This document shows positions 1 through 55,235 of a DNA stretch of 55,235 nucleotides, piece by piece. Numbering within the stretch: position 1 is the stretch's first letter; the number at the start of each line of letters is the position of its first letter. Source of the DNA: a virus. Below the pieces are notes generated by a model. That model ran no database searches and was not told the origin of the DNA. It saw only the letters and a program-made list of their open reading frames with translations. The stretch covers positions 1-55,235 of IMG/VR virus record IMGVR_UViG_3300015203_000003. One strand, given 5' to 3'. Both the position numbers and the translations under genes were made by a program.

Positions 1-88
1 CGCGGCAACCAGTGGCACGGCAGCAACGGCTAGCGCCCTCTCCGGAACGAACGGCGCGGTGGCGGCGACGGTAACGGGCTCGAACGTC
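1..88. repeat. Terminal direct repeat, left copy (identical to 55148..55235)
   Basis: The first 88 nt read base for base the same as the last 88 nt. The repeat lies inside an open reading frame. Confidence 0.95.
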
Positions 89-1171
89 AATTTCACGGCA
101 GTCCCCACTGTGGGCGGCACAACGCCACTAGTGACAAACCCCTTTGCGCAGGCAATGGACCAAGGGGTTGCGACGACGCATAGCCCCGCATGGATTGCCG
201 CGCACTTCGCCTCTGGCGCAGTCAGTATTGGGGACACAACCGGAAGTGCCGCTTATATTGACCAGAGTGGGAATTTTTACTTCGGGGACGTACTGGGTGA
301 TAATGGACTACAATTCAACCAAGTTGGGGGTCAGGAGTACCAGTTATCTGGTAGGTATAGGGGTGTGGATAGTTTTTACCTTGATACCCAAGGTTCTTGT
401 AGTTTTATAGGTGCGGGTTATTTTGCAGGTGGCGCAGTCAGCATCGGTAATTACTCCGGCTTAGGCTCAGTTGCTTCTATTGACTTAAGCGGAAACTTGT
501 TGGCCGCTACGATTAGTTCGGATAATGGTGGAGTGACTACGGATGGAGTTGGGGGTATAGTTGCTAATACGCTTGGTATTGGGCCTGTGTTTGGTAGCTA
601 CTATTTCACTGTAGATAATGTAGGTAATGTGAGCGCACCTGCTTACCTCGGAGACGGATCACGACTATCAAATCTCAACGCTTCAGCCCTTACTTCTGGG
701 ACCGTCCCATTTGCCCAGCTTCCCGTTGGAACTTCGGGCACGTCTGTTGCAATCGGAAATCAAGGCGTTAACACACTAACCCTGAACACGTCGAACGTAA
801 TTTATGCCACTCCGGTTATTTTCACTAATACCGGAACAAATGCTTGGGTGGGCACGCAGTCAATGAATTTTCAACCTGCAAAGACGTTCTTCGGAAATGG
901 AACAAGTGGAACCGCCGCGCCAACATTCATGAATGCCGCAACGGCTCGTGCGGCCCTTGGGGTTATTGTGCGCGTTACTGGAACGCTTGCTTCCGGGTCA
1001 GCCACCCTTGGGAATGCGGCCATCAGCGGCAGTAACTGTTGGGTTCAAGACAACGCTTCAAGCCTTACAAACGTGGGGTCACTCACGGTCACTACGTCGG
1101 GCACAACCGCCACCATACAAAGCACGAACGTCCTCGATACCTCTCCATTCTCACTATTCATCGCACCATAA
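2..1171 (+). CDS. Tail fibre protein, C-terminal part (same ORF as 54795..55235 once the terminal overlap is collapsed)
   Basis: Track ORF 59..1171 is open back to nt 2 and is in frame with 54795..55235 through the 88-nt overlap. Gly/Ser/Thr-rich repeats and the motif LNASALTSGTVPFAQLP are typical of fibres. Confidence 0.8.
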   Translation, partial: AATSGTAATASALSGTNGAVAATVTGSNVNFTAVPTVGGTTPLVTNPFAQAMDQGVATTHSPAWIAAHFASGAVSIGDTTGSAAYIDQSGNFYFGDVLGDNGLQFNQVGGQEYQLSGRYRGVDSFYLDTQGSCSFIGAGYFAGGAVSIGNYSGLGSVASIDLSGNLLAATISSDNGGVTTDGVGGIVANTLGIGPVFGSYYFTVDNVGNVSAPAYLGDGSRLSNLNASALTSGTVPFAQLPVGTSGTSVAIGNQGVNTLTLNTSNVIYATPVIFTNTGTNAWVGTQSMNFQPAKTFFGNGTSGTAAPTFMNAATARAALGVIVRVTGTLASGSATLGNAAISGSNCWVQDNASSLTNVGSLTVTTSGTTATIQSTNVLDTSPFSLFIAP

Positions 1172-1179
1172 AACTCACC

Positions 1180-1467
1180 ATGAAAAAAACCATAGCAATC
1201 ATCGGGGCTGTGCTCGTCGCAGTCGTTATCCACGCTCAATCACCTACGCCGTCGCCGTCTGCCGCGCCCATCGTAGTTCCTACGCCCGCTGTGGTGCAGG
1301 TGGAACAGCCCGTGACCATCGCCCTGTCGCCCGCCCAGGTGCAGGGACTCGTCACAACCCTCGCAACGGCTGGTATCACCCTGCCCGCAGGAATCAAAAA
1401 CCTGAACCTCCGGGTTATTACTACCGGTACGAATGCTGGCGGGGCTATTGTAAATCTCCGGTTCTGA
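1180..1467 (+). CDS. Small exported protein, fibre-locus accessory
   Basis: Internal ATG at 1180, just after the fibre stop. The N-terminus MKKTIAIIGAVLVAVVIHA/QS resembles a Sec signal peptide. The mature part is Pro/Val-rich. Confidence 0.55.
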   Translation: MKKTIAIIGAVLVAVVIHAQSPTPSPSAAPIVVPTPAVVQVEQPVTIALSPAQVQGLVTTLATAGITLPAGIKNLNLRVITTGTNAGGAIVNLRF

Positions 1468-1512
1468 CCGCTGTGCCTCCCCTCTCCATAGCGCAGGTAA
1501 GCGAGAATCATT

Positions 1513-1959
1513 ATGCCACCTGAATCCTGGGCACTTTTCGGAGGATGGTTCGCCGCTGGCGTGTGCGTAATCTGGGGCTTCTTCCAGAAGTTCAACAAGC
1601 AGCACGTTCGAAGTGACTTAATTGCCGCCGCCGATGCTGCTGCAATTATTTCAGGAAAGGACGAGTTGATTAAAGTCCAGACGGAACGGGCTGAAACCTG
1701 GAAGGCGCAGTTTGACCGCGAGCACGAAGGGCGTGAAAACGACCGCACTTACCACCACTCGAAACTAGAAGCGAGCAACACCCTCGTGCTGAAATGTACT
1801 TGCGAAGTGGCAGAGCTTCGGGCTAAGACAGACTTGAGCCCGATTCACGATAAGCTTGAAAAACAGGATGCGATCAATGCCCAGATGATTAACACCCTGA
1901 ACACCATCAGCCAAACACTGCAAGTGCTCGTGCAGAAAATCACGGGAGAGCGTGCATGA
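1513..1959 (+). CDS. N-terminally membrane-anchored coiled-coil protein (i-spanin-like or holin-associated lysis candidate)
   Basis: One N-terminal TM segment (WALFGGWFAAGVCVIWGFF) is followed by a long charged helical region. It heads a run of overlapping membrane/lipoprotein genes. Confidence 0.45.
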   Translation: MPPESWALFGGWFAAGVCVIWGFFQKFNKQHVRSDLIAAADAAAIISGKDELIKVQTERAETWKAQFDREHEGRENDRTYHHSKLEASNTLVLKCTCEVAELRAKTDLSPIHDKLEKQDAINAQMINTLNTISQTLQVLVQKITGERA

Positions 1960-2138
1960 CCAATGACGCAGCAAATCAAAGCGGCCCGAAAGCGTTTGCT
2001 CTCTTCTATGAAGAGGCGCAGGGGAACGCCGTGCGCAAAGTGTCCTTTTGTTCCGCGTCTTCATCGGTCGGATATTCTTTGCATTGGGCTCCTCGTTGGC
2101 ATTCTGATAGGACGTTGGAAATGGAGAAAATGATATGA
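1956..2138 (+). CDS. Hypothetical protein
   Basis: ATGA start/stop overlaps with both neighbours suggest translational coupling. No recognisable motif. Confidence 0.4.
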   Translation: MTNDAANQSGPKAFALFYEEAQGNAVRKVSFCSASSSVGYSLHWAPRWHSDRTLEMEKMI

Positions 2139-2428
2139 ACCCGAAACTACAGGCCAAAATATCCGCCATCGTCTCAGGCGTCAGCGGATTCATCGTTTAC
2201 CTAACGACGCTGCCGCCCGAGCAACAGGACGCCGTGACGGGCCCCATCGTCGCGCTCATCCCGGTTCACTGGCGACCTGAAATCAGCTTGATCGGCAAAG
2301 CGATCATGACCGTTTCGACGTTCTGGGCCATCTTCAAGGCGGCTCACAGCGGGCCGCAGACGCCGCCTGTTGACGTTGTTCCGCCAGCCCCAAAGCCACC
2401 CGTAGCCGCAGAAGTCCAAAAACTATGA
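2135..2428 (+). CDS. Membrane protein, holin candidate
   Basis: 97 aa with two to three hydrophobic segments and a Pro-rich tail. ATGA overlaps on both sides. Confidence 0.45.
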   Translation: MNPKLQAKISAIVSGVSGFIVYLTTLPPEQQDAVTGPIVALIPVHWRPEISLIGKAIMTVSTFWAIFKAAHSGPQTPPVDVVPPAPKPPVAAEVQKL

Positions 2429-2619
2429 TCCCATTCGCCATCCTCGCCACCGGAGGGCTCATCGGTCTTCTGGTTCACCTCATCGTTTTCTGCATCATCG
2501 CAGGGTTGATTTGGTATCTGCTCTCATTGCTGCCTATCCAGCAGCCGTGGATTAACATCGTGCGCATCCTCTTTATTCTGATCTGCGTCCTTGTCATCCT
2601 CGAATACGTCCCGCTCTAA
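2425..2619 (+). CDS. Small two-TM membrane protein, holin/antiholin candidate
   Basis: 64 aa, almost entirely hydrophobic (two TM helices). Lies within the lysis cluster. Confidence 0.45.
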   Translation: MIPFAILATGGLIGLLVHLIVFCIIAGLIWYLLSLLPIQQPWINIVRILFILICVLVILEYVPL

Positions 2620-2659
2620 TTTATCCCCGCAGCCTAAACTCCCAAAACTCCATCAAAAA

Positions 2660-3061
2660 ATGAAATATACCGAAAAATTAGGGCTTATAGCCCTGGCCGT
2701 AACCGCGCTGGCCCTCACCGGCTGCGCCTCATTGACTCCCAGCCAGCAGGCCACGATCACCACGACCGAAAACACGCTGGCCACTGCCGCCACGGTCGCC
2801 GCGACGTTCACCGGCAACAAGAAGGCCAGCAGCGACCTGTACGCGCTTGCCGCGGTCGCGACGGCGTATGGCAAAGCGCCGGTGCCGACTAACATCGCAC
2901 AGGCCACAGCTCCGCTGAACCCCGGCGTTGTCGGAGTCGTTCTGCCGCTGATTACCGGGAAGGCCAACAGCCCGAAGACGCAGTCGATCATCGACGGTGC
3001 GGCGAAGATTCTGGCGACGTTGCCACAGGCGATCCCCACTCCGGATGCGAGCGTACCGTAA
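2660..3061 (+). CDS. Lipoprotein
   Basis: Internal ATG at 2660. The signal peptide ends in the lipobox LALTGC. The mature part is Ala/Thr-rich. Confidence 0.6.
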   Translation: MKYTEKLGLIALAVTALALTGCASLTPSQQATITTTENTLATAATVAATFTGNKKASSDLYALAAVATAYGKAPVPTNIAQATAPLNPGVVGVVLPLITGKANSPKTQSIIDGAAKILATLPQAIPTPDASVP

Positions 3062-3067
3062 ATCCCC

Positions 3068-3280
3068 ATGAAGGCGCTCATGCTGCTGTTCCTGCTCCTG
3101 ACCGGATGCACGTTGTTCCAGCGGCAGGACGTGCTGTTCAGGAGCCGGGTCAGTGACGTGAATTTGCAGGCGACGAACAGCTACGCCGATTCGAGGACCG
3201 GGATCTCCGATAGCTCATCCTTGGGCGTCGATTTCAAGCTGCGCGACCCCTCGAAGAACCCGGTGCCGTTTGCGAAATGA
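3068..3280 (+). CDS. Small lipoprotein, o-spanin candidate
   Basis: MKALMLLFLLLTGC lipobox. 70 aa. ATGA overlap with the next gene. Confidence 0.5.
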   Translation: MKALMLLFLLLTGCTLFQRQDVLFRSRVSDVNLQATNSYADSRTGISDSSSLGVDFKLRDPSKNPVPFAK

Positions 3281-3714
3281 ACCGCTTCTTCAACATCGAC
3301 GGCGACACGTCAACCCAGCTTGCGCCTTGGACGCTGCAATCGATGGGCAAGCCGCTGAACGTCGCGCTGTTCAAGCTGCTCATCCCGATTCGGTTCCGGT
3401 CTGACATTGCGGGCGGCGTCATCGTCGTTCCCTCCGGGTACATTTCAGACTTGGCCTCAATCCCTCAGTTCGCCTGGTCGATCTTCATGGCCTCGGATGA
3501 TCCGCGCATCGAGCTTGGAGCATGGGTGCATGACCTGCTCTACGGCGCGCAGGGCAAGGTGACGCTGGAAGATGGCACGGTAACGGCGCTCACCCGTGAC
3601 CAGTGCGACCATATCCTTGCGTTCGAGGCGATGACGGACCTGATGGCCGAAAAGATTCAACAGGACGCGGTTTACGAGGCGCTGAAAAACTTTGGAGATA
3701 GGTGGGAAACATGA
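3277..3714 (+). CDS. DUF1353-like protein
   Basis: The motifs VPSGYISDLASIPQFAW and AWVHDLLY match my memory of the DUF1353 signature. The gene is coupled to the wall-hydrolase candidate. Confidence 0.55.
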   Translation: MNRFFNIDGDTSTQLAPWTLQSMGKPLNVALFKLLIPIRFRSDIAGGVIVVPSGYISDLASIPQFAWSIFMASDDPRIELGAWVHDLLYGAQGKVTLEDGTVTALTRDQCDHILAFEAMTDLMAEKIQQDAVYEALKNFGDRWET

Positions 3715-4214
3715 ATCAAATCCAGCAAATTCAAGGCATCTTGGGCGTGGCGCCCGATGGAAATTTTGGACCGGTATCTATGGCTGCGCTTCAGGCGCTG
3801 ATTCACTCCACGCCGTCAACGATTCACAGCGTCATGGCGTCCTCGTTTGCCGATCCTGCCGACGTTGCGGCGTACCGGGACGCCAAGGCACGAGGGCTGA
3901 GTGACGAACAGGCGTTTAAGGTCGGAGACAACGCCATCGGCTGCTACGGCGACGACACGAGCGAAGGCAGCGGCCCATCATGCGCATTGCCCCCGGAGGA
4001 TATTCAGGAGAAATGGGGCAGCGTAGCCGGTGGCCGAGGGAAGCCGGTCCTCGTCTCGGCCGGCGGCAAGACTGTGACCGCGCTGTTGAAAGATTGCATG
4101 CCGCACCGCGCCCACATCGAGAATGGCGCTGGCATCGATCTGAATCCCGATACGGTTGCCGCCCTGGGGCTTGTGCCGCCGGTCATGGTTACGGCGACCT
4201 GGCAGTGGGCCTGA
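3711..4214 (+). CDS. Endolysin candidate: peptidoglycan-binding domain plus RlpA/DPBB-like domain
   Basis: ATG 3711 overlaps the upstream stop (ATGA). N-terminal GVAPDGNFGPVSMAALQAL looks like PG_binding_1. The C-terminal part (VLVSAGGKTVTALLKDCMP...GAGIDLNPDTVAALGL) resembles a double-psi beta-barrel. Confidence 0.5.
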   Translation: MNQIQQIQGILGVAPDGNFGPVSMAALQALIHSTPSTIHSVMASSFADPADVAAYRDAKARGLSDEQAFKVGDNAIGCYGDDTSEGSGPSCALPPEDIQEKWGSVAGGRGKPVLVSAGGKTVTALLKDCMPHRAHIENGAGIDLNPDTVAALGLVPPVMVTATWQWA

Positions 4215-4395
4215 TCCAGCCGTGGCTGCGGCGGGATGCCGTCACGGAGTTTGCGACGTTGCTCGGGCAGTAGGCTCAGTGGTCGAACATATTTTGCGGC
4301 CGGACGCGGGGCCGAATGTCTGACAAAAGTTTTCGGCGTAGAGGCTTGCGGCGGTTAGGGTTGCGAGGAATCGTAAAAGTGGAGCAAGATTTTTA

Positions 4396-4423
4396 TTGTG
4401 TAGTGGGCATTCCGTGGGCATAG
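4396..4423 (+). promoter_or_regulatory. Promoter-like element TTGTGT-N16-GCATAG, 8 nt upstream of ATG 4432
   Basis: Same geometry as six other elements in this genome. A GTGGGCAT direct repeat overlaps the spacer and the -10. Confidence 0.4.
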
Positions 4424-4431
4424 TCCTACCC

Positions 4432-4614
4432 ATGCCAAGAAAAGCGGCCACAAAACGCGGCGACTTAAAAATGAGGATCAGTGCCGATAATTTGAAGGCC
4501 CTGCGCCCTGCCGCCAAGGAAGCCGTACGAACTGTTACCGGCCAGATCAATTTCATCCTGGACGGCTGGCGCACCGAACTGCGCAAGGGGCCGAAGCTGC
4601 AACCAAGGAGCTGA
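4432..4614 (+). CDS. Ribbon-helix-helix (Arc/CopG-like) DNA-binding protein
   Basis: Internal ATG at 4432. A basic N-terminus is followed by a strand-helix-helix pattern (LKMRISADNLKALRPAAKEAVRTVTGQINFILDGW). Confidence 0.5.
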   Translation: MPRKAATKRGDLKMRISADNLKALRPAAKEAVRTVTGQINFILDGWRTELRKGPKLQPRS

Positions 4615-4711
4615 TTATGGACATCGAGATTATTGCTGGGGAGAAAAAGAACTGACCGACCGGAGCATCCTGCCGAGGCCCGCAAGGGGCGGCTCTTCAC
4701 CTCTCTAACCA

Positions 4712-4903
4712 ATGAGCACACCGACATTCATTTACCCGGAGCCGATCCAAAGGCTTGCGCGGAGGTTGTCTAGCGAGCCCCTGCTTGAATACGAAGACCT
4801 TTGCGAGATTATCAATAACGAGATCGGGGACGAGTTGAAGGGTGAGGAATCCTTTGACGGGTACGAGGCCGACAAATTGCGGGCCAGCATGGAGGATCAA
4901 TAA
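4712..4903 (+). CDS. Hypothetical acidic protein
   Basis: 63-aa ORF immediately upstream of the annealase gene. No motif recognised. Confidence 0.5.
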   Translation: MSTPTFIYPEPIQRLARRLSSEPLLEYEDLCEIINNEIGDELKGEESFDGYEADKLRASMEDQ

Positions 4904-4905
4904 AT

Positions 4906-5652
4906 ATGGGAAAAGAAATAACGGTTAAGGAACTCGAATTGGCACGCATGCCGGAGCCATCTGTTGGCGCTCTTATGCAACAGGTTGTCAGCGCCGGGAT
5001 TACGCCTGACACGGTTTCGGTTATGAAAGACCTCATCGCCATGAAAAACGACTTGGAGGAGCGCGAGGCGAGGAAGGATTTTGCGCGGGCCTTCGTTCAG
5101 ATGCAAAAAGAGATGCCGAGCGTTAAGGCGATCAAAGCCGTCATGGACGGCGACAAGGTGCGCTACTATTTCGCGCCCTTCGAGCACATCAGGGAAGAGG
5201 CACGCCCGATACTTACAGCCAACGGGTTTGCCGTATCCTTCGATACGAAAGTGGAAGACTCCCGGCTAATTTCGTTCTGCACCCTCACTCACGAGGGAGG
5301 CCACTCGCAGACCAATCAGTTTGCCTGCCGGTACACGAAGCCTCCCGGAACGAGCGATGCGCAGGGCGATATGTCCACGAAGTCTTACGCGATGCGTGGG
5401 GCGTTCTGTGACGCCTGCGGCATCGTTATCGACAAGGATACGGATGGTGACGACGTGCGCGGGCTGGGCGGCAAGGTGACGCCACAGCAGGCCGAATCCC
5501 TCCGCAAGCGCGTCCGCGACACGGAATCGGACGAAGCCCGGTTTTTGAAGTACGCTGGGGCCGACGACTTTGAAGACATCGATGAAGCCCGATATTCTCT
5601 TCTCGACTCGCACCTATCCAAAAAGGAGGCCGAGAATGCCAAAGGTTTTTAA
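4906..5652 (+). CDS. ERF-family single-strand annealing protein
   Basis: KVRYYFAPFEHIREEARPILTANGFAVSF and STKSYAMRGAFCDACGIV resemble the ERF core motifs. The gene is followed by an exonuclease gene. Confidence 0.7.
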   Translation: MGKEITVKELELARMPEPSVGALMQQVVSAGITPDTVSVMKDLIAMKNDLEEREARKDFARAFVQMQKEMPSVKAIKAVMDGDKVRYYFAPFEHIREEARPILTANGFAVSFDTKVEDSRLISFCTLTHEGGHSQTNQFACRYTKPPGTSDAQGDMSTKSYAMRGAFCDACGIVIDKDTDGDDVRGLGGKVTPQQAESLRKRVRDTESDEARFLKYAGADDFEDIDEARYSLLDSHLSKKEAENAKGF

Positions 5653-6253
5653 CTTCGAGCAAGGGTCCGTTTCGTGGTTCGAGGCGCGGCTTGGGAAGCC
5701 AACCGCCAGTGAATTTCACCGAATCATGGACACGGGATTTAATTACCGAAAAGGCGAAATGCCCTACACGTTTCTTTGCGAAAAGGTCGCAGAGAAATGG
5801 CGCGGGGAACCGCTGCCAGGCTTCGCCGGATCGTGGGAAACCGATCAAGGCAAGATTCGTGAGGTGGCCGACGCTCGCCCGTGGTATGAGCTTGAATACG
5901 ATTGCGACGTACAACAAGTGGGGTTTATCGAGACAGACGATGGCCGGTGCGGATGCAGCCCAGACGGACTGATAGGAGACGAAGGCGGGATCGAAATCAA
6001 GTGCCCTGAACCCATCGCGCATACGAAGTACCTACTCTCTGGAGAACTGCCCTCCGCCTATATTCAACAGGTTCACGGGAGCCTGTTTGTGACGGGGCGC
6101 AAGTGGTGGAAATTCCTAAGCTATCGACGCGAGTTTCCTCCGCTACTAATTACCATCGAACGAGACGAGCAAATCATGGCAAAAATAGCGGAATCACTCA
6201 CCCGATTCTACGGATTTTTTGACGAGGCAATAAAACAACTGGAGGTACTATGA
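5636..6253 (+). CDS. YqaJ/lambda-Exo-like PD-(D/E)XK recombination exonuclease
   Basis: ATG 5636 follows an AAGGAGG Shine-Dalgarno sequence. The N-terminal FEQGSVSWFEARLGKPTASEFHRI is a YqaJ signature. The motif GIEIKCPE is also present. Confidence 0.75.
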   Translation: MPKVFNFEQGSVSWFEARLGKPTASEFHRIMDTGFNYRKGEMPYTFLCEKVAEKWRGEPLPGFAGSWETDQGKIREVADARPWYELEYDCDVQQVGFIETDDGRCGCSPDGLIGDEGGIEIKCPEPIAHTKYLLSGELPSAYIQQVHGSLFVTGRKWWKFLSYRREFPPLLITIERDEQIMAKIAESLTRFYGFFDEAIKQLEVL

Positions 6254-6435
6254 GCCTCGACGAAGCCCGAGAAACCCTGGAGTCGCGGCGGCGCCTGCAC
6301 CCGACGCCGAACCGGATCGAGTGCGCCTGGTGCCGGGCGGTGATGCGGGGCGGCTGCGAGCCGGTCAGCCACGGTATCTGCGACCGATGCAAGGCCGAGC
6401 AGCTTGGGCAGGTGCAGGCGAAGGGGGACGCATGA
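6250..6435 (+). CDS. Small Cys-rich (zinc-ribbon-like) protein
   Basis: Contains CAWC...CDRC. ATGA overlaps on both sides. Confidence 0.55.
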   Translation: MSLDEARETLESRRRLHPTPNRIECAWCRAVMRGGCEPVSHGICDRCKAEQLGQVQAKGDA

Positions 6436-6761
6436 GACTATTTAGACCAGCTATTACACTCAAGGCAAGCGGCATCAAATGTGACGCCGAGGGATGCGAC
6501 TACCTAAATGATACCGTTAGCTTTCACGACTATGGAAAGTGGTTGAATCGGCCATGCCCTAAATGCGGATCAAACCTTCTTACTCAAGCCGATTTGACCA
6601 CCTTAAATCGGATCATGAAATTTGTTAGGTTTGCGAATTTCATCCTGTTCCCGTGGGCTATATTGTCGTGGATTATTGGCTCTAGCCGCATTGGATTGAG
6701 AATCAAGATGAATGGGACCGGAAAAATCGAAACCGAAGATTTAGGAAAGGCACGGACATGA
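6432..6761 (+). CDS. Zinc-ribbon protein with C-terminal hydrophobic segment
   Basis: ATG 6432 overlaps the upstream stop. Contains CDAEGC...CPKCG and a TM-like FILFPWAILSWIIG segment. Confidence 0.55.
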   Translation: MRLFRPAITLKASGIKCDAEGCDYLNDTVSFHDYGKWLNRPCPKCGSNLLTQADLTTLNRIMKFVRFANFILFPWAILSWIIGSSRIGLRIKMNGTGKIETEDLGKART

Positions 6762-6994
6762 GTGACATACCTGCATTTCCTCAAGGCATAGCGGGGACTA
6801 CGGACGGCGGTACATACACTGGTTTCGAGAAGCACCCAGATTTTGGAGGCATGACTCTTCGGGACTACTTCGCGGCGAAGGCCATGGCTGCAATGCTCTG
6901 CCCGGAAGATGCCAATTCGTCGGATGGGGGTAGAATCTCCGCTACCGCCTACAGGTACGCCGACACAATGATGAAGGAGAGAGAATCAAAATGA
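6758..6994 (+). CDS. Hypothetical phage protein
   Basis: ATGA-coupled. The MTLRDYFAAKAMAAML motif is common in small phage proteins of unknown function. Confidence 0.55.
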   Translation: MSDIPAFPQGIAGTTDGGTYTGFEKHPDFGGMTLRDYFAAKAMAAMLCPEDANSSDGGRISATAYRYADTMMKERESK

Positions 6995-7275
6995 GAACCT
7001 GTGAAGAATGCGGCAAAGAAGAAAGCCGCTGCCACTGTAACCAGCCGCGATGGGACAGTGACCGCGCCGATGAACCCCACCCGATCCGCATCAGTCGCGA
7101 CGGCATGGGCGTCCGCGTCCAGCTACAGGGCGCCAGCACCTACGTCACGGTCGCCACGGCCCAGGAAGCGCACGACCTGTTGACCGACCACTGCCCGGAC
7201 GGTGAGACGGTGCGGGTGCAGTGGGACGTGCGGCCTTGGGATGCCGTGGCGGGAATCAGGAAAGCAATCAAATGA
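6991..7275 (+). CDS. Hypothetical Cys-containing protein
   Basis: ATGA-coupled on both sides. N-terminal CEECG...CHC. Confidence 0.5.
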   Translation: MRTCEECGKEESRCHCNQPRWDSDRADEPHPIRISRDGMGVRVQLQGASTYVTVATAQEAHDLLTDHCPDGETVRVQWDVRPWDAVAGIRKAIK

Positions 7276-8633
7276 GCGAACCCAAGATTGAACCGGGTGA
7301 AGAAAGTCGTTTCCACTCATCGGGAGACACGCGCCAAAAGCTCCCACCCGCACCCGTGACAACCGGAGGGAAGTGCCCGACGTGCGACGGTCGTGGCTTC
7401 GAAATAGGCGACGAAACGCTCTACCGCTATCCCTGCCCCGACTGCCACGGAACCGGCCAGAAAGCTCAACCAGAAAGTGAGGTGAAATCATGCAAGGTAA
7501 GTGCTCCTGCACAAATTATCTCGACGAACAGTGCGCCATCCATGGAACAGCAGCCATGCGCAAGTAACGCCGCGCCTACGTCCAACCCGGAAAGCGCGGC
7601 AATGACTCCCCTGGAGATTTCTGAGTTTTATGTTGGTTCCCATCACCCTAACGAACGAAGCAAGATTCCGCAGATCATACTGAATTACGAGGACTATATG
7701 ACAATCGTAAATGAGTTGCGTAAAGTGTCCCAGCAACAAGTATCCAGTGACGATGCGGCGAACCTTTCCAGCGAAACAATCCGAGGCCACAAGGTTATTG
7801 ACTCGTCGCCCGAGTTTATCGCCGAGGTAGAAGCCACACGCAAGACGCCTGAATACGCAAAGGAAATAGCGAACGTTTCCAGCGAGGACGAGTGCATCTG
7901 CGTGACACTGCCCTTAGGCAATCGACCCCGTTCTATCTTCTGCCCCAAACACGGGCCTGCCAGCGAGGACGCGGGGGAGGCGTGGATTGAGTGGAAGGTC
8001 AAAACTAACAATCCACATTCCATGCACCGGGAAATCTTCCTTGCAGGCCGTGCCTCCCAGCAACAGGCCATCGCAGCCCTGACGGCAGAGGTTGAGCGCT
8101 GGAAAGAAGATTCGATGCGTCAAGCGGCCACCATTAACCGTTTAGCGGCTGCGGCAGAAGACCGAAACGAAGTCGATAAAAACAGGGAAAAGATGCACGC
8201 GGAAGACCTTGCCAACCTGCGGCATGAACTTGACGACGAGCGCAGGATATCAAAAGCCACCGATGAGCTAGCAAGATCATTATCAGAAGGAGGTAAGATG
8301 CTTCGCCAGGAACTCGCCGCGAAAGAGGCGGCGTGTCACGCAATGAGGGCGGCACTGGAGGCCGTAGGCTTTTATTATCAGAACGCGGGTTTCCTTCACT
8401 CTAGGGAATGCCTGGGTGGAAGCCGGTGTGAATGCGGGGCATTCGAAGCTAGATATAAAATGGACGACATTGAACACACTATGTCCACCTCCGTATGGAA
8501 GGGCTGGCGGTCCCCGGAAGAGTGGGAGCGGAGAACGCGTGTGCTAAAGGACGTAATGGCTTCCCTTGAGTTGCAGGGTATTTTTAACGAATCATTAGCA
8601 GCAGCACGAAAAGAACTGGAGGACAACCAATGA
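7272..8633 (+). CDS. Hypothetical protein with DnaJ-type CxxCxGxG zinc fingers and a coiled coil
   Basis: ATG 7272 overlaps the upstream stop. CPTCDGRG and CPDCHGTG motifs are followed by a long heptad-like charged region. Confidence 0.6.
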   Translation: MSEPKIEPGEESRFHSSGDTRQKLPPAPVTTGGKCPTCDGRGFEIGDETLYRYPCPDCHGTGQKAQPESEVKSCKVSAPAQIISTNSAPSMEQQPCASNAAPTSNPESAAMTPLEISEFYVGSHHPNERSKIPQIILNYEDYMTIVNELRKVSQQQVSSDDAANLSSETIRGHKVIDSSPEFIAEVEATRKTPEYAKEIANVSSEDECICVTLPLGNRPRSIFCPKHGPASEDAGEAWIEWKVKTNNPHSMHREIFLAGRASQQQAIAALTAEVERWKEDSMRQAATINRLAAAAEDRNEVDKNREKMHAEDLANLRHELDDERRISKATDELARSLSEGGKMLRQELAAKEAACHAMRAALEAVGFYYQNAGFLHSRECLGGSRCECGAFEARYKMDDIEHTMSTSVWKGWRSPEEWERRTRVLKDVMASLELQGIFNESLAAARKELEDNQ

Positions 8634-8911
8634 GAATATGCCTATCAATTCTAAATGGAGACGGTATTTCCGTGTACATCGAAAACAAGAATGGCGACGA
8701 GCTTCGCGTTTCGGAGCGGTATCGCTGCGGAACGACGCCAAGACAGGTCGTAAGGTCGATAGAGAGTGCGGCCAAGCAACTTAGGGAGGTTGCGCTACGC
8801 CTTGAATTTCTTGCCCAGCAACCTAATCCATTTAATGCGACGACACAGACACAGGTGAACCGGATTCCCGTTTCTAAACTCACCGAGACCCGTTCGGAGG
8901 ACAACCAATGA
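8630..8911 (+). CDS. Hypothetical protein
   Basis: Preceded by the repeated GGAGGACAACCAATG junction. ATGA overlap. Confidence 0.55.
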   Translation: MRICLSILNGDGISVYIENKNGDELRVSERYRCGTTPRQVVRSIESAAKQLREVALRLEFLAQQPNPFNATTQTQVNRIPVSKLTETRSEDNQ

Positions 8912-9177
8912 GCGACAATACCAAAGTAATACATGCGAGGCGCTGCAAATCGTGTAGTAACCTAGTGACGACGGATGCGACGTGTCCGCTCTGTGATCTT
9001 CCAACTACAAAGCATCCTGACCAATCTATACTTATTGCCTATTGTATGGAATGCGCGCGAGGTCCATTCCCTGCCGGAACAATGCACCTTGTTACCTGGA
9101 ACGAAGACCCATGCAATCAGGACGAAGATGGCGATCTGTACATGATTTGCGAGAAGTGCCTTCGGAAAAACAAATAG
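8908..9177 (+). CDS. Cys-rich zinc-finger protein
   Basis: Four CxxC pairs (CKSC, CPLC, CMEC, CEKC). Preceded by the GGAGGACAACCAATG junction. Confidence 0.55.
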   Translation: MSDNTKVIHARRCKSCSNLVTTDATCPLCDLPTTKHPDQSILIAYCMECARGPFPAGTMHLVTWNEDPCNQDEDGDLYMICEKCLRKNK

Positions 9178-9191
9178 ATAAAGGACAACCA

Positions 9192-9434
9192 ATGAAACAG
9201 GAATTAGAATTTGAAGTCCGCGCAACGGAAGATGGGCCACCCTTAGCCGCCTTTCTATACATCGAATGGGCCTTTGTGTGGATGGATCAGTATTGCCGCA
9301 CCGGAGTTGTGGTGCATGAGAACATGAAGATGGCGAAACCAAAAATACAGGTGTCCCACCCTGATCCATCCTTCCCGTTTGACGAGCACGATTTGAATAA
9401 TCAATTAAGGAGGACAACCAATGAGCGAGATTAG
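9192..9434 (+). CDS. Hypothetical protein
   Basis: Internal ATG at 9192 is preceded by AAGGACAACCAATG. Confidence 0.5.
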   Translation: MKQELEFEVRATEDGPPLAAFLYIEWAFVWMDQYCRTGVVVHENMKMAKPKIQVSHPDPSFPFDEHDLNNQLRRTTNERD

Positions 9435-10035
9435 CGAAGCTGCAAAGTCCGCCGCCTCGGATGTGTGCGCAGATGGCCTTAATCTGGAGCAGCAGCGAGC
9501 GGTGCAACGGAGAATCCAATACGCCATTGACACCGAGAAAACCGCCCTTGAGCAAACCAACGCCCAGCTACGGCAGCAGTTGGAGGAGTCCGTTAAGTAT
9601 CATTCGGCTGAGTTTCAAGACCGCATTGGCTTACAGGATGAGGCAAAAATCCTTCGCCGACTTGGCGGCGAAGCCCAGCAGCGCATTGACTGGCTATCTG
9701 GTCAGCGCGAAATCGAAGTCCAGCAAAAGGAGGCCGCACTAAACGAAGCTGGGGAATGGTTGAAGAACAATGAGTTTCTTCGCAAGGAAAACCGGATACT
9801 CGCAAGTCAACGCGAACGAATGAAGGTCGAACGGGATGAAGCCCAGCAGCAGCGGGACGCGGCGGTTGCGGACTTGGACTGGATCGAGGAATCCTTGCGC
9901 AAGGGCACGGATGTTTTTTATGGCCCAAATACAAAGTGCTTTTATGTAGATTCAAGTTCTCCTCGGTCTCCAAATGGAGAAACGCTCCGCGCCGCCATCG
10001 CCGCCGCCCGTACCCAAACCAAGGAGGGGAAGTAA
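9421..10035 (+). CDS. Coiled-coil protein (Ea22-like layout)
   Basis: Preceded by GGAGGACAACCAATG. A long coiled coil is followed by the C-terminal motif DLDWIEE...TLRAAIAAAR. Confidence 0.55.
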   Translation: MSEISEAAKSAASDVCADGLNLEQQRAVQRRIQYAIDTEKTALEQTNAQLRQQLEESVKYHSAEFQDRIGLQDEAKILRRLGGEAQQRIDWLSGQREIEVQQKEAALNEAGEWLKNNEFLRKENRILASQRERMKVERDEAQQQRDAAVADLDWIEESLRKGTDVFYGPNTKCFYVDSSSPRSPNGETLRAAIAAARTQTKEGK

Positions 10036-10157
10036 TGAGCGAAGACGAGGCATACGAAAAACTACAGGAGTTTTTAGGACTGGCAGAAGAACTAGTGGCA
10101 TCGGGACGATACTCAGCCGAGGAGATTAAGGACGAACTAGAAACGAGACTGGACTAA
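10035..10157 (+). CDS. Small acidic hypothetical protein
   Basis: ATG 10035 overlaps the upstream TAA (TAATG). 40 aa. Confidence 0.35.
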   Translation: MSEDEAYEKLQEFLGLAEELVASGRYSAEEIKDELETRLD

Positions 10158-10161
10158 CCAA

Positions 10162-10761
10162 ATGATCAACCAAGAAAAAGAGATCGATGAGTGGGAATAC
10201 TTCGAGGAGACGATGCCGTCCAACGACCTAATGATCGTATTCCACACGGTTCGAAAGAAGGGCGGCGTGAGCCCTGCGGACAATATTGTGCGCTGTCACT
10301 CGGAGTCCGTAGCTCGACTAATTGCGCAGGCTCCTACCCTCCGCGCCGAAGTCGCCCGGGTACGAGAATCCCGGTTGCGCATAATCGACGAGCGCGAACA
10401 AGCGCTCAAAGAAGTCGCCCGGCTCACCGCAGCGCTTGAAGAAGCAACGCGCTGGCCTACAGTGGCCGTTTCCGACGCTGATAAAATCGCCCGACTCACC
10501 GCCGAGAGGGATGAGGCAAGAAAGCCTGGGGGTGGAACGCTGGGCATCAGTGCATTTGACCAAGGGGTCAAGTTCGCCGCCGATCAATATGAGACCCAGC
10601 TTGCCGAGCTTCGCAAGGACGGGGAGCGGTTGGATTGGCTCGCGTCCTGTAGCTACATCAAAATCGACGTTGACCGATACGGCAACGGACTTCGGATCGG
10701 AATTGATCGAGACGATGGTATTCGCGCAGCCCTGGACGCGGCACGGAAGGAGCACGCGTGA
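10162..10761 (+). CDS. Coiled-coil protein (Ea22-like layout), loosely related to 9421..10035
   Basis: The C-terminal LDWLASCSY...GIRAALDAARKE echoes the C-terminal motif of the upstream coiled-coil protein. Confidence 0.55.
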   Translation: MINQEKEIDEWEYFEETMPSNDLMIVFHTVRKKGGVSPADNIVRCHSESVARLIAQAPTLRAEVARVRESRLRIIDEREQALKEVARLTAALEEATRWPTVAVSDADKIARLTAERDEARKPGGGTLGISAFDQGVKFAADQYETQLAELRKDGERLDWLASCSYIKIDVDRYGNGLRIGIDRDDGIRAALDAARKEHA

Positions 10762-10964
10762 ATGAGTCTAACTTTCTACACATTCCCTTGGGTGCTGGAT
10801 GGTGCAAAATATCACTCGGTAATTCGGAGGAAGATTTCAACCTGATGTTGGACACGCTTCGGCTTTGGAAAAAAAGGATTGCGCCTCCCATATGCCTCTC
10901 AAGGAAACCGCGCAAAGGGGCTTCTATGAGATACTTTTCAGTGGCGCGGAAGGAGAAGCCATGA
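10758..10964 (+). CDS. Hypothetical protein
   Basis: GTG start overlaps the upstream stop, and the stop overlaps the next ATG. No motif. Confidence 0.35.
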   Translation: MNESNFLHIPLGAGWCKISLGNSEEDFNLMLDTLRLWKKRIAPPICLSRKPRKGASMRYFSVARKEKP

Positions 10965-11278
10965 CCCGCACCCCGTTACGTCGCAAGACGCCGATGCGGC
11001 GCGGAGGCAAGCTGGCGGCAGCAAGTCCAAAGCGGCGGCGGGACCTGATCGAGTATGCGAAGCTGCGGAAGACGTTTCTGGAGGTGCATACGCATTGCCA
11101 GTTTCCAAACTGTGAGAAGCGGGCAACCCAGGTCCACCATTCCAAGCGCCGGGGAAAACATCTCCTCGACGTTTGCAGCTTCCGAGCAGTTTGTTTCGAG
11201 TGCCATCGCTGGATTGAAACGCACGCGCGGCAGGCGGAAGCCATGGGGCTTCTGGTGCGTGAGAATGAGAAGCACTGA
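10961..11278 (+). CDS. HNH endonuclease
   Basis: ATG 10961 follows a GGAGAAG Shine-Dalgarno sequence. The pattern CQFPNC...ATQVHHSKRRG...CFECHRWIE is an HNH/Cys4 pattern. Confidence 0.6.
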   Translation: MTRTPLRRKTPMRRGGKLAAASPKRRRDLIEYAKLRKTFLEVHTHCQFPNCEKRATQVHHSKRRGKHLLDVCSFRAVCFECHRWIETHARQAEAMGLLVRENEKH

Positions 11279-11284
11279 CAAATT

Positions 11285-11485
11285 ATGAAAATAAAACAAT
11301 GGATTCCGGGGATTCACTTATCGTGGCTCCAAGTTAACTGGTGGAAGTATCTTCTTAAGAAACCATTATCTCTACGTGCTTTCTGGTGCCGAGCCTGCGG
11401 CCACCCAAGCGGCGTGGTGTTTTACAATACGGGTGGAGACGAACCGGACATGACCTGTACGAATTGCGGAGACGATTTAGGATGA
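11285..11485 (+). CDS. Small zinc-ribbon protein
   Basis: Contains CRACG...CTNCG. Confidence 0.5.
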   Translation: MKIKQWIPGIHLSWLQVNWWKYLLKKPLSLRAFWCRACGHPSGVVFYNTGGDEPDMTCTNCGDDLG

Positions 11486-11535
11486 ACACAACAACGCCCG
11501 TGCGGCTCGTGCGCTGGGCTACCTGAAATGACGAT

Positions 11536-12003
11536 ATGAAAACAAAATTCTCCATTCGGGCGCAGCATTATTGCGACCATTGCGGCAAGATGCGCCGGAC
11601 CATTGGGGGGATTATCAAACACGAGAATGGATGCTGTAAAAACCCATCCCGGATTTGTAATTATTGCAAGATGGCTGGCACTGAGCAAATGCCAATGAAT
11701 GATTTAATTGAGGCCCTGAAATACGGCGGGCTGCAACAGCTTCGAAAAGAAGCTACAAATTGCCCGATGTGCATTCTTTCTGCGCTGGTTCAAGCTGGGC
11801 GTGGAGGAACAGAAGGTAAACCGGAGGACTTGGAATTCGACTTCAAAAGAGAACGCGAACAATTTATGAGGGACATAAATGACGCCGACGCCGGAGGAGG
11901 TAGATGCAGGCCATTTCAACCGAACATAATGGCGCATTTTGAATTAGGACGGCGCGTGAAAGCAGAGCGCAAGGAATGGATGAAATCACGAGGGATAAAG
12001 TGA
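11536..12003 (+). CDS. Cys-rich hypothetical protein
   Basis: Contains CDHCG, CCKNPSRICNYC and CPMC motifs. Confidence 0.55.
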   Translation: MKTKFSIRAQHYCDHCGKMRRTIGGIIKHENGCCKNPSRICNYCKMAGTEQMPMNDLIEALKYGGLQQLRKEATNCPMCILSALVQAGRGGTEGKPEDLEFDFKREREQFMRDINDADAGGGRCRPFQPNIMAHFELGRRVKAERKEWMKSRGIK

Positions 12004-12006
12004 CCC

Positions 12007-12306
12007 ATGCCGCTCCCCCTGACACCCGAGCAGGCCGCAGTGGCCGCCGAACCCGAGGCGCTGGGCCGGACCAGGTACCGCGAGCTGGAGCCGGTCCTGG
12101 TGGGCCAGGTGCGCTGTGTGGCCGGTGTGTGGCAGATCGAACTGATCGTCATCCGCCAGAGCGTGGGCCGCAAGATCCTGAAGATCATCGAGGACGAGCG
12201 GCTGCAACTGGAGGCTCAGAACGAACAGCGGCGGCTGGCCGATCCGGAACTGGCGCCAGTGGTGGCGGCCGCGGCGAAACCTGAGTGGGATGGAGAACTG
12301 TTTTAG
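12007..12306 (+). CDS. Hypothetical protein
   Basis: 99-aa ORF, the last gene before a 283-nt non-coding gap. Confidence 0.5.
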   Translation: MPLPLTPEQAAVAAEPEALGRTRYRELEPVLVGQVRCVAGVWQIELIVIRQSVGRKILKIIEDERLQLEAQNEQRRLADPELAPVVAAAAKPEWDGELF

Positions 12307-12589
12307 GGCCCATAGGTTAAGTCATTTGAAATGAAGACTTTGAGATTGAAATCGGCAAAAAACAGGGCACTTGGGGACCGGCCGCCAAATACCGCAACAA
12401 AAAGCTTGCCCGGCCAGCCACGGCAGGGCTACATAGGCACCGTTCGCGTGTTGTGAGAATCGCGCGAATCGTCTACAACGACATGAAACCGACCTTCCTT
12501 CAACCCGCATCCTCCGGGATACCTAGCGTTATCGTTGGCGCAAAAGTTCTCGCTCCTGGGGTGGTGCGGGTTGAAAGAGGGGCCGGGGC

Positions 12590-13354
12590 ATGAAGCGGGG
12601 AACGCCACGGCATCCGAAGGTCGAGGAGCTTGGATTGACGCTCAAAATACCACGCTTTTCAGCCGTGGGGCTGCTGGAATTACTTTGGCATTTTACCGCC
12701 GAATTTTGCCGGCCGGGAGACATTGGCCGCTTCTCCGACGACTCAATTTCAAAGGCTTTGTCGTGGAATAAGGCGAGCGGAGAGCTTGTTTCGGCGCTCG
12801 TTTCGTGCGGGTGGCTGGATCAATGCGTCTGCCATCGACTCCGCGTCCATAATTGGCCTCATCATGCGGACCAGACGGTGGTGCGTGTGTTAACCAATCA
12901 GAATCAACGGTTTATATCATGCTATGATGATCCTAGCACCATAATAGCTGGCGGTTATGATGAAACTAACCTCCCCAAGGCCCAAGGCCCAAGGCCAATA
13001 CCCAAGGCCTCATCCCAAGGCCCAAGGCCGTCCGCTGGCGCGGATAGCGAGTCTTTGGCGAGGGCAAAAAAACTTTTTGGGAAAAGAGAATCGACCGCGC
13101 TCGACTCCGCCGAAGGCCGGGCATGGAAGACCGCCGCGCCAATCGTGGAGGCTACGAATAAGGAGGGCTGGGAATTGCTGGAATGGGCCTACTCGCAGAC
13201 CGATGGGGACGCCTCCCGGTTCCGCCGCCAAGGCTTCGCCACGCTTTTGAACAACTGGAACGGCGAGATCGAAAAGGCGCGCAACTGGCGGAACGGAAAC
13301 GGCACGAACGGCAAAGCGCAGCACGCCGCGCCTGGATCGGTGGACCAATGGTAG
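12590..13354 (+). CDS. Replication initiator / replisome-organiser-like protein
   Basis: AAGAGGGG Shine-Dalgarno sequence. The N-terminal part looks like a winged helix. The gene lies directly upstream of, and overlapping, a DnaC-like loader gene, and contains an internal DNA repeat array. Confidence 0.5.
   Translation: MKRGTPRHPKVEELGLTLKIPRFSAVGLLELLWHFTAEFCRPGDIGRFSDDSISKALSWNKASGELVSALVSCGWLDQCVCHRLRVHNWPHHADQTVVRVLTNQNQRFISCYDDPSTIIAGGYDETNLPKAQGPRPIPKASSQGPRPSAGADSESLARAKKLFGKRESTALDSAEGRAWKTAAPIVEATNKEGWELLEWAYSQTDGDASRFRRQGFATLLNNWNGEIEKARNWRNGNGTNGKAQHAAPGSVDQW
12974..13027. repeat. Six exact CCCAAGG heptamers (3 tandem + 1 + 2 tandem): iteron-like array, candidate origin
   Basis: Copies start at 12974, 12981, 12988, 13001, 13014 and 13021. 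A locally AT-richer stretch (about 12905-12972) lies just upstream. The array is inside the initiator-like gene. Confidence 0.45.
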
Positions 13355-14160
13355 ACGAACCCGCCATTATGCCTCCCGCGCCGTCTCTGGAAAAACTGGA
13401 GGCCGAGGTTGCCGAACACCTGCGCCGCGTCGAGGAGAAGAAGCAGAACGCCGTTGCCCAGCAAAAGGCCGAGGAAGCCGTGCAAATTCAGGAGGAAGTA
13501 CCTTGCTCCCACTGCGGGGAGCAGTTCCCAGCCCTCGGAGTTCAATGCCTGGGCCGGAAAATCCTGATGAAAGTTTGCCCGGCCTGCGTGGCGCTGGCCG
13601 AAAGCGAAGTGGTGCAGGAAAAAACCGTCCAAGCCAAAAGCGATGAGGACGAGGAATGGAACGCGCTGTGCCCCCCGCTATACCGCCTCACCGACCTTTC
13701 CCGCCTCTCCATGCCTCCCGAGGCCGTGCGCGAGGTGCTGGCCTGGTCTGGGCCGCAGGGCTTGGCGTTGGCTGGGGCGACCGGACGCGGCAAAACGCGG
13801 CTGATGTTCCTGCTTTTGAAGCGGCTCCATGACGAGGGCCGGAAAGTGTTCGCCATTTCATCCAAGGCGTTCGAGCGGCATTGCGGGCGCATGTTTGAGA
13901 AGGACGGTGAAAGCCGGGAGCAAATCGAGCGATGCGCCCGAGCCGAGGTGCTGTTTCTGGACGACCTTGGAAAAGAGAGGATGACAGATCGCGTTGAAAG
14001 CGAGCTTTACGCGCTGATCGAAGAGCGTGGAGCCCACCTGAAACCGATTCTCTGGACGACAAACGCGGACGCAAAATCCCTTTCCTCGATGATGAGCCCC
14101 GACCGATCGGAGCCGATTATTCGCCGGCTGAAAGAGTTTTCGAAAATTATCAGCGTATGA
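13348..14160 (+). CDS. DnaC/IstB-like AAA+ helicase loader
   Basis: ATG 13348 overlaps the upstream gene end. Walker A GATGRGKT, Walker B VLFLDDLG, and a Cys cluster CSHCG...CPAC near the N-terminus. Confidence 0.75.
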   Translation: MVDEPAIMPPAPSLEKLEAEVAEHLRRVEEKKQNAVAQQKAEEAVQIQEEVPCSHCGEQFPALGVQCLGRKILMKVCPACVALAESEVVQEKTVQAKSDEDEEWNALCPPLYRLTDLSRLSMPPEAVREVLAWSGPQGLALAGATGRGKTRLMFLLLKRLHDEGRKVFAISSKAFERHCGRMFEKDGESREQIERCARAEVLFLDDLGKERMTDRVESELYALIEERGAHLKPILWTTNADAKSLSSMMSPDRSEPIIRRLKEFSKIISV

Positions 14161-14414
14161 AAATCCCCGGCGTCCATCCGAACGTAGCGCGCATGCTCAC
14201 CCGGCGCGGATTCACAATTATTGAAATTGGACGGCGGCTATTTGTCCGCAACAAGGAATGGGTTTGTCCCATAGCTGATGGGATAGCATACTGCCGGGCG
14301 CTCAATAACCGCGAGAAGCAGGCGCGATATGTCAAGCGCCACCGGGAGCAGGTCAACGCCTACATGCGCGAGTACCAAAACAAGCGTCGGGCACAAACGG
14401 AGGTGGCAGCGTGA
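14157..14414 (+). CDS. Hypothetical basic protein
   Basis: ATGA overlap with the loader gene. 85 aa. Confidence 0.5.
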   Translation: MKIPGVHPNVARMLTRRGFTIIEIGRRLFVRNKEWVCPIADGIAYCRALNNREKQARYVKRHREQVNAYMREYQNKRRAQTEVAA

Positions 14415-15253
14415 GGGAGTTGCAACTTTTTGATAAAACCCAAAAGCTCCCGAAGAGATCACTCTCAGGACCATTGAGTGAGGGGCAAATTACCGCCCTT
14501 CTTGCACTCAAATATCCAGCACCAGAGTACGCTTTCCTTCCGCAGTGCCGAAACGGGACAGGATTTACTCGTGTCACGAGAACCGCTGATGCACTGGCAA
14601 TGAGCCTTTATCCATCAAGGGGGCTCACCCTCACCGGCTTTGAAATCAAAAGCAGCCGGGCCGACTGGAGGAACGAAAAGAAGAATCCTGAGAAAGCCGA
14701 AGAGATAGCGCGATTCTGCGACTTCTGGATTGTCGTCGCCGGCCACGAAGAGGTGATTCCGGTGGAAGAGGTTCCGAATGCATGGGGATTGCTCGTCCCC
14801 GGTAAGGAAGGGAAAACCCTCGTGCTTAAAAAGGCTCCCGAGAAGTTGGAGGCCCAGCAAATTACCCGCAACTTCTTGGCCGGATTGCTACGCAAGGCCG
14901 CAGAGCGCGTCGTTCCAAAAGACGAGGTGCAAGCCAAGATAAACGCCGAGGTAGAGCGCCGCATAGCCTCAAACTATAACACGGCTGGAGACGAGTTGAT
15001 CCGATACAAGTTGGCTCACGAGAAGCTTATTGAAAATGTGCGGTCCTTCGAAGCGCGCAGCGGGCTTACGGTAAGGGTTGAGGACTGGAGCATGCGCGGC
15101 GACCTCCGCCCTCATATCGCCTTTTCAATGTCGGGCGGCATTGGTCGATTCCAAAAAGAACTCCATGACCTCGCCAAAACAGCTGACCGTATTGCATCCA
15201 CGATTCGGAAAGAAGTGGAAAGCGAAAGTTTAGACCCTGATTTTTCGATATGA
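14411..15253 (+). CDS. PD-(D/E)XK nuclease-like protein (MmcB-like N-terminal domain)
   Basis: GTG start overlaps the upstream stop. The motif RTADALAMSLY...GFEIKSSRADW fits a D...E-x-K nuclease core as I remember it from MmcB-like phage proteins. Confidence 0.45.
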   Translation: MRELQLFDKTQKLPKRSLSGPLSEGQITALLALKYPAPEYAFLPQCRNGTGFTRVTRTADALAMSLYPSRGLTLTGFEIKSSRADWRNEKKNPEKAEEIARFCDFWIVVAGHEEVIPVEEVPNAWGLLVPGKEGKTLVLKKAPEKLEAQQITRNFLAGLLRKAAERVVPKDEVQAKINAEVERRIASNYNTAGDELIRYKLAHEKLIENVRSFEARSGLTVRVEDWSMRGDLRPHIAFSMSGGIGRFQKELHDLAKTADRIASTIRKEVESESLDPDFSI

Positions 15254-15573
15254 ACAAAGGCTTCCACCGCAAGCATCCCCTCGGGCTGGCCGACATGGTG
15301 AGGCTAAACATGGCAACGTCCAGCGCCGAGCCCACCGCGCCCGTGGCACCGCCTATAGCCCCTGTGACCGTGCCGGTACAGCGGGAGCAGCCACAGAACG
15401 CCGTGGCGGGGCTCAGAGGAGGCCGCGACATCATCGAGTACGCCTGGGACCTGTTCCGCTGCGACAAGGTGCGGGTGACGGACCGGGCTGGCACCGTGCT
15501 GTTCGAGGGACAGCGGGGGCAACCGGAGGAGCTGTGGTTCGACGCGGTGAAGAGGGATCCGGTGCTGCTATGA
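15250..15573 (+). CDS. Hypothetical protein
   Basis: ATGA-coupled on both sides. Confidence 0.5.
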   Translation: MNKGFHRKHPLGLADMVRLNMATSSAEPTAPVAPPIAPVTVPVQREQPQNAVAGLRGGRDIIEYAWDLFRCDKVRVTDRAGTVLFEGQRGQPEELWFDAVKRDPVLL

Positions 15574-15782
15574 GCCATCCGATATTCAACAACGTGAAGT
15601 GGGATTTACTACCTCCGCAAGAGGAGTCCGGTGACGGTATTCCCTACGCGACACACGAGGGTATTTTGGAAATCGTCGGGAAAAAACTCAGGTGCTACCG
15701 GCTATCCAATGGGCAAGCCGTAATCCACGCTGACGACATGCGCGAATTATTCGGCGATCTGCTACCAGAGAATCCAGCATGA
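15570..15782 (+). CDS. Hypothetical protein
   Basis: Internal ATG at 15570 overlaps the upstream stop. Confidence 0.5.
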   Translation: MSHPIFNNVKWDLLPPQEESGDGIPYATHEGILEIVGKKLRCYRLSNGQAVIHADDMRELFGDLLPENPA

Positions 15783-16021
15783 GCACCCCCCGCACCCTGA
15801 CCCAGCCGCCGTCTGCGACCAAATGGATTCCGGTCGCCGAAATGCTACCCGAGCCTGGCGTAGAAGTCTGGACGAAGATTCACGACAAGGACGGATGCCG
15901 AAACAAACGAAGCCTGAAACTCAAGGGCAACCTCTGGTGGCTACCGGACATGATTACGTATGTCTACTACCGGCCCACGCATTGGGCAGTGAAGGAGGCA
16001 AATGAGCAAACGAACCATTGA
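15779..16021 (+). CDS. DUF551-like protein
   Basis: KWIPVAEMLPEPGVEVW...THW resembles the DUF551 pattern. A second copy of this type lies at 27927..28223. Confidence 0.45.
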   Translation: MSTPRTLTQPPSATKWIPVAEMLPEPGVEVWTKIHDKDGCRNKRSLKLKGNLWWLPDMITYVYYRPTHWAVKEANEQTNH

Positions 16022-16430
16022 CAAGCCGCCGTCCGGTGACGTAGCCGCGCTCAACCCGCACCTGTACGGGACCGGGGCGGCGGTGGCTGCTGGGGCCAAG
16101 CCGATGAAGATGCGGCTGGACAAATCGGACCTGTACAAAATGACCGGGCCGGAGCGGGTGTTCAACGCGGTTCTGGAGGCTGACAAGCGATGCGGCAGGA
16201 TTCGGGACTTCAAACCCTGGGGGCTGAAACTCCGCTGGGGTGGTAACATGACCTACAGCCCAGATTTTGTTATCGAGGGCGAAGGCAAGCTGCGAGTCGT
16301 GGAGATAAAAGGAAAACGATTCTTCCCGAAGGACGTTATCCGATTCAAAGGATGCCGTGAGGAGTGGAAGCACCTTTTCGACTTTGAACTTTTTCAGGTG
16401 GTGGACGGCGAACCGAAGAGGATTTTATGA
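16002..16430 (+). CDS. PD-(D/E)XK nuclease (DUF1064/VRR-NUC-like)
   Basis: YSPDFVIEGEGKLRVVEIKGKRF is a D...E-x-K core. The gene is coupled to the SNF2 helicase gene. Confidence 0.55.
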   Translation: MSKRTIDKPPSGDVAALNPHLYGTGAAVAAGAKPMKMRLDKSDLYKMTGPERVFNAVLEADKRCGRIRDFKPWGLKLRWGGNMTYSPDFVIEGEGKLRVVEIKGKRFFPKDVIRFKGCREEWKHLFDFELFQVVDGEPKRIL

Positions 16431-17821
16431 GCTATCACGATTTCATTAACGCAAAATCTCAGATCGGAGGCATGGCTGGATTTGAGCCGCTATGGATGCC
16501 GAAGGAGGCGTTCGACTTTCAACGACACCTTGCGACTTGGAACCTAATGAAAGGAAAATCTGCCGACTTCGCGGATTGCGGCATGGGGAAAACCTTCATC
16601 GAGTTAATCTTCGCGCAAAACGTGGTGATGAAAACAAACGGACGGGTGCTGATTTTGACGCCGCTCGCTGTTAGCTACCAGACGGAGCGCGAGGCGGAAA
16701 AGTTTGGCATCGAGGCCAAGGTATGCCGGGACGGAAAACTGGCATCAAAAATCGTGATTACCAATTACGAGCGGTTGCACTATTTCAACGCGGAGGATTT
16801 TGAAGGGGTGGTGTGCGACGAGTCCTCGGCCATTAAAAATTTCGATGGGCAAACCACGGCGGCGATCACGGAGTTTATGCGCCGGATTAAATACCGCCTT
16901 CTCGGGACGGCCACCGCCGCGCCGAACGACTACATTGAACTCGGAACGTCCAGCGAGGCGCTAGGGGAAATGGGATACATGGATATGCTGGGGATGTTCT
17001 TCAAGAACGCGCAGAACTCCCTCCATCCCTCCATGCGAGGGGCTGGCGCACGAGTGAAAAGTTTGGAGGCAACGGCCAAATTCCGATTCCGTGGGCACGC
17101 CGAGCAACAGTTCTGGCGCTGGGTATGCTCGTGGGCGAGGGCGTGCCGGAAGCCATCAGACCTGGGTTTCGACGATGGGAAATTCAAACTGCCAGACCTT
17201 AAAACGCGCCAGCATATCGTCAGTTCCAGAAGCAACCCGGATGGATTTCTATTCCCACTTCCGGCTCATGGATTGAAGGAGCAGGGCGACGAATTACGGC
17301 GCACAGTCAACGAGAGGTGTGAAATGGTGGCGGAACTCGTCCAGTCGCATCAGGGGCCGTCAATCGCGTGGTGCAACCGGAACGAGGAGGGCGACCTGCT
17401 CCAAAAACTGATACCTGGGGCCGCGCAGGTTGCCGGGAAGGATTCAGACGAAAAGAAAGAGGAACTGCTCACAGCCTTCGCTCAAGGGAAAATCGGGACG
17501 CTAATCAGCAAGCCGGTTATTGCGGGCCTTGGCTTAAATTTTCAAGTGTGCGCCCACCAAACGTATTTCCCATCTCACAGCTACGAGCAGTGGCATCAGT
17601 GCGTGCGCCGGTCGTGGAGGTTTGGCCAGAAGCGCGAGGTGACGATTGATGTTGTGACGACAGAGGGGCAGGCCGATGTCCTTTCGAACCTAATGCGAAA
17701 GCAGCGCCAGGCCGAAGAAATGTTCACCAAACTCGTGTCACTTATGGGAAATGAACTGCGGATAACTCAGGAAAACCGATTCACAAAAACTCAGCAACTA
17801 CCCTCTTTTTTATGCCAATAA
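16427..17821 (+). CDS. SNF2-family helicase
   Basis: Motif I DCGMGKT, motif II VVCDESS, motif III LGTATAAPN, and C-terminal helicase motifs (GLGLNFQ, RSWRFGQ). Confidence 0.8.
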   Translation: MSYHDFINAKSQIGGMAGFEPLWMPKEAFDFQRHLATWNLMKGKSADFADCGMGKTFIELIFAQNVVMKTNGRVLILTPLAVSYQTEREAEKFGIEAKVCRDGKLASKIVITNYERLHYFNAEDFEGVVCDESSAIKNFDGQTTAAITEFMRRIKYRLLGTATAAPNDYIELGTSSEALGEMGYMDMLGMFFKNAQNSLHPSMRGAGARVKSLEATAKFRFRGHAEQQFWRWVCSWARACRKPSDLGFDDGKFKLPDLKTRQHIVSSRSNPDGFLFPLPAHGLKEQGDELRRTVNERCEMVAELVQSHQGPSIAWCNRNEEGDLLQKLIPGAAQVAGKDSDEKKEELLTAFAQGKIGTLISKPVIAGLGLNFQVCAHQTYFPSHSYEQWHQCVRRSWRFGQKREVTIDVVTTEGQADVLSNLMRKQRQAEEMFTKLVSLMGNELRITQENRFTKTQQLPSFLCQ

Positions 17822-18810
17822 TCAGCCAAGAAATTCAGCCTCAATACGCCCTATACAACGGGGATTGCATTGAAGTCATGGGCGACCTGCCATCCGCTTC
17901 GGTTGACCTTTCAATTTACAGTCCTCCGTTTTGTGGGCTCTATAATTATTCGTCCAGCGAACGCGACCTTTCCAACTGCGGGAGCTACCCTCAATTTTTC
18001 AAGCATTACAAATTCGTGGTGGACGAGATTAACCGCATAACGAAGCCCGGTAGGATTACGGCGGTGCATTGTATGGATGTTCCCGGGACCGGCAATGGTG
18101 ACACGGCAAAGATGGGATGCGGAGCGAATGCCGGAACCGGACTAATCGACTTCCCTGGTGACATCATCCGGTTGCACGAGCAATGCGGATTTCAGTTCAT
18201 GGCACGCCGCGCCATCTGGAAGGAGCCGCTCGGCGTCCGGCTCCGCACCATGGCGAAAGGATTGGCCCACGCTCAAATCGTGGAGGACTCGACGCTCTGC
18301 GACGTTGCGGGGGCGGATTACCTTCTCACGTTCCGAAAAAAGGGTGTGAACGCGGTCCCGGTATCTCATGAGGTTGGGCTCTTGAATTATGCCGGAGAGC
18401 GCGTCATGCCTCACGAGTTGCAGCAATGGAAGGGGCACAAGGGGAAGCAGACAGAGAACCGTTACAGCCATTGGATTTGGAGGCAATATGCTTCCTCATT
18501 TTGGGATGATATTCGAATCGACAACGTGCTCGAATATGAGGAGGCGCGGGATCCTGATGACGAGAAGCACTGCCACCCGCTGCAACTCGACGTGATCGAG
18601 CGCGCGGTAGTGCTCTGGTCGAATCCTGGAGAAATCGTATGGACCCCATTTCTAGGCGTTGGAAGCGAGGCATACGGAGCGGTTGTCAACGGAAGAAAGG
18701 CCATCGGCGCAGAGTTAAAAACCTCGTACTACAGTCAATCCGTGAAAAACATGCGTAAGGCGGTGGAGAATTACAAACCGGAGCAATCCGAACTCACTGG
18801 CGTGTTATGA
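17812..18810 (+). CDS. DNA methyltransferase, beta-class N4-C/N6-A type
   Basis: Catalytic motif DLSIYSPPF lies near the N-terminus and AdoMet motif FLGVGSE near the C-terminus. Also contains HCHPLQLDVIER. Confidence 0.8.
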   Translation: MPIISQEIQPQYALYNGDCIEVMGDLPSASVDLSIYSPPFCGLYNYSSSERDLSNCGSYPQFFKHYKFVVDEINRITKPGRITAVHCMDVPGTGNGDTAKMGCGANAGTGLIDFPGDIIRLHEQCGFQFMARRAIWKEPLGVRLRTMAKGLAHAQIVEDSTLCDVAGADYLLTFRKKGVNAVPVSHEVGLLNYAGERVMPHELQQWKGHKGKQTENRYSHWIWRQYASSFWDDIRIDNVLEYEEARDPDDEKHCHPLQLDVIERAVVLWSNPGEIVWTPFLGVGSEAYGAVVNGRKAIGAELKTSYYSQSVKNMRKAVENYKPEQSELTGVL

Positions 18811-18917
18811 AAACCCCGAGCCCCAGCACCACGCACTGCGCCCGCAACGAGCACCAGACGCTCTGCGGCCACGAGGTAGCGACTGGAACCCGGATCGTGG
18901 GTGGTGGGCTACTTTGA
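18807..18917 (+). pseudogene. 5' fragment of a small Zn-ribbon phage gene, truncated by transposon insertion
   Basis: ATG 18807 overlaps the methyltransferase stop (ATGA). The frame runs into the transposon inverted repeat and stops at 18915-18917. The remainder of the gene is at 22087..22149. Confidence 0.7.
18892..18899. repeat. Target-site duplication GGATCGTG, left copy
   Basis: Identical 8-mer at 22079..22086, directly outside the inverted repeats. Confidence 0.8.
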
Positions 18918-18919
18918 AA
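18900..18919. repeat. Terminal inverted repeat GGTGGTGGGCTACTTTGAAA
   Basis: Matches the reverse complement of 22059..22078 (GGTAGTGGGCTACTTTGAAA) at 19 of 20 positions. The GGT(G/A)nTG start is IS1-like. The transposase stop codon lies within it. Confidence 0.8.
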
Positions 18920-19751
18920 TTGTACCGGCACAGAGAATCCCGACCATCTCTTCAAGGCTCCAAACGTGCTGTGCGACACCGGCTTCCATCGCGGGGGTGA
19001 CGCGGAGGGTCTGATGGATGCGGCAAAAATTGTAATGCATGAAGTAAATCGCCAGCGCGTGCTCGTGGTTTTCCAGCTTCTTTGAAAAGGCGTTCGTCAA
19101 CCTCGTGAACCGGCGCATTCCCATCCTCATGCTGAGGTTCTGGCGTTCGGCAAAGCTCGTGGAGATGTGCTTGCGATCCGGCTTGCCGGTCATAGTGGTT
19201 TTCCTAGCCCCCATGCAGATAGCGGGGCTGTAACGCGTTTGTGGGCCGGTTGGCAGATTGCCGTAGAGTTTCACGAGCCGCCCGTAATCAATGTCATTCC
19301 CGAACACATCATCCACGGCGGAGATGTAGGCGTGGTGTCCGTCCGTTGTCAGTTGGACGCGATGGGCAAGACGCCCGGCTAGATCGTGCATGAAGTGGTA
19401 CGCGGAATCGGCATTGCGCGGGCCAACAAACCAGCAAGGGACAAGCTTCGTGTCCGCGTCGATTGCCGTCCAGGTCCAGGCATCACCCCATCCCATTCCT
19501 TTTTGCTCTGTGGTGGCGTTCTTCTCCTTCGCTCCCACAAACGCCCAAATTTCATCGGCTTGCAGGCGCTTGCATTTGAGGTCGCGAAAAACGCGATCCT
19601 GATAGGCGGAACAAGCCGCGCCCATCTCTACCAGGAGACGGGAAACAGTTTTCTTGGCAAACCCGGTCATGCGGCAGGTAGCGCGGAGGCTGTTTCCCTC
19701 GACCATGCACGCAACGATCTTGGCGCGTTCTTCGGTGCTCAACTTGTTCAT
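18909..19751 (-). CDS. IS1-family DDE transposase (single-ORF type)
   Basis: N-terminal HTH (EERAKIVACMVEGNSLRATCRMTGFAKKTVSRLL). WTWTAIDADTKL, QLTTDGHHAY and STSFAERQNLSMRMGMRRFTRLTNAFSKKLENH...RIHQTLRVTPAM match IS1-type transposases from memory. Confidence 0.75.
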   Translation of the reverse strand: MNKLSTEERAKIVACMVEGNSLRATCRMTGFAKKTVSRLLVEMGAACSAYQDRVFRDLKCKRLQADEIWAFVGAKEKNATTEQKGMGWGDAWTWTAIDADTKLVPCWFVGPRNADSAYHFMHDLAGRLAHRVQLTTDGHHAYISAVDDVFGNDIDYGRLVKLYGNLPTGPQTRYSPAICMGARKTTMTGKPDRKHISTSFAERQNLSMRMGMRRFTRLTNAFSKKLENHEHALAIYFMHYNFCRIHQTLRVTPAMEAGVAQHVWSLEEMVGILCAGTISK

Positions 19752-19760
19752 GGGTCTAAT

Positions 19761-19780
19761 ATGCTTAGGCGTCTAAGCAT
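19761..19780. promoter_or_regulatory. Near-perfect 20-bp palindrome ATGCTTAGGCGTCTAAGCAT between the transposase and Panacea genes
   Basis: 8-bp arms ATGCTTAG/CTAAGCAT around GCGT, within the 103-nt divergent intergenic region. Confidence 0.4.
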
Positions 19781-19854
19781 TGTCAACGGGATTTTAAAAT
19801 ATTTGCGTACTGGTACGGTTCTTGGTAAGCTCTACTGGAGAGACAACTGTTCAA

Positions 19855-20400
19855 ATGAACATTAAATTAACCGGATTTACCGATAAACTGGAGGAACTTG
19901 TCCTGTACATCATCGCGATGTCGGAACGAGACCCACGGTTTATGTGCACCAAATTGAACAAGCTGGTTTGGGCTGCCGATTTCGCGTGTTTCTGCGAAAC
20001 CGGCAGCACGATCACTGGCGCAAATTATCAGCGCCAGAAATTCGGACCCGTTCCCAAGGCTATGCCAATCATTCTGGGGCGACTTGAGCGGGAGGGGCGA
20101 ATTGAGATGCAGGAGGTGCAGATTGGAACGAAAGTTGGCATTCGGCCAGTCGCCAAGGCCGCGCCCGACATTTCAGCGTTCTCTCAGCGCCAATTGATGC
20201 TCGCCAGCAAGATGGTTGCAGACAACTTCGGCAAGACAGGAACAGAGTTGAGCGAGGAGAGTCATAAAAAATTGGCGTGGAAGGTTCTGGATAATGGCGA
20301 CGAAATTCCGTTTGCTTCGTGGTTCGTTACCGCTCGGAACCCCACCCCTGCCGAAAGAGCTATAGGGTTGGAACTGGAAGCCGCTCTGGAGCAGAACTAA
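19855..20400 (+). CDS. Panacea-domain (DUF4065, SocA/GepA-like) antitoxin-type protein
   Basis: ATG 19855 (the track start at 19822 is TTG). TKLNKLVWAADFACFCETGSTITGANYQRQKFGPVP fits the DUF4065 core as I remember it. Confidence 0.6.
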   Translation: MNIKLTGFTDKLEELVLYIIAMSERDPRFMCTKLNKLVWAADFACFCETGSTITGANYQRQKFGPVPKAMPIILGRLEREGRIEMQEVQIGTKVGIRPVAKAAPDISAFSQRQLMLASKMVADNFGKTGTELSEESHKKLAWKVLDNGDEIPFASWFVTARNPTPAERAIGLELEAALEQN

Positions 20401-21284
20401 ATATCCTCCATCGTAATCTCGCGGGACGCTTCAGGGACCGCAGGGAACTCAGTATGGGGTGCTTGATCGGTATCCTTGAACGCCGCCTTCGCGGCCTTGA
20501 CGGCTTTCTGGGCCCGCTCAAATTGTCGCTTTGAGAACTGCACGAAGTCAACCAAGGCATCAAAATCGTCTGGCGTAAGTTCTTGTCCGGTAAAGACAAG
20601 TGTCGCCTGATTTGCGCCGAGCGGGATGGTGTATTGAGCGAGCATCTTTTGGCCTTGCGGGGCTACGTGAGCGTGTGGCGTGTAATCTGACAATGGATCG
20701 ACGAGGATAAATGGCGGATTCTGCGTCGATTTTGGTTCATTGGCTGGAGGCGGTTGCTCCTGTTGCTGTTTTGGCGTTTCATCCCTGCCTTCATTTTGTA
20801 CCACAGGCGTGCTGCTGGAATCAAGTTTAGCGAAGGTTTTATTTGCCGTATAGGCTTTGGCAACCCGCTTTGCCCTGTCGAGATTGAACCCATTTTGCAC
20901 TAAGTGACTTACGAGAACGTCCTCAGAGCAGTCATTATAGCCATTATACAGGTCCTCAAAGACTTTTGGAGCCAGAGCAGCTTCTCGAATCGCAGTGAGT
21001 GATTGATCGGTACTGGTTGGGTGCAGTATCCGCAAGGAAAGCGAAGTGACCGTGAGCATGCCCTTGGCCCGGTCAATCAGTCCATATTGCGAGAACCCGG
21101 CCAGCAGCGTGAGCGAGCTGCCCGTCAGCCCTGAATACCCCATTGCCCTGCAAGCCACCTCCGGCTTCACAGGTGAGCGCCCTATTTGAGCGTGGAGCTT
21201 TTTGACCCTAGAAATCGCCTCCTCAAGTTCCACCACTGGAGCCCTGGGGCTTCTGTCTTGATTGGCTATATCGTCGTCATTCAT
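20397..21284 (-). CDS. Hypothetical 295-aa protein: winged-helix-like N-terminus, low-complexity linker, unknown C-terminal domain
   Basis: First ATG is at 21284 (the track start at 21401 is GTG). The stop codon overlaps the stop of the convergent Panacea gene. No family recognised. Confidence 0.55.
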   Translation of the reverse strand: MNDDDIANQDRSPRAPVVELEEAISRVKKLHAQIGRSPVKPEVACRAMGYSGLTGSSLTLLAGFSQYGLIDRAKGMLTVTSLSLRILHPTSTDQSLTAIREAALAPKVFEDLYNGYNDCSEDVLVSHLVQNGFNLDRAKRVAKAYTANKTFAKLDSSSTPVVQNEGRDETPKQQQEQPPPANEPKSTQNPPFILVDPLSDYTPHAHVAPQGQKMLAQYTIPLGANQATLVFTGQELTPDDFDALVDFVQFSKRQFERAQKAVKAAKAAFKDTDQAPHTEFPAVPEASREITMEDI

Positions 21285-21445
21285 AAAGCCAACCGTATAA
21301 CGGATTACACGATACCGCAAGCGGCGAATAGAATAAACCGTATCGTGTCCTGAAAATAATGCTTGTGCTCGCCGGAGCTTAGGGTGTATGCCATGTGGCA
21401 CGCTGAGAAATTGGCTCCAAAAAGTTCCGCTATAAACCAGAAATC

Positions 21446-21727
21446 ATGCCCGCCGCACCAAAACGCCCTATGATGAGGGATGTCCGCTCCGAGCTATCGG
21501 TGGACGCCGATCTTGAGCGTATTTATGGGAGTGCGCAGCTTGCGGACGAATGCATGAGGGGCCTAATGACGCTCCTGTCCAAAGATCCAGAATGCGGGAA
21601 GGAAAGTAGCAAAAAGGTCCGGCTGATAGATTCTCAGGGGTCTGGAATCTGGAAGGTCCTCACTTTTTGGTACACTTTCGATGACGAGTATGTGACGATC
21701 CTGAAGGTGGTGGCGAGCGATGGTTAG
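21446..21727 (+). CDS. ParE/RelE-superfamily-like small protein (toxin-like)
   Basis: 93 aa. The C-terminal WKVLTFWYTFDDEYVTILKVVASDG resembles the ParE/RelE C-terminal beta-strands. A TATAAA hexamer ends 9 nt upstream of the ATG. Confidence 0.35.
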   Translation: MPAAPKRPMMRDVRSELSVDADLERIYGSAQLADECMRGLMTLLSKDPECGKESSKKVRLIDSQGSGIWKVLTFWYTFDDEYVTILKVVASDG

Positions 21728-21739
21728 GATTAGGTGACT

Positions 21740-22003
21740 TCAGGATTTCCGCCACCGTTTAGCCGCTCCCTGCTGCGCGATTTCCTTCCGTCTCTCCGGA
21801 GTGAGGTTAGCTGCCCGCATTTTCCCGCCCTTGCTGCCGCCAAGCTTGCCTAGGATGCTGGCGGCCTGACTTCGGAGCCGCTGCTCTTCATCCGTGATCC
21901 TGGGCGTCTCAGGGAGTTTCGCGGGGGGCGAGCCGGTGATCTGCTGGCCGATCCGAAAGGCGGCTTGAACCTCATCCTCTCTCTTGCTTGGGCGTGTAGG
22001 CAT
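21740..22003 (-). CDS. Small basic protein with a KGGKxRAAxLTPERRxEIAxxxAxxRW tail
   Basis: 87-aa ORF with an ATG start, convergent with 21446..21727. The C-terminal motif recurs in uncharacterised prophage proteins as far as I recall. Confidence 0.45.
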   Translation of the reverse strand: MPTRPSKREDEVQAAFRIGQQITGSPPAKLPETPRITDEEQRLRSQAASILGKLGGSKGGKMRAANLTPERRKEIAQQGAAKRWRKS

Positions 22004-22058
22004 GCCTCACAATGCACCCCGCTGGACACCTCGGCAATCCGATTCTAAACTGTACCGG

Positions 22059-22078
22059 TTTCAAAGTAGCCCACTACC
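22059..22078. repeat. Terminal inverted repeat, right copy
   Basis: TTTCAAAGTAGCCCACTACC is the reverse complement of GGTAGTGGGCTACTTTGAAA. Confidence 0.8.
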
Positions 22079-22086
22079 GGATCGTG
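22079..22086. repeat. Target-site duplication GGATCGTG, right copy
   Basis: Identical to 18892..18899. Confidence 0.8.
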
Positions 22087-22149
22087 CAACAGGAGCCAAC
22101 GTGCCGCCACTGCGCGGAACTTCTGCGTAAGCGGCGCAAACCATTATGA
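22087..22149 (+). pseudogene. 3' fragment of the interrupted Zn-ribbon gene
   Basis: Reads QQEPTCRHCAELLRKRRKPL-stop, in frame with 18807..18899. Its TGA overlaps ATG 22146 of the next phage gene. Confidence 0.7.
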
Positions 22150-22382
22150 GCTACGAATCACGACGAGACGAACAGCGGCAATACGAGTCAGACGTTTTTT
22201 ACGAAGTCTGGTGGCATGGCGGCAATCCAGACCGCATCAATGACGACCGAGTGAGTGACCGATATTATAACGGGGATACGCCTGAAGATGCCGCAATGGG
22301 TGAACTCCGGCGCCAGCACCAGCACGGGCGGCAGGAAGAACAAGAGCAGGAGCAGATGGAAAACGACGGGATTGAACCATGA
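22146..22382 (+). CDS. Hypothetical acidic protein
   Basis: 78 aa with a Glu/Gln-rich tail. ATGA overlap downstream. Confidence 0.55.
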   Translation: MSYESRRDEQRQYESDVFYEVWWHGGNPDRINDDRVSDRYYNGDTPEDAAMGELRRQHQHGRQEEQEQEQMENDGIEP

Positions 22383-23134
22383 CCACACCAAACGAACACG
22401 CCAGAAAAGCTGCGATGTGCATTCTTCGCTGGAAACACGACCATTCCGAATTGCGGATCAGTCGAATTATACAGCAAGCCCTCACCGCCCAGAAGGCCGA
22501 AACACTGGACGCGATCCTGGTTGAGTTGGCAGGACGCGGAGTGCCGACGCCGGAGAAGACCTACAAGAGCGATGGTGGATTGCCCCAAGCGTTGTCAGAC
22601 ATTCGAAGGGCTATTACCGACCGTAACCCTCTACTCAGAGAAGGTGCTGACATGCTGGATTTTACAGCTAACACCATGGAAGAAGCGCAAGCGCGGATCA
22701 AGGAACTGGAGGCCGAATCTCAATACAACTTCGACGCGGCAAACGCCCTAGCAGCAGTGCTGGCGGATCACAAGGAGCAATACGCACAGCTTCAACAGGA
22801 AAACTCCCGCCAAAAGACCGAGTACGCCACCCTCTACGAGCGGTTCCAAGAAAACGAAAGGCTTCGCCGCCAGATGCAACGGCAGGGCGAAGAATTGAGT
22901 GACCAATGCGACAAGCACGTCGCCACCATCATCAAGGGGATGCGGGAGGCGCTGGAGGAAGTAGAGCAGTGCCACCAAGAGGCGGACGAAAACGGATGCA
23001 CCTGTTACTCTGATCCGGATGGGCCTTGCCGTCATTGCAATCCCAAGATGGCCGCTAGCGAAATTACGCGAAAGGCCCTCTCCTTGTGGCAACCGCTCCC
23101 GACTCCCCCGAAGCCATGCGAAGAGAGATCGTGA
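22379..23134 (+). CDS. Coiled-coil hypothetical protein
   Basis: 251 aa with a long charged helical region and a C-terminal Cys pair (CTC...CRHC). Confidence 0.55.
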   Translation: MTTPNEHARKAAMCILRWKHDHSELRISRIIQQALTAQKAETLDAILVELAGRGVPTPEKTYKSDGGLPQALSDIRRAITDRNPLLREGADMLDFTANTMEEAQARIKELEAESQYNFDAANALAAVLADHKEQYAQLQQENSRQKTEYATLYERFQENERLRRQMQRQGEELSDQCDKHVATIIKGMREALEEVEQCHQEADENGCTCYSDPDGPCRHCNPKMAASEITRKALSLWQPLPTPPKPCEERS

Positions 23135-23340
23135 TGATAGGCAGAGGATTTTTCGTCGTGCCAAGCCGGAGCCGAGGCGGCGTTGCCCATGTTGTCGATC
23201 TTGAAAAGAACGAATACGGCGCCGGTCCAAGCTGTTCCTGTGAGGCCAACCGGCTACGATTGGAAAAGTGCTTTCACATCCGCCAAATTGAGAAACTGAT
23301 TTTGAGTGACGCCCTGCGCGCCGCGCTCTCGGAGCCATGA
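23134..23340 (+). CDS. SWIM-type zinc-finger protein
   Basis: ATG 23134 overlaps the upstream TGA. CSCEANRLRLEKCFH fits the CxC...CxH SWIM pattern. Confidence 0.5.
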   Translation: MIGRGFFVVPSRSRGGVAHVVDLEKNEYGAGPSCSCEANRLRLEKCFHIRQIEKLILSDALRAALSEP

Positions 23341-23645
23341 CCGACCTCCGCGAAGACACAGCCCGGCGTCCCCGTCACATCGTCCACCAGACGCGGGAGA
23401 CGCCGCAACCGGACGCGCTCTGGTCGCCACTCTACAGCCCCGAGCTAGTCGCAATCCCCTACCCTGGCCACCCGCCAAAGCTTCAGGAATGGTACGAGTG
23501 CCAACGGTGCGGACAGACACTCCAAGTGACGTACCCGGTGGCAGCGGCAACGCTGATCGCCAACCTTGCGGAGTTCTGCGGCCGGCATGATCGATGCCAG
23601 GGACGGTCCAGCGCTGCGGAAGGCAATCCAGCCATGCCAACATAG
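23337..23645 (+). CDS. Hypothetical protein
   Basis: ATGA overlap. Last gene of this rightward block, convergent with the leftward operon. Confidence 0.5.
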   Translation: MTDLREDTARRPRHIVHQTRETPQPDALWSPLYSPELVAIPYPGHPPKLQEWYECQRCGQTLQVTYPVAAATLIANLAEFCGRHDRCQGRSSAAEGNPAMPT

Positions 23646-23793
23646 CGGGCGATCTCGTAGAGGCACCTTCACGGGCATTCTCGAAGGCCAGAAACGAAAA
23701 GGGCCTGACCCTTTCGAGCCAGACCCCATTTTCTTCGCCCCCCACGGAACTGAGAGCCGCTACCGTAAGCAGCCCAGGAGCCTCGTGGCAACG

Positions 23794-24294
23794 CTAAAAG
23801 CGCTGGAAATGCTTCTGGAAAATCAGAAGTTTGTTCCACTTCGTAACTCCGCATAAGGTCCAACCCGCCATTTTGAAACAGTATCCCGGATTGCGAGACT
23901 GAACCGCTCGCGCCTTGACGTAAGTGTAGAGTCGCTCACCCGGCCAGCGTGCCCAAGCGATTTGCTCGGCCTCCAAAATCAGTGTGCTCGAAAGAATCCG
24001 GCCCTCATTGCGGAACACCGCGCAGTTGACGCCCTCCTGCTTGTCACCGCTGATGAACTTGCGCCAGACGAATAGCGCGTCTGCATTCTCTGTAATCAGG
24101 ACCAGTTTTGCGCCCGGACCGACGAAAAGTTTTGGCTCTCTGCCGTCTGCATAAGGTCGAAAGCTGTAGTGCCGATGAAAGATGGCTCTCGCGGACTCAT
24201 CGCCATCCAAACACTGGAGCCAATGCGTGGACAACGGACGCCTGCCAACCCCAAGAGAAAATAAGTTTCCAGTGCTCAAAAGAAACGGAGCCAT
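23794..24294 (-). CDS. GNAT-fold-like protein (Mom-like layout?), last gene of the leftward operon
   Basis: The motif series FHRHYS, LFVGPG, ALFVW, GVNCAVFRNEG, SSTLILEAE, LYTYV and NPGYCFKMAGWTLCGVTK recalls GNAT-type phage acyltransferase-like proteins. Low certainty. Confidence 0.35.
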   Translation of the reverse strand: MAPFLLSTGNLFSLGVGRRPLSTHWLQCLDGDESARAIFHRHYSFRPYADGREPKLFVGPGAKLVLITENADALFVWRKFISGDKQEGVNCAVFRNEGRILSSTLILEAEQIAWARWPGERLYTYVKARAVQSRNPGYCFKMAGWTLCGVTKWNKLLIFQKHFQRF

Positions 24295-24500
24295 ACCAGC
24301 CCCAGAAGCAGCAGGCCCAGCAACAGGACTGTGACGAACCGGACACCAAGCAGATCCTCAGACCGGCGCAGGAAGTGAGGACGGACCCCACGAATCGGAC
24401 GAAACGGAGGGCAGGTGCACGGATACTCCGCATCACGATTCAGCGCGCACCCGTCGTTGCCGGTGCTGTGCCAGGGCGGGACGTCGACGAGCGGATTCAT
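24276..24500 (-). CDS. Small protein with a C-terminal TM anchor
   Basis: ATG 24500 overlaps the upstream stop (4 nt). Cys-rich N-terminus and hydrophobic tail VTVLLLGLLLLGLVWL. Confidence 0.45.
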   Translation of the reverse strand: MNPLVDVPPWHSTGNDGCALNRDAEYPCTCPPFRPIRGVRPHFLRRSEDLLGVRFVTVLLLGLLLLGLVWLRFF

Positions 24501-24862
24501 TCCACAACCTCCACCATTGCTTCATTTGGAGGCTGAGAATCTTTGATGAAGCGATTGGCCCCCGCAACAATTCCGCAAGCCTCGGCAAAACAATATCGAC
24601 CAGCCTTCTTTTTCGACTGCGTATATCCCGCCTCGTTCGGCATCCACCAAGCGTTGTGCTCGTTCGACCAGATCAGAAACATCGTTCCGGAATGCTGATC
24701 CTCAAGAACGTAATGGGCCTCATACTTGACACCCGCCCGCTGCTTCCGGTCGTAACGAAGTTCGTGAAAACACGAACGGTATTGCCACAATTCACGATCC
24801 GGCCCGGACCTCGCCGGGATCGAAGCGGAGGGACCGCCATCAGTGTTGATTTTAGTGCTCAT
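24497..24862 (-). CDS. Hypothetical phage protein
   Basis: 4-nt overlaps on both sides. The AWWMPNEAGYTQSKKKAGRYCFAEA motif is common in uncharacterised phage proteins. Confidence 0.55.
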   Translation of the reverse strand: MSTKINTDGGPSASIPARSGPDRELWQYRSCFHELRYDRKQRAGVKYEAHYVLEDQHSGTMFLIWSNEHNAWWMPNEAGYTQSKKKAGRYCFAEACGIVAGANRFIKDSQPPNEAMVEVVE

Positions 24863-25242
24863 AAGGATTCCTCGTCTTTAGGTTCGGCGTCCAGGTTCGC
24901 TAAAATACAAGCCATCGCCTCACATAAATCCCATCGTGCGGCCAAGAGTGCGTCAGCTTTAGATTGATAGAATCGCCCGACGCCTTGTGTGCTCGTTTTT
25001 TGCGTGTTGTCTGGTGAATGGCTTATTCCGTTAGAGCATCCTTGCGTCACACGATATGAGCCCCAAGACCCAAGGGAAGCGTGATAATACCAACCGATAA
25101 AAAGCGCACCAAACGGCTTGCATTCAATTTCGGCACTGATGTTAACAGGGTTAGGCTTAGGGACTGATGGGAACTGGAATGCCGAGCGCCTCGCAAGTTG
25201 CGCGCGCAAATCTTCAATCAACGTTTTCTCTTTTTTGGTCAT
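24859..25242 (-). CDS. Hypothetical protein
   Basis: 127 aa with an ATG start. 4-nt overlap downstream. Confidence 0.55.
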   Translation of the reverse strand: MTKKEKTLIEDLRAQLARRSAFQFPSVPKPNPVNISAEIECKPFGALFIGWYYHASLGSWGSYRVTQGCSNGISHSPDNTQKTSTQGVGRFYQSKADALLAARWDLCEAMACILANLDAEPKDEESL

Positions 25243-25248
25243 AACAAT

Positions 25249-25401
25249 TTAGGCTTTCTTGGCCCGAGGCTTATTCTTCCGCCCCTTGGTCCTCGGCCGC
25301 TTCGAGTTGGCCCGAGCGGCAGCAGTCTTGGCCGGCGACGTGCAGGAGCCGAGCAGGTGGCCGACGTTCAGCGGCGTGTGGCAGGCGGGGCAGCGGATCA
25401 T
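25249..25401 (-). CDS. 50-aa Cys/His protein with a strongly basic tail (hand-called)
   Basis: MIRCPACHTPLNVGHLLGSC followed by a Lys/Arg-rich tail. Its ATG overlaps the stop of 25398..25586 (ATGA) and it ends 7 nt before the next start. Confidence 0.35.
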   Translation of the reverse strand: MIRCPACHTPLNVGHLLGSCTSPAKTAAARANSKRPRTKGRKNKPRAKKA

Positions 25402-25586
25402 GGCAGGCGACTCGAGTAAAGGGGGCAAAACGGACCGGGAGAGTTGCGCCGGCGGCGAAATGAATCCGTGTATTGCAAGAGGGCTAGCCGGACATCAGCA
25501 GCCTCGAAATGGTAGCAGTCGTGCCGAAACGGGGTGAGCAGAGCGGCGAGGGACCGCATCCGAAGAAGTGAAGGGTGCGCGCTCAT
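25398..25586 (-). CDS. Hypothetical 62-aa protein
   Basis: A strong Shine-Dalgarno sequence (GAGGAGGTGGAGAA) lies immediately upstream of the ATG on the minus strand. Confidence 0.4.
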   Translation of the reverse strand: MSAHPSLLRMRSLAALLTPFRHDCYHFEAADVRLALLQYTDSFRRRRNSPGPFCPLYSSRLP

Positions 25587-25635
25587 TTCTCCACCTCCTC
25601 AATTTTCCCATCAATATCCACCCAAAGATTGCGTC

Positions 25636-25917
25636 TCACTTGTCACCGCCTTCCGCCAGCGCAATGGCTGCGCGTGCGTCCGAAATGCAGGCGTTAAATT
25701 GTGCCTCGCTGGCATCACTGTCGGCCAGATGGATGATGAGTTTGCACGCCTCCAAAAGATCAGGCGCGGCGGCGATGAGGTGGGCGTCTGACAGTCCTCG
25801 ATTTCGAGAAGCGGAAATCCGGCAAATGGTTTTTCCCAGACTGGTCTTTATGACCCACCCCTTGCCTGAGTGCCAATTTTGCGACACAACCTTCCATCCC
25901 GGCGTATGCGCGCTCAA
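25636..25917 (-). CDS. Hypothetical phage protein (start uncertain)
   Basis: The track start at 25947 is TTG. An alternative TTG at 25917 overlaps the upstream TGA. Contains the common phage motif AHLIAAAPDLLEAC. Confidence 0.5.
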   Translation of the reverse strand: MSAHTPGWKVVSQNWHSGKGWVIKTSLGKTICRISASRNRGLSDAHLIAAAPDLLEACKLIIHLADSDASEAQFNACISDARAAIALAEGGDK

Positions 25918-26210
25918 GGTTGCACCTCCTTCGCAAGAGGAGCCCAATTTTCGGAAGGAGAAATTTCCTCGTCACCCTCCATCCACTCCAACGCTTCACG
26001 CGCGGAATCGAAGGCGTATTGCGTCCACTCATCATCATCAAGTTTCTCGTCCATATCATCAAGATCGAGAGCCCCGCCGAGGACTTGAATTTGCGCTTCG
26101 ATGGCCGCGTGATTGTCTTCACCAAAGGCCGTTTCCTTCCGGACACGCGGTTTCATTTCCCGCAAGGCTTTCATTTCGCTGCTGATTTGGTTGGCTGTAG
26201 GTTTGCTCAT
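25914..26210 (-). CDS. Strongly acidic 98-aa protein, first gene of the leftward operon
   Basis: By my count, about 24 Asp/Glu against 10 Lys/Arg, with the cluster DLDDMDEKLDDDEW. Confidence 0.55.
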   Translation of the reverse strand: MSKPTANQISSEMKALREMKPRVRKETAFGEDNHAAIEAQIQVLGGALDLDDMDEKLDDDEWTQYAFDSAREALEWMEGDEEISPSENWAPLAKEVQP

Positions 26211-26303
26211 GCGATCAATTTAGCAATCCGTTGGCTATTGTCACGAGAAATCGGTCGAAAAGCCGAAAATAGTTGCAAGTTCCTCAGAATCAGGGCCGTC
26301 ACG

Positions 26304-26317
26304 CGAACCATGGTTCG
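26304..26317. promoter_or_regulatory. Perfect 14-bp palindrome CGAACCATGGTTCG (operator candidate)
   Basis: Lies in the 168-nt divergent control region. It shares the GCGAACC/GGTTCG half-site with the repeat that brackets the rightward promoter. Confidence 0.5.
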
Positions 26318-26341
26318 TTTTGTGCGGGCGGGAGGGAGTTA

Positions 26342-26369
26342 TTGACAGCGAACCGAACCCGAGTAATAT
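26342..26369 (+). promoter_or_regulatory. Rightward sigma70-type promoter TTGACA-N16-TAATAT
   Basis: Near-consensus hexamers. The -10 ends 9 nt before ATG 26379, which implies a leaderless mRNA. Confidence 0.6.
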
Positions 26370-26376
26370 GGTTCGC
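26348..26376. promoter_or_regulatory. Inverted repeat GCGAACC-N15-GGTTCGC spanning the spacer and -10 of the rightward promoter
   Basis: Same half-site as the 26304..26317 palindrome. The position would occlude RNA polymerase. Confidence 0.45.
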
Positions 26377-26378
26377 AA

Positions 26379-26903
26379 ATGGGATTGTCAAATGAACAAA
26401 TTCAGGCCAGCGCATTACACGCCCAGCGAGTCCAGCGGATCGTATGGTACAGGGACGAGTTTCGAAAACGAACGATGGCGCTCGTCCAGCTTCTGCGAGA
26501 ACTGCGGGACGACAAGCTCAAGCCGTGGATTGACGAGTGCGGGACATTCGAAGAGTTTTGTGAAAAGGAATTCGGCATGACACCCAGGCGCGTACAACAA
26601 ATCCTAAGCGCCGATTCAGCACGAAAAGCACTGTGCGACGAAGCGCCGGAACTCACTGGAACGGTCGCAACGATGGGCGAGCGACCGATGCGCGAACTGG
26701 CCGCAACGCCCAAAGCCCAGCGAATCCAAGTGCTGAGACAGGCGCTAAAGACGGCAGCGAAACCAACGGCCAAGGGCATCAAAGCCGCGAGGGCCATCGT
26801 CATCGATGTGAAACCAGCACCACCTGCCGCACCTGCACCCTCGCACGAAACCAGCACCGAACCCGAACCCCGCTGCCCGGCCTGCGGCCAGGCGCTGCCA
26901 TGA
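26379..26903 (+). CDS. DNA-binding (HTH) protein, first gene of the rightward operon
   Basis: WIDECGTFEEFCEKEFGMTPRRVQQILSA resembles ParB/KorB-type HTH segments. C-terminal CPACG. Confidence 0.5.
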   Translation: MGLSNEQIQASALHAQRVQRIVWYRDEFRKRTMALVQLLRELRDDKLKPWIDECGTFEEFCEKEFGMTPRRVQQILSADSARKALCDEAPELTGTVATMGERPMRELAATPKAQRIQVLRQALKTAAKPTAKGIKAARAIVIDVKPAPPAAPAPSHETSTEPEPRCPACGQALP

Positions 26904-26976
26904 GCCAACTCGACGAGCACGGAAAACGGGACCTCTCGCAAAACGGATCCGCCCATCTCCATAGACTTTTCTAAGC

Positions 26977-27129
26977 ATGAAGACTTTACTCGAATGGCTA
27001 AAATCTATTGCGTTGGTCTTGCTGGTTTTGGCCGTTGTTATTTTCTGCAAGTGGGGGCAGTTCCGCATCTGGCGCATCGCTCATCCTCAAGCGCCTGCAT
27101 GGACTTACTTCTTGACAAATGAACACTAG
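26977..27129 (+). CDS. 50-aa single-TM peptide (hand-called)
   Basis: MKTLLEWLKSIALVLLVLAVVIFCKWG... It overlaps the next start by 11 nt. Confidence 0.3.
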   Translation: MKTLLEWLKSIALVLLVLAVVIFCKWGQFRIWRIAHPQAPAWTYFLTNEH

Positions 27130-27445
27130 CATTGACCCAGCCTCTTCCGTAACGGTAAACCTTCTCCGCTTCCAGCAACTTGCTCGGGAGGGCGCACCGC
27201 TCCAACAGCGGATCGCAGAAATCAGCTTGGAGCAGGTGCAACTCTCCCACCGAGAGGCAATCGAAATCGTGAAGGCCGCATTCCCGAACGCGAAGATTTT
27301 GGAAGTCGTTCCACTGGCCGAAATCAAGCCCTCAGACTTCGCCAAAGCAGCTCAAACAACAGTCGAAAAGATCTATGAAACCGGAGCCACCCCGGGACTG
27401 ATCCTCATCGACAACCGCAGATTTTTAATCACCCTTGCCCAATGA
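27119..27445 (+). CDS. Hypothetical protein
   Basis: 108-aa ORF. ATGA overlap downstream. Confidence 0.55.
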   Translation: MNTSIDPASSVTVNLLRFQQLAREGAPLQQRIAEISLEQVQLSHREAIEIVKAAFPNAKILEVVPLAEIKPSDFAKAAQTTVEKIYETGATPGLILIDNRRFLITLAQ

Positions 27446-27921
27446 GAAAGCGGCGTCGCAGAAAACCCGGTCCGAAGCCCAAGCCCCCAAAACCAAAGGT
27501 TTCCCAGAAGCGGTACAAAACCCCCAAGGCGCTGGAGGTCCAAGAGGCGGCTGTTGTCCGCGACTGCATCGTGGCCATGATTGTCGGCATGGGCATCGGC
27601 GGCCTCACATGGATGGCCAACAAACTCGGCATGAGCGTTTCGACCCTTCGCCGGCGACTCCTTAAGGACCACGGGTGCTTCGACCTCGTGACGATGCGGG
27701 CCATGCTCCTCATCATGGAAAACCGGGAAGAGAAGCTCAATTATTTGCAGCAGTTTGGCAAAACGGAAAACGTCGGCCCCTACACCATCCGCGTCCGATA
27801 TTCGACGATGTACGGAGAGCACGTCCCAACATGGGAGGTGACACCAGGGGCAGAAACCGAGCCGGGAACAGCCGAACCCAAAGCCGCCGCCACAGTCTTC
27901 GGCAACTTCGAGAACACGTAA
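27442..27921 (+). CDS. Basic N-terminal tail plus HTH protein (regulator candidate)
   Basis: MRKRRRRKPGPKPKPPKPK tail, followed by TWMANKLGMSVSTLRRRL. Confidence 0.45.
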   Translation: MRKRRRRKPGPKPKPPKPKVSQKRYKTPKALEVQEAAVVRDCIVAMIVGMGIGGLTWMANKLGMSVSTLRRRLLKDHGCFDLVTMRAMLLIMENREEKLNYLQQFGKTENVGPYTIRVRYSTMYGEHVPTWEVTPGAETEPGTAEPKAAATVFGNFENT

Positions 27922-27926
27922 CCAAA

Positions 27927-28223
27927 ATGAGCAAATGGATCGAAATCATGCGCGGAGGAGCAATGCCGGAAAGATGGATGCCCGTGCTGGCTTTCGCCCC
28001 AGAGTGGGGATGTAAGGCAAATGAAGAAATCGGAGGATATCTGCCACCTCGGCAATTCGTAGCGCATCGCGGGGCCGGGGATGGACTTTTTGACAACTGG
28101 TACACATGCGATAATCACATCAAGCGCGTTACCCACTGGCAACCGCTGCCCGGAAACCCCGTAGCTCCGGCACCTCGGCATTTGCCCCGCGTGACAAGAA
28201 TCTTGCCAAAGATAAATAGTTGA
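27927..28223 (+). CDS. DUF551-like protein
   Basis: Internal ATG at 27927. The layout W...MPVLAF...THWQPLP resembles 15779..16021. Confidence 0.4.
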   Translation: MSKWIEIMRGGAMPERWMPVLAFAPEWGCKANEEIGGYLPPRQFVAHRGAGDGLFDNWYTCDNHIKRVTHWQPLPGNPVAPAPRHLPRVTRILPKINS

Positions 28224-28240
28224 GCCACTATTTTACCCTG

Positions 28241-28744
28241 ATGTCAGCCAAAACCGCACTTCGGCCACGAAAGGACCCAGGTCGCAAAATGAAGTGTGTG
28301 GACTGGCGTCCGGCGTACATCAAAGGGCTCTCAGAAACAGGAAAGCACACGACCGCGGCAGAGTTTGCAGGCATCGACCGGCTGGCCGCGTTTCATCAGC
28401 GCCGAAGCGACCCGGAATTCGCCGCTGCTTGCGAGCAGGCCATTCAGGCTGCCTCCGAATCCTTGGAGGCCGAGGCGATCCGAAGAGCCAAAGAGGGGGT
28501 GCAGCGGCTCAAGTTCAATTCGAAGACGGGCGAGGCTTACAGGGACCCCAGGACTGGCGAATACTATGTCGAGCACGAGTACAGCGACACCCTCATGACG
28601 TTGCTCCTTCGCGGGCTGCGCCCCGACCGATACCGGGACCGATCCAGCGTCGAAATGGAGCACAGCGGCGGGGTGCAGGTGGAAGAAGCTATCTACGTGA
28701 ACCTGCCGCCGATCATTATGGCACCCCCGGCCTTGCTCGCGTGA
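28241..28744 (+). CDS. terS: Terminase small subunit
   Basis: ATG 28241 (the track start at 28220 is TTG). ESLEAEAIRRAKEG...EYSDTLMTLLLRGLRPDRYRDR is a recurrent small-terminase motif. Lies upstream of terL. Confidence 0.6.
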   Translation: MSAKTALRPRKDPGRKMKCVDWRPAYIKGLSETGKHTTAAEFAGIDRLAAFHQRRSDPEFAAACEQAIQAASESLEAEAIRRAKEGVQRLKFNSKTGEAYRDPRTGEYYVEHEYSDTLMTLLLRGLRPDRYRDRSSVEMEHSGGVQVEEAIYVNLPPIIMAPPALLA

Positions 28745-28770
28745 AGAAACAACCCAAGGCTCCTCGCCCC

Positions 28771-28920
28771 ATGACCCAGGACGAGGAGCGGAAGGCGATT
28801 AATGCGGCCTTGAACCGGAGGAAGCAGAAGGATGGCGAGAGGATTTTGACTGGCAACCAGATTATGCGGATTTACAACAGCCAAGCGTTTCGGCGCACAG
28901 CTTCCAGATACCATGAATAA
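28771..28920 (+). CDS. Small basic hypothetical protein
   Basis: First ATG of the continuation of an alternate-frame ORF after terS. 49 aa. Confidence 0.3.
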   Translation: MTQDEERKAINAALNRRKQKDGERILTGNQIMRIYNSQAFRRTASRYHE

Positions 28921-29067
28921 CTCCAAAAAAATGAAAAAAAGAGGGGCGTCACTGCGCATCGTTCGTGCCATCCGGAGGCCACGGTTATCATCTATTTTTC
29001 GGAACGTCCCTGACATTTTCTTCGACAAACATTTTTCATTCTGGAGAGAAAAGGCTTCATCTACCCC

Positions 29068-29394
29068 ATGAACCTCGACCTCGTAAAATTCCGCATCATC
29101 AGCAAACGCTACTCCCAGGTCCGCGCTATCATGGCCGAGCTTGGCGAGAGCGACACGTTACTCTTGCGCTCGCTTCGCGACGGCTTCGGCATCCGGTTCG
29201 ACAGCGTGAAGGAGGACCCGGAGCTTTTCTTCGTGCAGGACTCGGAGCAAATGGGGCTGCTGCGCGAAAGCGGCATCGGCTCGCCGACATGGCTGCAAAT
29301 CCTCGGGACCTCCCGAATGGTCGCGCTGTCTCAACTGGATGCAGATCGCAAATTCCGGGAACTGATCGGGGACATTGAACCGGGGACGAACTAA
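29068..29394 (+). CDS. Hypothetical protein
   Basis: 108 aa with a GGAGAGAAAAGG Shine-Dalgarno sequence. TAATG overlap with terL. Confidence 0.55.
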   Translation: MNLDLVKFRIISKRYSQVRAIMAELGESDTLLLRSLRDGFGIRFDSVKEDPELFFVQDSEQMGLLRESGIGSPTWLQILGTSRMVALSQLDADRKFRELIGDIEPGTN

Positions 29395-31007
29395 TGCCGC
29401 TAGTGGCCGCTGTACCGGAGGCGGCTGCCGTCGAATCCGAACCTGAATGCTTCTACCGGCCGGGGCCGAGCATCCAGAAGTTTCATGATTCCAGAGCATT
29501 TGTTAGAATTATCATAGGAGGCCGTGGGAGCGGGAAAACGGCAGCCTGCTCAATCGAATCCATCCGCCACGGCTGGCACTGCGCGGGTGCCAAGATACTT
29601 TTTGTCCGCAAGACCGAGGCCAGCCAAGTAGATTCGACGATAGATACGCTGCGCCAGTGTTTCGATAACTTGGACCCCGAACTCTACCGGGAAACCGAGG
29701 ACAGCCTATTCCGGGTGTGGAACGATGGCCGGACCATTCGTATCCCCAGCGCCGAGGCGGTGCGCCGGTATCACGTTGTAAAGCCGCTGCTCAAGAAAAA
29801 ATCCCAGCGCCAGGCATGGCTCGACACTGAGGGCACCCGGTGGTGCAGCTTCATCGAGATGCGCGGACTGCCGAATACCGGGGTGAGCCAGTCGAAACTC
29901 CGCGGCTTCGAATGCTCCATGATGGTCTTGATCGAGGCCGACCAGATTGCCCACGAAGATTTCATGCTCTGCCTTGCCTGCTTACGATGGAAGGGCGCGG
30001 ATCCAAAAACCTGCGATGCCAACGGCTTTATCCGGGCGGCCAACGTGGTATTAGACACGAACCCGCCGTCACCGTCTCACTGGATCGCCCAACTGGAGGA
30101 GAACGAGAAAAAGAAGCCGGAGAATGAGCGCCAGATGGCCTTTTGGCACATCAGCACGTACGAGAACGAGCAGAACCTGCCACCGAACTACATCGAGCGC
30201 CAAATCTTGCTGCCGTACGCGAAAAACCCAGCGATGATCGAACGGATGCTCTGGGGCAGGTACGCCGATGCGTTTTCGGGACAGCCGGTCTATTACGCAT
30301 TCGAGCGCGGCATCCACGTTGCGAAGAACCTGCGCTGGCCCATCGGGGCCTTCCTGGTTCGAGGCTACGACTTCGGGACGTGTAACGCTGTGACCTGGAG
30401 CGCCTACTGGATGGATAAGGGCTGTGAATACTGGCACATCCTGTTCGAGAATGTTTTGGAAGGGAGTGACACCGAGCGGCAGGCGCAAGCGACCCTCGAC
30501 CTCACATCGAAAAACTTCCCATTCTGGAATGACCGCTCCATTTGCGCCGGCGTGCTCGACTTCTGCGACCCGAGTGGCGGAAACAGCAACTTTAGCACGA
30601 AGGAAACCGGGAGCAGCGTCAAGATATTGAACACCTACGGCATCCACCCCGGGACGAACCTCTGGCAGCGCTCCATTGCCATCGGCGTTGCGATTATTAA
30701 CCGGCTATTGACCAAGCGCGATCCGCTCGGAAATCCCTGCTTTCGCATCGATGAGGATAATTGCCCACTACTCGTTCGGGCATTCTCAGGCGGCTATAAG
30801 TACCCATCCAAGGGCGATGACGGATACGGAAAGGATGAGCCCATGAAAGGGATTTCCAAAGGCCAAGATTACGACTATAGCCACGTTTCGGACAGTTGCC
30901 GGTATCCAATTTTGAACGCCATGCGCCTCCTGCGCCAAGAGTACGAGGCGCCGAAGAAGGCACTGTTACCACGGGTGCAGAACCCGAACCCGGCCAAGCG
31001 GTTTTAA
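29394..31007 (+). CDS. terL: Terminase large subunit
   Basis: Walker A GGRGSGKT, Walker B-like MVLIEADQ. The 537-aa size and the position before the head genes fit. Confidence 0.85.
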   Translation: MPLVAAVPEAAAVESEPECFYRPGPSIQKFHDSRAFVRIIIGGRGSGKTAACSIESIRHGWHCAGAKILFVRKTEASQVDSTIDTLRQCFDNLDPELYRETEDSLFRVWNDGRTIRIPSAEAVRRYHVVKPLLKKKSQRQAWLDTEGTRWCSFIEMRGLPNTGVSQSKLRGFECSMMVLIEADQIAHEDFMLCLACLRWKGADPKTCDANGFIRAANVVLDTNPPSPSHWIAQLEENEKKKPENERQMAFWHISTYENEQNLPPNYIERQILLPYAKNPAMIERMLWGRYADAFSGQPVYYAFERGIHVAKNLRWPIGAFLVRGYDFGTCNAVTWSAYWMDKGCEYWHILFENVLEGSDTERQAQATLDLTSKNFPFWNDRSICAGVLDFCDPSGGNSNFSTKETGSSVKILNTYGIHPGTNLWQRSIAIGVAIINRLLTKRDPLGNPCFRIDEDNCPLLVRAFSGGYKYPSKGDDGYGKDEPMKGISKGQDYDYSHVSDSCRYPILNAMRLLRQEYEAPKKALLPRVQNPNPAKRF

Positions 31008-31009
31008 AT

Positions 31010-31360
31010 ATGAACGACAAACCAATGACCCTAGCGAAATTCAAAACCATTCTTGGGCAAGTATTTAAAACGCCGCCCCAAATCCCATTCCTTGCTCGAA
31101 TCTACAATGACGGAGCGAGAACGAGCGTGACGCTTTACGGACCTGACGGGGAGCAAATCGGGGACGTGGGCGCCAAAGACTTCCGAGACATGATGCAGGT
31201 CATTTGCGACAGAGAGGACTCAGCTTCTGAAAAACCAAATAGCTTTCAATACGGCAAGTGCCACGGATGCGGCTTCATTAACGATCTTAAATTCGTCATG
31301 AATCACGCAGGCCGGTGTCAGAGCTGCGGATCGCCGAGCTTATTCAATGCGGAGGAATGA
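31010..31360 (+). CDS. Hypothetical protein with a C-terminal zinc ribbon
   Basis: Internal ATG at 31010. Contains CHGCG...CQSCG. Confidence 0.5.
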   Translation: MNDKPMTLAKFKTILGQVFKTPPQIPFLARIYNDGARTSVTLYGPDGEQIGDVGAKDFRDMMQVICDREDSASEKPNSFQYGKCHGCGFINDLKFVMNHAGRCQSCGSPSLFNAEE

Positions 31361-31394
31361 AAATTATGTTTGCATTTCTGAAAGGTGAGACGTA

Positions 31395-31943
31395 ATGGCC
31401 AAAAACATGATCGACCCCACTTCCAAATTCCCCGTCAATGCCCGCGTGAAACTGCCCGATGGCCAGAAGGCGACCGTGCGAGACTTCGCGTTCTACGAGA
31501 ACCAGGGGTTTCTCTACGCCGTCAGTTCCGACCTCGCGCCCTCCCATACCCGGCTAGACGTGCCGGAGTCGCATCTGACCGCCATTGACGAAGGCGCGGC
31601 CTCCTCGCCCCAAGACCAGGTTTCCACCGCTACGGTGACGAACGGGCACCAAGTCGGGGTGAATCTATACCTCTCCGGCCATGAACTGCCGGAAGACGCG
31701 AGCGAGGCGACGAAAGAGGGTTACGTGGAAGCCAAGCGGCTTGCGGAGGAGCAGGCCGAGAAGAGCGGGGCCATCCCGCCCGTGCCGTACGAGGCCGGAA
31801 CTCAGGAAGCCAAGGATTACGAAGCGGGTGTCCAAGCGTTCCACGAAGGAGCAGTCGAGCCCGAGGCGAGCAACCCGAGCGAACCGTACAAGCACGGGTA
31901 CGCGGATGCCAAGTCCGGTAGCAAGGTGCCTGCCGCCGTCTAA
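31395..31943 (+). CDS. Hypothetical acidic protein
   Basis: AAGGTGAG Shine-Dalgarno sequence. 182 aa. Confidence 0.55.
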   Translation: MAKNMIDPTSKFPVNARVKLPDGQKATVRDFAFYENQGFLYAVSSDLAPSHTRLDVPESHLTAIDEGAASSPQDQVSTATVTNGHQVGVNLYLSGHELPEDASEATKEGYVEAKRLAEEQAEKSGAIPPVPYEAGTQEAKDYEAGVQAFHEGAVEPEASNPSEPYKHGYADAKSGSKVPAAV

Positions 31944-32146
31944 CCGACCTTCGCTCCCTTGAAGCGGTCCCGGATATTCGCGGCGAAGTAGCCGCCGACA
32001 CTCTCTGCCTCCATCAGCTTCTGTGCGATGGAAGGCGGCACGTTTTGGTAGTGGTAAACGGCACCCGTCTTGAACTCGACACTCAAGACATTCTTTTCGT
32101 GGCCGATGGCTTTGATGCTCGATGAATCGACGGGTGTGCGTTGCAT
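31940..32146 (-). CDS. KTSC-domain protein
   Basis: ATG 32146 (the track start at 32182 is TTG). SSSIKAIGHEKNVLSVEFKTGAVYHYQNVPPSIAQKLMEAESVGGYF fits the KTSC pattern. It is the only minus-strand gene in the late region. Confidence 0.65.
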   Translation of the reverse strand: MQRTPVDSSSIKAIGHEKNVLSVEFKTGAVYHYQNVPPSIAQKLMEAESVGGYFAANIRDRFKGAKVG

Positions 32147-32176
32147 AAAAACGATGGTGACAGTTTCGAAATAGGC

Positions 32177-32205
32177 TTGCAATTCAATATCAGCCCATCC
32201 AATAG
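32177..32205 (+). promoter_or_regulatory. Late promoter-like element TTGCAA-N17-CAATAG(CGCGAC)
   Basis: Member of the CAATAGCGCGA family. The -10 ends 9 nt before ATG 32215. Confidence 0.55.
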
Positions 32206-32214
32206 CGCGACTTT

Positions 32215-32583
32215 ATGGCCCTTAAATCTCTCGCCGTCTCCGACATCCCCTCTCCAACCGTGGACGCTCCCAGCACTTCTGAGGAGCCGGAAAACTCGGT
32301 GATGGATTTGAGCAGCGATCAGGTATCCGAAGCGGGCATGGGCGGCGCGAAAGTGGGCGACATCTTTACAGCCACGGTCAAGATGAAGGTGAGCCGGGTG
32401 CCTGACCCGAGCGATTTGAACAGCGGCGGTATCGGAGTGGAGCTGGTGAATATCAGCGATGCCAAGCCGGCCAAGGAAGAGGACGAGCCGGACAACCCAG
32501 CAGAGGCCCGCATCTTTTCACCCAAGCCCAGCAACAAGCCGGTGAGTCCAAAGGATGCGGGATTCGGCGACGAGGAGGAATAA
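32215..32583 (+). CDS. Hypothetical acidic protein (probably highly expressed)
   Basis: Starts right after a CAATAGCGCGAC element with no Shine-Dalgarno sequence. Confidence 0.55.
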   Translation: MALKSLAVSDIPSPTVDAPSTSEEPENSVMDLSSDQVSEAGMGGAKVGDIFTATVKMKVSRVPDPSDLNSGGIGVELVNISDAKPAKEEDEPDNPAEARIFSPKPSNKPVSPKDAGFGDEEE

Positions 32584-32584
32584 A

Positions 32585-32923
32585 ATGGACGTAAGCCCTC
32601 AAATGCCACTCGCCCAGACGGCCAGTCTCCCGCTCAACATGAGCGACATCCTCGCCCAGATGCCAATCAAGAAGCCGATGGCCCAGGAGGCACCCGTGCC
32701 AGGCCCAGCGGCAGGCGTGCAGCAGATGGCACCGCCACCGGACGCGGCAGACCCCGGCGCCGCACCGCAGCCGCCGTACACCGTGCGGTTGCAACCCGAT
32801 GGCTCGAGCGTGTACGAGATAACCACAGGACTGCCGCCGGGCGCGCCGCCGATCATCATCGGAGTGAATAAACCGCCAAATCTTCCGCCCGCACTCCAAC
32901 AGCCGAAGGTGCCCACACAATAA
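32585..32923 (+). CDS. Pro-rich hypothetical protein
   Basis: Internal ATG at 32585, 2 nt after the upstream stop. Confidence 0.5.
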   Translation: MDVSPQMPLAQTASLPLNMSDILAQMPIKKPMAQEAPVPGPAAGVQQMAPPPDAADPGAAPQPPYTVRLQPDGSSVYEITTGLPPGAPPIIIGVNKPPNLPPALQQPKVPTQ

Positions 32924-32936
32924 GGAGCAGTCGCGA

Positions 32937-33464
32937 ATGCCCGACGCTCCAGCCATAGTGCCACATGGGCGTGCCGTCGCATCACAAACCGTCGCCGCAT
33001 CGCCAACTCCATTAACGGTTACTTCTGCGCCGGTGGCACCGCAGTACGAAACCACTCTTTCGCCTGAAGAAGAGCAGCAATTTTCGCAATGGAAGATGCG
33101 CTATGCGCCTCATGACACCGGCGAAGATTACGATCTACGCGGGGCCTTTAGGGCAGGATTGAAACCCGACGCTGTACGCGGCCATTTCCCCGACACATAC
33201 AAAAAGCCAAATCATCCCACGTTTTCCGTGGAATCAATGTATTCCACCCCAGATCAGCCAGGCGGCGCTTGGGGCCGAATCGATGGGAGAGACACCTTTG
33301 AGCCATCATCCTTCATGATGAAGGATTCGGAGCGCATTAAAAACCTCCAGAACTATTTCAAAAAACGAGAGCCAGCGGCAAAGTTAATACTTCCCGCGAC
33401 CGCCGCATTCACTCCCAATCCTCCCATGGGCGCGGTCACTCCAATCCAAGCCGGAATCCAATAG
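32937..33464 (+). CDS. Hypothetical conserved phage protein
   Basis: AAGGAG Shine-Dalgarno sequence. The DYDLRGAFRAGLKPD...KKPNHPTFSVES motif recurs in phage proteins of unknown function as far as I recall. Confidence 0.55.
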   Translation: MPDAPAIVPHGRAVASQTVAASPTPLTVTSAPVAPQYETTLSPEEEQQFSQWKMRYAPHDTGEDYDLRGAFRAGLKPDAVRGHFPDTYKKPNHPTFSVESMYSTPDQPGGAWGRIDGRDTFEPSSFMMKDSERIKNLQNYFKKREPAAKLILPATAAFTPNPPMGAVTPIQAGIQ

Positions 33465-33477
33465 CCACTCTTTAGTC

Positions 33478-35610
33478 ATGGACAAACTCCTCGCCCAAAG
33501 ACTGGACGCCAAATCCGTCCGGTACGACGACGCTTTCTTTTCGAAGATGGCGAAACTCGCCTGCGACTACGTGACGGCAGGCAACCAGGTCCTTCAATAC
33601 TACGTTTGCGACCTCGACGCGGCCCATGACGCCGCACAGTGCTACGCCCAGGTCCCGGATTCCGTTTGCCAAAACGCCGGCGCCAAGTTCGACCGGATGA
33701 AGCCCGACAACTTCATCCACCCGATGACCGCGACCGAGATGACAACCATCTCTACTTTCGCTTCCCAGATCATTTTCGGCGGCGCAAGCACGCGAAAGGT
33801 CGAACCCCGGAAGGACGAGGACGAGAAGAAGGCGGATGCGGTCAACGAACTCCTGCAATGGAACGACGACCAGCAGGACACCTACCAGCAGGGGCTGCTC
33901 TTTTGCTGGGATGCCGTGACGTTCAATCGCGGCATCATGTATGACCACTGGAAACCGATCATGCAGATCGACGTGGAGAAAGTGGAGGAGGAGATTCCGG
34001 CAGCCGAGGCGAAGAACGAGAAGGGGAAACTGCGCAAGGCCAAACCCGAGACGCAAACCCGATGGCGCAAGGTCCGGAAACAGATTGGCGGGTTCAACAA
34101 GATCGAACTCATCAGCCCCTACGATTTTATCTGCGATCCGATGCTCCCTTTGCGCCGGATGCAGGAGGGACGATTCGCCGGGCACCGGGTCATGATTCCA
34201 TGGCTGGAATTGAAGCGCCGATCCGAACTCGATGCCGAGGACTACGATTACGTGCTGCCCTCGACCGTGGCGAAGTTGAAGGATAAGCCGATGGCCGCCG
34301 GGGCCTCGCGGTTAATGACCAGCGTTTCTTCGCCATCAGCCGGTGCCATGAGGAGCCGCACCTACTACGAGCGGATGAGGCGGGGAGCGCCCACGGGCTA
34401 CACCGGGACAACCGAATCGGTGAACAAGGAAGACGGCGGAATGATTGAGTGCTTTTGCATCAATATCCGTGTCTCCCCAAAAGCCTACGACATTTACGCC
34501 GACACCGAGCCGGAGATCGTCCAGATCCTCACCTCGGGAGACAAAGGGCTGTTGAGCGTCAACATCCTGCCGAACAAGCACGACGAATATCCGTATGGGG
34601 TAGGCGAGGCGCGGCCGCATGCCCATTACCAATTTTCACCGTCATGGGCGCTAATCATAAAGCCGATCCAAGACTACGTTGATTACTTCAAGAAACGCCG
34701 CCAGGAATCACTCGCCAGGACGAGCGGCAATATCTTCATCGGCGACCCGACAAAGGTTGATTTTGCAGCGTTCACCGATCCAAACAAGGACGGCCTTTTC
34801 ATCCCTATCACCGCCGAGGCCGCGGGCACCCCGATTGACCAGATTATCAAGCAGGTGCAGGTGCATGACACGACCGCCGAGTTTCATCAAGAAATGCTGG
34901 CATGGATGGAGCAGGCCGAGGTGGCGACCGGAGCCCACGCACCGCTACAGGGGCAGACGGATGACCCGAGCCAGTCTGCGACTCAGTTCGCTGGCGTGCA
35001 ACAGATGGGCGTAGGCCGTATGACATCGATGGCGCGCGTACTTTCCAACCAGGTCTTGCAGCCGCAGACCCGGCGATTCGTCTGCAACTTCCAGCAGTTC
35101 ATGCCAGACCAGATGATTATCCGGGTGACGGGTGACACGAGCAACTACGACCCGGATCAGCCGCCGCAGAAGTACATGGAGATTCGACGGGCCGATATTC
35201 AAGCGGAATTCGACGTGATCCCCCACGATGGCACCATGCCGGGGACGGACGCGAAACAGGTCGCGGCCATTTCGAGGATCATCGAGGCGTCAGCGAACCC
35301 AATCTTCGCCCGATGCTTTGACGACACGATTCCCGGTTCGCTCGACCCGAAGAAACTCCTGTACGAAGGGGCGAGCAAGAGTGGTATGCGGCTCTCGAAC
35401 TTCATTGTCTCACGCGAGGTTGCCCAGAAAAATCTAATGATGAGAATGCAGGCGGCCGGCGGCGGAATTCCTTTACCAGGCGCACCCGGAGCACCCGCCG
35501 GACCTCAACCGGCTCCAGGTGGACCACCCGGATTGCCCATGCCCAGCGCGGGGGCAATTCCACCGACCCCAACGGCAACCCCGCCCGGTCCTAACCCAGC
35601 CACGATATGA
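33478..35610 (+). CDS. Portal protein
   Basis: 710 aa. First large gene after the terminase region and before scaffold and capsid. Pro/Gly-rich C-terminal tail. Confidence 0.7.
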   Translation: MDKLLAQRLDAKSVRYDDAFFSKMAKLACDYVTAGNQVLQYYVCDLDAAHDAAQCYAQVPDSVCQNAGAKFDRMKPDNFIHPMTATEMTTISTFASQIIFGGASTRKVEPRKDEDEKKADAVNELLQWNDDQQDTYQQGLLFCWDAVTFNRGIMYDHWKPIMQIDVEKVEEEIPAAEAKNEKGKLRKAKPETQTRWRKVRKQIGGFNKIELISPYDFICDPMLPLRRMQEGRFAGHRVMIPWLELKRRSELDAEDYDYVLPSTVAKLKDKPMAAGASRLMTSVSSPSAGAMRSRTYYERMRRGAPTGYTGTTESVNKEDGGMIECFCINIRVSPKAYDIYADTEPEIVQILTSGDKGLLSVNILPNKHDEYPYGVGEARPHAHYQFSPSWALIIKPIQDYVDYFKKRRQESLARTSGNIFIGDPTKVDFAAFTDPNKDGLFIPITAEAAGTPIDQIIKQVQVHDTTAEFHQEMLAWMEQAEVATGAHAPLQGQTDDPSQSATQFAGVQQMGVGRMTSMARVLSNQVLQPQTRRFVCNFQQFMPDQMIIRVTGDTSNYDPDQPPQKYMEIRRADIQAEFDVIPHDGTMPGTDAKQVAAISRIIEASANPIFARCFDDTIPGSLDPKKLLYEGASKSGMRLSNFIVSREVAQKNLMMRMQAAGGGIPLPGAPGAPAGPQPAPGGPPGLPMPSAGAIPPTPTATPPGPNPATI

Positions 35611-35858
35611 GCGCCGAAGAAGACGCCGCCATCTGCAAAGCGGCCATGATCGCTCCCGAGCAACTGTTTTCCGCCCGGCAAGAGTGGGCGCGGAGACCGA
35701 TCATGCGCAAGGTGCTGGAAGCCAAGCTCGAAATAGAGATCGCTGCCCGCCGCAACACCCTCGAAACCGCCGATGCCGAAAAGATTCAAAAAGAGCAGGG
35801 GGCAATCATTGGCCTCCGAACAGCCCTCGGTATTATTTCCCACCAAGCCAAACCCTAA
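35607..35858 (+). CDS. Hypothetical head-module protein
   Basis: ATGA overlap with the portal gene. Helical, 83 aa. Confidence 0.5.
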   Translation: MSAEEDAAICKAAMIAPEQLFSARQEWARRPIMRKVLEAKLEIEIAARRNTLETADAEKIQKEQGAIIGLRTALGIISHQAKP

Positions 35859-35861
35859 AAT

Positions 35862-36995
35862 ATGAAACGCTACCACCGATTCTCAAACCTATTCATGGCT
35901 GCCGATATTGACCCCGGAGCGGCACCCGCACCGGAAGTGCCTGCCACCGCCGCACCCGAACCTACTGGCACCATGCCGCAGCAGAAAGGCGAAACCCTAT
36001 CGCCAATGAAGGCTCTGGGCCTGCCGGAATCCCCGTCAAAAGACTTGGAGGCGATTCGCAAGGGGCTTGTCGGGCGCAACAAAGATTTGACCGTGCCGAT
36101 CCCGAAGCGCACGGCATCACCGGCCACGAAACCCGAAACCACTCCGGCCCCAACGGCACCGGGTGCTAAAAAGCCCGCTGCACCCGCACCTGCGGCCCCA
36201 GCGCCGCCCGCTCCGGCTCCCGTCGCCAAAATCAAAGTGGGCGACAAGGAATATACCCCCGAGGAACTGGCGGCGAAGATCGCCAAAGCCGATGCGCCGC
36301 CAACCGCTCCGATACCACCCGCCGCACCTGCCACCCCAGCAGCTCCAGCGGCACCGGATACCACGGCGGAAGCCGCTGCAAAGCAGAAGCACCTCGACTA
36401 TCTCACCGAGTTGACCAACGGCATCAAACTGGAAGACGACGGAATTATCCTGAATGAAGAGGAGTGGGATAAAATCCTGTCGGGCGGGCCGGATGGCGTG
36501 ACGGCAGTGAAAGCGCTGCTCTCTCGCCAATCCGCCGCCACGGAACTCCGGACCCGGAAATGGCTGGAGGAGAATTTGAATCCGATCTTGGACAACCTCC
36601 ATAAATCTCTCTCGCCCATCCAGCAGGCTCAGCAGCAGATGCAGAGCGATCAGTGGAAGAACGGATTCGAGGCGGCAAACCCCGACTTGAAGGGACGTGA
36701 CCAGCTTCGCGAAGCCACCCGCGAGGCATTGGTGAAACATTACCCGCAGGACGTGGCGAAGATGACGCAGGAGCAATTCGATACCGAGGTCGCGGCGCAT
36801 ATGCGGGCGACCATTCAGGTCATTGGAGGAGCGCCTACCCCGCCCCCGACGGCTCCCGTAGTTGCCGCGCCGGACCCGGCAGCACCCGCCGCGCCGGAGT
36901 CACCAAAACCGCCGACTGGCCAACTTGGCGGCACCGCCGCGCCTCGCAACTCAAACGCGCAGGCCGAAATGGCAAAGCAGATCGCGGGAATGTAG
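35862..36995 (+). CDS. Scaffolding protein candidate
   Basis: Ala/Pro-rich N-terminal half and helical, charged C-terminal half. Lies between portal and capsid. Confidence 0.55.
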   Translation: MKRYHRFSNLFMAADIDPGAAPAPEVPATAAPEPTGTMPQQKGETLSPMKALGLPESPSKDLEAIRKGLVGRNKDLTVPIPKRTASPATKPETTPAPTAPGAKKPAAPAPAAPAPPAPAPVAKIKVGDKEYTPEELAAKIAKADAPPTAPIPPAAPATPAAPAAPDTTAEAAAKQKHLDYLTELTNGIKLEDDGIILNEEEWDKILSGGPDGVTAVKALLSRQSAATELRTRKWLEENLNPILDNLHKSLSPIQQAQQQMQSDQWKNGFEAANPDLKGRDQLREATREALVKHYPQDVAKMTQEQFDTEVAAHMRATIQVIGGAPTPPPTAPVVAAPDPAAPAAPESPKPPTGQLGGTAAPRNSNAQAEMAKQIAGM

Positions 36996-36996
36996 C

Positions 36997-37179
36997 ATGC
37001 CGAAGAAGAAGGCATGGGGGGGAAAACGCGACGGCGCGGGCCGGAAGCCAAAGTTTGGCGTCGTACTGAAAGCTTGCGTCATGGAGAGCACGAAAAGGGC
37101 GATTGACGGCCTGGCGTTCAAGAGAAACAGGTCCCGCGGTGAAATCCTGGACGAACTCGCCGCTGCGATAAAAGCATAA
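36997..37179 (+). CDS. Ribbon-helix-helix-like small DNA-binding protein
   Basis: Internal ATG at 36997. MPKKKAWGGKRDGAGRKPK tail, then a strand-helix-helix pattern (VVLKACVMESTKRAIDGLAFKRNRSRGEILDELAAAIK). Confidence 0.45.
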   Translation: MPKKKAWGGKRDGAGRKPKFGVVLKACVMESTKRAIDGLAFKRNRSRGEILDELAAAIKA

Positions 37180-37240
37180 GCATCAGTAGTGCCAAGGTTG
37201 GGAATATTTGATTTCTCAAATCCTAAATTCAAGATCGGGC

Positions 37241-37269
37241 TTGGCAGATTGTCTCCGAGGACACAATAG
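37241..37269 (+). promoter_or_regulatory. Late promoter-like element TTGGCA-N17-CAATAG(CGCGAG)
   Basis: The -10 ends 8 nt before ATG 37278 of the capsid gene. Confidence 0.55.
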
Positions 37270-37277
37270 CGCGAGCA

Positions 37278-38633
37278 ATGAAGCCCAAGTACCTCTTGCA
37301 CTCGATTTTCCTTTTGCTTTCGCTGGCGCTGTTCTGCGCTGGTAAACAAGGGGAAGCCACCCTCCTCTTTGTTTCGGCGCTCCTCCTGGACGCCACACTC
37401 GCCAAGCGAACCAGCTTTACGTTTTCGAACGTGGCAGGTTTCTTGAGCACGGCGACCGCCCAGACGAACGATCTCGTCGGCGAATGGCAGGAGACGGTCC
37501 TCGTCCGAAACGCCAAGGGTTTCAATACCGGTTCTACCCTGTTCGGCCTGATGTCTCGCTTGAAGAGCGAGCCTGCCGATAACATGACTTTCAACTGGTG
37601 GGAGCGCGACCCGACCCGGCTGAACTTTTACTCCGATGCCGGCTACTCTTCGGGTGCCACGACCCTGCAATGGCAGGACCAGCTCGGCGCTTACGGCGTG
37701 TGGCCGTTGCTCGACCAGAACGCGATCCTGCTCAACTCCCGCACCTTGGAGCGTGTCCGTGTGGCCGCCGCACCGACAACTGATGCCGTGACCGTGGCGC
37801 GTGGCGTGCAGGGCACGACCGCCGCCGCCGTGCTCATCACGGACCTTTGGACGCTGATTACGCTGGCCAAAGACGAAGGCGCGAACCCCGCCCGATCCAG
37901 CTACGAGCAGCCCACCGCCTACCAGAACGTCATCCAGACGTTCAACGAATCGGTGCTGCTCACCAACGCCTACAAGGCTGGCGTGCTTCGTACCGATTTG
38001 GACGGCCCGCTCATGGAGCGCCGGGTGCATGCGCTGGAGAAGATCGCGAACAAGATCGAACTCGCCTACTTCCTGGGCGTCAAAGAACTGGCCACCGGCA
38101 ACAACGGAACCATCTTCTACACGGGCGGCATTCAGAGCGCGGTGGACGCGGCGGGCTTGACCGCCAACGCGCTCAACGGCCTCGGCTCGACCGGCGTGAC
38201 GCTCGACACGTTCAAGACCTGGCTGCAAAGCTTCATGGTCTTCGGTTCCGATACCAAGCTGGCCTTCTGCGGCCCGCAGGCATACGCCGCGATCTCGAAC
38301 TACGCGAACACCGCAGCCGGCGGATTCCGGATCATGAATCAGGAGACGGTGTTCGGTATGAACATCACGAACATCGTGACGCCGTACGGAGAACTCTCCC
38401 TCGCCTTCCACCCGCTCTTCCAGAACGCAGCGGCCTACAACGGATACATGGCGGTCATCGACCTTCAGTTGCTCGTGCAGAAAGTGGTGGAACCGCTATT
38501 CCTGGAGCCGAACATCCAGCTTCCCGGGCAGGACTCCTACCAGGAGCAGTTCCGCGCCAAGCTGGGCTTAAAACTCAAGTTCCCCGCCGCCTTCGGGTAC
38601 GCGATGAACCTGCAAAAGATCACTGCGGTCTAA
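37278..38633 (+). CDS. Major capsid protein (HK97-fold, SU10/DUF5309-like by motif memory)
   Basis: 451 aa, positioned after the scaffold gene. NMTFNWWERD and the C-terminal YGELSLAFHPLF...MAVIDL resemble this capsid family. An unusual hydrophobic stretch of about 45 aa sits at the N-terminus. Confidence 0.7.
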   Translation: MKPKYLLHSIFLLLSLALFCAGKQGEATLLFVSALLLDATLAKRTSFTFSNVAGFLSTATAQTNDLVGEWQETVLVRNAKGFNTGSTLFGLMSRLKSEPADNMTFNWWERDPTRLNFYSDAGYSSGATTLQWQDQLGAYGVWPLLDQNAILLNSRTLERVRVAAAPTTDAVTVARGVQGTTAAAVLITDLWTLITLAKDEGANPARSSYEQPTAYQNVIQTFNESVLLTNAYKAGVLRTDLDGPLMERRVHALEKIANKIELAYFLGVKELATGNNGTIFYTGGIQSAVDAAGLTANALNGLGSTGVTLDTFKTWLQSFMVFGSDTKLAFCGPQAYAAISNYANTAAGGFRIMNQETVFGMNITNIVTPYGELSLAFHPLFQNAAAYNGYMAVIDLQLLVQKVVEPLFLEPNIQLPGQDSYQEQFRAKLGLKLKFPAAFGYAMNLQKITAV

Positions 38634-38635
38634 TC

Positions 38636-38664
38636 TTGACGGCACGGCAAAAACCATCCAATAG
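38636..38664 (+). promoter_or_regulatory. Late promoter-like element TTGACG-N17-CAATAG(CGCGAC)
   Basis: The -10 ends 8 nt before ATG 38673. A 17-nt block is identical to the one at 32195..32211. Confidence 0.55.
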
Positions 38665-38672
38665 CGCGACCT

Positions 38673-38969
38673 ATGGCCATTGAAGTCTCAAGCCCCTCGG
38701 CTGCCGCTGGGGCGAACATCGAATCCGGTATGGCAGCATCCAAACCGGAAAGCCGTGGACTGGAGATGACGAGCCAGCCGGACGCGGCGAAGGCCAACCC
38801 CGAAAAGGGGCAGGTCTTCATCAAGAATCGGCTGAACGAGATCATCAAGCTGCCGGGTGGCAAGACATACCAGTTCAAGCACACCCGCGAAGTCATCACC
38901 GATCCGGAACTCATCAAAAAACTCAAACAGGTCGCCGACAAATATCAGATCATCATCCACGAGGAATAA
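38673..38969 (+). CDS. Hypothetical head-associated protein (decoration candidate)
   Basis: Has its own CAATAGCGCGAC element directly after the capsid gene. 98 aa. Confidence 0.5.
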   Translation: MAIEVSSPSAAAGANIESGMAASKPESRGLEMTSQPDAAKANPEKGQVFIKNRLNEIIKLPGGKTYQFKHTREVITDPELIKKLKQVADKYQIIIHEE

Positions 38970-38982
38970 CCCACACCCACTC

Positions 38983-39159
38983 ATGAACGAAAAAATCAAG
39001 AAAATGGCCGAGAGCGACGTGCTTTCCCCGGCTCGCACGAACGAGCAGAACATCAAGAACATCACCGGCACCTGCCCACCCACGAAGACGGTCGAGCAGA
39101 TCGACAAAATTAACAGTCCTTGCGGACGCGCGAAGCCCCCAGGCTCAGTCCGGGTTTGA
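38983..39159 (+). CDS. Small hypothetical protein
   Basis: Internal ATG at 38983. 58 aa. Last ORF before a strong terminator. Confidence 0.4.
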   Translation: MNEKIKKMAESDVLSPARTNEQNIKNITGTCPPTKTVEQIDKINSPCGRAKPPGSVRV

Positions 39160-39198
39160 TCGCAACGCCGCGCCGCTAACCACTGCGAAACCTTTTCA

Positions 39199-39239
39199 GG
39201 GCGCGGATTGGGGTAATCCCTGATCCGCGCCTTTTGTTT
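39199..39239 (+). terminator. Rho-independent terminator
   Basis: GGCGCGGAT (39200-39208) pairs with ATCCGCGCC (39223-39231). The stem extends inward to GGG/CCC around a TAAT loop and is followed by TTTTGTTT. Confidence 0.75.
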
Positions 39240-39244
39240 ACACC

Positions 39245-39928
39245 ATGAATTTGCAAGATTTAATCTTCGAGGTGGGCGAACTGAGTGCCGTCAGCCCGCG
39301 CATTCAGTCCGACATCAAGGGCTACATCAACCGCGCCCAGAAGGCGATTTGCGCGCGTAGAAACTGGACTTTTATGCAAGGAGTGCGCTCCTACACAATC
39401 CTCGCCGGCGCGACCAGCGTGAACCTGGACAGCACGTTCAAGTCCCTCACCGCCGAGACAAGCCCGGTGACGTGGAGTGACCCCATCAGCACGGCCCAGA
39501 TCCCGGTGAAGGTTCTCAGCCGAGAAGAGGCGCAGCGGTATAACTGGGCGCTCTATGCGCCGTATCAGCCGCCGGTGGCACCCGTGGCGACCCCGCCGAC
39601 GCCGTGGGTCTTCATCGACCGCGTGGGCGCGCAGTGGACGCTCAATAACTCCGTCATCAATACCACGAGCACGCAGAGCATGACCTACAATATCTCCGCG
39701 CTGTTTTACCCCGCCGACCTGGTGCTGGGCACGGACAGCAATGCGCTGACCAATGACGGGGAACTGGCGGAAGCGCTGGTTAATCTGGCCAAGGCCATTG
39801 CCTATTTCGCTGAGAAACCGGGCCACCCGGACGGGATGGCGGCGATGGCGCTCTACGAATCTCATTACCGGCAGGCGTGCTATTCGGATGCGCGGGCGAA
39901 AATCGGAGGAATGGCCGCACATTGGTAA
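39245..39928 (+). CDS. Head-tail adaptor/neck protein candidate
   Basis: First gene after the head-module terminator. 227 aa. Confidence 0.4.
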   Translation: MNLQDLIFEVGELSAVSPRIQSDIKGYINRAQKAICARRNWTFMQGVRSYTILAGATSVNLDSTFKSLTAETSPVTWSDPISTAQIPVKVLSREEAQRYNWALYAPYQPPVAPVATPPTPWVFIDRVGAQWTLNNSVINTTSTQSMTYNISALFYPADLVLGTDSNALTNDGELAEALVNLAKAIAYFAEKPGHPDGMAAMALYESHYRQACYSDARAKIGGMAAHW

Positions 39929-39931
39929 TCC

Positions 39932-40675
39932 ATGAACATCGGTAATATCAAAAATCTGGTGGCGGGACTGCTTCATCAGGTCCCATCGGCCTTTGTGCTC
40001 AACGGCGTCGATACCTTGCTCGTGGCGATCAATAACGCCAAGAAGACCGGAGAACGGGTACGGGATTTTTACTACTCCCAGATGCCGGCCTACCTGTCAG
40101 TGGCGAGCACCGGCAGCGCCATCACCGGCGCCACCACCGCGGCGGGCAGCGGTTCTGCCGTCATCATCAAGCGAATCCAATCCGTGCAACTGGCCGTCTC
40201 AGGCGGGTACATCCCGATTGAATTCATGCGGGAAGACGAATACATTTCGCGGTTGCGCAAGCAGATTGGACGGACGCCATACGTGGCGGGGAACACCCTC
40301 GCCAGCTACGGCATCTCCAGCGAAAATCCCATTGCCTACCAGCAGGGTCAAAACCTGTTTCTGGTGGGGACTGGCATCACATTTCCGATCATCGTCAAGA
40401 TGGACGTCGTTCAATGGCTGCCGGATTACGCCAACGACGCGGACACCGATTTTTTCACGCAATTCGGGGCCACATATTTGCAATGGCAGGCGATCCTCGA
40501 AGGCAACAGATATTGGCAGCAATTCGTGACCCGGCAGGAGGGAGCTGTCGTGGAAGATAGCGTTACCACTTCGGCCAACCAAGCGCTGGCGGCATTTCTG
40601 GAATGGGACGACTCCATTTCAAAGGGAACGAGCAGTACAAAGCTGCCTGCTCCGGAATCTACGCCACCAAAGTAA
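39932..40675 (+). CDS. Virion structural protein (neck/tail)
   Basis: Position and tight packing in the late operon. Confidence 0.4.
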   Translation: MNIGNIKNLVAGLLHQVPSAFVLNGVDTLLVAINNAKKTGERVRDFYYSQMPAYLSVASTGSAITGATTAAGSGSAVIIKRIQSVQLAVSGGYIPIEFMREDEYISRLRKQIGRTPYVAGNTLASYGISSENPIAYQQGQNLFLVGTGITFPIIVKMDVVQWLPDYANDADTDFFTQFGATYLQWQAILEGNRYWQQFVTRQEGAVVEDSVTTSANQALAAFLEWDDSISKGTSSTKLPAPESTPPK

Positions 40676-40678
40676 GCC

Positions 40679-41881
40679 ATGGCCTCGCGTAATCCAGGGC
40701 CATCACTCACCAGCAGGTTTTCCGGCCTCGTGGACGTGGTGCCGAAGAACTGGCTGGCCAAACTCGGGCTAACCAAGATCGAGCAAAAAGAGCCGAACGA
40801 GATCGATGTCGATGCGATTTCCCCGACGCTCGTGGAGTCCGATGTCGAATCGACCTACACGGGCGAGCGGAAAAAGACGAACAAGAGCATCGGCGACCCC
40901 ACGGGCGTAACCCTCCAGGGGCAGGAATACGACCCGCGCTACAATTACGTCCGCCGGTACGCTCAGACCATGCCGCTCACCGGCGCAGTGCTGGGCAACG
41001 CCGGAACCGAAGTGACCCCGCTTGGAATCGAGTACGACCTTGCGACCACCATTGACCTCACGGCGATTCAAGCAGCGCTCGCCGGCGTGTTCCGATCGTT
41101 CCCGGGCCGGTCATCCATCGAAGTTCCGCCTATTCTTTTAGGCATAACGCCAACACCCGCCTTGGGACAAGGGGCTGGAATTGGAATAGGCGCGGGATCG
41201 GGATCTGGCAGCGGCTCAGGCTGGATGTGGTCAATTCATCAAAACAATAGCAGCGAGGCGAACGCCAGCGCCATTTACGAATTTGTCCCGCTCTTTAAAT
41301 ACCCCTGGGCAAAGAATATCCGGGTGCAGGATTATTTCCTGTTCATCGTCGGCCCAAACACCACGGATGCGGCTGTGATTGCAGCGCTCCTGCTCCATTT
41401 TTCCATTACGGTCAACCTGTGGCCGCTGTGGGATCCAGAACCAGTTCAATTCCTGGCCAAGGGACAGAATATCAGAATCCGGGCAAGCGCAGAAGGGACG
41501 GCTGACGCATCTGCTTTTGCGAACGATAGCGGAGCCGGAAGCTCAAGCAGCTCATCAAATACGTCAGAAGAAAGTTTTTCTGTAGAAAACATCTTACGGG
41601 TTTACGAGTATCAGCCTAGTATCCATGCGCATATTACCAGCCTTATCGGCCTCGCTTCAACCATCGGCGCAAATGCCACTGCCGCCGTTGGGGTGGGGGG
41701 CGGATCGTCGGTTAGTTTATCTCAAACGGCCACGGCACAAGTAAGTATCGACATCCCGGCAACGAACGTAACAACTTGGCCGACCTCCGGTCTCTACCTC
41801 TACGATGTGCAATCCGAGAGCAGCGATTACGGGATGATTATGATTCGTGCCCGGGTGCTGGATTTTGCCAACTTCAGATAA
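40679..41881 (+). CDS. Virion structural protein (tail)
   Basis: 400 aa with a Gly/Ser-rich internal stretch. Lies in the late operon. Confidence 0.4.
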   Translation: MASRNPGPSLTSRFSGLVDVVPKNWLAKLGLTKIEQKEPNEIDVDAISPTLVESDVESTYTGERKKTNKSIGDPTGVTLQGQEYDPRYNYVRRYAQTMPLTGAVLGNAGTEVTPLGIEYDLATTIDLTAIQAALAGVFRSFPGRSSIEVPPILLGITPTPALGQGAGIGIGAGSGSGSGSGWMWSIHQNNSSEANASAIYEFVPLFKYPWAKNIRVQDYFLFIVGPNTTDAAVIAALLLHFSITVNLWPLWDPEPVQFLAKGQNIRIRASAEGTADASAFANDSGAGSSSSSSNTSEESFSVENILRVYEYQPSIHAHITSLIGLASTIGANATAAVGVGGGSSVSLSQTATAQVSIDIPATNVTTWPTSGLYLYDVQSESSDYGMIMIRARVLDFANFR

Positions 41882-42730
41882 ATGACGCCCGGAGAACAAG
41901 CCTTTCAAGATTCCGCAGCCGCAAGGCTTATGGCGTTCAAACAGCGCCTCGACGCGAAAGAGACGCCATTCGTCGCCTCGTCGCAGTACCAGCCTTCGGT
42001 TGTGCGAGAGACGCGGATTATCTCGCCGCTGAGTGTTCGAAGAACGACACAGACTGATCCATCACCAAGGGTTCCGTGGCCAATTATTTCAGGAAACAAT
42101 CGTCCATGCTGCCTATACCCTGGAGCTTTTGATCCAAGTCTACCAGGACGCTCACCCACAGATTTTCCGGCTACAGTAAAAGTTGTCGGCATCGCTGGTG
42201 GACCCGACTCTTCCTTCCCGACATATGGACATAATCTAAACACCGTTCTTACTGCTTACACTGGAAGCTCAAAGTTTTTCGTGGGGCCGGAATACGTGAA
42301 TTACGTCTATTCAGATACTGGAGACGACTCGGGCACAGTCTTCGTCACTCCAACCGGTGCCGGATGGGGATTATACCTCGATGGGGCAACAAACGATTAC
42401 GGCCCAGGAACAGTTAGCCTTGATCTTTTTAGCGTAGGGCTTTGCTTGGTTGCAAGCTATTCTACGGCAGTGGTGACTGACCAATTCGACGATACCTACA
42501 CGGTAAACGGAACGGACACGATCACCAGGGCGGCTGGAGTTGTCGTTGATGTGATGACGATCCCTAGCTGCATGTGGACCGGCCCAAAGTCCGGAGGCGG
42601 CATGTGGAAGCTGGATTACGGAAAATCCACGCCCTTCAAATGGCACCTGCACTCTGCGTCCTCAGACGATGACAAGACCTCTCCCCAAAACAAGCCCGAT
42701 GGCCCTTACGGGACAAACACCATCTCATAA
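41882..42730 (+). CDS. Virion structural protein (tail)
   Basis: 282 aa. The start abuts the upstream stop. Confidence 0.4.
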   Translation: MTPGEQAFQDSAAARLMAFKQRLDAKETPFVASSQYQPSVVRETRIISPLSVRRTTQTDPSPRVPWPIISGNNRPCCLYPGAFDPSLPGRSPTDFPATVKVVGIAGGPDSSFPTYGHNLNTVLTAYTGSSKFFVGPEYVNYVYSDTGDDSGTVFVTPTGAGWGLYLDGATNDYGPGTVSLDLFSVGLCLVASYSTAVVTDQFDDTYTVNGTDTITRAAGVVVDVMTIPSCMWTGPKSGGGMWKLDYGKSTPFKWHLHSASSDDDKTSPQNKPDGPYGTNTIS

Positions 42731-42751
42731 AAAAAGTGGTTTTTTATGGGC

Positions 42752-42780
42752 TTGCAAAGGCCCGGAAAGCCCTCCAATAG
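42752..42780 (+). promoter_or_regulatory. Late promoter-like element TTGCAA-N17-CAATAG(CGGC)
   Basis: Same bipartite geometry as the other late elements, but here ATG 42808 lies 27 nt downstream of the -10. Confidence 0.45.
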
Positions 42781-42807
42781 CGGCTTTAATCCCATCTGCT
42801 CAACTCT

Positions 42808-43008
42808 ATGAACTTCATCGTCACCAATCTGCGGCAGGAAAACACTCGAACCCTCATTGACGCCCCAAGCGCGCAGGAGGCCATAAAAGCCGCCCAAGCA
42901 GGCAAGGGTGTGACAGTCCCCGGAAACGGCAACAGTGACAACTGGACGGCCCAAGCCGCGCAGCCTGCGGAACTGGCGGCGTTCAATCCTCCGGCCTCTG
43001 TGGCCTAA
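42808..43008 (+). CDS. Small hypothetical virion-module protein
   Basis: 66-aa ORF after a promoter-like element. Confidence 0.45.
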   Translation: MNFIVTNLRQENTRTLIDAPSAQEAIKAAQAGKGVTVPGNGNSDNWTAQAAQPAELAAFNPPASVA

Positions 43009-43013
43009 GCGCC

Positions 43014-43664
43014 ATGGCAAGCCCCGGGGATCGCGCCCAGCAGCGGAAGGCTGAAATCGACAGCCGCAGAATCTACGCAGAGCCCACGGTGGCTCCGCAA
43101 GATGCATCGAGAAATGTGGCTTCCGGGCTGACGGGAGAGGCGAACTGGCGTGCAACATTCGGGCCGAAAGAGCAGCCCGGCCTTGGGCAATGGGGAAAGG
43201 GAATCGTCACCTCCTCGCCGACCGGAGCGGAAGACACCGGGGCCGCAGAAGGCCAGCGCATTGCAGGTGAATTCACCACCCCTGGAGCAGCCCCGGCGAG
43301 AGTCAGCGCCTACAGCAATCCTGTGGTGAACACCGCGTTCAATCCCGCTCCATTCTCGACGCCAAATTTCGGTCTTGGATTCGGGCAGCACAGCCCCTTT
43401 CTTGCGGAACAGAAGACCAGCCAGATTGCAAACTCTGCCCCGGCAAGCAACCTGGGCGCCGCGCCGCCTCCACGACTCAGCGCTTATGGTAAAGTGGGAA
43501 CCGAACCCGAAGCCAAACCAGACTCAACGCAGCCCGGCATTTTAGATTACGCGGCACGCGCAGGATCATACCTAAATAGCGGCATGCGTGCCTTTCCAAA
43601 CGCTCTCGTTCAATCCCAAATGCCAGCACTCCGATTCCTAAAGGGGCTATTCACAGGCGGGTAG
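43014..43664 (+). CDS. Internal virion/ejection protein candidate
   Basis: Low-complexity Gly/Pro/Ala-rich 216-aa protein upstream of the giant protein. Confidence 0.4.
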   Translation: MASPGDRAQQRKAEIDSRRIYAEPTVAPQDASRNVASGLTGEANWRATFGPKEQPGLGQWGKGIVTSSPTGAEDTGAAEGQRIAGEFTTPGAAPARVSAYSNPVVNTAFNPAPFSTPNFGLGFGQHSPFLAEQKTSQIANSAPASNLGAAPPPRLSAYGKVGTEPEAKPDSTQPGILDYAARAGSYLNSGMRAFPNALVQSQMPALRFLKGLFTGG

Positions 43665-43674
43665 GAACTTCCCC

Positions 43675-44838
43675 ATGGCCGATCTGCTGCCAGCATACGA
43701 CCCGAACAGCACCCTCACGCTTGAAGAGCAGCGCGCCAAGCGCCAAGCGGCCATGCAAGGGGATGTGTTGATGAATCTCTCGCGGAACAACGCGGAGGCA
43801 TCGATTGCGCGTGATACCGCGACCGAGGCTGCGCGTAAGGTTGCAGCCGGCACGATGGCGGGCGACGCGGCGGCATGGACGACAGCCGCCCCATATCAGA
43901 CTAGCTACGCCAAGACCCCGCAATACGTAAAGCAGCACTTCATCGACAGCTACGGACCTGCCGCGGCGGAAGCTCCGGAAGCATGGAATCAGAGCGTGCG
44001 GGAAAACACGGGCAACCCACTCGCGGCGACTGGCGTGCAATCTCTGCCGGGCGATGCGCAATACCAAGTGAACGACAAAGGCGGCGTATCTGTTGAGGGG
44101 AACCCCGCTGCGCTGATTCGACCAGACGAAGGGCTGCTGGCCGCAGCCCGCTCCGAGCAAATATCAACCACGGATGATGGCGGTCGGGAACTGACCCGCC
44201 CACAGCTTGAGCAGAGAGTGATCGAGGCGCAAAAGCAGGCTGGAGAAATACCACTCGCGAAGCAGGGCGTGCTGAACCGCCAGCTTTCCAAATACACGGC
44301 CAGCCGCGAATACACAAACGGCTTCACCGCCGCGACCTCGCTCGGGAATTTCTTCTCTGCCGCCCAGCAGGCCGAGACGAACCCGAATGCGGCCAACAAC
44401 CTGGCGGCCATTGATAACTTTGTCCGGATTCAGAACCCCGGCGCTACCGTTCGACAAGGGACGCTCGCTATGATTAAGAGCGGGCAGGCCATCCTCCAAA
44501 AACTCACCCCGGAATATCTTGCCGGACACTTGGAAGAGGGCCAGTTCCTAACCGATCAATACCTCAAGGACGCGAAGAAAGTTGCGATGGATGAGGCGCA
44601 GAACCAAAACGAGGCATTCGAGAAAAGCATCCTCGCGGCCTACACCGGTTCGCTCAAGAAATCCGGCATCCCGACCGATGATTTCCAGAGCCCGTACAAG
44701 CCGATCTTGGACAAGCTTGGAAGCCAGGAGCAGACCGACCCCTACGCAGATGCAAGGGCATGGCTGAAGTCGAACCCGAACGATCCGCGCGCCGCCCAGG
44801 TCCGAGACGCCATCGCCCGAAAAGAATCGACCCCGTGA
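43675..44838 (+). CDS. Internal virion/ejection protein candidate
   Basis: 387 aa, helical. Immediately precedes the giant protein gene. Confidence 0.4.
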   Translation: MADLLPAYDPNSTLTLEEQRAKRQAAMQGDVLMNLSRNNAEASIARDTATEAARKVAAGTMAGDAAAWTTAAPYQTSYAKTPQYVKQHFIDSYGPAAAEAPEAWNQSVRENTGNPLAATGVQSLPGDAQYQVNDKGGVSVEGNPAALIRPDEGLLAAARSEQISTTDDGGRELTRPQLEQRVIEAQKQAGEIPLAKQGVLNRQLSKYTASREYTNGFTAATSLGNFFSAAQQAETNPNAANNLAAIDNFVRIQNPGATVRQGTLAMIKSGQAILQKLTPEYLAGHLEEGQFLTDQYLKDAKKVAMDEAQNQNEAFEKSILAAYTGSLKKSGIPTDDFQSPYKPILDKLGSQEQTDPYADARAWLKSNPNDPRAAQVRDAIARKESTP

Positions 44839-44839
44839 C

Positions 44840-47800
44840 ATGGCATTTGATCCAGATGCATTCTTGGGCGCGCAAAAGCAGGCAGAAGCGCCAGCGGCGG
44901 GATTCGATCCCGATTCGTTTCTGAAGAGCGACCGGCAGCCATTGGTTCAAGCTCCCTCTTTTGACCCCGTTTCCTACTACGGAGAATCCCCGAGCAAAGA
45001 GCGGATGGCAACCGCCGTGGCCGTCTCCAAGGAGCGGGCGAACAACGCGACTTTCATGGGAGATGCGGCCAGTTTCGGGAAGGGGCTGGTTGAAGGCATC
45101 CCATCGGCAGTAGCTGGGCTGGCAAAGGGCGTGGGCGGGCTCGCCAAAGGCGCGTACGATCAAATTGCAGGAACGCCCGAAGAAGCGGCACGCGACAGAG
45201 CCGAGGCGGTAGCAGCGGCACAAGCCGGAGCCGTGCAAGGATTCCACGGCCTCAAGAACGCCCTAACGCTCCCGGCGAGACTGATGCACCCCGACCGCGA
45301 CTTGAGCGATCAGGAATGGGAAGATCGCATTAATGACCAAGCGGCCTACAACTCGACCCTGAACGAGATCAAAAACGGGGGACTCAAAGGCTGGGCACAG
45401 AATCTGGCGCAAAGCCCCGAAGAACTGGCGAAAGCAGGTGTGCCGGTGCGTCCCGAAAACGTGGATCAAATGTCTTTCATTGGCGATCCGCGCACCTATC
45501 TCCTCGGCCCTGCGGCGGATGTAGCCGGGCCACTTATCGGACGAGCCATTACCGCGCCCATCCTGAAAACGGCAGCGAAAGCCGTGGGCGGCGTTGCCGA
45601 GGCGGCAGAACCAGCTACAGGCACCCTCGGGACACTGGCGGGCCTCGGGTATGCTCTTCACTCTGCATCACCGTTGACCGCTGGCCTCGTGTTTGCTGGG
45701 CGCATGGCAGGCAAAGCCGCCCCCGGCCTTGCGAAGATGCTGGGCGAAGCCGGTGAAGAAGCGGCTGGTATCGCTCCTCCTGAAATCCAATCCTTGGGAG
45801 CCAAAGCATTCAAGGCCGGTGCCACGGGAGCCGTTACAGGTGGCGTATTGGGACTTCCCTACGCAGCGGGAGCGGATACACCGGAGGAAGCGGGTGCGGC
45901 CATTGGCGGCGGTATCGGGCTCGGCGGAGCCATCGGTGCCGCAGGCGGAATCAAAAACGCGCGCGCCATCGACATTGCTGGCAAAGCCGGGGCCCTCGAA
46001 AGGGAGGGCGCAGCCAAGACCTACGGCAATGCGTGGGATGCCGTTTCGCAGCAATACATGGCCCAGCTTCCCGCCGAGGCGCAGCGGGCGATCAATGTCT
46101 TCAAGGGGCGCTACAACGGGATGCAGACGGCAAACGGCGACCCGGTTGAGATTCATGTGGCGGGCGGCGCGGACTATCAGCGGGCGATGGCGGAAAACCT
46201 GCCTGGAAAACAAGGGGCAGACTCGCGCGGCTTCATTTCCAAGGACGGGAACAAGATTTTCCTGAATGCGGACTACGGAAAGGCTCCGGGTGGGGCCTAC
46301 GAAACGATGTCCCATGAGGCAGGCGGTCACCTCACTGAATTTCTGGCCGACATCAGCCAAAAGCAGGACATTTCAACCCTTCGGGATGCGCTCAAGTCGT
46401 CTCTGTACGATTCGACATCGGCAGCGCCAAAGACGGGCTTTCAACGGTTCATCGACACCCAAAAGGCAGCCTTGAAAAAAGGCGGCGCATCGCCCCAGCT
46501 TCTCAGCAGCCTCGACAACGGCTACTTCGAGCGGGAATTCCTGGCGCAAACGGCTGTCAAGATTTTGCAGGGCCAGAACATCGCGGAATTCAGCCTCCCG
46601 CCGTCCATAAAGGCGAGGATCATGACCGGCGCCCGCCGCTGGATGCGCAGCCAAGGCGTTATGCCCGAGCGCGGGGCCGACATCGGCTTCGGCGGCAAAG
46701 AAATCAGCGAGATTACGGACCAGATGCGGAACATCCTGTATAAACAGGGTGCGCAGAGCGAAGCCTTGCGGACAGATCGAGCCAAGAACGGCGAGCCCCC
46801 GGCGAAGATCGGAGCGCGCATGCGGCAACTGGAGCGCATTCTGGCCCAGCCGCCGACCGCCAGCAGCACGACCGAAGAAGCCAAGACGTTCCAGGACGCG
46901 CAGAAGGAATACGAGAAGCTGAAGGCCCTCACGGCCCCCTCGACATTCCCAGCCGCCGGTCCCGCACCGGTTTCGCCCGGCGCTCCGCATGCGCCCGCAC
47001 CTGCCGTGCCAGCCGCCGGACCCGCGCCAGACACGCAAACCCTGATGGCACGCTCCGATGCGCTCGACGCTCTCCGCAGCAAGGCGCTTCAGGGCGTGGT
47101 GCCGAAGGAGCAGCACGAGGCGCGAGTGGACGCAGCGATTACCGCCGCGCAACAGGCTGGAATTCCCATCACAGCGGACAATCTTTTGACCCACGCCACT
47201 ACCGGGCGGTTTCAGGACGCGAAACCAACGATTTCGCCTCCCGCTGGCGAGAAAGCGAAGTTCACCGACGAAAGCGGCACGCCAAGAATCGTGACCGGAG
47301 TATCCGATCAGGCACCGCGCGTGGGCGACATCGTGGCGACAAGGGATGGCGAGATTCGCCGGGTCACATCCGCCCTGGGCGGGACTATCGACACGGCCCG
47401 CCCCATCGACCCGTTGAACGCCCGTGGCACGAAAACCCACAAGGCAGGGGATTACATCGTCCTCAATCACGACTACGACCAGACCACCCCCGCGGCACCA
47501 GCGGCCAAGCCATCCTTCACCATCGAGCAAAAGAACGGCGTATGGAACGTGGTGAACGAAAAGGGAGAAGTGATAAAGGGCGGGCTCGCCGATGAGGCGG
47601 CCGCCCGGCGCTCCATGGGACAACTTCTGCGCGTCAAAAAGAGTATCCCGGGTATTCCAGAGCACCCAGCAGGCGCACACGACTCTATCGCGGCCATCAA
47701 CGACTTGGGCGGGATACTTTCTAAAGGACGAGCGCCAGCCAACGTCAGCGGCAGCTACGACGACCAGCCGCAGATCATGAAGTCCGGGATTTACAACCGG

Positions 47801-50800
47801 CTCATGAGCGACAACGCGGATCATACACCGGATGAAGTGGCGCGACTGCTCGACGCCGAGGGGATTGGCGACGGCACGGTATCGGGGCTGTGGCAAACCA
47901 TCGAACGCGACATCAAGTCCCGACAAAGCCTTCGGGCACAGATGGACGCCGAACAGCGCCGCCAAAGAATCAATCCAAATGAACCGATCCCGACAGTTCC
48001 GGCGCAGCCAGCTACGCCAGTTGAAAGCGGTGGAGTGGCTGTGGCTGCACCGGCTGCCGAAAACATTCCAGCCCAAACTAATCCGAACCCAGGGCTATCC
48101 GAGGCCCTAAACACTGCCGCCGATGAAGCGGAGCGGACCATGCGCGCTTCGCCCGAGTTCGCGCGTCTCAAGGGTGGCACGAAAAACACGAAGGAACAGC
48201 GCCAGGCCCAAGAGATTGCCCGTGCACGACTGGATGCGATGGCCAAGGCACACGCTGGCACGGTTCCGGCTAACTCAAGCCTCGTGACGCTCAAAACCGA
48301 CCGCTTTAATCGCACAGGCATCTACGGGCAGACGATCAATACGAGCGATCCTTTCCACCAGGAGCTTTTGAACCGGGCTGGCTACGGTCCCGCCGATATT
48401 CAGCGGCTGGCCGAGATCCAGAAGAATCTCGGGCGCCCCATCGGGATCGAGTACCTCTCCGCACCGGAAACCCCGGGCGCAAAGGCTGAATTCGAAGGGC
48501 TGGACGCTCGCCAGCAGATCGCGGAACTGCGGCGGCGTGCCCAGGCTCAATCGACCGCCCAGGACCGGGCGGCAGGTGACAGCGCCGTACGGCGGGTAGC
48601 CAAATCCATCGTGCCCGAGGAGATTGTGTTCAACCCGGAGAGCAACAGCTTTTCCGTGCGCGGATTCTCCCCCGACAAATTCTTTTCCAACGTCAAAAAG
48701 GCGCTCCCCTGGCTCAAGGCGCATGGGATCGACTCTTACTCCGGAGTGAACGATCCACAGTTGATTACCGACCTGAACGGCATCGCCGAGAATCACGCCT
48801 ACGGCTGGCGCGGCAAAGGCGATGCGCCCGTGACCGGCACCCCATACTACCCGACGAAGCCGACTGAGGGCTACAAACCCTACACGGGAGGAGATAACCC
48901 GGAGACGTGGAAAGACCGCTTCGACGTGCTGAACGCGATGATAGGCGACACCACGGCCTACGATTTGAATGACAAGGGTGATCCAAAAAAGGGGAACCCG
49001 AAAGACGCGGAGGCGCGCAAGGCCAAGCAGGTGCTAGCCCGGCTTAACAGCCCATTCTTCGACCCCGATACCGGCGAGGTGAACCGCGTACGCGAGATGA
49101 TTCGCAAATCCGGCGACTTCAAATTCTCCGAGGCATCGGGATTCGAGCATGACGGGCCGAACGTGCTGGAAACGGCGCGGGAGACGCTGAAGCCCGACTT
49201 GATCGAGCGGGTGGGACCGCCCGACATCAAGAACGAGCACACCCTGCGACCATCTGGATTGCAGGACGGCGTGGTGGCGAAGATTGAGGACGTGCCGCGT
49301 TCAGATTTTACCGCCGCCGGATTCATGCCAGTAGAACACGAGGCCCAGGACTCCGAAGTGGATTCGCTCGGCTTCTATTCAAAGCTCCGCAACGTCATCG
49401 CATCGAAGGTTCCAAACCGCGCCCAACCCGCGCAGATTATGGCGACCCTTCGCAGCGCGGGCGTGAAGCAGGAGGAGATGGATTCGACGGGCTTACCCGA
49501 ATGGCTGAAGTCACAGGGTGGCCCCGTGACCAAGCAGGAGATTCAGGACTTTGTGAAGGGCGGCGGGGTACAGTTGCATGAGGTGCAAAAGGGTGGAGTA
49601 AAGCCAAAGGCAAGCGCTCCGTTGAGTGCGTGGATGCAGCAATACAACTCCGATCCACAGACAACGGGTGACTGGATGAAGCAATCGGCGCGGCTCGAAA
49701 AAGTTGGCCAGCAATGGCAGGCGGGAGGAAATACCGCCAAGGCAAATCAGTTTTTTGACCTTGCCGAAGAGTCCAATCGACTCGCCGAAGACCTTGAGAC
49801 GCCATCTGGCGGAAGCGGCGTAACCAAGTTCTCCCAATACGTCCTTCCCGGTGGCTCCAATTACAAGGAAGTGCTGTTGACGCTGCCGGAGAAGTCGAAC
49901 CAGCCGCAAGCGGAGCGATTGAAATTCGCGGCAGAAATGACGAAGAAATACGGCACCGATGGGTTTTATCCCAAGCTGACTGACGCCGAAAAAGCCCGGT
50001 TCAATGCGATCTCGGATACGGCGCAATCCGTCAACTTCAAATCCTCCCATTGGGACGAGCCCAACGTACTCGCCCACATCCGCCAAGCCGACCACACCGA
50101 CACCGAAGGCAACAAGGTTCGATTGATTGAGGAGATTCAATCCGACTGGCACCAGAAGGGGCGGAAGGAAGGGTATAGACCAGAAAAGGAAAAACAGCTT
50201 TCGGATATGGTATCCGAACGGGATGAATTGTCCCAGCGGATGGCCTCTTTGGAAAAAAACAGCCAAGAGTACATTAATCTTTGGGAGAAAAGATCAGATA
50301 TTCAATCCAAGATAAACGATCTCGGAAACGGCTCCGTGGGCGTACCCGACGCACCATTCAAAAAGACATGGGCCGAACTCGCCTTTAAGCGCGCCCTCCG
50401 CATGGCTGTTGACGATGGGGTAAACAAGATCGCGTGGACTCCCGGGCAAATCCAATCCGAGCGCTACTCACTGGAGAAGCACGTCAGCGACATCTACGCG
50501 AAACCGACCGACGGAAAATTCGACCTCACGGTCAACGCCAAAGACGGAACCACGATTTACGACACCGCGCGCACTGGACCCGTGGAAGCAAGCAAGCTCT
50601 CTGACCTTGTAGGTAAAGAGATGGCTCAAAAGATCGTCGAGCAAAAGGGCGAGCACACATACTCCGGCCTCGAATTGAAAGTGGGAGGCTCCGGCATGAA
50701 GGGCTTCTACGACCAGATTCTCCCCAGCTTCGTCTCTAAGTACGTGAAGCCGATGGGAGGCAAGGTGGAGACGACGCAACTTCAGACGGGCGCTCCGTCA

Positions 50801-51250
50801 CCCAGCCAACCCGGGATTGACGAAGATGGAAATTCGACGCTCCACACCACCGTCCACTCCGTCACCATCACCCCACAGATGCGCGAGGCGATACAGAAGG
50901 GCCAAGCGCAATTCATGCCGAACGAGGGACCGCCGACCGGGCTAGATTCCTCCTTGCCGCACCCGCTCCGACTCGCCGCCAAAGCCATCGGGCTCATTGA
51001 CGGACGCTCATGGGGAGACGCCCGCCAGTTCACCGCGCCCGAGAACGAGAAGCATAAGGCGTTCACCTTTTACCTAATGAACGGCGAGGGGCCGTCGAAG
51101 CTGCGCGAACGGTACGAGGAGAAGGCGGACCAGTTTGCAAAAGACGGCCAACCATTGCCCGCCGCTCCCAAAGCTCCACAAGCCCCATCCGCACCGACCG
51201 CGCCACCCGTGGCCGACACTCGCCGCTTTAGTGCCCTTCAATTCGCATGA
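44840..51250 (+). CDS. Giant (2136 aa) virion-associated, polyvalent-type protein
   Basis: Single uninterrupted ORF. N-terminal FDPDxFL repeats, Gly/Ala-rich hydrophobic zippers, and a C-terminal block (SSHWDEPNVLAHIR...IEEIQSDWHQKG, FKKTWAELAFKRAL...IAWTPGQIQ) that recalls modules of large polyvalent phage/plasmid proteins. Confidence 0.6.
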   Translation: MAFDPDAFLGAQKQAEAPAAGFDPDSFLKSDRQPLVQAPSFDPVSYYGESPSKERMATAVAVSKERANNATFMGDAASFGKGLVEGIPSAVAGLAKGVGGLAKGAYDQIAGTPEEAARDRAEAVAAAQAGAVQGFHGLKNALTLPARLMHPDRDLSDQEWEDRINDQAAYNSTLNEIKNGGLKGWAQNLAQSPEELAKAGVPVRPENVDQMSFIGDPRTYLLGPAADVAGPLIGRAITAPILKTAAKAVGGVAEAAEPATGTLGTLAGLGYALHSASPLTAGLVFAGRMAGKAAPGLAKMLGEAGEEAAGIAPPEIQSLGAKAFKAGATGAVTGGVLGLPYAAGADTPEEAGAAIGGGIGLGGAIGAAGGIKNARAIDIAGKAGALEREGAAKTYGNAWDAVSQQYMAQLPAEAQRAINVFKGRYNGMQTANGDPVEIHVAGGADYQRAMAENLPGKQGADSRGFISKDGNKIFLNADYGKAPGGAYETMSHEAGGHLTEFLADISQKQDISTLRDALKSSLYDSTSAAPKTGFQRFIDTQKAALKKGGASPQLLSSLDNGYFEREFLAQTAVKILQGQNIAEFSLPPSIKARIMTGARRWMRSQGVMPERGADIGFGGKEISEITDQMRNILYKQGAQSEALRTDRAKNGEPPAKIGARMRQLERILAQPPTASSTTEEAKTFQDAQKEYEKLKALTAPSTFPAAGPAPVSPGAPHAPAPAVPAAGPAPDTQTLMARSDALDALRSKALQGVVPKEQHEARVDAAITAAQQAGIPITADNLLTHATTGRFQDAKPTISPPAGEKAKFTDESGTPRIVTGVSDQAPRVGDIVATRDGEIRRVTSALGGTIDTARPIDPLNARGTKTHKAGDYIVLNHDYDQTTPAAPAAKPSFTIEQKNGVWNVVNEKGEVIKGGLADEAAARRSMGQLLRVKKSIPGIPEHPAGAHDSIAAINDLGGILSKGRAPANVSGSYDDQPQIMKSGIYNRLMSDNADHTPDEVARLLDAEGIGDGTVSGLWQTIERDIKSRQSLRAQMDAEQRRQRINPNEPIPTVPAQPATPVESGGVAVAAPAAENIPAQTNPNPGLSEALNTAADEAERTMRASPEFARLKGGTKNTKEQRQAQEIARARLDAMAKAHAGTVPANSSLVTLKTDRFNRTGIYGQTINTSDPFHQELLNRAGYGPADIQRLAEIQKNLGRPIGIEYLSAPETPGAKAEFEGLDARQQIAELRRRAQAQSTAQDRAAGDSAVRRVAKSIVPEEIVFNPESNSFSVRGFSPDKFFSNVKKALPWLKAHGIDSYSGVNDPQLITDLNGIAENHAYGWRGKGDAPVTGTPYYPTKPTEGYKPYTGGDNPETWKDRFDVLNAMIGDTTAYDLNDKGDPKKGNPKDAEARKAKQVLARLNSPFFDPDTGEVNRVREMIRKSGDFKFSEASGFEHDGPNVLETARETLKPDLIERVGPPDIKNEHTLRPSGLQDGVVAKIEDVPRSDFTAAGFMPVEHEAQDSEVDSLGFYSKLRNVIASKVPNRAQPAQIMATLRSAGVKQEEMDSTGLPEWLKSQGGPVTKQEIQDFVKGGGVQLHEVQKGGVKPKASAPLSAWMQQYNSDPQTTGDWMKQSARLEKVGQQWQAGGNTAKANQFFDLAEESNRLAEDLETPSGGSGVTKFSQYVLPGGSNYKEVLLTLPEKSNQPQAERLKFAAEMTKKYGTDGFYPKLTDAEKARFNAISDTAQSVNFKSSHWDEPNVLAHIRQADHTDTEGNKVRLIEEIQSDWHQKGRKEGYRPEKEKQLSDMVSERDELSQRMASLEKNSQEYINLWEKRSDIQSKINDLGNGSVGVPDAPFKKTWAELAFKRALRMAVDDGVNKIAWTPGQIQSERYSLEKHVSDIYAKPTDGKFDLTVNAKDGTTIYDTARTGPVEASKLSDLVGKEMAQKIVEQKGEHTYSGLELKVGGSGMKGFYDQILPSFVSKYVKPMGGKVETTQLQTGAPSPSQPGIDEDGNSTLHTTVHSVTITPQMREAIQKGQAQFMPNEGPPTGLDSSLPHPLRLAAKAIGLIDGRSWGDARQFTAPENEKHKAFTFYLMNGEGPSKLRERYEEKADQFAKDGQPLPAAPKAPQAPSAPTAPPVADTRRFSALQFA

Positions 51251-52596
51251 ACCTGAAATCAAAGACGGTACTGGTGTACGACCAGGGGGCCTATATTCAC
51301 ATTTGCTCGGCACTCGTGGGTCACTTCGATCGGGTACTCCTCTACGTCCCGTACCAAGAGCAATGGCCCGGCAGCTACCGAATGCTCATCGGGACCGGCA
51401 TCCCCGGAGTCGAAAGAATCTGCCCGCTGCTGCCCGGCAAAAATAAGGGGCTGGACTTCTGGGACGTGGTGAAGGACGTGGACCTGTTCATCTTCCCCGG
51501 TGCTGGCAGTGGGGATATTCAGGAGGAACTTCGCCGGCAAGGGAAACGAGTCTGGGGTTCGGGCCACGGTGACGACCTTGAGCTTTTCCGGTTCGAGACG
51601 AAGGAACTGCTGAAAAGCTTGGGCATCGAGCAGGCCGGTTACGAGAAAGTGATCGGCACCGAGGCGCTGAAAGCCCGGCTCAAGAACGAGAGCGGCACGA
51701 AACACATCAAACTCTCTGGCGGCCGAGGCGACCAGGAAACCTTTCACCACGAAGGCGATTACCGGGTAACGGAGGGCGTGATCCAAAACCTTGAAGGCCG
51801 TTTTGGGGTGAACCTGCTCAGGAAATACGAGTTCACCGTCGAAGACGACATTCCGGACGCCATCGAGATCGGTTCCGATCAATATTGCATCGATGGACAA
51901 TGGCCCCCGGAAATCACGGTCGGGAACGAGATTAAAGACTGTGGCTTCTGGTTGACCGTCATGGCGCTGAAGGATGCGCCGCCGCAAGTCACGCGACTCA
52001 TGCACGCGCTGGCGCCCCATCTGAAAAAGTACGGCTACAGGAACTTCTTCTCCACCGAAACGCGGGTGCCGAAGAAGGACCCTTCGAAATCGTACCCGAT
52101 TGATCTTACGGCCAGGATCGCCAGCCCTCCAGGTGAAACGATGATGCAAATGGCGTCGAACTGGCCGGAGATTTTCTGGTACGGCGCGGAAGGCATCATG
52201 GTCCCGATGAAGTTCGTGGCCAAGTTCGGCATCCAAGCCATGATTTCCTCCGAATGGGCGGGCGACGATTTGCAGGCCATCTACTTTCCGAAGGAACTGG
52301 AGCCGTGGGTTAAACTGCGCAATTCCTGCATGGCCGATGGCATCCACTACGTCATTCCCCAGCCGAACAAGATGCACGACATCGGGTACGTCGTGGCGGT
52401 GGACGACGATCCTCTCAAAATGGTCAAAGACCTGAAGGAGCGCGCCAGCCAGATCAAAGGCCAGAGCATCAAAATCAATATCGACAAAATCCCCGAGGCG
52501 CTTGCCACGGCGCACGAGGGGGAGAAAATGGGCATCAAATTCGGGAGCGCAAAACTTCCCGAGGTTGCCGAAGTGGCGAAAATCGTGAGAGGATAG
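51247..52596 (+). CDS. PurD-like ATP-grasp ligase
   Basis: ATGA overlap with the giant gene. The motif order matches PurD: KTVLVYDQG, VDLFIFPG...RVWGSG, HIKLSGGRGDQET, EFTVEDDIPDAIEIGSDQYCIDG, YPIDLTARIASPPGE. Confidence 0.6.
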   Translation: MNLKSKTVLVYDQGAYIHICSALVGHFDRVLLYVPYQEQWPGSYRMLIGTGIPGVERICPLLPGKNKGLDFWDVVKDVDLFIFPGAGSGDIQEELRRQGKRVWGSGHGDDLELFRFETKELLKSLGIEQAGYEKVIGTEALKARLKNESGTKHIKLSGGRGDQETFHHEGDYRVTEGVIQNLEGRFGVNLLRKYEFTVEDDIPDAIEIGSDQYCIDGQWPPEITVGNEIKDCGFWLTVMALKDAPPQVTRLMHALAPHLKKYGYRNFFSTETRVPKKDPSKSYPIDLTARIASPPGETMMQMASNWPEIFWYGAEGIMVPMKFVAKFGIQAMISSEWAGDDLQAIYFPKELEPWVKLRNSCMADGIHYVIPQPNKMHDIGYVVAVDDDPLKMVKDLKERASQIKGQSIKINIDKIPEALATAHEGEKMGIKFGSAKLPEVAEVAKIVRG

Positions 52597-52603
52597 GAAA
52601 ATT

Positions 52604-52873
52604 ATGAGCGATCAAACCGAACAGAAGAAACTCACCCCCGAGGAATTGAAGGACATCTGCCTGCAACTGAAAATCCCCGAAACCGGCCACATCGAGACGG
52701 ATAACCTTATCCGCCGCGCCCGATTTTTGGATCTGATGCAAGCCTCGCTTGGTCCACTCATACCGAAACTCAAGACTGTGGAAGGCTCCCCTCAAGGGCT
52801 TGACCCCGACCTGTGCCACAATCTCACGGCCCTGGCCGAGGAATACGCCCACGACCTTTTGCCGAGGAAATAA
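52604..52873 (+). CDS. Hypothetical protein
   Basis: 89 aa. TAATG overlap downstream. Confidence 0.5.
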   Translation: MSDQTEQKKLTPEELKDICLQLKIPETGHIETDNLIRRARFLDLMQASLGPLIPKLKTVEGSPQGLDPDLCHNLTALAEEYAHDLLPRK

Positions 52874-53394
52874 TGAGCGCAGACCGCGATGATCTTGCGG
52901 GGCAGAACCCGGCGGCATGGGCGGCTATGAAAAGGCAGGAGGCCAAGGCTTTTCGCCGAATCATCATCGAGGTAATCCCTCACACGGAACAGCGCCTTGG
53001 ACAGCCCGGGGATTGGTACACAGCGGCAGACGGGACGCGAGTGGTTCGAGTGAGCGACCTTGGAGACTGGCGTTTCAACTACCTTCTCGCCCGGCACGAG
53101 ATGGATGAGATGATGCTTTGTCAGCATGCCGGTATTTCCGTGGAGGCTGTGGACGGCTACGATTCCCGACCGGAGGCCAAGGATGACGATCCGGACAGCT
53201 TCTCCGGATACCCGGGCGCACCGTATCAGGAGCAGCACAATGACGCGATGGCTGCGGAATGGGTAATGTCCCGGCTCCTGAATGTGGCCTGGCAGAAATA
53301 CGGGGAGGCGTTCGAGAAACTGTGGCAGCGCAGGCCCGTGAAGCTGACGGAAGCGCCTCCTCGCAAAATGGTGGCCGATCAGGACAAAGGATAG
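52873..53394 (+). CDS. N4 gp49 / Sf6 gp66-like family protein (unknown function)
   Basis: HTEQRLGQPGDWYT, ARHEMDEMMLCQHAGISVEAVDGYD and GAPYQEQHNDAMAAE match my memory of that phage family. Confidence 0.5.
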   Translation: MSADRDDLAGQNPAAWAAMKRQEAKAFRRIIIEVIPHTEQRLGQPGDWYTAADGTRVVRVSDLGDWRFNYLLARHEMDEMMLCQHAGISVEAVDGYDSRPEAKDDDPDSFSGYPGAPYQEQHNDAMAAEWVMSRLLNVAWQKYGEAFEKLWQRRPVKLTEAPPRKMVADQDKG

Positions 53395-53416
53395 CCCGAA
53401 ATCTTTCCTGTTTTTT
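53380..53416 (+). terminator. Probable intrinsic terminator (imperfect stem + T6)
   Basis: CAGGACAAAGGAT / ATCTTTCCTG arms with two bulges, followed by TTTTTT. It overlaps the 3' end of the gene. Confidence 0.4.
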
Positions 53417-53420
53417 AAGC

Positions 53421-53449
53421 TTGTCACGGCGGACACAAAGTCCTAATCG
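53421..53449 (+). promoter_or_regulatory. Promoter-like element TTGTCA-N17-TAATCG
   Basis: The -10 ends 8 nt before ATG 53458. Lies directly after the probable terminator. Confidence 0.5.
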
Positions 53450-53457
53450 CCGCCCCC

Positions 53458-53721
53458 ATGACCGGCAATACTGGAAATCCCTTTATCTACGAGTGGGCTG
53501 GCAACCCGACCAACGCCAACATTAAGGCGCTGAATCCTCCCCAGGGAGCCCTCGTAATCGACACCACAACCGGCAACTGGTATCGAAAAACCAGCGCCGG
53601 GAACAACAGCGGCTACGCTCTGGTGAGCGATTCAAGCACCGCCATCATCGACCCCACCACGGGCTACGGCTACCAAATCACCATCAGCGGCGGCCAAATC
53701 GCAGCCACCCGCGTTTCCTAA
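53458..53721 (+). CDS. Fibre-anchor-like small protein, paralogue A
   Basis: The first ~50 aa (MTGNTGNPFIYEWAGNPTNANIKALNPPQGALVIDTTTGNWYRKTS) are closely similar to those of 54505..54804. Confidence 0.55.
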   Translation: MTGNTGNPFIYEWAGNPTNANIKALNPPQGALVIDTTTGNWYRKTSAGNNSGYALVSDSSTAIIDPTTGYGYQITISGGQIAATRVS

Positions 53722-53725
53722 TTCC

Positions 53726-54169
53726 ATGAAAACACTCCTCATTCTTCTCGCAGCCTGCCTCTTTGCGGCTCCTGTATTTGCTCAACAGATCGGCGGCAAG
53801 ATTCCAACGGAATTCATCGTCTCCGGCACCACCTCCCTTACCGGCACAGCGGGAACGATCGTTCCGATCTACACGCTACCGGCCAACGCTGGAAGCTACG
53901 TCCTCACCCGCTGCGACGTGGCGACAACCGCCGCTTCTGGAGGGACCGCAGGTGCCACCGTGGCCATCGTGTGCACCTCGGGTACTCTGAGCACCACCGG
54001 CACGACCTCGTTCAGTTCCAATACTTACGCTACAGTCCCGGTGCTCAATCCTGGAACCATCGTCGTCACGGGCACGACCGGCCAGACGCTTACGATGAAA
54101 ATCCTCACCTCGGGCACGGCTTCGATCCTCAACGGAGAAGTCACACTCAAGGGGTATTACCTGCCCTAA
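53726..54169 (+). CDS. Exported Thr/Gly-rich protein
   Basis: MKTLLILLAACLFAAPVFA/QQ resembles a signal peptide. The mature part is Thr/Gly/Ser-rich and beta-type. Confidence 0.5.
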   Translation: MKTLLILLAACLFAAPVFAQQIGGKIPTEFIVSGTTSLTGTAGTIVPIYTLPANAGSYVLTRCDVATTAASGGTAGATVAIVCTSGTLSTTGTTSFSSNTYATVPVLNPGTIVVTGTTGQTLTMKILTSGTASILNGEVTLKGYYLP

Positions 54170-54499
54170 ATGGGATTCCCGGACTCCATTCACCTCGGTT
54201 CCGTCTCGATTATCGGGAAGGCACCGGACGGTTCTGCGGTTCCACTGGCGCTCAACGCGGACGGCGGGATCAATTCATCCACCGTAACGCAGAACGCCGT
54301 GGGCGTGGGGGCGAGTGCGAGCGGCACGATACCGGCTGGCGCCAAGGGATGGTCATTCAAACTCTTGACCGGCACGGGGACCTTTGGCGGGATTGCCATA
54401 TCCGGCTCCTTTGCCGACTCTGATCCTGGAGTGCTGGCTGCTGCTATCGCGTACACGACTGCCGCGGGCTCCAGTGCCTACGTTCGCTACGGAACCTAA
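54170..54499 (+). CDS. Gly/Ala/Ser-rich hypothetical fibre-locus protein
   Basis: The start abuts the upstream stop. 109 aa. Confidence 0.45.
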   Translation: MGFPDSIHLGSVSIIGKAPDGSAVPLALNADGGINSSTVTQNAVGVGASASGTIPAGAKGWSFKLLTGTGTFGGIAISGSFADSDPGVLAAAIAYTTAAGSSAYVRYGT

Positions 54500-54504
54500 A
54501 ATCC

Positions 54505-54804
54505 ATGAAGGGGAACACTGGCAACGTCTACATTTACGAATGGGACGGGAATCCCACGAATGTCCAGATCGAGGCGTTGAATCCTCCGATTGGCGCCAAG
54601 GTAATTGATAGCATGACCGGGAATTGGTATCGGAAAACCTCACCTCTGAATGACAATTCTGGGTACGAGTTGATCGCAAACGGATCGTCCATAGGAATTT
54701 TTTACATCGGTCGGCATTCCCGATTTGTGCCAACCGGCACGGGCGTACGCCTTGAAACCTCGCCTGATGGCGTGACCTTTACCCCGCAGCAATCATGGCC
54801 TTAA
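54505..54804 (+). CDS. Fibre-anchor-like small protein, paralogue B
   Basis: MKGNTGNVYIYEWDGNPTNVQIEALNPPIGAKVIDSMTGNWYRKTS. It overlaps the fibre gene start by 10 nt. Confidence 0.55.
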   Translation: MKGNTGNVYIYEWDGNPTNVQIEALNPPIGAKVIDSMTGNWYRKTSPLNDNSGYELIANGSSIGIFYIGRHSRFVPTGTGVRLETSPDGVTFTPQQSWP

Positions 54805-55235
54805 AACGACTTCTTTTATTTCTCGTGCTCCTGATTGCCTGCGCATCGGCCTGGGGCAACACCACGATCTTGAGCGGCTCCGGTTCGGTTGTGCTCTCGG
54901 CGTCGGGTAGCGCGTTACAGGCGAATGGCCTGCCGGTCCAGACCGGGAGCAACACCTTCGATCCGCGCCTGACCGGCACCGGCGTGGCCGCGACTGGGGC
55001 CGGCGGCACGATCTTTTACACGAACGGAGTGCTGCCTGGGGCCCAGGTATCAGGCACCGTCCCAGCAGCCACGGCGAGCGGCAGTGCGACCGTCTCCGGC
55101 TCGGCAGCGCAGAGCGGCACGGCTGGGTACGCGGTGACGAGCGGCAGCGCGGCAACCAGTGGCACGGCAGCAACGGCTAGCGCCCTCTCCGGAACGAACG
55201 GCGCGGTGGCGGCGACGGTAACGGGCTCGAACGTC
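54795..55235 (+). CDS. Tail fibre protein, N-terminal part (open at the window end; continues at 89..1171 on the circle)
   Basis: ATG 54795 with no stop to the window end. Hydrophobic N-terminus MALKRLLLFLVLLIACASAWG, then Ser/Gly/Thr/Ala repeats. Confidence 0.75.
   Translation, partial: MALKRLLLFLVLLIACASAWGNTTILSGSGSVVLSASGSALQANGLPVQTGSNTFDPRLTGTGVAATGAGGTIFYTNGVLPGAQVSGTVPAATASGSATVSGSAAQSGTAGYAVTSGSAATSGTAATASALSGTNGAVAATVTGSNV
55148..55235. repeat. Terminal direct repeat, right copy (identical to 1..88)
   Basis: Base-for-base identity with nt 1-88. Confidence 0.95.

Follow-up and report, generated by a model that had tools for sequence, protein, structure and literature searches.

A cargo-carrying IS1-family element probably splits a 51-codon ORFan gene of an uncultivated tailed phage

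The window (the whole stretch of DNA that was analyzed, 55,235 nucleotides; positions 1 to 55,235 of IMG/VR virus record IMGVR_UViG_3300015203_000003) comes from a metagenome assembly and is a complete 55 kb virus genome with end repeats, an 88-bp repeat closing the contig on itself. It belongs to an uncultivated tailed phage, in which terminase, portal and helicase-loader genes were found. The features at the locus, numbered from the first nucleotide of the window, are listed below; repeats are given without a strand.

17812..18810, plus strand: DNA methyltransferase gene, 332 aa (Pfam N6_N4_Mtase, E = 5.7e-14; PHROG 67)
18807..18899, plus strand: 5' part of the putative split ORF, codons 1-31, from translation (codon score 0.258)
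18807..18917, plus strand: ORF as it now stands, truncated to 36 aa (last residues GGGLL; stop codon 18915-18917)
18892..18899: left copy of the target-site duplication, 8 bp, GGATCGTG
18900..22078, minus strand (that of the transposase): IS1-family insertion element with cargo genes, 3179 bp, present once in the genome
18900..18919: inverted repeat at the transposase end, GGTGGTGGGCTACTTTGAAA, containing the transposase stop codon; the motif also ends related elements
18909..19751, minus strand: transposase, 280 aa, full length (Pfam DDE_Tnp_IS1; homologues named IS1 family transposase at NCBI and JGI)
19822..20400, plus strand: cargo gene with a SocA/Panacea domain, 192 aa when started at the first TTG (PF13274, E = 2.5e-11; PHROG 1281)
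20397..21401, minus strand: cargo gene of up to 334 aa, with unnamed hypothetical proteins as its nearest Atlas clusters
21446..21727, plus strand: cargo open reading frame, 93 aa
21740..22003, minus strand: conserved small basic gene, 87 aa, tail KGGK...RW, on the same strand as the transposase gene and upstream of it
22012..22149, plus strand: 45-codon hybrid ORF, with its ATG inside the element and its end at the same ATGA junction as the split ORF
22059..22078: second inverted repeat, at the end with the small gene
22079..22086: right copy of the target-site duplication, 8 bp, GGATCGTG
22087..22149, plus strand: 3' part of the putative split ORF, codons 32-51 plus TGA, from translation (codon score -0.107)
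22146..22382, plus strand: downstream phage gene, 78 aa, an ORFan (codon score 0.361)

The terminal inverted repeats are 20 nt long, match at 19 of 20 positions (95% complementary), and start GGTGGTG... and GGTAGTG.... The first-pass annotation had spoken of an 8-bp repeat, and this was borne out, with copies at 18892-18899 and 22079-22086: all 11 complete related elements of bacterial genomes, with sizes of 2069-3045 bp, also carry exact 8-bp duplications, so that the element boundaries are secure. The longest direct repeat at the junctions, CCGGATCGTG, would give a 10-bp duplication, which was rejected because the CC of its right copy belongs to the end of the inverted repeat (...CCCACTACC). 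A composite of two elements was also rejected, since relatives carry the small gene, the cargo and the transposase gene together as a single unit. It is extremely improbable that the junctions are an assembly artefact, i.e., an element from host DNA joined to a phage contig. A target-site duplication is not expected from a chimera, and here 8 bp of phage sequence are duplicated exactly on either side of the element, as in the 11 bona fide relatives; moreover, the contig is self-closing, and the phage reading frame continues across the removed element. What the artefact has in its favor is the origin of the record in a metagenome assembly, together with the failure to find a second sequence for the junctions in viral or metagenome contigs.

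The element belongs to the IS1 family of transposons and combines an intact transposase gene, a small gene that is conserved and a slot whose cargo varies. Its transposase matched Pfam DDE_Tnp_IS1 (PF03400) with 29.9 bits, above the cut-off of 24.1, and NCBIfam transpos_IS1 with an E value of 2.9e-14 and 53.5 bits. The latter score is below the equivalog cut-off of 100, which makes the transposase a divergent IS1 member. Residues D66, D137 and E202 were invariant in an alignment with homologues. As in the IS1 family (the single-ORF and passenger-carrying subgroups of ISfinder), there is a DDE transposase with an N-terminal helix-turn-helix, the ends begin GGTnGTG, the target duplication is 8 bp, and the transposase stop codon lies inside the inverted repeat. 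The DDE transposase, the start of the inverted repeats and a target duplication of 8-9 bp, as expected for the family, are all present in this element. Siguier et al. are said to have reported in 2015 that terminal inverted repeats of the family start GGnnnTG, and ISMhu11 is reportedly a subgroup name from the same source. Unlike IS1, which is 768 bp, the element is 3.2 kb; its family also has a conserved 70-90-aa basic protein (KGG...RW tail) encoded at the other end, and a variable cargo slot between the gene for this protein and that for the transposase. Classical IS1 differs further in its InsA/InsB -1 frameshift, whereas here a single 280-aa ORF spans the HTH and DDE regions; being uninterrupted, this ORF fits the single-ORF IS1 subgroups rather than classical IS1.

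Relatives of the element have the conserved small gene but other cargo. Copies of the small gene that are 82% and 67% identical occupy the same position in loci L107 and L108, and weaker copies were found in nine further loci. A 3370-bp copy of the element family lies on a Mesorhizobium plasmid, where the small gene is annotated 'histone H1'. The three non-conserved cargo genes were shared by none of the 80 genome loci. One of them, the SocA/Panacea gene (with ATG 19855 as an alternative start), resembles Panacea (SocA/DUF4065) antitoxin-domain proteins in its match to PF13274; unlike them, it has no adjacent co-oriented toxin gene or other partner and is transposon cargo inside a phage, its function being a prediction. 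Neither the 334-aa nor the 93-aa protein matched any family in Pfam, NCBIfam, PHROG or PADLOC, and the C-terminal sequence of the latter is possibly ParE/RelE-like, as judged by eye. Searches of the cargo with PADLOC, NCBIfam and PHROG gave matches only for the Panacea gene and for the tail of the small basic protein, and no cargo gene fits a known defence model in PADLOC.

The closest transposases (82-83% identity) are in assemblies of Chthoniobacteraceae and other Verrucomicrobiota, which provides a host lead for an orphan phage: the host is probably a member of the Verrucomicrobiota. Because the collections hold no near-identical donor copy of the element (best transposase match, 83%), we can only infer both this host and the recency of the insertion. 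None of the related phages carries the element.

When the element is removed together with the right copy of the 8-bp repeat, positions 18807-18899 and 22087-22149 join into 156 nt, a length divisible by three, which reads as 51 codons plus TGA with no internal stop. The first-pass annotation had claimed that removal restores such an ORF, coupled to both phage neighbors. In silico translation of the joined sequence agrees, the frame being open throughout and giving a product of 51 residues (MKTPS...RKPL), and a 4-nt ATGA overlap is present at each end. At the 5' end, the ATG at 18807 overlaps the TGA stop of the methyltransferase gene at 18808-18810 (context TTATGAAA, 18805-18812); at the 3' end, the TGA overlaps ATG 22146 of the 78-codon gene (context TTATGAGC, 22144-22151). 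Translation of the present ORF also gave, as described earlier, a stop in the inverted repeat; the product has 36 aa, the left inverted repeat encoding the last five residues and the stop codon. At the opposite end of the element, the hybrid ORF crosses the inverted repeat outward, in frame with the 3' remnant of the split ORF. A scan of the region for promoters and terminators gave no more sites than did shuffled sequences, and an outward promoter-like site at 22023-22051 is not claimed for this reason.

The annotation had gone on to conclude that the insertion site was a gene. The open frame, coding-like codon usage and the overlaps all argue for this, but an intact ORF was found in no relative. 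The alternative is that the element entered a non-coding spacer of 148 nt between the methyltransferase and 78-codon genes, in which a 51-codon frame happened to be open by chance. Openness alone is weak evidence against this, because 39% of shuffles that preserve dinucleotides leave the frame open at fixed length; the codon score of the 3' half is also slightly negative. However, the rebuilt frame as a whole had a codon log-likelihood score of 0.115, the highest of the six frames. Only 1.6% of wrong-frame 51-codon windows, and 1.9% of 104 spurious ORFs of 40-70 codons, score as high. The positions of the ends also speak against chance, both falling exactly on ATGA overlaps, by which this phage chains genes without Shine-Dalgarno motifs: 10 of its 36 long ORFs have an ATGA end, and such junctions lacking a Shine-Dalgarno motif are the norm in the plus-strand gene array. 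The 78-codon gene, whose stop in turn overlaps ATG 22379 of the next gene (an ORFan of 251 aa), has no Shine-Dalgarno motif and would be left stranded, with no ribosome-binding site of its own, unless coupled to an upstream ORF. In addition, three relatives (L003, L005 and L008) also have a small ORF that shares 4 nt with the end of the methyltransferase gene.

Searches for relatives of the insertion site were negative. The rebuilt 51-aa protein had no homologue among 5.8 billion proteins, where the only match was its own truncated form, or in metagenome contigs, which is in favor of a chance frame. The methyltransferase has 566 relatives in viral contigs; in the 80 closest of these loci, tblastn with the 51-aa and the 78-aa protein as queries gave only noise, the small genes downstream are unrelated, and the downstream region is hypervariable. 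No exact match to the empty site turned up among viral contigs (searched with a 29-mer) or metagenome contigs (searched with a 24-mer). When the 251-aa downstream gene was used as an anchor, no relatives were found in viral contigs or the protein database, and as this gene is equally an ORFan, the region has no sequenced relatives. The intact ORF that the annotation had proposed to seek in related phages was therefore found in none of them; this does not refute the rebuilt ORF, because the region is without a close relative in the collections. Codon usage and operon geometry are coding-like, and conservation in relatives was not seen. On balance, we consider a chance frame in a spacer unlikely; the rebuilt ORF is probably a real gene, and its frame would have been translated.

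The cysteines of the rebuilt protein are C11, C20, C37 and C40, with the spacing C-x8-C ... C-x2-C, and the insertion parts the first two from the last two. There is a single CxxC, i.e., one knuckle and not the two typical of a zinc ribbon (CxxC ... CxxC), a departure from the canonical pattern that also leaves room for the chance frame discussed above. The only Pfam match, to zf-HC3 (PF16827), scored 17.2 bits (E = 0.006), below the cut-off of 25. The matched residues, 12-48, extend across the junction, and no match is obtained with either half by itself; the match is nevertheless at noise level after controls, since another small ORF gave a clearly spurious match with an E value of 0.004, and sub-threshold zf-HC3 matches occurred in 7 of 14 control genomes. 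The label 'Zn-ribbon' given earlier is therefore not established, and zinc binding by the protein is at most weakly suggested by its sequence. The 'many other small Zn-ribbon proteins' said to be encoded by this phage came to three further ORFs on the plus strand that are small and Cys-rich and score as coding-like.

We regard it as likely that a cargo-carrying IS1-family element split a 51-codon ORFan gene of the phage. The element would have transposed into the complete tailed-phage genome through an 8-bp staggered cut, as is usual for its family, at GGATCGTG inside the small gene, which would have sat between the methyltransferase and 78-codon genes in a run of genes with overlapping stops and starts. 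The insertion would have cut the small protein to 36 residues, parting its two cysteine pairs, and moved the upstream operon and the coupled genes downstream 3.2 kb apart. It is also indirect evidence for the 51-codon ORFan as a real gene. Recovery of a gene by taking out an insertion sequence is routine, and as an ordinary case of disruption this one leaves current understanding unchanged.

Insertion sequences are rare in phage genomes and are thought to be strongly counter-selected, because such genomes are densely packed with genes and a capsid can take only about 5-6% of additional DNA (PMC3429520). Against that background, this is a cleanly delimited natural insertion in an uncultivated phage, which adds four non-transposase genes and 6.1% to the genome and breaks a chain of coupled genes. 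A viable phage genome with resident insertion sequences is that of P1 c1-100 IS1::Tn9 mod749::IS5 (PMC9025707). As there, an insertion sequence appears to disrupt a non-essential phage gene in a genome that is maintained, here judged from assembled sequence only; unlike P1, the phage is uncultivated and probably infects Verrucomicrobiota, the element has four extra genes, and the disrupted gene is a 51-codon ORFan.

The insertion had been called recent, and this is plausible. A perfect duplication and intact halves of the ORF are compatible with it, but they yield no date, because the duplications are still perfect in all 11 relatives and decay of a 156-nt frame is slow. A rather improbable alternative is that the insertion is not recent, the element having been stably kept for useful cargo (e.g., anti-defence or toxin-antitoxin-like) and the split gene being dispensable. 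The Panacea-domain gene and three other ORFs could represent such cargo, a genome bearing the element was abundant enough to assemble closed at 55 kb, and the hybrid ORF, ending at the original ATGA junction, could keep the downstream genes translated; the perfect duplications in relatives would not conflict with an older date. On the other hand, no known defence model fits the cargo, the element is absent from related phages, its 6.1% is at the quoted packaging tolerance of 105-106%, and insertion sequences are in general counter-selected in phages (PMC3429520). A plausibly recent insertion is our preferred reading. The case also illustrates a way in which phages may acquire cargo genes via transposons. 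It is quite unlikely, and we raise it only as a speculation, that cargo-carrying IS1-family elements act as shuttles of toxin-antitoxin-like or anti-defence genes into phages, a copy being kept by the benefit it brings while a hybrid ORF rescues downstream expression. The cargo here would be a Panacea-domain gene on its own, an ORF that may be ParE/RelE-like and a 300-aa protein.

Removal of the IS1-family element together with one copy of its flanking 8-bp repeat joins 18807-18899 to 22087-22149, and in-silico translation confirmed the frame arithmetic of the first-pass annotation: the 156 nt comprise 51 sense codons plus TGA, with no internal stop. The overlaps with both phage neighbours also stood, the ATG at 18807 overlapping the TGA of the gene for a 332-aa DNA methyltransferase (TTATGAAA) and the TGA at 22147-22149 overlapping the ATG at 22146 of the next gene (TTATGAGC). 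The rebuilt ORF thus has ATGA at both ends, within a chain of overlapping genes (helicase, methyltransferase, rebuilt ORF, 78-codon gene, 251-codon gene). In the present sequence the frame continues for five codons (GGGLL) into the element and stops at 18915-18917, as had been reported. The joined protein has cysteines at 11, 20, 37 and 40; the element falls between residue 31 and residue 32 and so separates the two Cys pairs.

Features of the element and the downstream phage genes (window coordinates, strand)
18900-18919 and 22059-22078: inverted repeats, matching at 19/20 positions
19751-18909, minus: transposase, 280 aa, with its stop codon inside the inverted repeat
19822-20400, plus: cargo, solo Panacea/SocA-domain gene
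20397-21401, minus: cargo, ORF of up to 334 aa, uncharacterised
21446-21727, plus: cargo, 93-aa ORF, C-terminus ParE/RelE-like by eye
22003-21740, minus: small basic protein, 87 aa, KGGK...RW tail
22146-23134, plus: 78-aa and 251-aa ORFan genes, downstream of the insertion

Taken formally, the direct repeat that flanks the element is 10 nt long, the first two bases of its right copy being the last two of the inverted repeat; because these belong to the inverted repeat, the duplication is 8 bp (GGATCGTG). Among transposase-found loci in bacterial genomes, the shared terminal motif set the bounds of 11 complete related elements (2069-3045 bp), and each of the 11 has an exact 8-bp duplication. 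A Mesorhizobium loti plasmid carries a 3370-bp copy with the same ends. Given the repeat ends and the duplications in relatives, the element spans 18900-22078 (3179 bp), and removing it with one 8-bp repeat was the correct operation. An element in a deltaproteobacterial assembly (L147) had duplicated GGATCATG, with flank CGGGATCATG, closely resembling the window's GGATCGTG with flank CCGGATCGTG (18890-18899). There was no obvious consensus among the other nine target sites, and this likeness may be coincidence.

We consider it likely that the rebuilt frame was a translated gene. Its codon log-likelihood, 0.115, was the highest among the six frames and lay at the 15th percentile among true 51-codon windows; this score was attained by 1.6% of wrong-frame windows and by 1.9% of 104 spurious ORFs of 40-70 codons lying within long genes. 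The last 20 codons scored slightly negative. ATGA ends occur in 10 of the 36 long plus-strand ORFs of the phage, and among the eight closest methyltransferase loci, three (L003, L005 and L008) have a small ORF with a 4-nt overlap of the methyltransferase stop, these small ORFs having no sequence relation to the rebuilt one. The frame stayed open in 39% of dinucleotide shuffles, and its openness alone is weak evidence for a gene. The intact ORF that the first-pass annotation proposed to look for in relatives was sought in related methyltransferase loci, a protein database and metagenome contigs, and no homologue was found. Since the 251-aa gene nearby is an ORFan as well, the missing homologues reflect that relatives of this region are unsequenced, rather than non-coding status. 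For the 251-aa protein, which is coiled-coil-like with a C-terminal CTC...CRHC motif, no relative turned up among 5.8 billion proteins, and none among viral contigs.

The proposal that the interrupted gene encoded a Zn-ribbon fared less well. The rebuilt protein has one CxxC only, and its sole Pfam match, to zf-HC3, scored 17.2 bits (E = 0.006), below the cut-off of 25. The match crosses the junction and is absent with either half alone, which is suggestive, but we treat it as noise-level: another small ORF gave an obviously spurious match at E = 0.004, and the zf-HC3 model had sub-threshold matches in half of the control genomes. The "many" other small Zn-ribbon proteins ascribed to this phage were overstated, since the window yielded just three further small plus-strand ORFs that are rich in Cys and score as coding-like.

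The insertion would truncate the small protein and deprive the 78-codon gene of its natural upstream partner, and operon transcription entering the element would be antisense to the transposase. In this phage, genes starting at ATGA junctions, the 78-codon gene included, are without Shine-Dalgarno motifs, and so their translation probably relies on coupling to an ORF upstream. From an ATG at 22012, within the element, an ORF of 45 codons extends across the inverted repeat into the 3' remnant, whose frame it shares, and ends on the same ATGA; it could restore reinitiation at the 78-codon gene, an accidental frame match of this kind having a chance of roughly one in three. Promoter and terminator scans of the region gave nothing above shuffle expectation. 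The best promoter-like site of the region (19758-19786, minus strand; TTGACA-17-CATATT, 10/12) has its end 6 nt short of the ATG of the transposase (19751), so that the transposase mRNA would be leaderless or nearly so.

In transposase orientation, the element reads inverted repeat, 87-aa gene, cargo slot, transposase and other inverted repeat. The transposase scored above the cut-off of Pfam DDE_Tnp_IS1 and below that of NCBIfam transpos_IS1, and NCBI and JGI give the name "IS1 family transposase" to its homologues, which show 52-83% identity. D66, D137 and E202 were invariant in a ten-sequence alignment, and since it aligns end to end with relatives the transposase looks intact. The small basic gene is kept at the same position in assemblies of Chthoniobacteraceae (L107, 82% identity) and Planctomycetota (L108, 67%), and its copy on the Mesorhizobium plasmid is annotated "histone H1". 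In all cargo-carrying members of the family the gene, whose product has the tail motif KGG..RA..LT.E.R.EIA...A..RW, adjoins one of the inverted repeats; by analogy with InsA of IS1, the protein may be a DNA-binding accessory factor or regulator of the element family.

Related elements, small-gene copies and cargo
L107 (Chthoniobacteraceae): element 3784-5852; small gene 3858-4124; cargo a 168-aa protein, membrane/GYF-like by eye
L108 (Planctomycetota): element 685-3219; small gene 759-1037; cargo a 331-aa protein, protease-like by eye
L187 (Mesorhizobium plasmid): element 296-3665; small gene 575-784
Two alphaproteobacterial plasmids: cargo an HTH protein plus a 155-160-aa ORF
Eight further loci: related elements

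Across the family (2.07-3.37 kb, all with 8-bp duplications), the cargo slot, flanked by the small gene on one side and the transposase on the other, is variable. In the window it holds the Panacea/SocA-domain gene, convergent with the 334-aa ORF (4-nt overlap) and with no co-oriented partner; neither the 334-aa nor the 93-aa ORF matched a PADLOC, Pfam or NCBIfam model. Because relatives keep the small gene and its position while cargo differs between copies, the 3.2-kb insert is, judged by these comparisons, a single transposable unit of a widespread cargo-carrying IS1-like family. The phage genome has one copy only. A viral contig (L082, IMGVR_UViG_3300047576_000022) carries at 12257-13098 an 842-bp derivative without transposase, with the same terminal motif and the 8-bp duplication GTCGCAGG; six copies of the terminal 20-mer within a 13.9-kb stretch suggest that this contig holds several non-autonomous copies.

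The perfect duplication, the one-base difference between the inverted repeats, the intact transposase and the undamaged ORF halves fit the recent insertion that had been claimed. However, they do not date it: in each of the 11 relatives, too, the duplication is still perfect, and a frame of 156 nt is slow to decay. Searches of viral and metagenome contigs found no empty site, and no near-identical donor of the element was found, the best transposase match being 83%. The window is an entire IMG/VR virus record of 55,235 bp, classed as 100% complete with direct terminal repeats, the 88-bp end repeat leaving a unique genome of 55,147 bp. Its gene content marks it as a tailed phage, with genes for the terminase large subunit, the portal and a DnaC-like helicase loader. 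The insertion enlarges a genome of 51,960 bp by 6.13%, right at the 105-106% that PMC3429520 cites as the packaging tolerance; the same paper reports that most phages are without insertion sequences. Among 50,697 cultured phage records we found only one distant relative of the transposase (31.6% identity). Packaging limit, rarity of insertion sequences and near-absence of this transposase from cultured phages make long-term persistence of the insertion less likely, and give no date for the event.

The closest transposases and small-gene copies come from peat and soil assemblies of Chthoniobacteraceae and other Verrucomicrobiota, a lead to the putative host. There are documented cases of insertion sequences in phage genomes that are viable, such as P1 c1-100 IS1::Tn9 mod749::IS5 (PMC9025707), and with this precedent for an insertion sequence in a phage gene the present case is a further example.

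Follow-up and report, generated by a model that had tools for sequence, protein, structure and literature searches.

In the window, by which we mean the whole stretch of 55,235 nt of viral DNA that was analysed, positions 18900-22078 very likely constitute an intact and probably autonomous element of the IS1 family, from a clade whose members carry extra genes ('transporter IS'). The element is 3179 bp long. Inverted repeats of 20 bp form its ends, and a perfect duplication of 8 bp encloses the whole unit, with its own transposase gene and unrelated genes, as expected of a transporter IS. Among elements with common ends and transposase the internal genes vary. From this anatomy, and from knowledge of the IS1 family, we infer that the element moves by transposition.

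Anatomy of the element and its insertion site

All coordinates proposed in the initial annotation hold. The two repeats, GGTGGTGGGCTACTTTGAAA and GGTAGTGGGCTACTTTGAAA, are identical at 19 of 20 positions and begin with GGTGGTG and GGTAGTG. The pair is unique in the window: with up to three mismatches allowed, the end 20-mer was found at two sites in 55 kb, both of them the element's ends, while the chance expectation was 0.00 (100 shuffles of the window). No third copy was detected inside the element, even with up to six mismatches. The flanking direct repeat, also proposed earlier, is present and perfect on both sides (GGATCGTG); the chance of a match at 8 of 8 positions exactly at the repeat edges is ∼1 in 65,000. 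A 9-bp reading of the duplication (CGGATCGTG) is possible, but we prefer the 8-bp reading because 55 of 55 related elements start with GGT and have 8-bp duplications. A composite transposon was considered and rejected, as the element has a single transposase gene and its interior contains no further copy of the repeat.

Table 1. Features of the element and of the phage ORF in which it resides
Feature	Position	Strand	Basis or remark
Disrupted phage ORF, 5' part, 31 codons	18807..18899	+	ATG overlaps stop of methyltransferase gene
8-bp target-site duplication GGATCGTG, left copy	18892..18899	.	Identical to 22079-22086
Left terminal inverted repeat GGTGGTGGGCTACTTTGAAA	18900..18919	+	17-nt core common to at least 145 other loci
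IS1-family DDE transposase, 280 aa, single ORF, N-terminal HTH	18909..19751	-	Pfam, NCBIfam, InsB motif alignment
Promoter-like site TTGACA, 17 nt, CATATT	19758..19786	-	Just upstream of transposase start; consensus match only
PanA, Panacea (DUF4065) domain, 181 aa, predicted antitoxin	19855..20400	+	Pfam PF13274
p295, winged-helix protein, 295 aa	20397..21284	-	Between PanA and p93 genes
9-bp inverted repeat ACACGATAC / GTATCGTGT	21307..21348	.	Divergent p295-p93 intergenic region
p93, ParE/RelE fold, predicted toxin, 93 aa	21446..21727	+	Structure model and Foldseek
p87, basic, 87 aa	21740..22003	-	Motif GG-x-GGK-x-RA-x-LTPE-x-R-x-IA-x-AA-x-RW; conserved end-gene of IS clade
Right terminal inverted repeat (reverse complement GGTAGTGGGCTACTTTGAAA)	22059..22078	-	
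8-bp target-site duplication GGATCGTG, right copy	22079..22086	.	Directly outside right repeat
Disrupted phage ORF, 3' part, 20 codons and stop	22087..22149	+	Stop overlaps ATG of next phage gene

The window is a complete circular tailed-phage genome of 55.1 kb. An 88-bp terminal overlap closes the assembly, and the genome encodes a terminase, a portal, a major head protein and a helicase, which confirms the phage context assumed at the outset. Phage genes are on the plus strand and genes of the element are on mixed strands; the G+C content is 54% in the element and 57% in the phage. Excision of the element in silico restores a zinc-ribbon-like phage ORF of 51 codons (MKTPSPSTTHCARNEHQTLCGHEVATGTRIV joined to QQEPTCRHCAELLRKRRKPL); both its halves are intact and in frame, and both ATGA gene overlaps are kept. 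In an independent assembly, that of run ERR4837134 in Logan, 16.8 kb that include both junctions match the window with 100% identity.

The insertion had been called fresh. The perfect duplication and the intact ORF halves fit this claim; support from an empty site did not materialize, as none was found in viral or metagenome collections or in related phages. In phages related via the helicase and methylase genes next to the element, the DNA further downstream is unrelated, thus the missing empty site reflects poor sampling. A second copy of the exact element was not found either, and the protein collection contains no second copy with this cargo. With neither an empty site nor a second copy, the insertion event is deduced solely from the duplication together with the restored ORF. 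In the mechanism that we propose, the 280-aa DDE transposase would bind the 20-bp terminal repeats and afterwards join the element to a target site cleaved with a stagger of 8 bp; the insertion would have duplicated GGATCGTG and split the 51-codon ORF.

The transposase and its relation to IS1

The transposase gene stops with TAG at 18909-18911, within the left repeat, and takes up 843 of 3179 bp (26.5%), in agreement with the earlier description of a gene that ends inside one repeat and fills about a quarter of the element. Its assignment to the IS1 family likewise stands, given the protein matches, the GGT ends and the 8-bp duplication. Pfam DDE_Tnp_IS1 (PF03400) matched at 29.9 bits (gathering cut-off 24.1), across the third catalytic motif only, and the best match was NCBIfam transpos_IS1 (E = 2.9e-14, residues 5-147). 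The score fell short of the NCBIfam cut-off for an IS1 equivalog (53.5 bits versus 100); to judge from its sequence, the protein is a distant member of the IS1 family and not an IS1 equivalog. In an alignment with InsB from Escherichia coli IS1A, the catalytic residues D66, D137 and E202 fall on its three catalytic motifs. DNA relatives carry the PGAP annotation 'IS1 family transposase', and more than 570 relatives of the transposase were found in metagenomes. The number of promoter-like matches, such as the one upstream of this gene, was not above the shuffle background.

With E. coli IS1 the transposase shares the motifs DE-W--VGAK, TDG---Y and ER-N---R----R--R----FSK, as well as an HTH ahead of the catalytic domain; the ends of both elements start with GGTR-TG and the duplication is of 8-9 bp. 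Unlike the IS1 protein, it has no N-terminal zinc finger, and its stretch from the second D to the E is longer by ∼40 residues. While in classical IS1 InsA and InsB' are joined by a frameshift, there is one ORF of 280 aa here, and its comparison with the frameshifted IS1A CDS excluded a classical IS1 with overlapping insA/insB' and a programmed -1 frameshift. The missing frameshift does not exclude the IS1 family, as we take a single-ORF IS1 subgroup to be recognised in ISfinder. The element is about four times longer than IS1 (768 bp) because of its four additional genes. Lengths up to ∼4.6 kb presumably occur in the ISMhu11 subgroup of IS1 in ISfinder, and long members of the family may already be catalogued. 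An IS1-family element is also resident in the genome of phage P1; it is a plain IS1 of 768 bp which, unlike the element in the window, is not known to carry passenger genes.

The predicted toxin-antitoxin pair, p295 and p87

All five ORFs of the element are full length against their homologs. The cargo had been described as consisting of four genes; there are indeed four ORFs besides the transposase, on alternating strands (Table 1), but p87 is a conserved end-gene of the IS clade and not cargo. The Panacea/DUF4065-like and ParE/RelE-like proteins named in the initial annotation were both recovered. PanA matched PF13274 over the full domain (E = 2.2e-11, profile positions 1-113 of 113). In its AlphaFold2 model (pLDDT 94) p93 has a predicted ParE/RelE fold, in which a pair of helices at the N terminus packs against an antiparallel sheet, and its best Foldseek matches were ParE2 (5cw7), other ParE, RelE and YafQ (TM 0.65-0.71, probability 1.00). 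By sequence, p93 had no match in Pfam and no significant match to a ParE or RelE profile; two of its 15 distant relatives matched ParE_toxin weakly (E about 0.06). The gene is intact, with all residues invariant in the family alignment kept; its likely start is at 21470, which gives a protein of 85 aa.

PanA homologs with 59-73% identity are followed downstream by p93 homologs, and at three loci (L157, L158 and L159) the two genes overlap by 14-17 nt. L159, on a bacterial contig, has the gene order of the window without p295, with the PanA-p93 pair next to remnants of a decayed transposase gene and of p87. After the closest PanA relatives (L160 and L161, 84% identity) a p93 homolog does not follow. 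The gene combination had not been recognised as a described system. On the available sequences and models, PanA and p93, split by p295 in the window, are a predicted toxin-antitoxin pair that belongs to PanAT, a type described before; p93 would be toxic, with an arrest of growth, and PanA would neutralise it in a complex. Kurata et al. (2022, PMC8832971) name ParE as one partner toxin of Panacea antitoxins, and in their account Panacea toxin-antitoxin pairs frequently lie close to transposases. As in PanAT, the antitoxin has a Panacea/DUF4065 domain, and a small toxin gene follows and overlaps the antitoxin gene in the element's relatives. Unlike in PanAT, the two genes of the window, still co-directional, are ∼1 kb apart with the opposite-strand p295 gene between them, and the toxin, known here from sequence and models, is recognisable as ParE/RelE by fold only. 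Since the genes are not adjacent, their co-regulation may be lost.

Type II toxin-antitoxin pairs within Tn3-family transposons have been described, at least as cited in PMC8832971 (Lima-Mendez et al. 2020). As in those transposons, a pair, here a predicted one, lies inside a transposon and would stabilise the element or the carrier replicon. Tn3 elements, which have a transposase of ∼1000 aa, a resolvase, 38-bp repeats, 5-bp duplications and replicative transposition, differ from the window element in transposase, repeats, duplication and mode.

The AlphaFold2 model of p295 (pLDDT 83) has a winged helix-turn-helix and a helical domain at the N terminus, followed by a disordered linker; a beta-hairpin with a long helix makes up the C-terminal part. 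Its fold matches, to winged-helix proteins (MarR/RovA), were weak, and there was no match in Pfam. Among 64 homologs, those at L148, L149, L246 and L248 are located in sister IS1-type elements that have GGTAGTGTCCTAATTTG as ends and duplications of 8 bp; as far as these sequences tell, genes of the p295 family recur as accessories in a sister IS1 lineage whose ends differ. In the present element, p295 and p87 would both be accessory genes of a DNA-binding type. The ACACGATAC / GTATCGTGT repeat is partly kept at L148, where it precedes the homolog with 82% identity, and is a possible operator.

An HMM of p87 found 16 further loci, and in most loci the gene starts within about 30-80 bp of the outer end of the repeat and reads inward. 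PGAP names the Mesorhizobium loti homolog 'histone H1'; in the curated families searched, Pfam and NCBIfam among them, p87 had no match. The protein is probably a DNA-binding accessory or regulatory factor. The genes besides the transposase form three layers: the clade-conserved, small, basic, histone-H1-like p87; the putative type II pair of PanA antitoxin and p93 toxin, a tight two-gene operon in bacterial relatives, which would favour retention of the carrier replicon or act in phage-host conflict; and p295, on the opposite strand between the toxin and antitoxin genes.

Cargo-carrying relatives and competing explanations

Viral contigs with the 17-nt core of the ends number 25, and the core also occurs in at least 120 genome contigs, most of them from Acidobacteriota. 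Repeat pairs with matching 8-bp duplications numbered 55 (36 and 19), with lengths of 126-4250 bp; a copy on a Mesorhizobium loti plasmid has the duplication CACCAGCG. Both ends were found for 19 metagenome elements of 2.6-4.3 kb. An arrangement in which a transposase on one side and p87 on the other enclose variable genes was observed at L102, L127, L143 and L242 and in several metagenome elements, and this order occurs in at least eight other duplication-flanked elements. Not one of the transposase-bearing elements with both ends found was a bare IS; all carry other genes, and the cargo of the other elements includes toxin-antitoxin and anti-phage defence genes. Miniature derivatives of the family are abundant, and transposase-less cassettes with the same ends in viral contigs contain DNA methylase and PAPS-reductase-type genes. 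The element is not a one-off but a member of a large, apparently undescribed cargo-carrying clade of IS1 relatives, through which genes for toxin-antitoxin pairs and anti-phage defence apparently move between bacteria of the soil and their phages.

The concept of the transporter IS, with its passenger genes, is named in PMC3129680. As in transporter IS and mobile insertion cassettes (for example MIC231 of Bacillus cereus), one transposase gene and unrelated genes lie within a single repeat pair, and derivatives that lack the transposase retain the repeats along with a passenger gene and can be mobilised in trans. Unlike in transporter IS and MIC231, the family here is IS1, the clade has a conserved small basic end-gene, its passengers are dominated by toxin-antitoxin and anti-phage defence genes, and many of its copies are in viral contigs.

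Repeats that recur on further contigs from the community could lead an assembler astray, and two independent miniature elements, of the abundant kind just mentioned, could flank phage genes by chance. We regard both an assembly chimera and such a coincidence as highly improbable, since two assemblies agree across both junctions, the duplication encloses a unit whose removal restores an ORF, the order from transposase to p87 recurs in other duplication-flanked elements, and the internal genes, unlike phage genes, are on mixed strands. It is also quite unlikely that the element is an old inactive passenger, inherited in the phage lineage and no longer mobile. The mismatch between the repeats, the closeness of its G+C content to that of the phage and the failure to find an empty site or a second copy with this cargo would fit such a history; however, the duplication is perfect, the halves of the target ORF are in frame with their ATGA overlaps, the five ORFs are full length, and the missing empty site is explained by poor sampling of phages that differ downstream.

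Another possibility accepts the element as real and takes PanA mainly for phage counter-defence, an orphan-like antitoxin against toxin-based abortive infection of the host and not one half of an addiction module; the phage would keep the insertion since it aids infection. An opposite-strand gene does lie between PanA and p93, PanA has an upstream region of its own, its closest relatives lack a following p93 homolog, and the genes in the transposase-less viral cassettes have typical anti-restriction functions. Still, p93 has kept every family-invariant residue, the overlapping PanA-p93 operon is conserved in three bacterial contexts, and L159 has the pair within a decayed copy of the element on a bacterial contig; we consider this explanation unlikely.

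Returning to the transporter IS as the preferred reading, we put forward tentatively, as something less than probable, that the clade is an undescribed IS1-derived gene-shuttle between soil bacteria and phages, made up of autonomous elements and transposase-less cassettes and serving both sides of the arms race. The autonomous form would have a transposase, the H1-like end-gene and an internal slot, in which HEC-09, PD-T4-5, AbiD, RmrA, PD-Lambda-2, restriction-modification, HigBA and PanA-ParE genes were seen; the cassette form would have a single gene between the same ends, with its ATG at repeat position 21. If this is true, transposase-less cassettes would bring DNA-modification (counter-defence) genes into phage genomes, and both sides of the arms race would have a transposon-based exchange of cassettes.

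The element and its insertion into the phage genome

The terminal inverted repeats of 20 bp, identical at 19 of 20 positions, and the 8-bp duplication that abuts both element ends are as the initial annotation described them, and its coordinates hold. With up to three mismatches allowed, no third site matching the 20-bp end was found in the window, and none is expected by chance. Excision of 18900-22086 yields an in-frame ORF of 51 codons (MKTPSPSTTHCARNEHQTLCGHEVATGTRIV up to the junction, QQEPTCRHCAELLRKRRKPL beyond it). With its ATG this ORF overlaps the stop of the methyltransferase gene upstream, and with its stop the ATG of the gene that follows. A second assembly, the Logan assembly of run ERR4837134, is identical over 16.8 kb spanning both junctions (18899/18900 and 22078/22079).

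A search for the empty site, in which ...GGAACCCGGATCGTG would be joined directly to CAACAGGAGCC..., had been suggested as a check and gave zero matches, both in viral contigs (exact 26-mer; restored 51-aa ORF as protein query) and in metagenome contigs (codon-degenerate 35-mer). A set of 80 viral loci has the methylase (up to 83% identity) and helicase that neighbour the insertion; the DNA downstream is unrelated in these loci, and they provide no empty-site reference. For the whole element the GenBank phage collection gave no match; in a plasmid search the matches were limited to its transposase part.

Just inside each terminal repeat we saw TGTACCGG, in direct rather than inverted orientation, with only one further copy on the same strand of the window; the pair could act in subterminal binding or be there by chance.

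The 88-bp overlap at the window termini makes this a circularly closed assembly of 55.1 kb. Closure, the presence of genes for large terminase, portal, major head protein, helicase and helicase loader, and the strand pattern (long ORFs nearly all on the plus strand, mixed strands in the insert) identify the window, as judged from gene content and layout, as a complete tailed-phage genome. As for clues to lifestyle, two large early ORFs had no sequence relatives in PDB.

Assignment of the transposase to the IS1 family was borne out. The Pfam IS1 model accepts the 280-aa protein, whose top NCBIfam match is IS1 with a score under the curated cut-off, and its DNA relatives on plasmids of Mesorhizobium, Hoeflea and Acidiphilium carry the annotation 'IS1 family transposase'. 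Three motifs align with those of a real E. coli IS1A copy: DEIWAFVGAK with DEQWGYVGAK, TDGHHAY with TDGWPLY, and ERQNLSMRMGMRRFTRLTNAFSKK with a 24-residue stretch; from these the catalytic residues are assigned as D66, D137 and E202. Unlike IS1, the window transposase is encoded by one ORF and is devoid of the InsA zinc finger.

A family defined by its ends

The exact 20-mer end is present in 25 IMG/VR contigs, and a 17-nt end core in at least 120 genome contigs, mostly Acidobacteriota/Terriglobia MAGs, with Verrucomicrobiota and others. Pairing of plus and minus repeat copies produced 36 elements, 126-3570 bp in length and each flanked by a matching 8-bp duplication; a protein-based metagenome scan produced >570 transposase relatives; the best 80 of these loci contained 19 complete elements of 2604-4250 bp with 8-bp duplications. 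From these results we recognize three forms of the family: miniature elements, transposase-less single-gene cassettes and transposase elements with several further genes. Among transposase-bearing elements with both ends found, not a single one was a bare IS of ∼1 kb; the extra genes take up 1.7-3.4 kb in every one. A cultivated example is the 3370-bp element on Mesorhizobium loti plasmid CP050295 (duplication CACCAGCG), with genes for a transposase, an HTH/M78-peptidase protein, a hypothetical protein and 'histone H1'.

The single-gene cassettes in viral contigs carry genes for a 179-aa unknown protein, two PAPS-reductase-domain proteins and a C5 DNA methylase. In all five listed cassettes the gene fits tightly between the repeats and its ATG is at repeat position 21 (GGTAGTGGGCTACTTTGAAAATG...), despite the genes being unrelated. 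The two copies of the 179-aa cassette (L015 and L005) are 95.5% identical over 555 bp; they lie in opposite orientation within unrelated flanks, and the similarity ends at the repeat ends. Such a near-identical cassette in unrelated surroundings is comparative evidence that cassettes without a transposase move.

One viral contig, L003 (IMGVR_UViG_3300047576_000022), has nine repeat-end copies within 8 kb; this phage genome has been repeatedly struck by the family. The duplications of 10 viral-contig elements, that of the window included, tend to (C/G)(G/A)A(T/A)TT... in this small sample (e.g. CGAATTTG, CAATTTTG, GAATTTTT, GGATTCTG and GGATCGTG of the window); the 34 cellular and metagenome target sites have little pattern.

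Coordinates of the features of the window element and of the compared loci
Feature	Locus	Coordinates	Length	Sequence or remark
Terminal inverted repeats	window	18900-18919, 22059-22078	20 bp	
Target duplication	window	18892-18899 (left copy)	8 bp	GGATCGTG, abuts both element ends
Subterminal direct pair	window	18921-18928, 22051-22058		TGTACCGG
Intergenic region p295-p93	window	21285-21445		inverted repeat ACACGATAC N24 GTATCGTGT
Single-gene cassette	L015	1210-1914		179-aa unknown
Single-gene cassette	L005	9945-10519		179-aa unknown
Single-gene cassette	L017	7531-8434		
Single-gene cassette	L018	7791-8684		
Single-gene cassette	L021	1224-2192		
Repeat-end cluster	L003	5396-13098		nine copies
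Transposase-less element	L003	9512-10092	581 bp	duplication CGAATTTG
Transposase-less element	L003	12257-13098	842 bp	duplication GTCGCAGG
Decayed copy of the window's element type	L159 (bacterial contig)	3612-4677		
Recurrent cargo family 1	L102, L007, L099, L131, L068			alignment A4
Recurrent cargo family 2	L127, L035, L112, L076, L048, L032			

Cargo genes and the end-gene

The initial annotation counted four cargo genes. We refer to their products as PanA (Panacea/DUF4065, predicted antitoxin), p93 (ParE/RelE fold, predicted toxin), p295 (295-aa winged-helix protein) and p87 (87-aa basic protein). That the element carries extra genes stands, but p87 has to be removed from the cargo. An HMM of its relatives found the gene in 16 further loci, in most of which it starts ∼30-80 bp from the outer end of the repeat and reads inward, and p87 remnants are present in miniature derivatives of 324 and 431 bp. 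This position, recurrence and persistence in miniatures mark p87, by comparison of loci, as a conserved end-gene of the clade. The protein is small and basic, has no curated family in NCBIfam or Pfam, and could be a DNA-binding accessory protein. Its PDB matches to alphaRep designs were rejected as composition artefacts with no significant aligned stretch.

The Panacea and ParE/RelE-like identifications were both upheld: the Panacea domain of PanA is full-length, and the p93 model (pLDDT 94) resembles ParE2, ParE, RelE and YafQ with TM about 0.7. A word-based search gave no relatives of p93; 15 distant relatives of 85-90 aa are known from our analysis. In three bacterial contigs a PanA homolog (59-73% identity) is followed by a p93 homolog (36-49%) with a 14-17 nt overlap. 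In one of them, L159, a transposase remnant (residues 11-33) lies upstream of the intact pair and a p87 remnant (residues 62-83) downstream, so that the gene order is that of the window element minus p295; no terminal repeats were recognizable at this locus. PanA and p93 together match the PanAT class as published: ParE is one of its listed partners, and transposases are often encoded close by (PMC8832971). In the search for p93 relatives we also saw a protein of 1180 aa (P0066) with seven separate stretches matching p93 residues 42-79; this could reflect a repeat architecture based on a ParE-like strand motif, or be an artefact of composition.

The same cassette was not found again: none of the other cargo loci with these ends carries PanA, p93 or p295. 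The loci examined first had HigB with an HTH/M78 protein, SDH-type ClpP-like proteases and a PEP-CTERM protein, and the viral-contig cassettes a C5 DNA methylase and PAPS-reductase-domain proteins. Pfam searches of another 17 complete elements identified XRE-type HTH (7), Gp49/HigB, YhaV, MqsA and Phd/YefM, as well as Abi_2, NYN, a dCTP-deaminase-like protein and a SmaI-type nuclease. PADLOC recognized in the clade cargo HEC-09 (E = 1e-84), PD-T4-5, AbiD, RmrA, PD-Lambda-2_B, capH/capP and type II restriction-modification proteins; it matched 0 of the 5 window proteins, which in PHROGs match unannotated families at most.

Two cargo families recur. Members of the first are 240-290 aa long and have segments resembling winged helices and a linker rich in lysine; the second consists of SDH-type ClpP-like serine proteases, in many cases accompanied by a partner of 90 aa encoded on the opposite strand. 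Both families are unrelated to p295; for the 240-290-aa family, considered as possible p295 kin, profile-profile comparison was negative.

With 64 homologs, p295 has no Pfam family, and a PDB profile search returned nothing. In its model a disordered linker separates a winged helix-turn-helix plus helical domain from a hairpin and long helix at the C-terminus; Foldseek against PDB and BFVD gave at most weak winged-helix (MarR-type) matches. Of six homolog contexts examined, five are inside IS1-type elements or adjoin the end of one; these elements form a sister lineage with other ends (GGTAGTGTCCTAATTTG) and a transposase 44% identical to that of the window. L148, L149, L246 and L248, which are complete and have 8-bp duplications, account for four of these contexts, and the phage contigs L151-156 together make up the fifth. 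The window p295 is 82% identical to its L148 counterpart in protein and 79% in DNA over 20478-21365. A search for internal repeat remnants, as a nested insertion of p295 might leave, found none. Recombination of one IS lineage with another probably brought p295 in and placed it between the toxin and antitoxin genes.

In L151-L156 the p295 homolog P0014 and an 82-aa membrane-type ORF are on the strand opposite to the phage genes, adjoining a single sister-lineage repeat, with an Acb2/Tad1-hairpin gene nearby and a sequence resembling a tRNA 3′-end upstream; we did not find a left boundary for the insert. The p295 genes of L148, L149, L151 and L246 are preceded by a terminator-like G+C-rich hairpin and T-run, with ATACGGTT directly before the start codon in L148 and L149; in the window the ATACGGTT part is kept and the G+C-rich hairpin is absent.

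Origin and significance

Most likely, an IS1-family transporter IS, presumably functional, moved from a host replicon into the phage. Judged from the family distribution, the donor host would probably be an acidobacterial or similar soil bacterium. The element would have brought along a PanA/ParE-type toxin-antitoxin pair with p93 as putative toxin; the roles suggested for p87 and p295 are likewise putative.

Phage genomes are generally considered poor in insertion sequences, and among the latter IS1 is the standard textbook case of a minimal element. IS with passengers, transposon-borne toxin-antitoxin pairs and PanAT pairs are known kinds already. What appears to be new, with prior cataloguing possible, is that a clade of IS1 combines a fixed end-gene with an obligatory cargo slot, rich in toxin-antitoxin and defence genes, and is often resident in phages; in the literature we found no account of IS1-family elements with passenger genes, nor of this repeat.

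The extra genes of the clade are largely toxin-antitoxin modules and recognized anti-phage defence genes, and its copies, including transposase-less single-gene cassettes, occur with clean target duplications in many viral contigs. Two uncharacterised families, that of the H1-like end protein and that of the winged-helix protein p295, are repeatedly tied to IS1-type transposases and are candidate new transposition accessory factors. If active, the elements would offer a simple, host-range-independent route for defence and counter-defence genes among bacterial chromosomes, plasmids and phages in communities of the soil (Acidobacteriota, Verrucomicrobiota and Alphaproteobacteria).

Follow-up and report, generated by a model that had tools for sequence, protein, structure and literature searches.

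Within the window, that is, the whole stretch of 55,235 nucleotides of viral DNA that was analysed, the gene at 19855..20400 had been predicted to encode an orphan Panacea (DUF4065) antitoxin-type protein without a toxin partner on the same strand. Our analysis makes it probable that this protein, here called PanA, is the antitoxin of a ParE/RelE-fold toxin, and that the pair is the cargo of an IS1-family element located in a phage ORF. The false orphan-antitoxin lead is thereby replaced by an apparently recently transposed, cargo-carrying insertion sequence (IS) in a phage genome. The features discussed below are collected in Table 1.

Table 1. Element, cargo genes, and insertion site in the window
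Feature	Position	Strand	Basis or remark
5' part of interrupted phage ORF	18807..18899	+	in silico deletion of 18900..22086
Left 8-bp target-site duplication, GGATCGTG	18892..18899	.	identical to 22079-22086, directly outside the inverted repeats
Terminal inverted repeat at the transposase 3' end, GGTGGTGGGCTACTTTGAAA	18900..18919	+	GGnnnTG-type end
IS1-family DDE transposase, 280 aa, single ORF	18909..19751	-	stop codon inside the inverted repeat
Sigma-70-like promoter match TTGACA-17-CATATT	19758..19786	-	just upstream of the transposase start; 10/12 positions
PanA, stand-alone Panacea (DUF4065) antitoxin-type protein, 181 aa	19855..20400	+	PF13274 match
Convergent 295-aa gene, winged-helix-like N-domain (predicted)	20397..21284	-	between PanA and its partner; 64 homologues, no Pfam
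Small ParE/RelE-fold protein, putative displaced cognate partner (PanT) of PanA	21446..21727	+	homology to PanA-overlapping ORFs, AF2 fold
87-aa basic protein, KGG motif	21740..22003	-	first gene inward from the repeat at the end opposite the transposase
Second terminal inverted repeat, reverse complement GGTAGTGGGCTACTTTGAAA	22059..22078	-	pairs with 18900-18919
Right 8-bp target-site duplication, GGATCGTG	22079..22086	.	perfect copy of the left one
3' part of interrupted phage ORF	22087..22149	+	in silico deletion of 18900..22086

The assignment of PanA to the Panacea proteins was confirmed. The core peptide TKLNKLVWAADFACFCETGSTITGANYQRQKFGPVP is present in the 181-aa ORF, and a profile search, which had been proposed as a check of the domain, gave a match to PF13274 (SocA_Panacea) with an E value of 2.2e-11 and 45.1 bits, above the cut-off (gathering score) of 25.7 and covering profile positions 1-113 of 113. 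Sixteen homologues were found (50-84% identity), and the ATG start of PanA is supported by its agreement with their nearly invariant MNI... start. Comparison with the PanA of L003 gave a dN/dS of 0.10, indicating that the protein is under purifying selection. Searches for this PanA subfamily yielded a single distant match, from Actinomycetota, in GTDB genomes and no match in IMG/VR. PADLOC, NCBIfam, and PHROGs gave no informative match for PanA, and a PDB sequence-profile search with the PanA family returned nothing useful.

A toxin partner became apparent from the gene neighborhoods of the PanA homologues, which were found to be associated with toxins rather than being solitary housekeeping-like genes. 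In seven of the eight independent loci harboring the PanA subfamily (L004, L005, L006, L008, L009, L010-L012, and L013), an ORF of 83-89 aa on the same strand shares ∼10-17 nt with the 3' end of PanA. The small protein of the window, whose gene at 21446..21727 had previously been named only as a candidate for an assay, can be aligned end to end with this PanA-overlapping family at 31-47% identity (46% to L004, 41% to L006, and 33% to L005). L004 is the nearest relative locus for both window proteins, with about 69-73% identity for PanA. Across 28 locus pairs, the identities of PanA and partner co-vary (Pearson r = 0.71), which fits the co-inheritance of a cognate pair. The claim that PanA is an orphan is therefore not tenable, since the gene at 21446/21470..21727(+) is homologous over its full length to the gene adjoining PanA in its relatives. 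As judged from these comparisons, the toxin partner of PanA is present downstream on the same strand. The two window genes are co-oriented and about 1.05-1.07 kb apart with a convergent gene between them. The window thus does not show the bicistronic, co-transcribed antitoxin-toxin layout that is canonical for type II toxin-antitoxin (TA) systems, because a gene on the opposite strand lies between the two ORFs.

The family of the small protein is difficult to recognize by sequence. A word-indexed homologue search recovered only the protein itself, and a full phmmer scan was needed; this exhaustive scan of 1.84 billion representatives gave 17 matches, 14 of which are representative clusters of proteins of 61-99 aa. 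Two start codons are possible for the window gene, the ATG at 21446, resulting in 93 aa, and the ATG at 21470 chosen by the gene caller, resulting in 85 aa. The ORF is full-length without any frameshift or stop, and every invariant position of the family (D26, G43, Y68, F70, and V75) is kept. The motif shared between the window protein and the family reads ...ADE..RG....L...P..G....GIWK....YTF.D..V.IL.V. Relative to L004, dN/dS is 0.24, with dS being saturated. The window protein has no Pfam match at E<=1 and no significant NCBIfam, PHROG, or PADLOC match. Within its family, PF05016 (ParE_toxin) was the Pfam family matched most often, but only weakly (3/22, best E 0.047), and the window protein itself does not match this profile. 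A PDB sequence-profile search with the family found nothing.

Its toxin nature is suggested by the predicted structure. The AF2 model, built from an alignment of 15 sequences, reached a pLDDT of 94.4 and a pTM of 0.83 and has the topology b-a-a-b-b-b, that is, one strand, two helices, and three strands. It thereby displays the fold of the ParE/RelE superfamily, in which two N-terminal helices are placed on an antiparallel beta-sheet. The top matches of a Foldseek comparison with the PDB were to ParE2 of PaaA2-ParE2 (5cw7/5czf; E 6e-5 to 6e-4), with 5cw7 matching at E 6e-5 and a TM of 0.69-0.72; the leading ParE2, ParE, and RelE matches had a probability of 1.00 and a TM of about 0.7. Further matches included ParE2 of M. 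tuberculosis, the ParE proteins of Mesorhizobium and Pseudomonas, RelE, YafQ, and HigB2, and the top 25 were all ParE, RelE, YafQ, or HigB toxins (probability 0.94-1.00). According to this model, the small protein has the ParE/RelE toxin fold. Toxins of this superfamily inhibit growth either by poisoning gyrase or by ribosome-dependent cleavage of mRNA. The invariant positions of the family lack the basic residues and histidines by which RelE-type RNases are characterized, and the best structural matches are ParE proteins; for these two reasons, we lean towards a ParE-like action.

Both genes are part of a mobile element, which had escaped the original prediction. This IS1-family element spans 18900..22078 (3,179 bp) and encloses all five genes in the order inverted repeat, transposase (-), PanA (+), 295-aa gene (-), ParE-like gene (+), 87-aa gene (-), inverted repeat. 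The terminal repeats are 20 nt in length and match at 19/20 positions (95% complementary), and the 19-mer contained in them occurs exactly twice in the window, compared to 0 copies expected from 100 shuffles. Their ends, GGTGGTG... and GGTAGTG..., fit the pattern GGnnnTG of the IS1 family, and the target-site duplication is within the 8-9 bp usual for this family. The transposase matches PF03400 (DDE_Tnp_IS1) with 29.9 bits over 43 residues only (cut-off 24.1) and the NCBIfam model transpos_IS1 with 53.5 bits, below the cut-off of 100; N-terminal HTH matches were also obtained. Based on the GGnnnTG ends, the 8-bp duplication, and these partial IS1 profile matches, the element fits into the IS1 family as a single-ORF form with passenger genes. 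The InsA/InsB' two-ORF frameshift layout of classical IS1 is absent, and the single 280-aa ORF fits single-ORF or ISMhu11-like subgroups better. The perfect target-site duplication and the near-perfect repeats suggest that the element is active and was inserted recently. The promoter listed in Table 1 is a consensus-scan match only, located in the divergent intergenic region common to the transposase gene and PanA.

The 87-aa protein encoded next to the right end matches PHROG 2384, which has no assigned function. In L047, L175, L148, L036, and L165, homologues occupy the corresponding place immediately inward of the repeat, and ORFs with a KGG motif are likewise located there in L062 and L115. 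Judging from this recurrent position, the gene is probably part of the IS backbone and not of the cargo.

In silico removal of 18900..22086 restores an ORF of 51 aa (MKTPSPSTTHCARNEHQTLCGHEVATGTRIVQQEPTCRHCAELLRKRRKPL, followed by a stop codon), which would be start/stop-coupled to the next phage gene, as its stop overlaps the ATG at 22146. The interrupted ORF appears to be small and zinc-ribbon-like. The predicted junction of the empty site is GGAACCCGGATCGTG|CAACAGGAGCC, but its exact 26-mer was not found among the public viral contigs of IMG/VR, nor was the restored ORF found next to 80 related methylase loci, and a blastn comparison of the region with GenBank phages returned the neighboring methylase only. 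The surrounding replicon encodes a terminase, SU10-type portal and major capsid proteins, an ERF recombinase, and a DnaC-like loader, and this gene content indicates that the element resides in a roughly 55-kb SU10-like phage genome. This genome is probably complete, since the first 88 nt of the window are repeated at its end.

The same ends define a wider IS family. The 19-mer repeat was found in at least 120 metagenome contigs and in 39 IMG/VR contigs. The possibility that it belongs to a conserved cellular gene was ruled out, because inverted pairs with 8-bp duplications surround transposase genes. Among the matches listed, 48 properly oriented repeat pairs enclose 124-4,550 bp, with the element ends GGTRGTGGGCTACTTTGAA, and 27 of these 48 elements are flanked by perfect 8-bp duplications. 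The small repeat-bounded elements are miniature derivatives, and the large ones carry a transposase with 48-62% identity to that of the window. Other members carry, as cargo, a BglII-type endonuclease with an MT-A70 methylase and a DUF6932 protein (a restriction-modification pair), an AAA_16/STAND-like ATPase, a ClpP-like SDH protease, or a HARE-HTH protein. Among the matches listed, 159 loci share these repeats, and PanA, the ParE-like gene, and the 295-aa gene are absent from all of them; this cargo therefore seems to be particular to the window element.

PanA-toxin pairs were also found next to other transposases. In L008, L010-L012, and L013, PanA is immediately preceded by a co-oriented IS1595-type transposase gene, and in L009 this position is taken by an IS1-like transposase with 33% identity to that of the window. 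A single match of 1,870 bp between L010 and L013 comprises transposase, PanA, and toxin and ends at the toxin stop, with unrelated flanks on both sides. Imperfect repeats of ∼45 nt enclose these three genes in L008; such repeat ends are plausible only in this locus, and none that were convincing were found in L010 and L013.

The separation of PanA from its partner bears on the expression of the toxin. A consensus scan of the + strand upstream of the small-protein gene revealed no sigma-70-like promoter, the scan being E. coli-centered and the host probably a soil bacterium. As translational coupling to PanA is also lost, the toxin gene may be silent. This would suit one of the readings put forward originally, according to which PanA acts as a stand-alone neutralizer of a host-encoded toxin: the phage would use PanA as counter-defence against a PanT-type toxin of the host (abortive-infection TA), and the ParE-like gene would be a silent relic. 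Phage antitoxins disarming host toxins are known, as exemplified by Dmd of T4 (cited in PMC8832971). Moreover, the closest PanA relative (L002/L003, 84% identity) has no toxin gene within about 1.7 kb and still shows purifying selection at the dN/dS given above. Judging from this relative, PanA can persist without a toxin, and the window lineage may be evolving towards having the antitoxin alone. But the toxin ORF of the window is full-length with all invariant family positions kept. Furthermore, PanA came as transposon cargo and not as a conserved phage gene, and a PanA of the window type was not found in any of the 80 related phage loci or the IMG/VR contigs. Taken together, we consider an antitoxin-only function unlikely. 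A stand-alone neutralizer of a host toxin is not needed as an explanation, since the element itself also carries the cognate toxin gene, but such neutralization would be possible as an added effect.

The gene between PanA and the toxin gene deserves separate attention. The layout described originally, with a divergent transposase gene upstream of PanA, a convergent 295-aa ORF downstream, and overlapping stop codons, was fully borne out, and the two genes meet tail-to-tail at 20397-20400. For the 295-aa protein, 64 homologues of 220-330 aa were found; it has no Pfam domain, and PADLOC, NCBIfam, and PHROGs were uninformative. In the members of the family, a variable linker connects a conserved N-terminal domain (∼150 residues) to a conserved C-terminal motif (LAQYTIPLGANQATLVFTG..LT.DDFDAL.DFV.F.K.QF.). 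In the corresponding AF2 model (pLDDT 83), the N-domain resembles a winged helix, the linker is disordered, and the C-terminal part forms a beta-hairpin and a long helix. Only weak matches were obtained against the PDB, to winged helices of the MarR, DtxR, and IclR type (E >= 0.04), and nothing significant against BFVD.

The overlapping junction is not restricted to the window. L002/L003 has a 107-aa convergent ORF with an equivalent overlap of the PanA stop, and hhalign aligns this ORF to the C-terminal half of the 295-aa family (probability 93%, E 3e-7). As the overlapping convergent junction is common to both, it predates the split between the window and L002/L003 lineages; in the latter, on this comparison, the toxin gene was later lost together with the N-terminal half of the 295-aa gene. 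Neither repeats nor duplications were found to flank the ∼1.05-kb insert (20398-21445), and no remnant of the PanA 3' end is present upstream of the toxin gene.

It had been suggested that the convergent gene could be an unconventional partner of PanA. In this case, the winged-helix protein would be a third component, acting as a PaaR-like regulator or controlling PanA through the overlapping 3' ends. The tail-to-tail overlap in both lineages, the modeled winged-helix-like N-domain, and the fact that the toxin model matches best the ParE2 component of a three-gene system, PaaR2-PaaA2-ParE2, are in line with this idea, and three-gene PanAT clusters have been reported (PMC8832971). But the structural matches of the 295-aa protein are not significant, and the occurrence of the two families argues against a general rule, as they are mostly found apart. 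An 82%-identical homologue (dN/dS 0.16 relative to the window gene) is located in a related insertion sequence in L014, which has 19-bp perfect repeats (GGTAGTGTCCTAATTTGAA), an 8-bp duplication (CACGATTC), and a transposase 44% identical to that of the window, but lacks PanA and the toxin; a DNA block with 79% identity (window 20478-21365) recurs in this element without PanA or ParE. Overall, members of the 295-aa family in L014 and L015-L022 are not accompanied by PanA, neither PanA nor ParE goes with the family in the L014 element and in nine phage-like loci, and a 48%-identical homologue, P0048, is found in phage early regions, adjoining Acb2/Tad1-like genes. Conversely, PanA occurs without the 295-aa family in seven of nine loci, all seven being PanA-toxin loci, and none of the 159 same-repeat loci, among the matches listed, has both. 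By these distributions, the 295-aa protein belongs to a family of its own, usually without PanA, and a role as third component seems quite improbable.

Of the three original readings, a degraded pair came closest, insofar as the operon is physically split, but both ORFs are intact. That PanA and the ParE-like ORF are decaying remnants without a present role, as the broken operon structure and the losses in L002/L003 might imply, is very unlikely, given that none of the five ORFs in the element is disrupted, PanA and the 295-aa gene have dN/dS values well below 1, and the perfect duplication and near-perfect repeats indicate a recent, active element.

For the preferred reading of a cognate PanA-toxin pair carried by an IS1-family element, we propose the following scenario. 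In the usual ancestral form, the PanA and toxin genes would overlap and be co-translated as one operon. In the window lineage, a segment of ∼1.05 kb with the convergent winged-helix gene and its own upstream region would have come between the two, and the 3,179-bp element would have transposed into the small zinc-ribbon-like phage ORF. Since the convergent segment separates it from PanA, the intact toxin gene, 1.07 kb downstream, would have to be expressed on its own. We infer that the split pair still functions: by analogy with stand-alone PanA proteins, which neutralize their toxins by direct binding (Ernits et al. 2023, PMC10440598), PanA would bind and neutralize the ParE-like toxin directly. 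The pair could thus act as an addiction or exclusion module, which through post-segregational or exclusion effects would favor retention of the transposon and, by now, also of its carrier phage or prophage.

Parts of this picture are already known. ParE is among the toxin domains paired with Panacea, and many PanATs adjoin transposase genes (Kurata et al. 2022, PMC8832971), so that neither the PanA-ParE combination nor the link to transposases is new; what is new is that the pair is split, that its carrier is a defined IS1-like element, and that this element is inserted in a phage gene. Like the PanATs described, the window system has a stand-alone Panacea domain, which in its relatives is encoded upstream of, and overlapping with, a small toxin gene. 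It differs in that the two genes are 1.07 kb apart with a convergent gene between them, that the toxin subfamily is recognized by its predicted fold without a significant Pfam match, and that the pair lies within a defined insertion sequence in a phage genome. With ParDE, PaaR2-PaaA2-ParE2, and RelBE, it shares the b-a-a-b-b-b toxin fold (5cw7, 8c26, 6x0a, 3g5o) and the small size of the toxin (about 85-95 aa). In contrast to these systems, the antitoxin is a Panacea protein and not ParD, PaaA, or RelB, and sequence identity to solved ParE/RelE toxins is 12-20%. A conserved set of His/Lys/Arg, as is usual in RelE-type RNases, is not found among the invariants of the window toxin family.

IS1-family elements with passenger genes are known as 'transporter IS', and ISfinder includes an ISMhu11-type subgroup. 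The window element resembles these in its DDE transposase, GGnnnTG ends, 8-bp duplication, non-transposition cargo within 3.2 kb, and miniature derivatives. It differs, as far as the general traits of these families are concerned, by a single-ORF transposase that lacks the InsA/InsB' frameshift and scores below the NCBIfam IS1 cut-off, and by the small KGG-motif gene at the end opposite the transposase. Type II TA modules have also been described as cargo of Tn3-family transposons (Lima-Mendez et al. 2020, PMC7157771). As in the window, these are type II TA systems in a transposable element, presumably stabilizing it, but the carrier in our case is IS1-like (IS1595-like in relatives), the TA type differs, and the pair is split.

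These results add to the partners of Panacea proteins a candidate toxin subfamily that is missed by sequence profiles. The split pair offers a natural test case for the question of whether a type II TA system can work with uncoupled genes. The IS1-like family with these ends is very abundant in soil metagenomes and viral contigs, which bears on the movement of defence and addiction genes between hosts and phages. A further possibility, to which we assign a low probability, is that the split is itself functional and that the transposon delivers a re-wired, three-part switch in which PanA and the convergent winged-helix gene are combined with a ParE-fold toxin expressed on its own; the antitoxin:toxin ratio could then be tuned, for example, by convergent transcription or by the winged-helix protein. 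If so, the phage could use PanA against PanT-type defences of its host and the toxin for exclusion or addiction, and the IS1-like family and the IS1595-linked PanAT blocks would jointly represent a general vehicle by which defence, counter-defence, and addiction cargo is moved between soil bacteria and their phages.

The window appears to carry its element within an entire phage genome. Its first 88 nt (1-88) are repeated as its last 88 nt (55148-55235), which indicates a circular assembly or a terminal repeat; therefore, the phage genome in the window, at about 55.1 kb, is probably complete. Its portal and capsid are SU10-like, and it also encodes an ERF recombinase, a DnaC-like loader, an SNF2-like helicase and an N6/N4 methylase. 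No integrase turned up in the window. The small phage ORF disrupted by the insertion has a cysteine pattern (HC...C....CRHC) resembling a zinc ribbon, and the next gene (22146) is translationally coupled to it. A homologue of this ORF was sought beside 80 related phage methylase loci, but none was found.

The 19-mer at the ends of the element is the mark of a very abundant IS1-like family. Among the matches listed, more than 120 contigs from soil and peat metagenomes contain it, and it also occurs in 39 IMG/VR viral contigs, one of which (L143) harbors seven copies of the repeat within 13.9 kb. The loci sharing this repeat contain 48 repeat pairs spanning 124-4550 bp; many of these are flanked by perfect 8-bp duplications, and many are miniature (MITE-like) copies. 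Homologues of the 87-aa protein are located just inside the inverted repeat at the transposase-distal end in many members of the family, among them L047, L175, L148, L036, L165, L062 and L115. The 87-aa protein probably belongs to the IS itself and would serve as a DNA-binding regulator in the manner of InsA.

Features of the element, the interrupted ORF and related loci
Feature	Location	Remarks
Terminal 19-mer	window 18900-18918 and 22060-22078	GGTRGTGGGCTACTTTGAA; family mark, loci L023-L181
51-aa phage ORF	window 18807-18899 + 22087-22149	disrupted by insertion
87-aa basic protein	window 21740-22003 (-)	C-terminal LGKLGGSKGGK...RWRK motif
Closest PanA relative	L002:1190-2049 / L003:1290-2149	84% identical to window PanA
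IS-end-like sequence	L013:3751-3769	GGTAGTGTCCTAATTTGAA; ~300 bp downstream of ParE-like gene, IS1595-linked PanA locus
Related element, 3,079 bp	L014:4016-7094	perfect 19-bp repeats; target duplication CACGATTC
256-aa member of 295-aa family + 82-aa membrane-like ORF	L015:2487-3596; L017:4001-5110	similar in L016-L022
BglII-type restriction endonuclease + MT-A70 methylase + DUF6932 protein	L141:182-4731	cargo
AAA_16/STAND-like ATPase	L062:17-2101	cargo
ClpP-like SDH protease	L023:5534-7922	cargo
HARE-HTH protein	L105:1173-3434	cargo

The closest relatives of the Panacea gene panA (L002/L003) are truly partner-less. Directly next to them, the 295-aa family is represented by a truncated C-terminal fragment, and a DUF932 gene lies downstream of panA. 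Compared to the window copy, their dN/dS of 0.10 shows that purifying selection is still acting. The IS1595-linked panA locus L013 contains an IS-end-like sequence; therefore, the IS1595 and IS1-like transposon families meet at the same loci, as also seen in L009, where both transposases lie side by side upstream of panA.

The related element in L014 encodes a transposase, two small co-oriented ORFs (105 and 79 aa) and a 309-aa homologue of the window's 295-aa protein. A further ORF (5276..5647) is a ribbon-helix-helix candidate, and this element may carry a different small two-gene module where the window has PanA/ParE. In L015-L022, the 256-aa/82-aa ORF pair is located in phage early regions, near Acb2/Tad1-hairpin (anti-CBASS-like) genes, and the block terminates at a solo IS-end-like sequence, TTCAAATTAGGTCACTACC. 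These loci suggest that the 295-aa family is itself a recurrent IS cargo in phages. In some other elements of the IS1-like family marked by the 19-mer (L141, L062, L023 and L105), the cargo is defence-like or addiction-like.

Follow-up and report, generated by a model that had tools for sequence, protein, structure and literature searches.

Repeated promoter-like elements with a sigma-70 layout in front of virion genes of an uncultured SU10-type phage

Four copies of the bipartite element TTGNNN-N17-CAATAG lie in front of virion genes in the window, the whole stretch of 55,235 nucleotides analysed here. These elements, probably together with a fifth at position 53421, appear to be promoters of virion-gene units with sigma-70 architecture, most likely read by the host RNA polymerase and yielding near-leaderless mRNAs; we give this reading a probability of roughly 65%. 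From the sequence we infer promoter activity, start sites, late timing and the factor that would read the hexamer. The promoters are most likely an ordinary kind of signal, found here in an uncultured phage.

The phage has a circular genome of roughly 55.1 kb with head genes of the SU10 type, including the portal gene (33478-35610) and the major capsid gene (37278-38633; Pfam 2.3e-23), and indirect evidence suggests that it probably infects Verrucomicrobia. The sequence agrees without a difference over 15.4 kb with that of an independent assembly (Logan ERR4837134), and a gene caller applied to the latter chose the same start codons for all four genes behind the elements. The N-terminal extension of 48 residues in the capsid protein is conserved at the protein level, which indicates that ATG 37278 is the true start of this gene. 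The elements and their neighbours are as follows.

Site 1 (P1), 32177..32217, plus strand: TTGCAA 32177-32182, 17 nt, CAATAG 32200-32205, CGCGACTTT, ATG 32215
Site 2 (P2), 37241..37280, plus strand: TTGGCA 37241-37246, 17 nt, CAATAG 37264-37269, CGCGAGCA, ATG 37278 (major capsid)
Site 3 (P3), 38636..38675, plus strand: TTGACG 38636-38641, 17 nt, CAATAG 38659-38664, CGCGACCT, ATG 38673
Site 4 (P4), 42752..42810, plus strand: TTGCAA 42752-42757, 17 nt, CAATAG 42775-42780, 27 nt, ATG 42808
Probable additional member (P5), 53421..53460, plus strand: TTGTCA 53421, 17 nt, TAATCG 53444-53449, CCGCCCCC, ATG 53458 (8 nt on)
Putative divergent promoter of a KTSC-domain gene, 32144..32182, minus strand: TTGCAA 32182-32177, 17 nt, CACCAT 32159-32154, 7 nt, ATG 32146
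Intrinsic terminator, 39198..39240, plus strand: 16-pair stem and T run, 4 nt before the adaptor-gene ATG 39245

The gene starting at ATG 32215 (122 aa) is the first in a block running to the portal gene. The spacer of P2 contains the palindrome TGTCTCCGAGGACA (37250-37263). At P3 the TTGACG starts 2 nt past the capsid stop codon, and the gene downstream is conserved and encodes 98 aa. An A/T-rich inverted repeat (42727-42747) lies upstream of P4. The divergent promoter uses the same palindromic TTGCAA hexamer as site 1; its 68-aa gene was also called independently and matches the KTSC domain (Pfam 5.6e-19). Other promoter-like hexamers in the same genome are TAATAT at 26342, CATATT at 19786 (minus strand) and CACTAT at 28203.

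Re-examination of the four copies listed in the first-pass annotation showed that all coordinates were correct and that the 17-mers at 32195-32211 and 38654-38670 are indeed identical (CCATCCAATAGCGCGAC), so that the repeats are confirmed. TTG-N20-CAATAG was observed four times against 0.24 expected, a count reached in none of 300 dinucleotide shuffles; with an ATG 8-9 nt further on, three occurrences stand against 0.023 expected. The string CAATAGCG occurs four times (1.2 expected), always on the plus strand. All four bipartite copies are likewise on the plus strand and lie within the rare intergenic gaps of the late/structural module. That they are chance matches or duplication relics without function deserves next to no credence: the 17-mer shared by two copies could reflect a recent copying event, but the shuffles, the strictly intergenic, coding-strand placement in register with gene starts, and the retention of sites 2 and 3 in a relative with otherwise diverged intergenic DNA all oppose it.

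The upstream half is sigma-70-like, as had been proposed, with 4-5 of 6 matches to TTGACA and always a preceding C, and the 28 nt 5' of the -35 hexamers contain 54-68% A+T compared with a genome mean of 43%. The downstream half differs from TATAAT, again in agreement with the earlier reading: CAATAG matches at two of six positions; position 2 holds the A, whereas the T is missing from positions 1 and 6. In E. coli sigma-70 the T at these two -10 positions matters for recognition, so the host holoenzyme alone may read CAATAG poorly.

In P1, P2, P3 and P5 the hexamer and the ATG are separated by 8-9 nt, and leaderless or near-leaderless mRNAs are therefore expected. The first-pass annotation had missed this fixed distance. 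The 2-4 bases immediately 5' of the ATG at sites 1, 3 and 53421 are all pyrimidines, so that no purine occurs in the start-site window before the A of the ATG itself; site 2 has an A immediately 5' of the ATG. Given this placement of purines, the four mRNAs would have their 5' ends at the ATG or 1-3 nt ahead of it. Counted from the T of TTG, the ATG comes at 37-38 nt, which exceeds by 2-3 nt the 35 nt typical of the sampled cellular leaderless promoters; the mRNAs may carry 1-3 additional bases. P4 should not be leaderless; its predicted short leader, about 20 nt long, would lack a Shine-Dalgarno sequence. The four genes do lack Shine-Dalgarno sequences, as reported before, but this is not specific to the elements, since 25 of 27 late gene starts lack one as well and only 2 of the 27 have one.

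The element at 53421 is probably a better fifth member than the partial copy TCCAATAGCC at 33457-33466 (plus strand), which had been put forward for this place. The partial copy has no TTG at -35, as already noted, and is probably neither a member of the set nor a promoter. Gene 32937-33464 uses its TAG as stop codon, the ATG is 13 nt away, and the relative L110 has no such copy in front of its portal gene.

Comparison with relatives showed which parts of the elements are retained. The nearest relative is represented by two contigs from one sample, L014 with the capsid gene and L110 with the portal gene; its major capsid protein is 82% identical. Sites 2 and 3 have orthologues in register (TTGGCA-17-CAATCG-8-ATG at L014:686 and TTGACA-17-CAATCG-8-ATG at L014:2084), which are kept although the other intergenic DNA of L014 has diverged. 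The GCGCGA described earlier as conserved is specific to the present genome, and the relative shows CGACTCTC and CCTTTCTC at the orthologous sites. The gene downstream of site 1 has orthologues at L110:87 and L015:3646. In L110, CCAATCC is kept 9 nt before the ATG and the TTG hexamer at -35 is absent; L015 has TTGTCA-17-TAGTGG-8-ATG at this place and shares the back-to-back layout with the KTSC-gene promoter. L014, L015, L018 and L019 all retain TTGAC straight after the capsid stop and have the ATG 35-38 nt on, counted from the T of TTG; promoter-like sites syntenic with site 4 occur at L015:15724, L018:14501 and L019:8379. Distant relatives also carry TTGACA-like hexamers 35-38 nt upstream of orthologous ATGs, and over the window and 14 related loci the TTG-to-ATG distance peaks at 35-38 nt (16 occurrences at 124 gene starts). 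The hexamers at the same positions vary widely among relatives; pooling them gives the loose consensus YAATAK, with CAATAG as one example. A hairpin followed by a T run precedes the adaptor gene in six relatives (L012, L015, L016, L017, L018 and L019); in L004 a similar hairpin lies after the scaffold-like gene, upstream of the capsid gene. Position, spacing, conservation and the downstream terminator thus support a promoter-like nature of the bipartite elements before virion genes.

The fixed distance between box and ATG could alternatively mean that the element works in RNA, as a processing site or as a translation signal other than Shine-Dalgarno, in transcripts starting further upstream. 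L110 would fit this, as its CCAAT is equally far from the ATG and a -35 hexamer is missing; so would the terminator-free stretch from the capsid gene to site 3, across which read-through RNA would include the box. We consider an RNA element very unlikely, because it leaves unexplained the TTG exactly 17 nt upstream in four of four copies and the conservation of TTGAC in relatives with different downstream sequence. Moreover, the box of site 4 is 27 nt from the ATG, most late genes begin without a box and an Rfam search gave no match. Stop-and-restart coupling is excluded at sites 1 and 3 because no small upstream ORF ends at the TAG.

With promoters of sigma-70 architecture as the preferred reading, the host RNA polymerase is the most likely reader because neither an RNA polymerase nor a sigma gene was detected in the phage. 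The enzyme would be recruited by the good -35 hexamer (cTTGnnn) and the A/T-rich upstream DNA and would meet, 17 bases further on, the weak -10-like hexamer CAATAG. From P1 it would transcribe the genes through the portal and the putative scaffold protein, both included, from P2 the capsid gene and from P4 the genes for large internal or tail proteins; P3 would restart transcription for the small post-capsid genes, ending at the terminator at 39198-39233, which closes the capsid unit. The mRNAs of sites 1, 2, 3 and 53421 would be translated without a ribosome-binding site. The shared weak hexamer and the bases following it would most likely serve as tuning for late or dependent expression, or as a binding site for an accessory factor. 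Against reading by a host sigma factor, the 17-mer identity of sites 1 and 3 and the uniform CAATAGCG exceed what a housekeeping sigma factor needs.

A rival reading is a phage-specific late promoter class in which the TCCAATAGCG(CGA) box is read by a phage sigma-like protein or a remodeller of the host sigma factor and not by the unmodified holoenzyme. None of the four copies has a T at position 1 or 6, while TAATAT, CATATT and CACTAT elsewhere in the genome are more canonical; an asymmetric conserved block of about 13 nt is what contact with a sigma factor would predict; and the box changes in concert, reading CAATAG in all four copies here, CAATCG in L014 at the two sites kept there, and CCAATCG/CCAATCC in L110. 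Phages with related SU10-type heads encode very divergent sigma factors and have their own late promoters (PMC8948821). Nevertheless, the modified or alternative specificity factor suggested in the first-pass annotation is not the reading with the best support, and we regard it as unlikely. No sigma-like protein was found in about 60 ORFs with Pfam, PHROGs and NCBIfam, and phmmer and tblastn searches with phiEco32 gp36 as query detected no homologue of it. The replication module is unlike that of phiEco32, and the -35 hexamer and the 17-nt spacing suit a housekeeping sigma factor. The concerted change is seen at only two or three orthologous sites of one relative, the late promoters of more distant relatives have no common box, and CAATAG conforms to YAATAK, the loose consensus for the group as a whole.

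The shared block could also be an operator, with a repressor or activator bound over the -10 and discriminator regions of host-type promoters and co-regulating the four units. The identity extends well past the hexamer (17 nt common to sites 1 and 3), and there are two candidate DNA-binding proteins, the 159-aa product of 27442-27921 with a weak helix-turn-helix match and a small one encoded by the 60-aa ORF 36997-37179 just 5' of P2. Palindromes occur at other promoter positions (TGTCC-N4-GGACA within the spacer of P2, and GCGAACC-N15-GGTTCGC on either side of the -10 hexamer at 26342), but the block itself lacks dyad symmetry, and the sequence past CAATnGC is not kept in L014. Neither candidate protein matched a family significantly, a structure model (pLDDT 50) was too poor for use, and we hold an operator to be quite improbable.

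Among known systems, phiEco32-like phages share related head genes (SU10-type portal, capsid and adaptor). Their late promoters also have a non-TATAAT consensus common to several copies, lie before packaging, head and large internal-protein genes, and initiate 6-9 bp downstream (PMC8948821), as would be expected here. The phiEco32 sigma factor phi32_gp36 reads tAATGTAtA and SaPh711_gp47 of phage 7-11 reads GTAAtg-16-aCTA (PMC8948821). These consensus sequences are unrelated to the present one, whose -35 half resembles that of a housekeeping sigma factor. The present phage differs further in its replication and early modules (ERF, YqaJ, a DnaC-like loader) and in that neither a phi32_gp36 homologue nor a sigma-like protein was detected, the former in a search with phi32_gp36 alone and the latter in the family scans.

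Activator-dependent late promoters are known from temperate phages, with P2 Ogr and Mu C (for Mu C, PMC4461284) as examples of the activator. Such promoters have a poor -35 region, and the conserved site for the activator lies upstream of it or overlaps it. The resemblance lies in about four late promoters per genome that are read by the host polymerase and intrinsically weak. In our phage, however, the -35 is good, the shared block lies at the -10 and discriminator, and the four sites showed no upstream dyad in common.

The E. coli promoter rrnB P1 combines a G+C-rich discriminator with a distant start site (TATAAT-GCGCCACC-A). Similarly, three copies here have CGCGA right after the hexamer, with the ninth or tenth base as the probable start, but the -10 is non-consensus and the G+C-rich stretch is not kept in the nearest relative; the likeness implies no link to growth-rate control.

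Leaderless mRNAs from sigma-70-type promoters are known from lambda PRM-cI and from many genes of Actinobacteria, Deinococcus-Thermus and their phages. The elements described here share with such promoters the -35/-10 pair with 17-nt spacing, the ATG a few bases past the -10 and the absence of a Shine-Dalgarno sequence. They differ in having CAATAG instead of TANNNT, in an ATG 8-9 nt and not 6-7 nt past the hexamer, and in that the copies within one genome have the same hexamer and, in part, the same discriminator. For leaderless translation in mycobacteria, a 5' ATG is both necessary and sufficient (PMC4633059). Genome fragments of Verrucomicrobiota, the likely host phylum, show a peak of TTGAC 35 nt before ATGs, mostly before transposases of one IS family, and the layout of our elements matches such a cellular example of the leaderless type, TTGACA-17-CATATT-6-ATG.

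When the window was re-checked, all coordinates that the first-pass annotation had given for a bipartite late element, TTGNNN-N17-CAATAG, proved to be correct. Exactly four copies are present, all on the plus strand, compared with 0.24 expected, and none of 300 dinucleotide-preserving shuffles reached this number. Copies with an ATG 8-9 nt further on were observed three times versus an expectation of 0.023. The four copies occupy four of the very few non-coding gaps in the tightly packed late region, and within the whole window CAATAGCG is confined to 32-43 kb on the plus strand. The four-copy observation is real. An additional site of the same build was found at 53421. A partial fifth copy, reported at 33457, is probably not a member: a -35 hexamer is missing, the TAG in it serves as stop codon for the gene before, and the nearest relative does not have it.

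Promoter-like sites (position, strand, sequence features, gene)
32144-32182, minus strand: promoter of a KTSC-domain gene, TTGCAA-17-CACCAT-7-ATG (32146)
32177, plus strand: site 1, TTGCAA, ATG 32215, first gene of the portal block
37241, plus strand: site 2, TTGGCA, ATG 37278, capsid gene
38636, plus strand: site 3, TTGACG, ATG 38673, gene after the capsid gene
42752, plus strand: site 4, TTGCAA, ATG 42808, block of large internal proteins
53421, plus strand: additional site, TTGTCA-17-TAATCG-8-ATG (53458)

Bases 1-88 of the window are identical to bases 55148-55235; this overlap makes the contig a complete genome of about 55,147 bp, either circular or circularly permuted, and the genes after 53458 run on into 1-4214. 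An independent Logan assembly contains a contig identical to the window. The early half codes for ERF and YqaJ recombination proteins, a replication initiator, a DnaC-like loader, a helicase and a methylase. The genes in 1-4214 include a DUF1353 gene and a weak match to peptidoglycan-binding proteins; together with those after 53458 they are possibly a lysis unit. No tRNA genes and no Rfam matches were found in the window. The capsid protein has hundreds of homologues. The phage collection searched held no near-identical or close relative, a genome scan with capsid patterns revealed no prophage relative, and a metagenome scan gave no match closer than 65% identity.

Genes referred to in the text
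18909-19751, minus strand: IS1-family transposase inserted in the phage
19822-20400, plus strand: gene with a SocA/Panacea antitoxin domain
29394-31007: large terminase
33478-35610: SU10-type portal
37278-38633: SU10-type major capsid protein
39245-39928: SU10-type adaptor

The best clue to the host is the IS1 transposase with its promoter (18909-19786, minus strand). The transposase is 82% identical to one in a peat Chthoniobacteraceae genome and 65-71% identical to many from Verrucomicrobiota, and a Verrucomicrobiales genome has an annotated distant homologue of the portal. From the transposase and the portal homologue we infer that the host probably belongs to the Verrucomicrobiota. To our knowledge, phage transcription in this phylum has not been studied, and a literature search on promoters or leaderless mRNAs in Verrucomicrobia returned nothing relevant. 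The transposase promoter is a canonical leaderless one (TTGACA-17-CATATT-6-ATG) with the palindrome ATGCTTAG-ACGC-CTAAGCAT as spacer, and it is kept in many copies in Verrucomicrobiota and other phyla. Adjoining the IS element, the SocA/Panacea gene terminates inside a minus-strand gene for a 334-aa protein of unknown function; this region (19822-21401) may be a toxin-antitoxin or defence island.

The architecture of the four elements was compared feature by feature with known promoter classes. Housekeeping (sigma-70) promoters have a spacer of 17 +/- 1 bp and a TATAAT-like -10 element in which position 2 is A and position 6 is T; the holoenzyme starts transcription 6-9 nt past this element. 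The upstream half had been called sigma70-like, and its hexamers indeed match TTGACA at 4-5 of 6 positions; each is preceded by C. The spacer is exactly 17 bp in all four copies, at 53421 and at both sites of the related contig L014. Upstream of the -35 hexamers the A+T content is 54-68%, compared with an average of 43%. The downstream half, as originally noted, is not a TATAAT box: CAATAG matches at two of six positions; position 2 is an A, but positions 1 and 6 are C and G, and shifting the register by 1-2 nt still leaves position 6 without T. A consensus promoter scan of the window listed none of the four sites. A T4-type late promoter, which is a single TATAAATA element at -10 lacking a -35 element, was ruled out by the different sequence and by the -35 hexamer present at sites 1-4. 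Judged by eye against the respective consensus sequences, sigma-54, sigma-32, sigma-28 and ECF promoters misfit in spacing or sequence. A promoter reading through the box from the other strand was rejected in view of the missing consistent -35 hexamer, and stop-and-restart coupling via the TAG of CAATAG was rejected at sites 1 and 3, where no upstream ORF ends. The reading of the four elements as promoters is well supported by the comparison with relatives.

The main addition to the earlier account is the immediate proximity of these promoters to their start codons. The hexamer lies 9, 8, 8 and 8 nt from the ATG at sites 1, 2, 3 and 53421, respectively. In leaderless genes the -10 element is located about 6-10 nt from the start codon, so that the mRNA begins there. 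Sites 1, 3 and 53421 have only pyrimidines in the last two to four bases ahead of the ATG, which makes the A of the ATG the first purine in the usual start window; site 2 has an A directly ahead of its ATG. Transcripts at these four sites would thus be predicted to start at the ATG itself or 1-3 nt upstream. Site 4, with 27 nt between hexamer and ATG, lacks the leaderless spacing, and this distance predicts a short leader without a Shine-Dalgarno sequence. The earlier statement that Shine-Dalgarno sequences are missing at these genes was borne out: all starts are ATG, GGAG, GAGG and AGGA are absent upstream, and an independent gene caller chose the same starts. Shine-Dalgarno-like sequences precede 2 of 27 late starts versus 13 of 36 early or middle starts, so the two genome halves seem to use different signals for translation start. 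Three copies of GGAGGACAACCAATGAG, comprising a Shine-Dalgarno sequence and start codon, lie at 8618, 8896 and 9409 before three consecutive small early genes, and the similar CTGGACTAACCAAATGA is found at 10162. In cellular fragments of Verrucomicrobiota TTGAC peaks sharply 35 nt before ATGs, the same layout as in the phage; these cases are mostly transposases of the same IS family (e.g. TTGACA-17-CATATT-6-ATG). For mycobacteria it was reported that a 5' ATG suffices for leaderless translation (PMC4633059).

The 48 residues following the ATG of the capsid gene form a hydrophobic extension which is conserved at the protein level in a subfamily of the homologues and missing from the others; because of this conservation, the ATG at 37278 is the true start. 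The extension (37278-37421; alignment A2) reads MKPKYLLHSIFLLLSLALFCAG... and displays the conserved pattern MKxK...GALLS...SNVAGFL; possible roles are a propeptide that is cleaved off, or a scaffold-like or membrane segment. The capsid genes L014:723 and L015:9971 were apparently called too short in these related contigs; counted from the conserved ATG that directly follows the promoter, their products gain 20 and 10 residues, respectively. A palindrome, TGTCC-N4-GGACA (37250-37263), lies within the spacer of the capsid promoter and is kept upstream of the capsid gene in L014 (695-708), L015, L016 and L012/L013; in L012/L013 this gene is preceded by a long leader with a Shine-Dalgarno sequence. 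The palindrome looks like a candidate operator for a regulator. A second inverted repeat, of the TTGATT...AATCAA type, is located just upstream of the capsid -35 hexamer (37210-37236) and is kept in L014 at about 650-676; since it has no T run, a terminator is unlikely. Directly upstream of the promoter an ORF of 60 aa (36997-37179, MPKKKAWGGKRDGAGRKPKF...) was also called by the independent gene caller. Its product has, on visual inspection, the look of a small DNA-binding protein of the ribbon-helix-helix type; it matched no family, and the relatives showed no homologue.

Site 1 is one half of a divergent region of 68 nt. A single palindromic TTGCAA is the common -35 hexamer of two back-to-back promoters, one for the KTSC-domain gene and one for the site 1 gene, and L015 has an identical layout. 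The two promoters at 32144-32217 could compete for polymerase.

The nearest relative is represented by two short contigs from one sample, L014 (capsid 82% identical) and L110 (portal 71% identical). Only the counterparts of sites 2 and 3 could be examined in L014, and both are kept. After the hexamer L014 reads CGACTCTC and CCTTTCTC, compared with CGCGAGCA and CGCGACCT in the window phage; the GCGCGA that had been described as conserved is therefore a property of this genome only. The L110 orthologue of site 1 has CCAATCC equally far from its ATG, without the TTG. More distant relatives (L015, L016, L018 and L019; capsid 56-68% identical, alignment A2) carry a TTGACA-like hexamer located 35-38 nt ahead of the orthologous ATGs, and their second hexamers differ widely.

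Counterparts of the sites in related contigs
Site 1, first gene of the portal block: L015:3646 (positional)
Site 2, capsid gene: L014:686, TTGGCA-17-CAATCG-8-ATG, in register; positional counterparts in L015, L016, L018 and L019
Site 3, gene after the capsid gene: L014:2084, TTGACA-17-CAATCG-8-ATG, in register; positional counterparts in L015, L018 and L019
Site 4, block of large internal proteins: L015:15724, L018:14501 and L019:8379 (positional)

When genes that follow a gap are pooled from the window and 14 related loci, TTG-to-ATG distances peak at 35-38 nt (16 of 124 starts). A strong terminator (39198-39233) lies 4 nt before the ATG of the adaptor gene and has an equivalent in the relatives examined; terminator and promoter-like site thus bracket the capsid unit throughout the group. 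The exact motif is absent from the relatives L001-L006. Five matches to the 17-mer in IMG/VR were attributed to chance, as they are unrelated to the phage and have neither TTG nor ATG nearby. A query for further contigs of the nearest relative with the 282-aa protein before site 4 gave a best match of 45% identity, and homology did not support the genes for 66 and 216 aa after site 4 as one split gene.

Two readers of the hexamer have to be weighed. The host housekeeping holoenzyme could account for the -35 hexamer, the 17-nt spacing and the A/T-rich upstream DNA, all of which are features of its promoters; no polymerase or sigma gene was detected in the phage, and taken over the whole group, the downstream hexamers of promoter-like sites, CAATAG included, conform to a loose YAATAK. 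The terminase unit of the window has CACTAT. The modified or alternative specificity factor suggested by the first-pass annotation is possible but unproven, and one of its supports, the conserved GCGCGA, fails beyond the window genome. What points to a phage-specific reader is that CAATAG has no T in its first and sixth positions, elsewhere in the same genome the hexamer being TAATAT, CATATT or CACTAT, and that the copies are identical well past the hexamer. Furthermore, CAATAG occurs at all four sites here versus CAATCG at both retained L014 sites, and the site 1 orthologue in L110 retains CCAATCC at equal distance in spite of the missing TTG. The phages phiEco32 and 7-11, which have related head genes, possess their own very divergent sigma factors and private late-promoter sequences (PMC8948821). 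Searches for such a factor were negative: among about 60 ORFs, many of them without any family match, none matched the sigma families in Pfam, PHROGs and NCBIfam, and neither phmmer nor tblastn detected a homologue of phiEco32 gp36 in the window. Sigma factors of the phiEco32/7-11 type can be as low as 15% identical to each other (PMC8948821). The 334-aa minus-strand protein was rejected as a sigma factor, its weak RpoD and HrdB matches being low-complexity. Comparison of three candidate regulators with PDB sequences yielded nothing useful, and the structure model of a helix-turn-helix candidate (27442-27918; pLDDT 50) was too poor for a fold search. It is conceivable, at roughly one chance in five, that a phage protein, either a very divergent sigma factor or a changer of host sigma reading, recognises the TCCAATAGCG box; this protein would co-evolve with its promoters (CAATAG here, CAATCG in the nearest relative) and switch on leaderless late mRNAs in this probable Verrucomicrobiota phage.

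A further promoter-like site at 26342-26381 (TTGACA-16-TAATAT-9-ATG, start codon at 26379) has an inverted repeat, GCGAACC-N15-GGTTCGC, flanking its -10 hexamer. The gene codes for a 174-aa protein with a helix-turn-helix-like segment, and the site probably heads an operator-controlled, leaderless early or regulatory gene.

If confirmed, the sites would provide the first working map of late transcription units in uncultured SU10-like phages, probably of Verrucomicrobiota, in which mRNAs with no or almost no leader would express the capsid gene and its neighbours. They correct the starts of the capsid genes in L014 and L015 and constitute compact candidate promoter parts for a phylum that is poor in genetic tools. 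The weak -10-like box, uniform among the copies, offers a specific handle on late timing in a phage without a recognisable polymerase or sigma gene. Taken together, the elements are a further example of an already known signal type, in a phage group that has not been studied.
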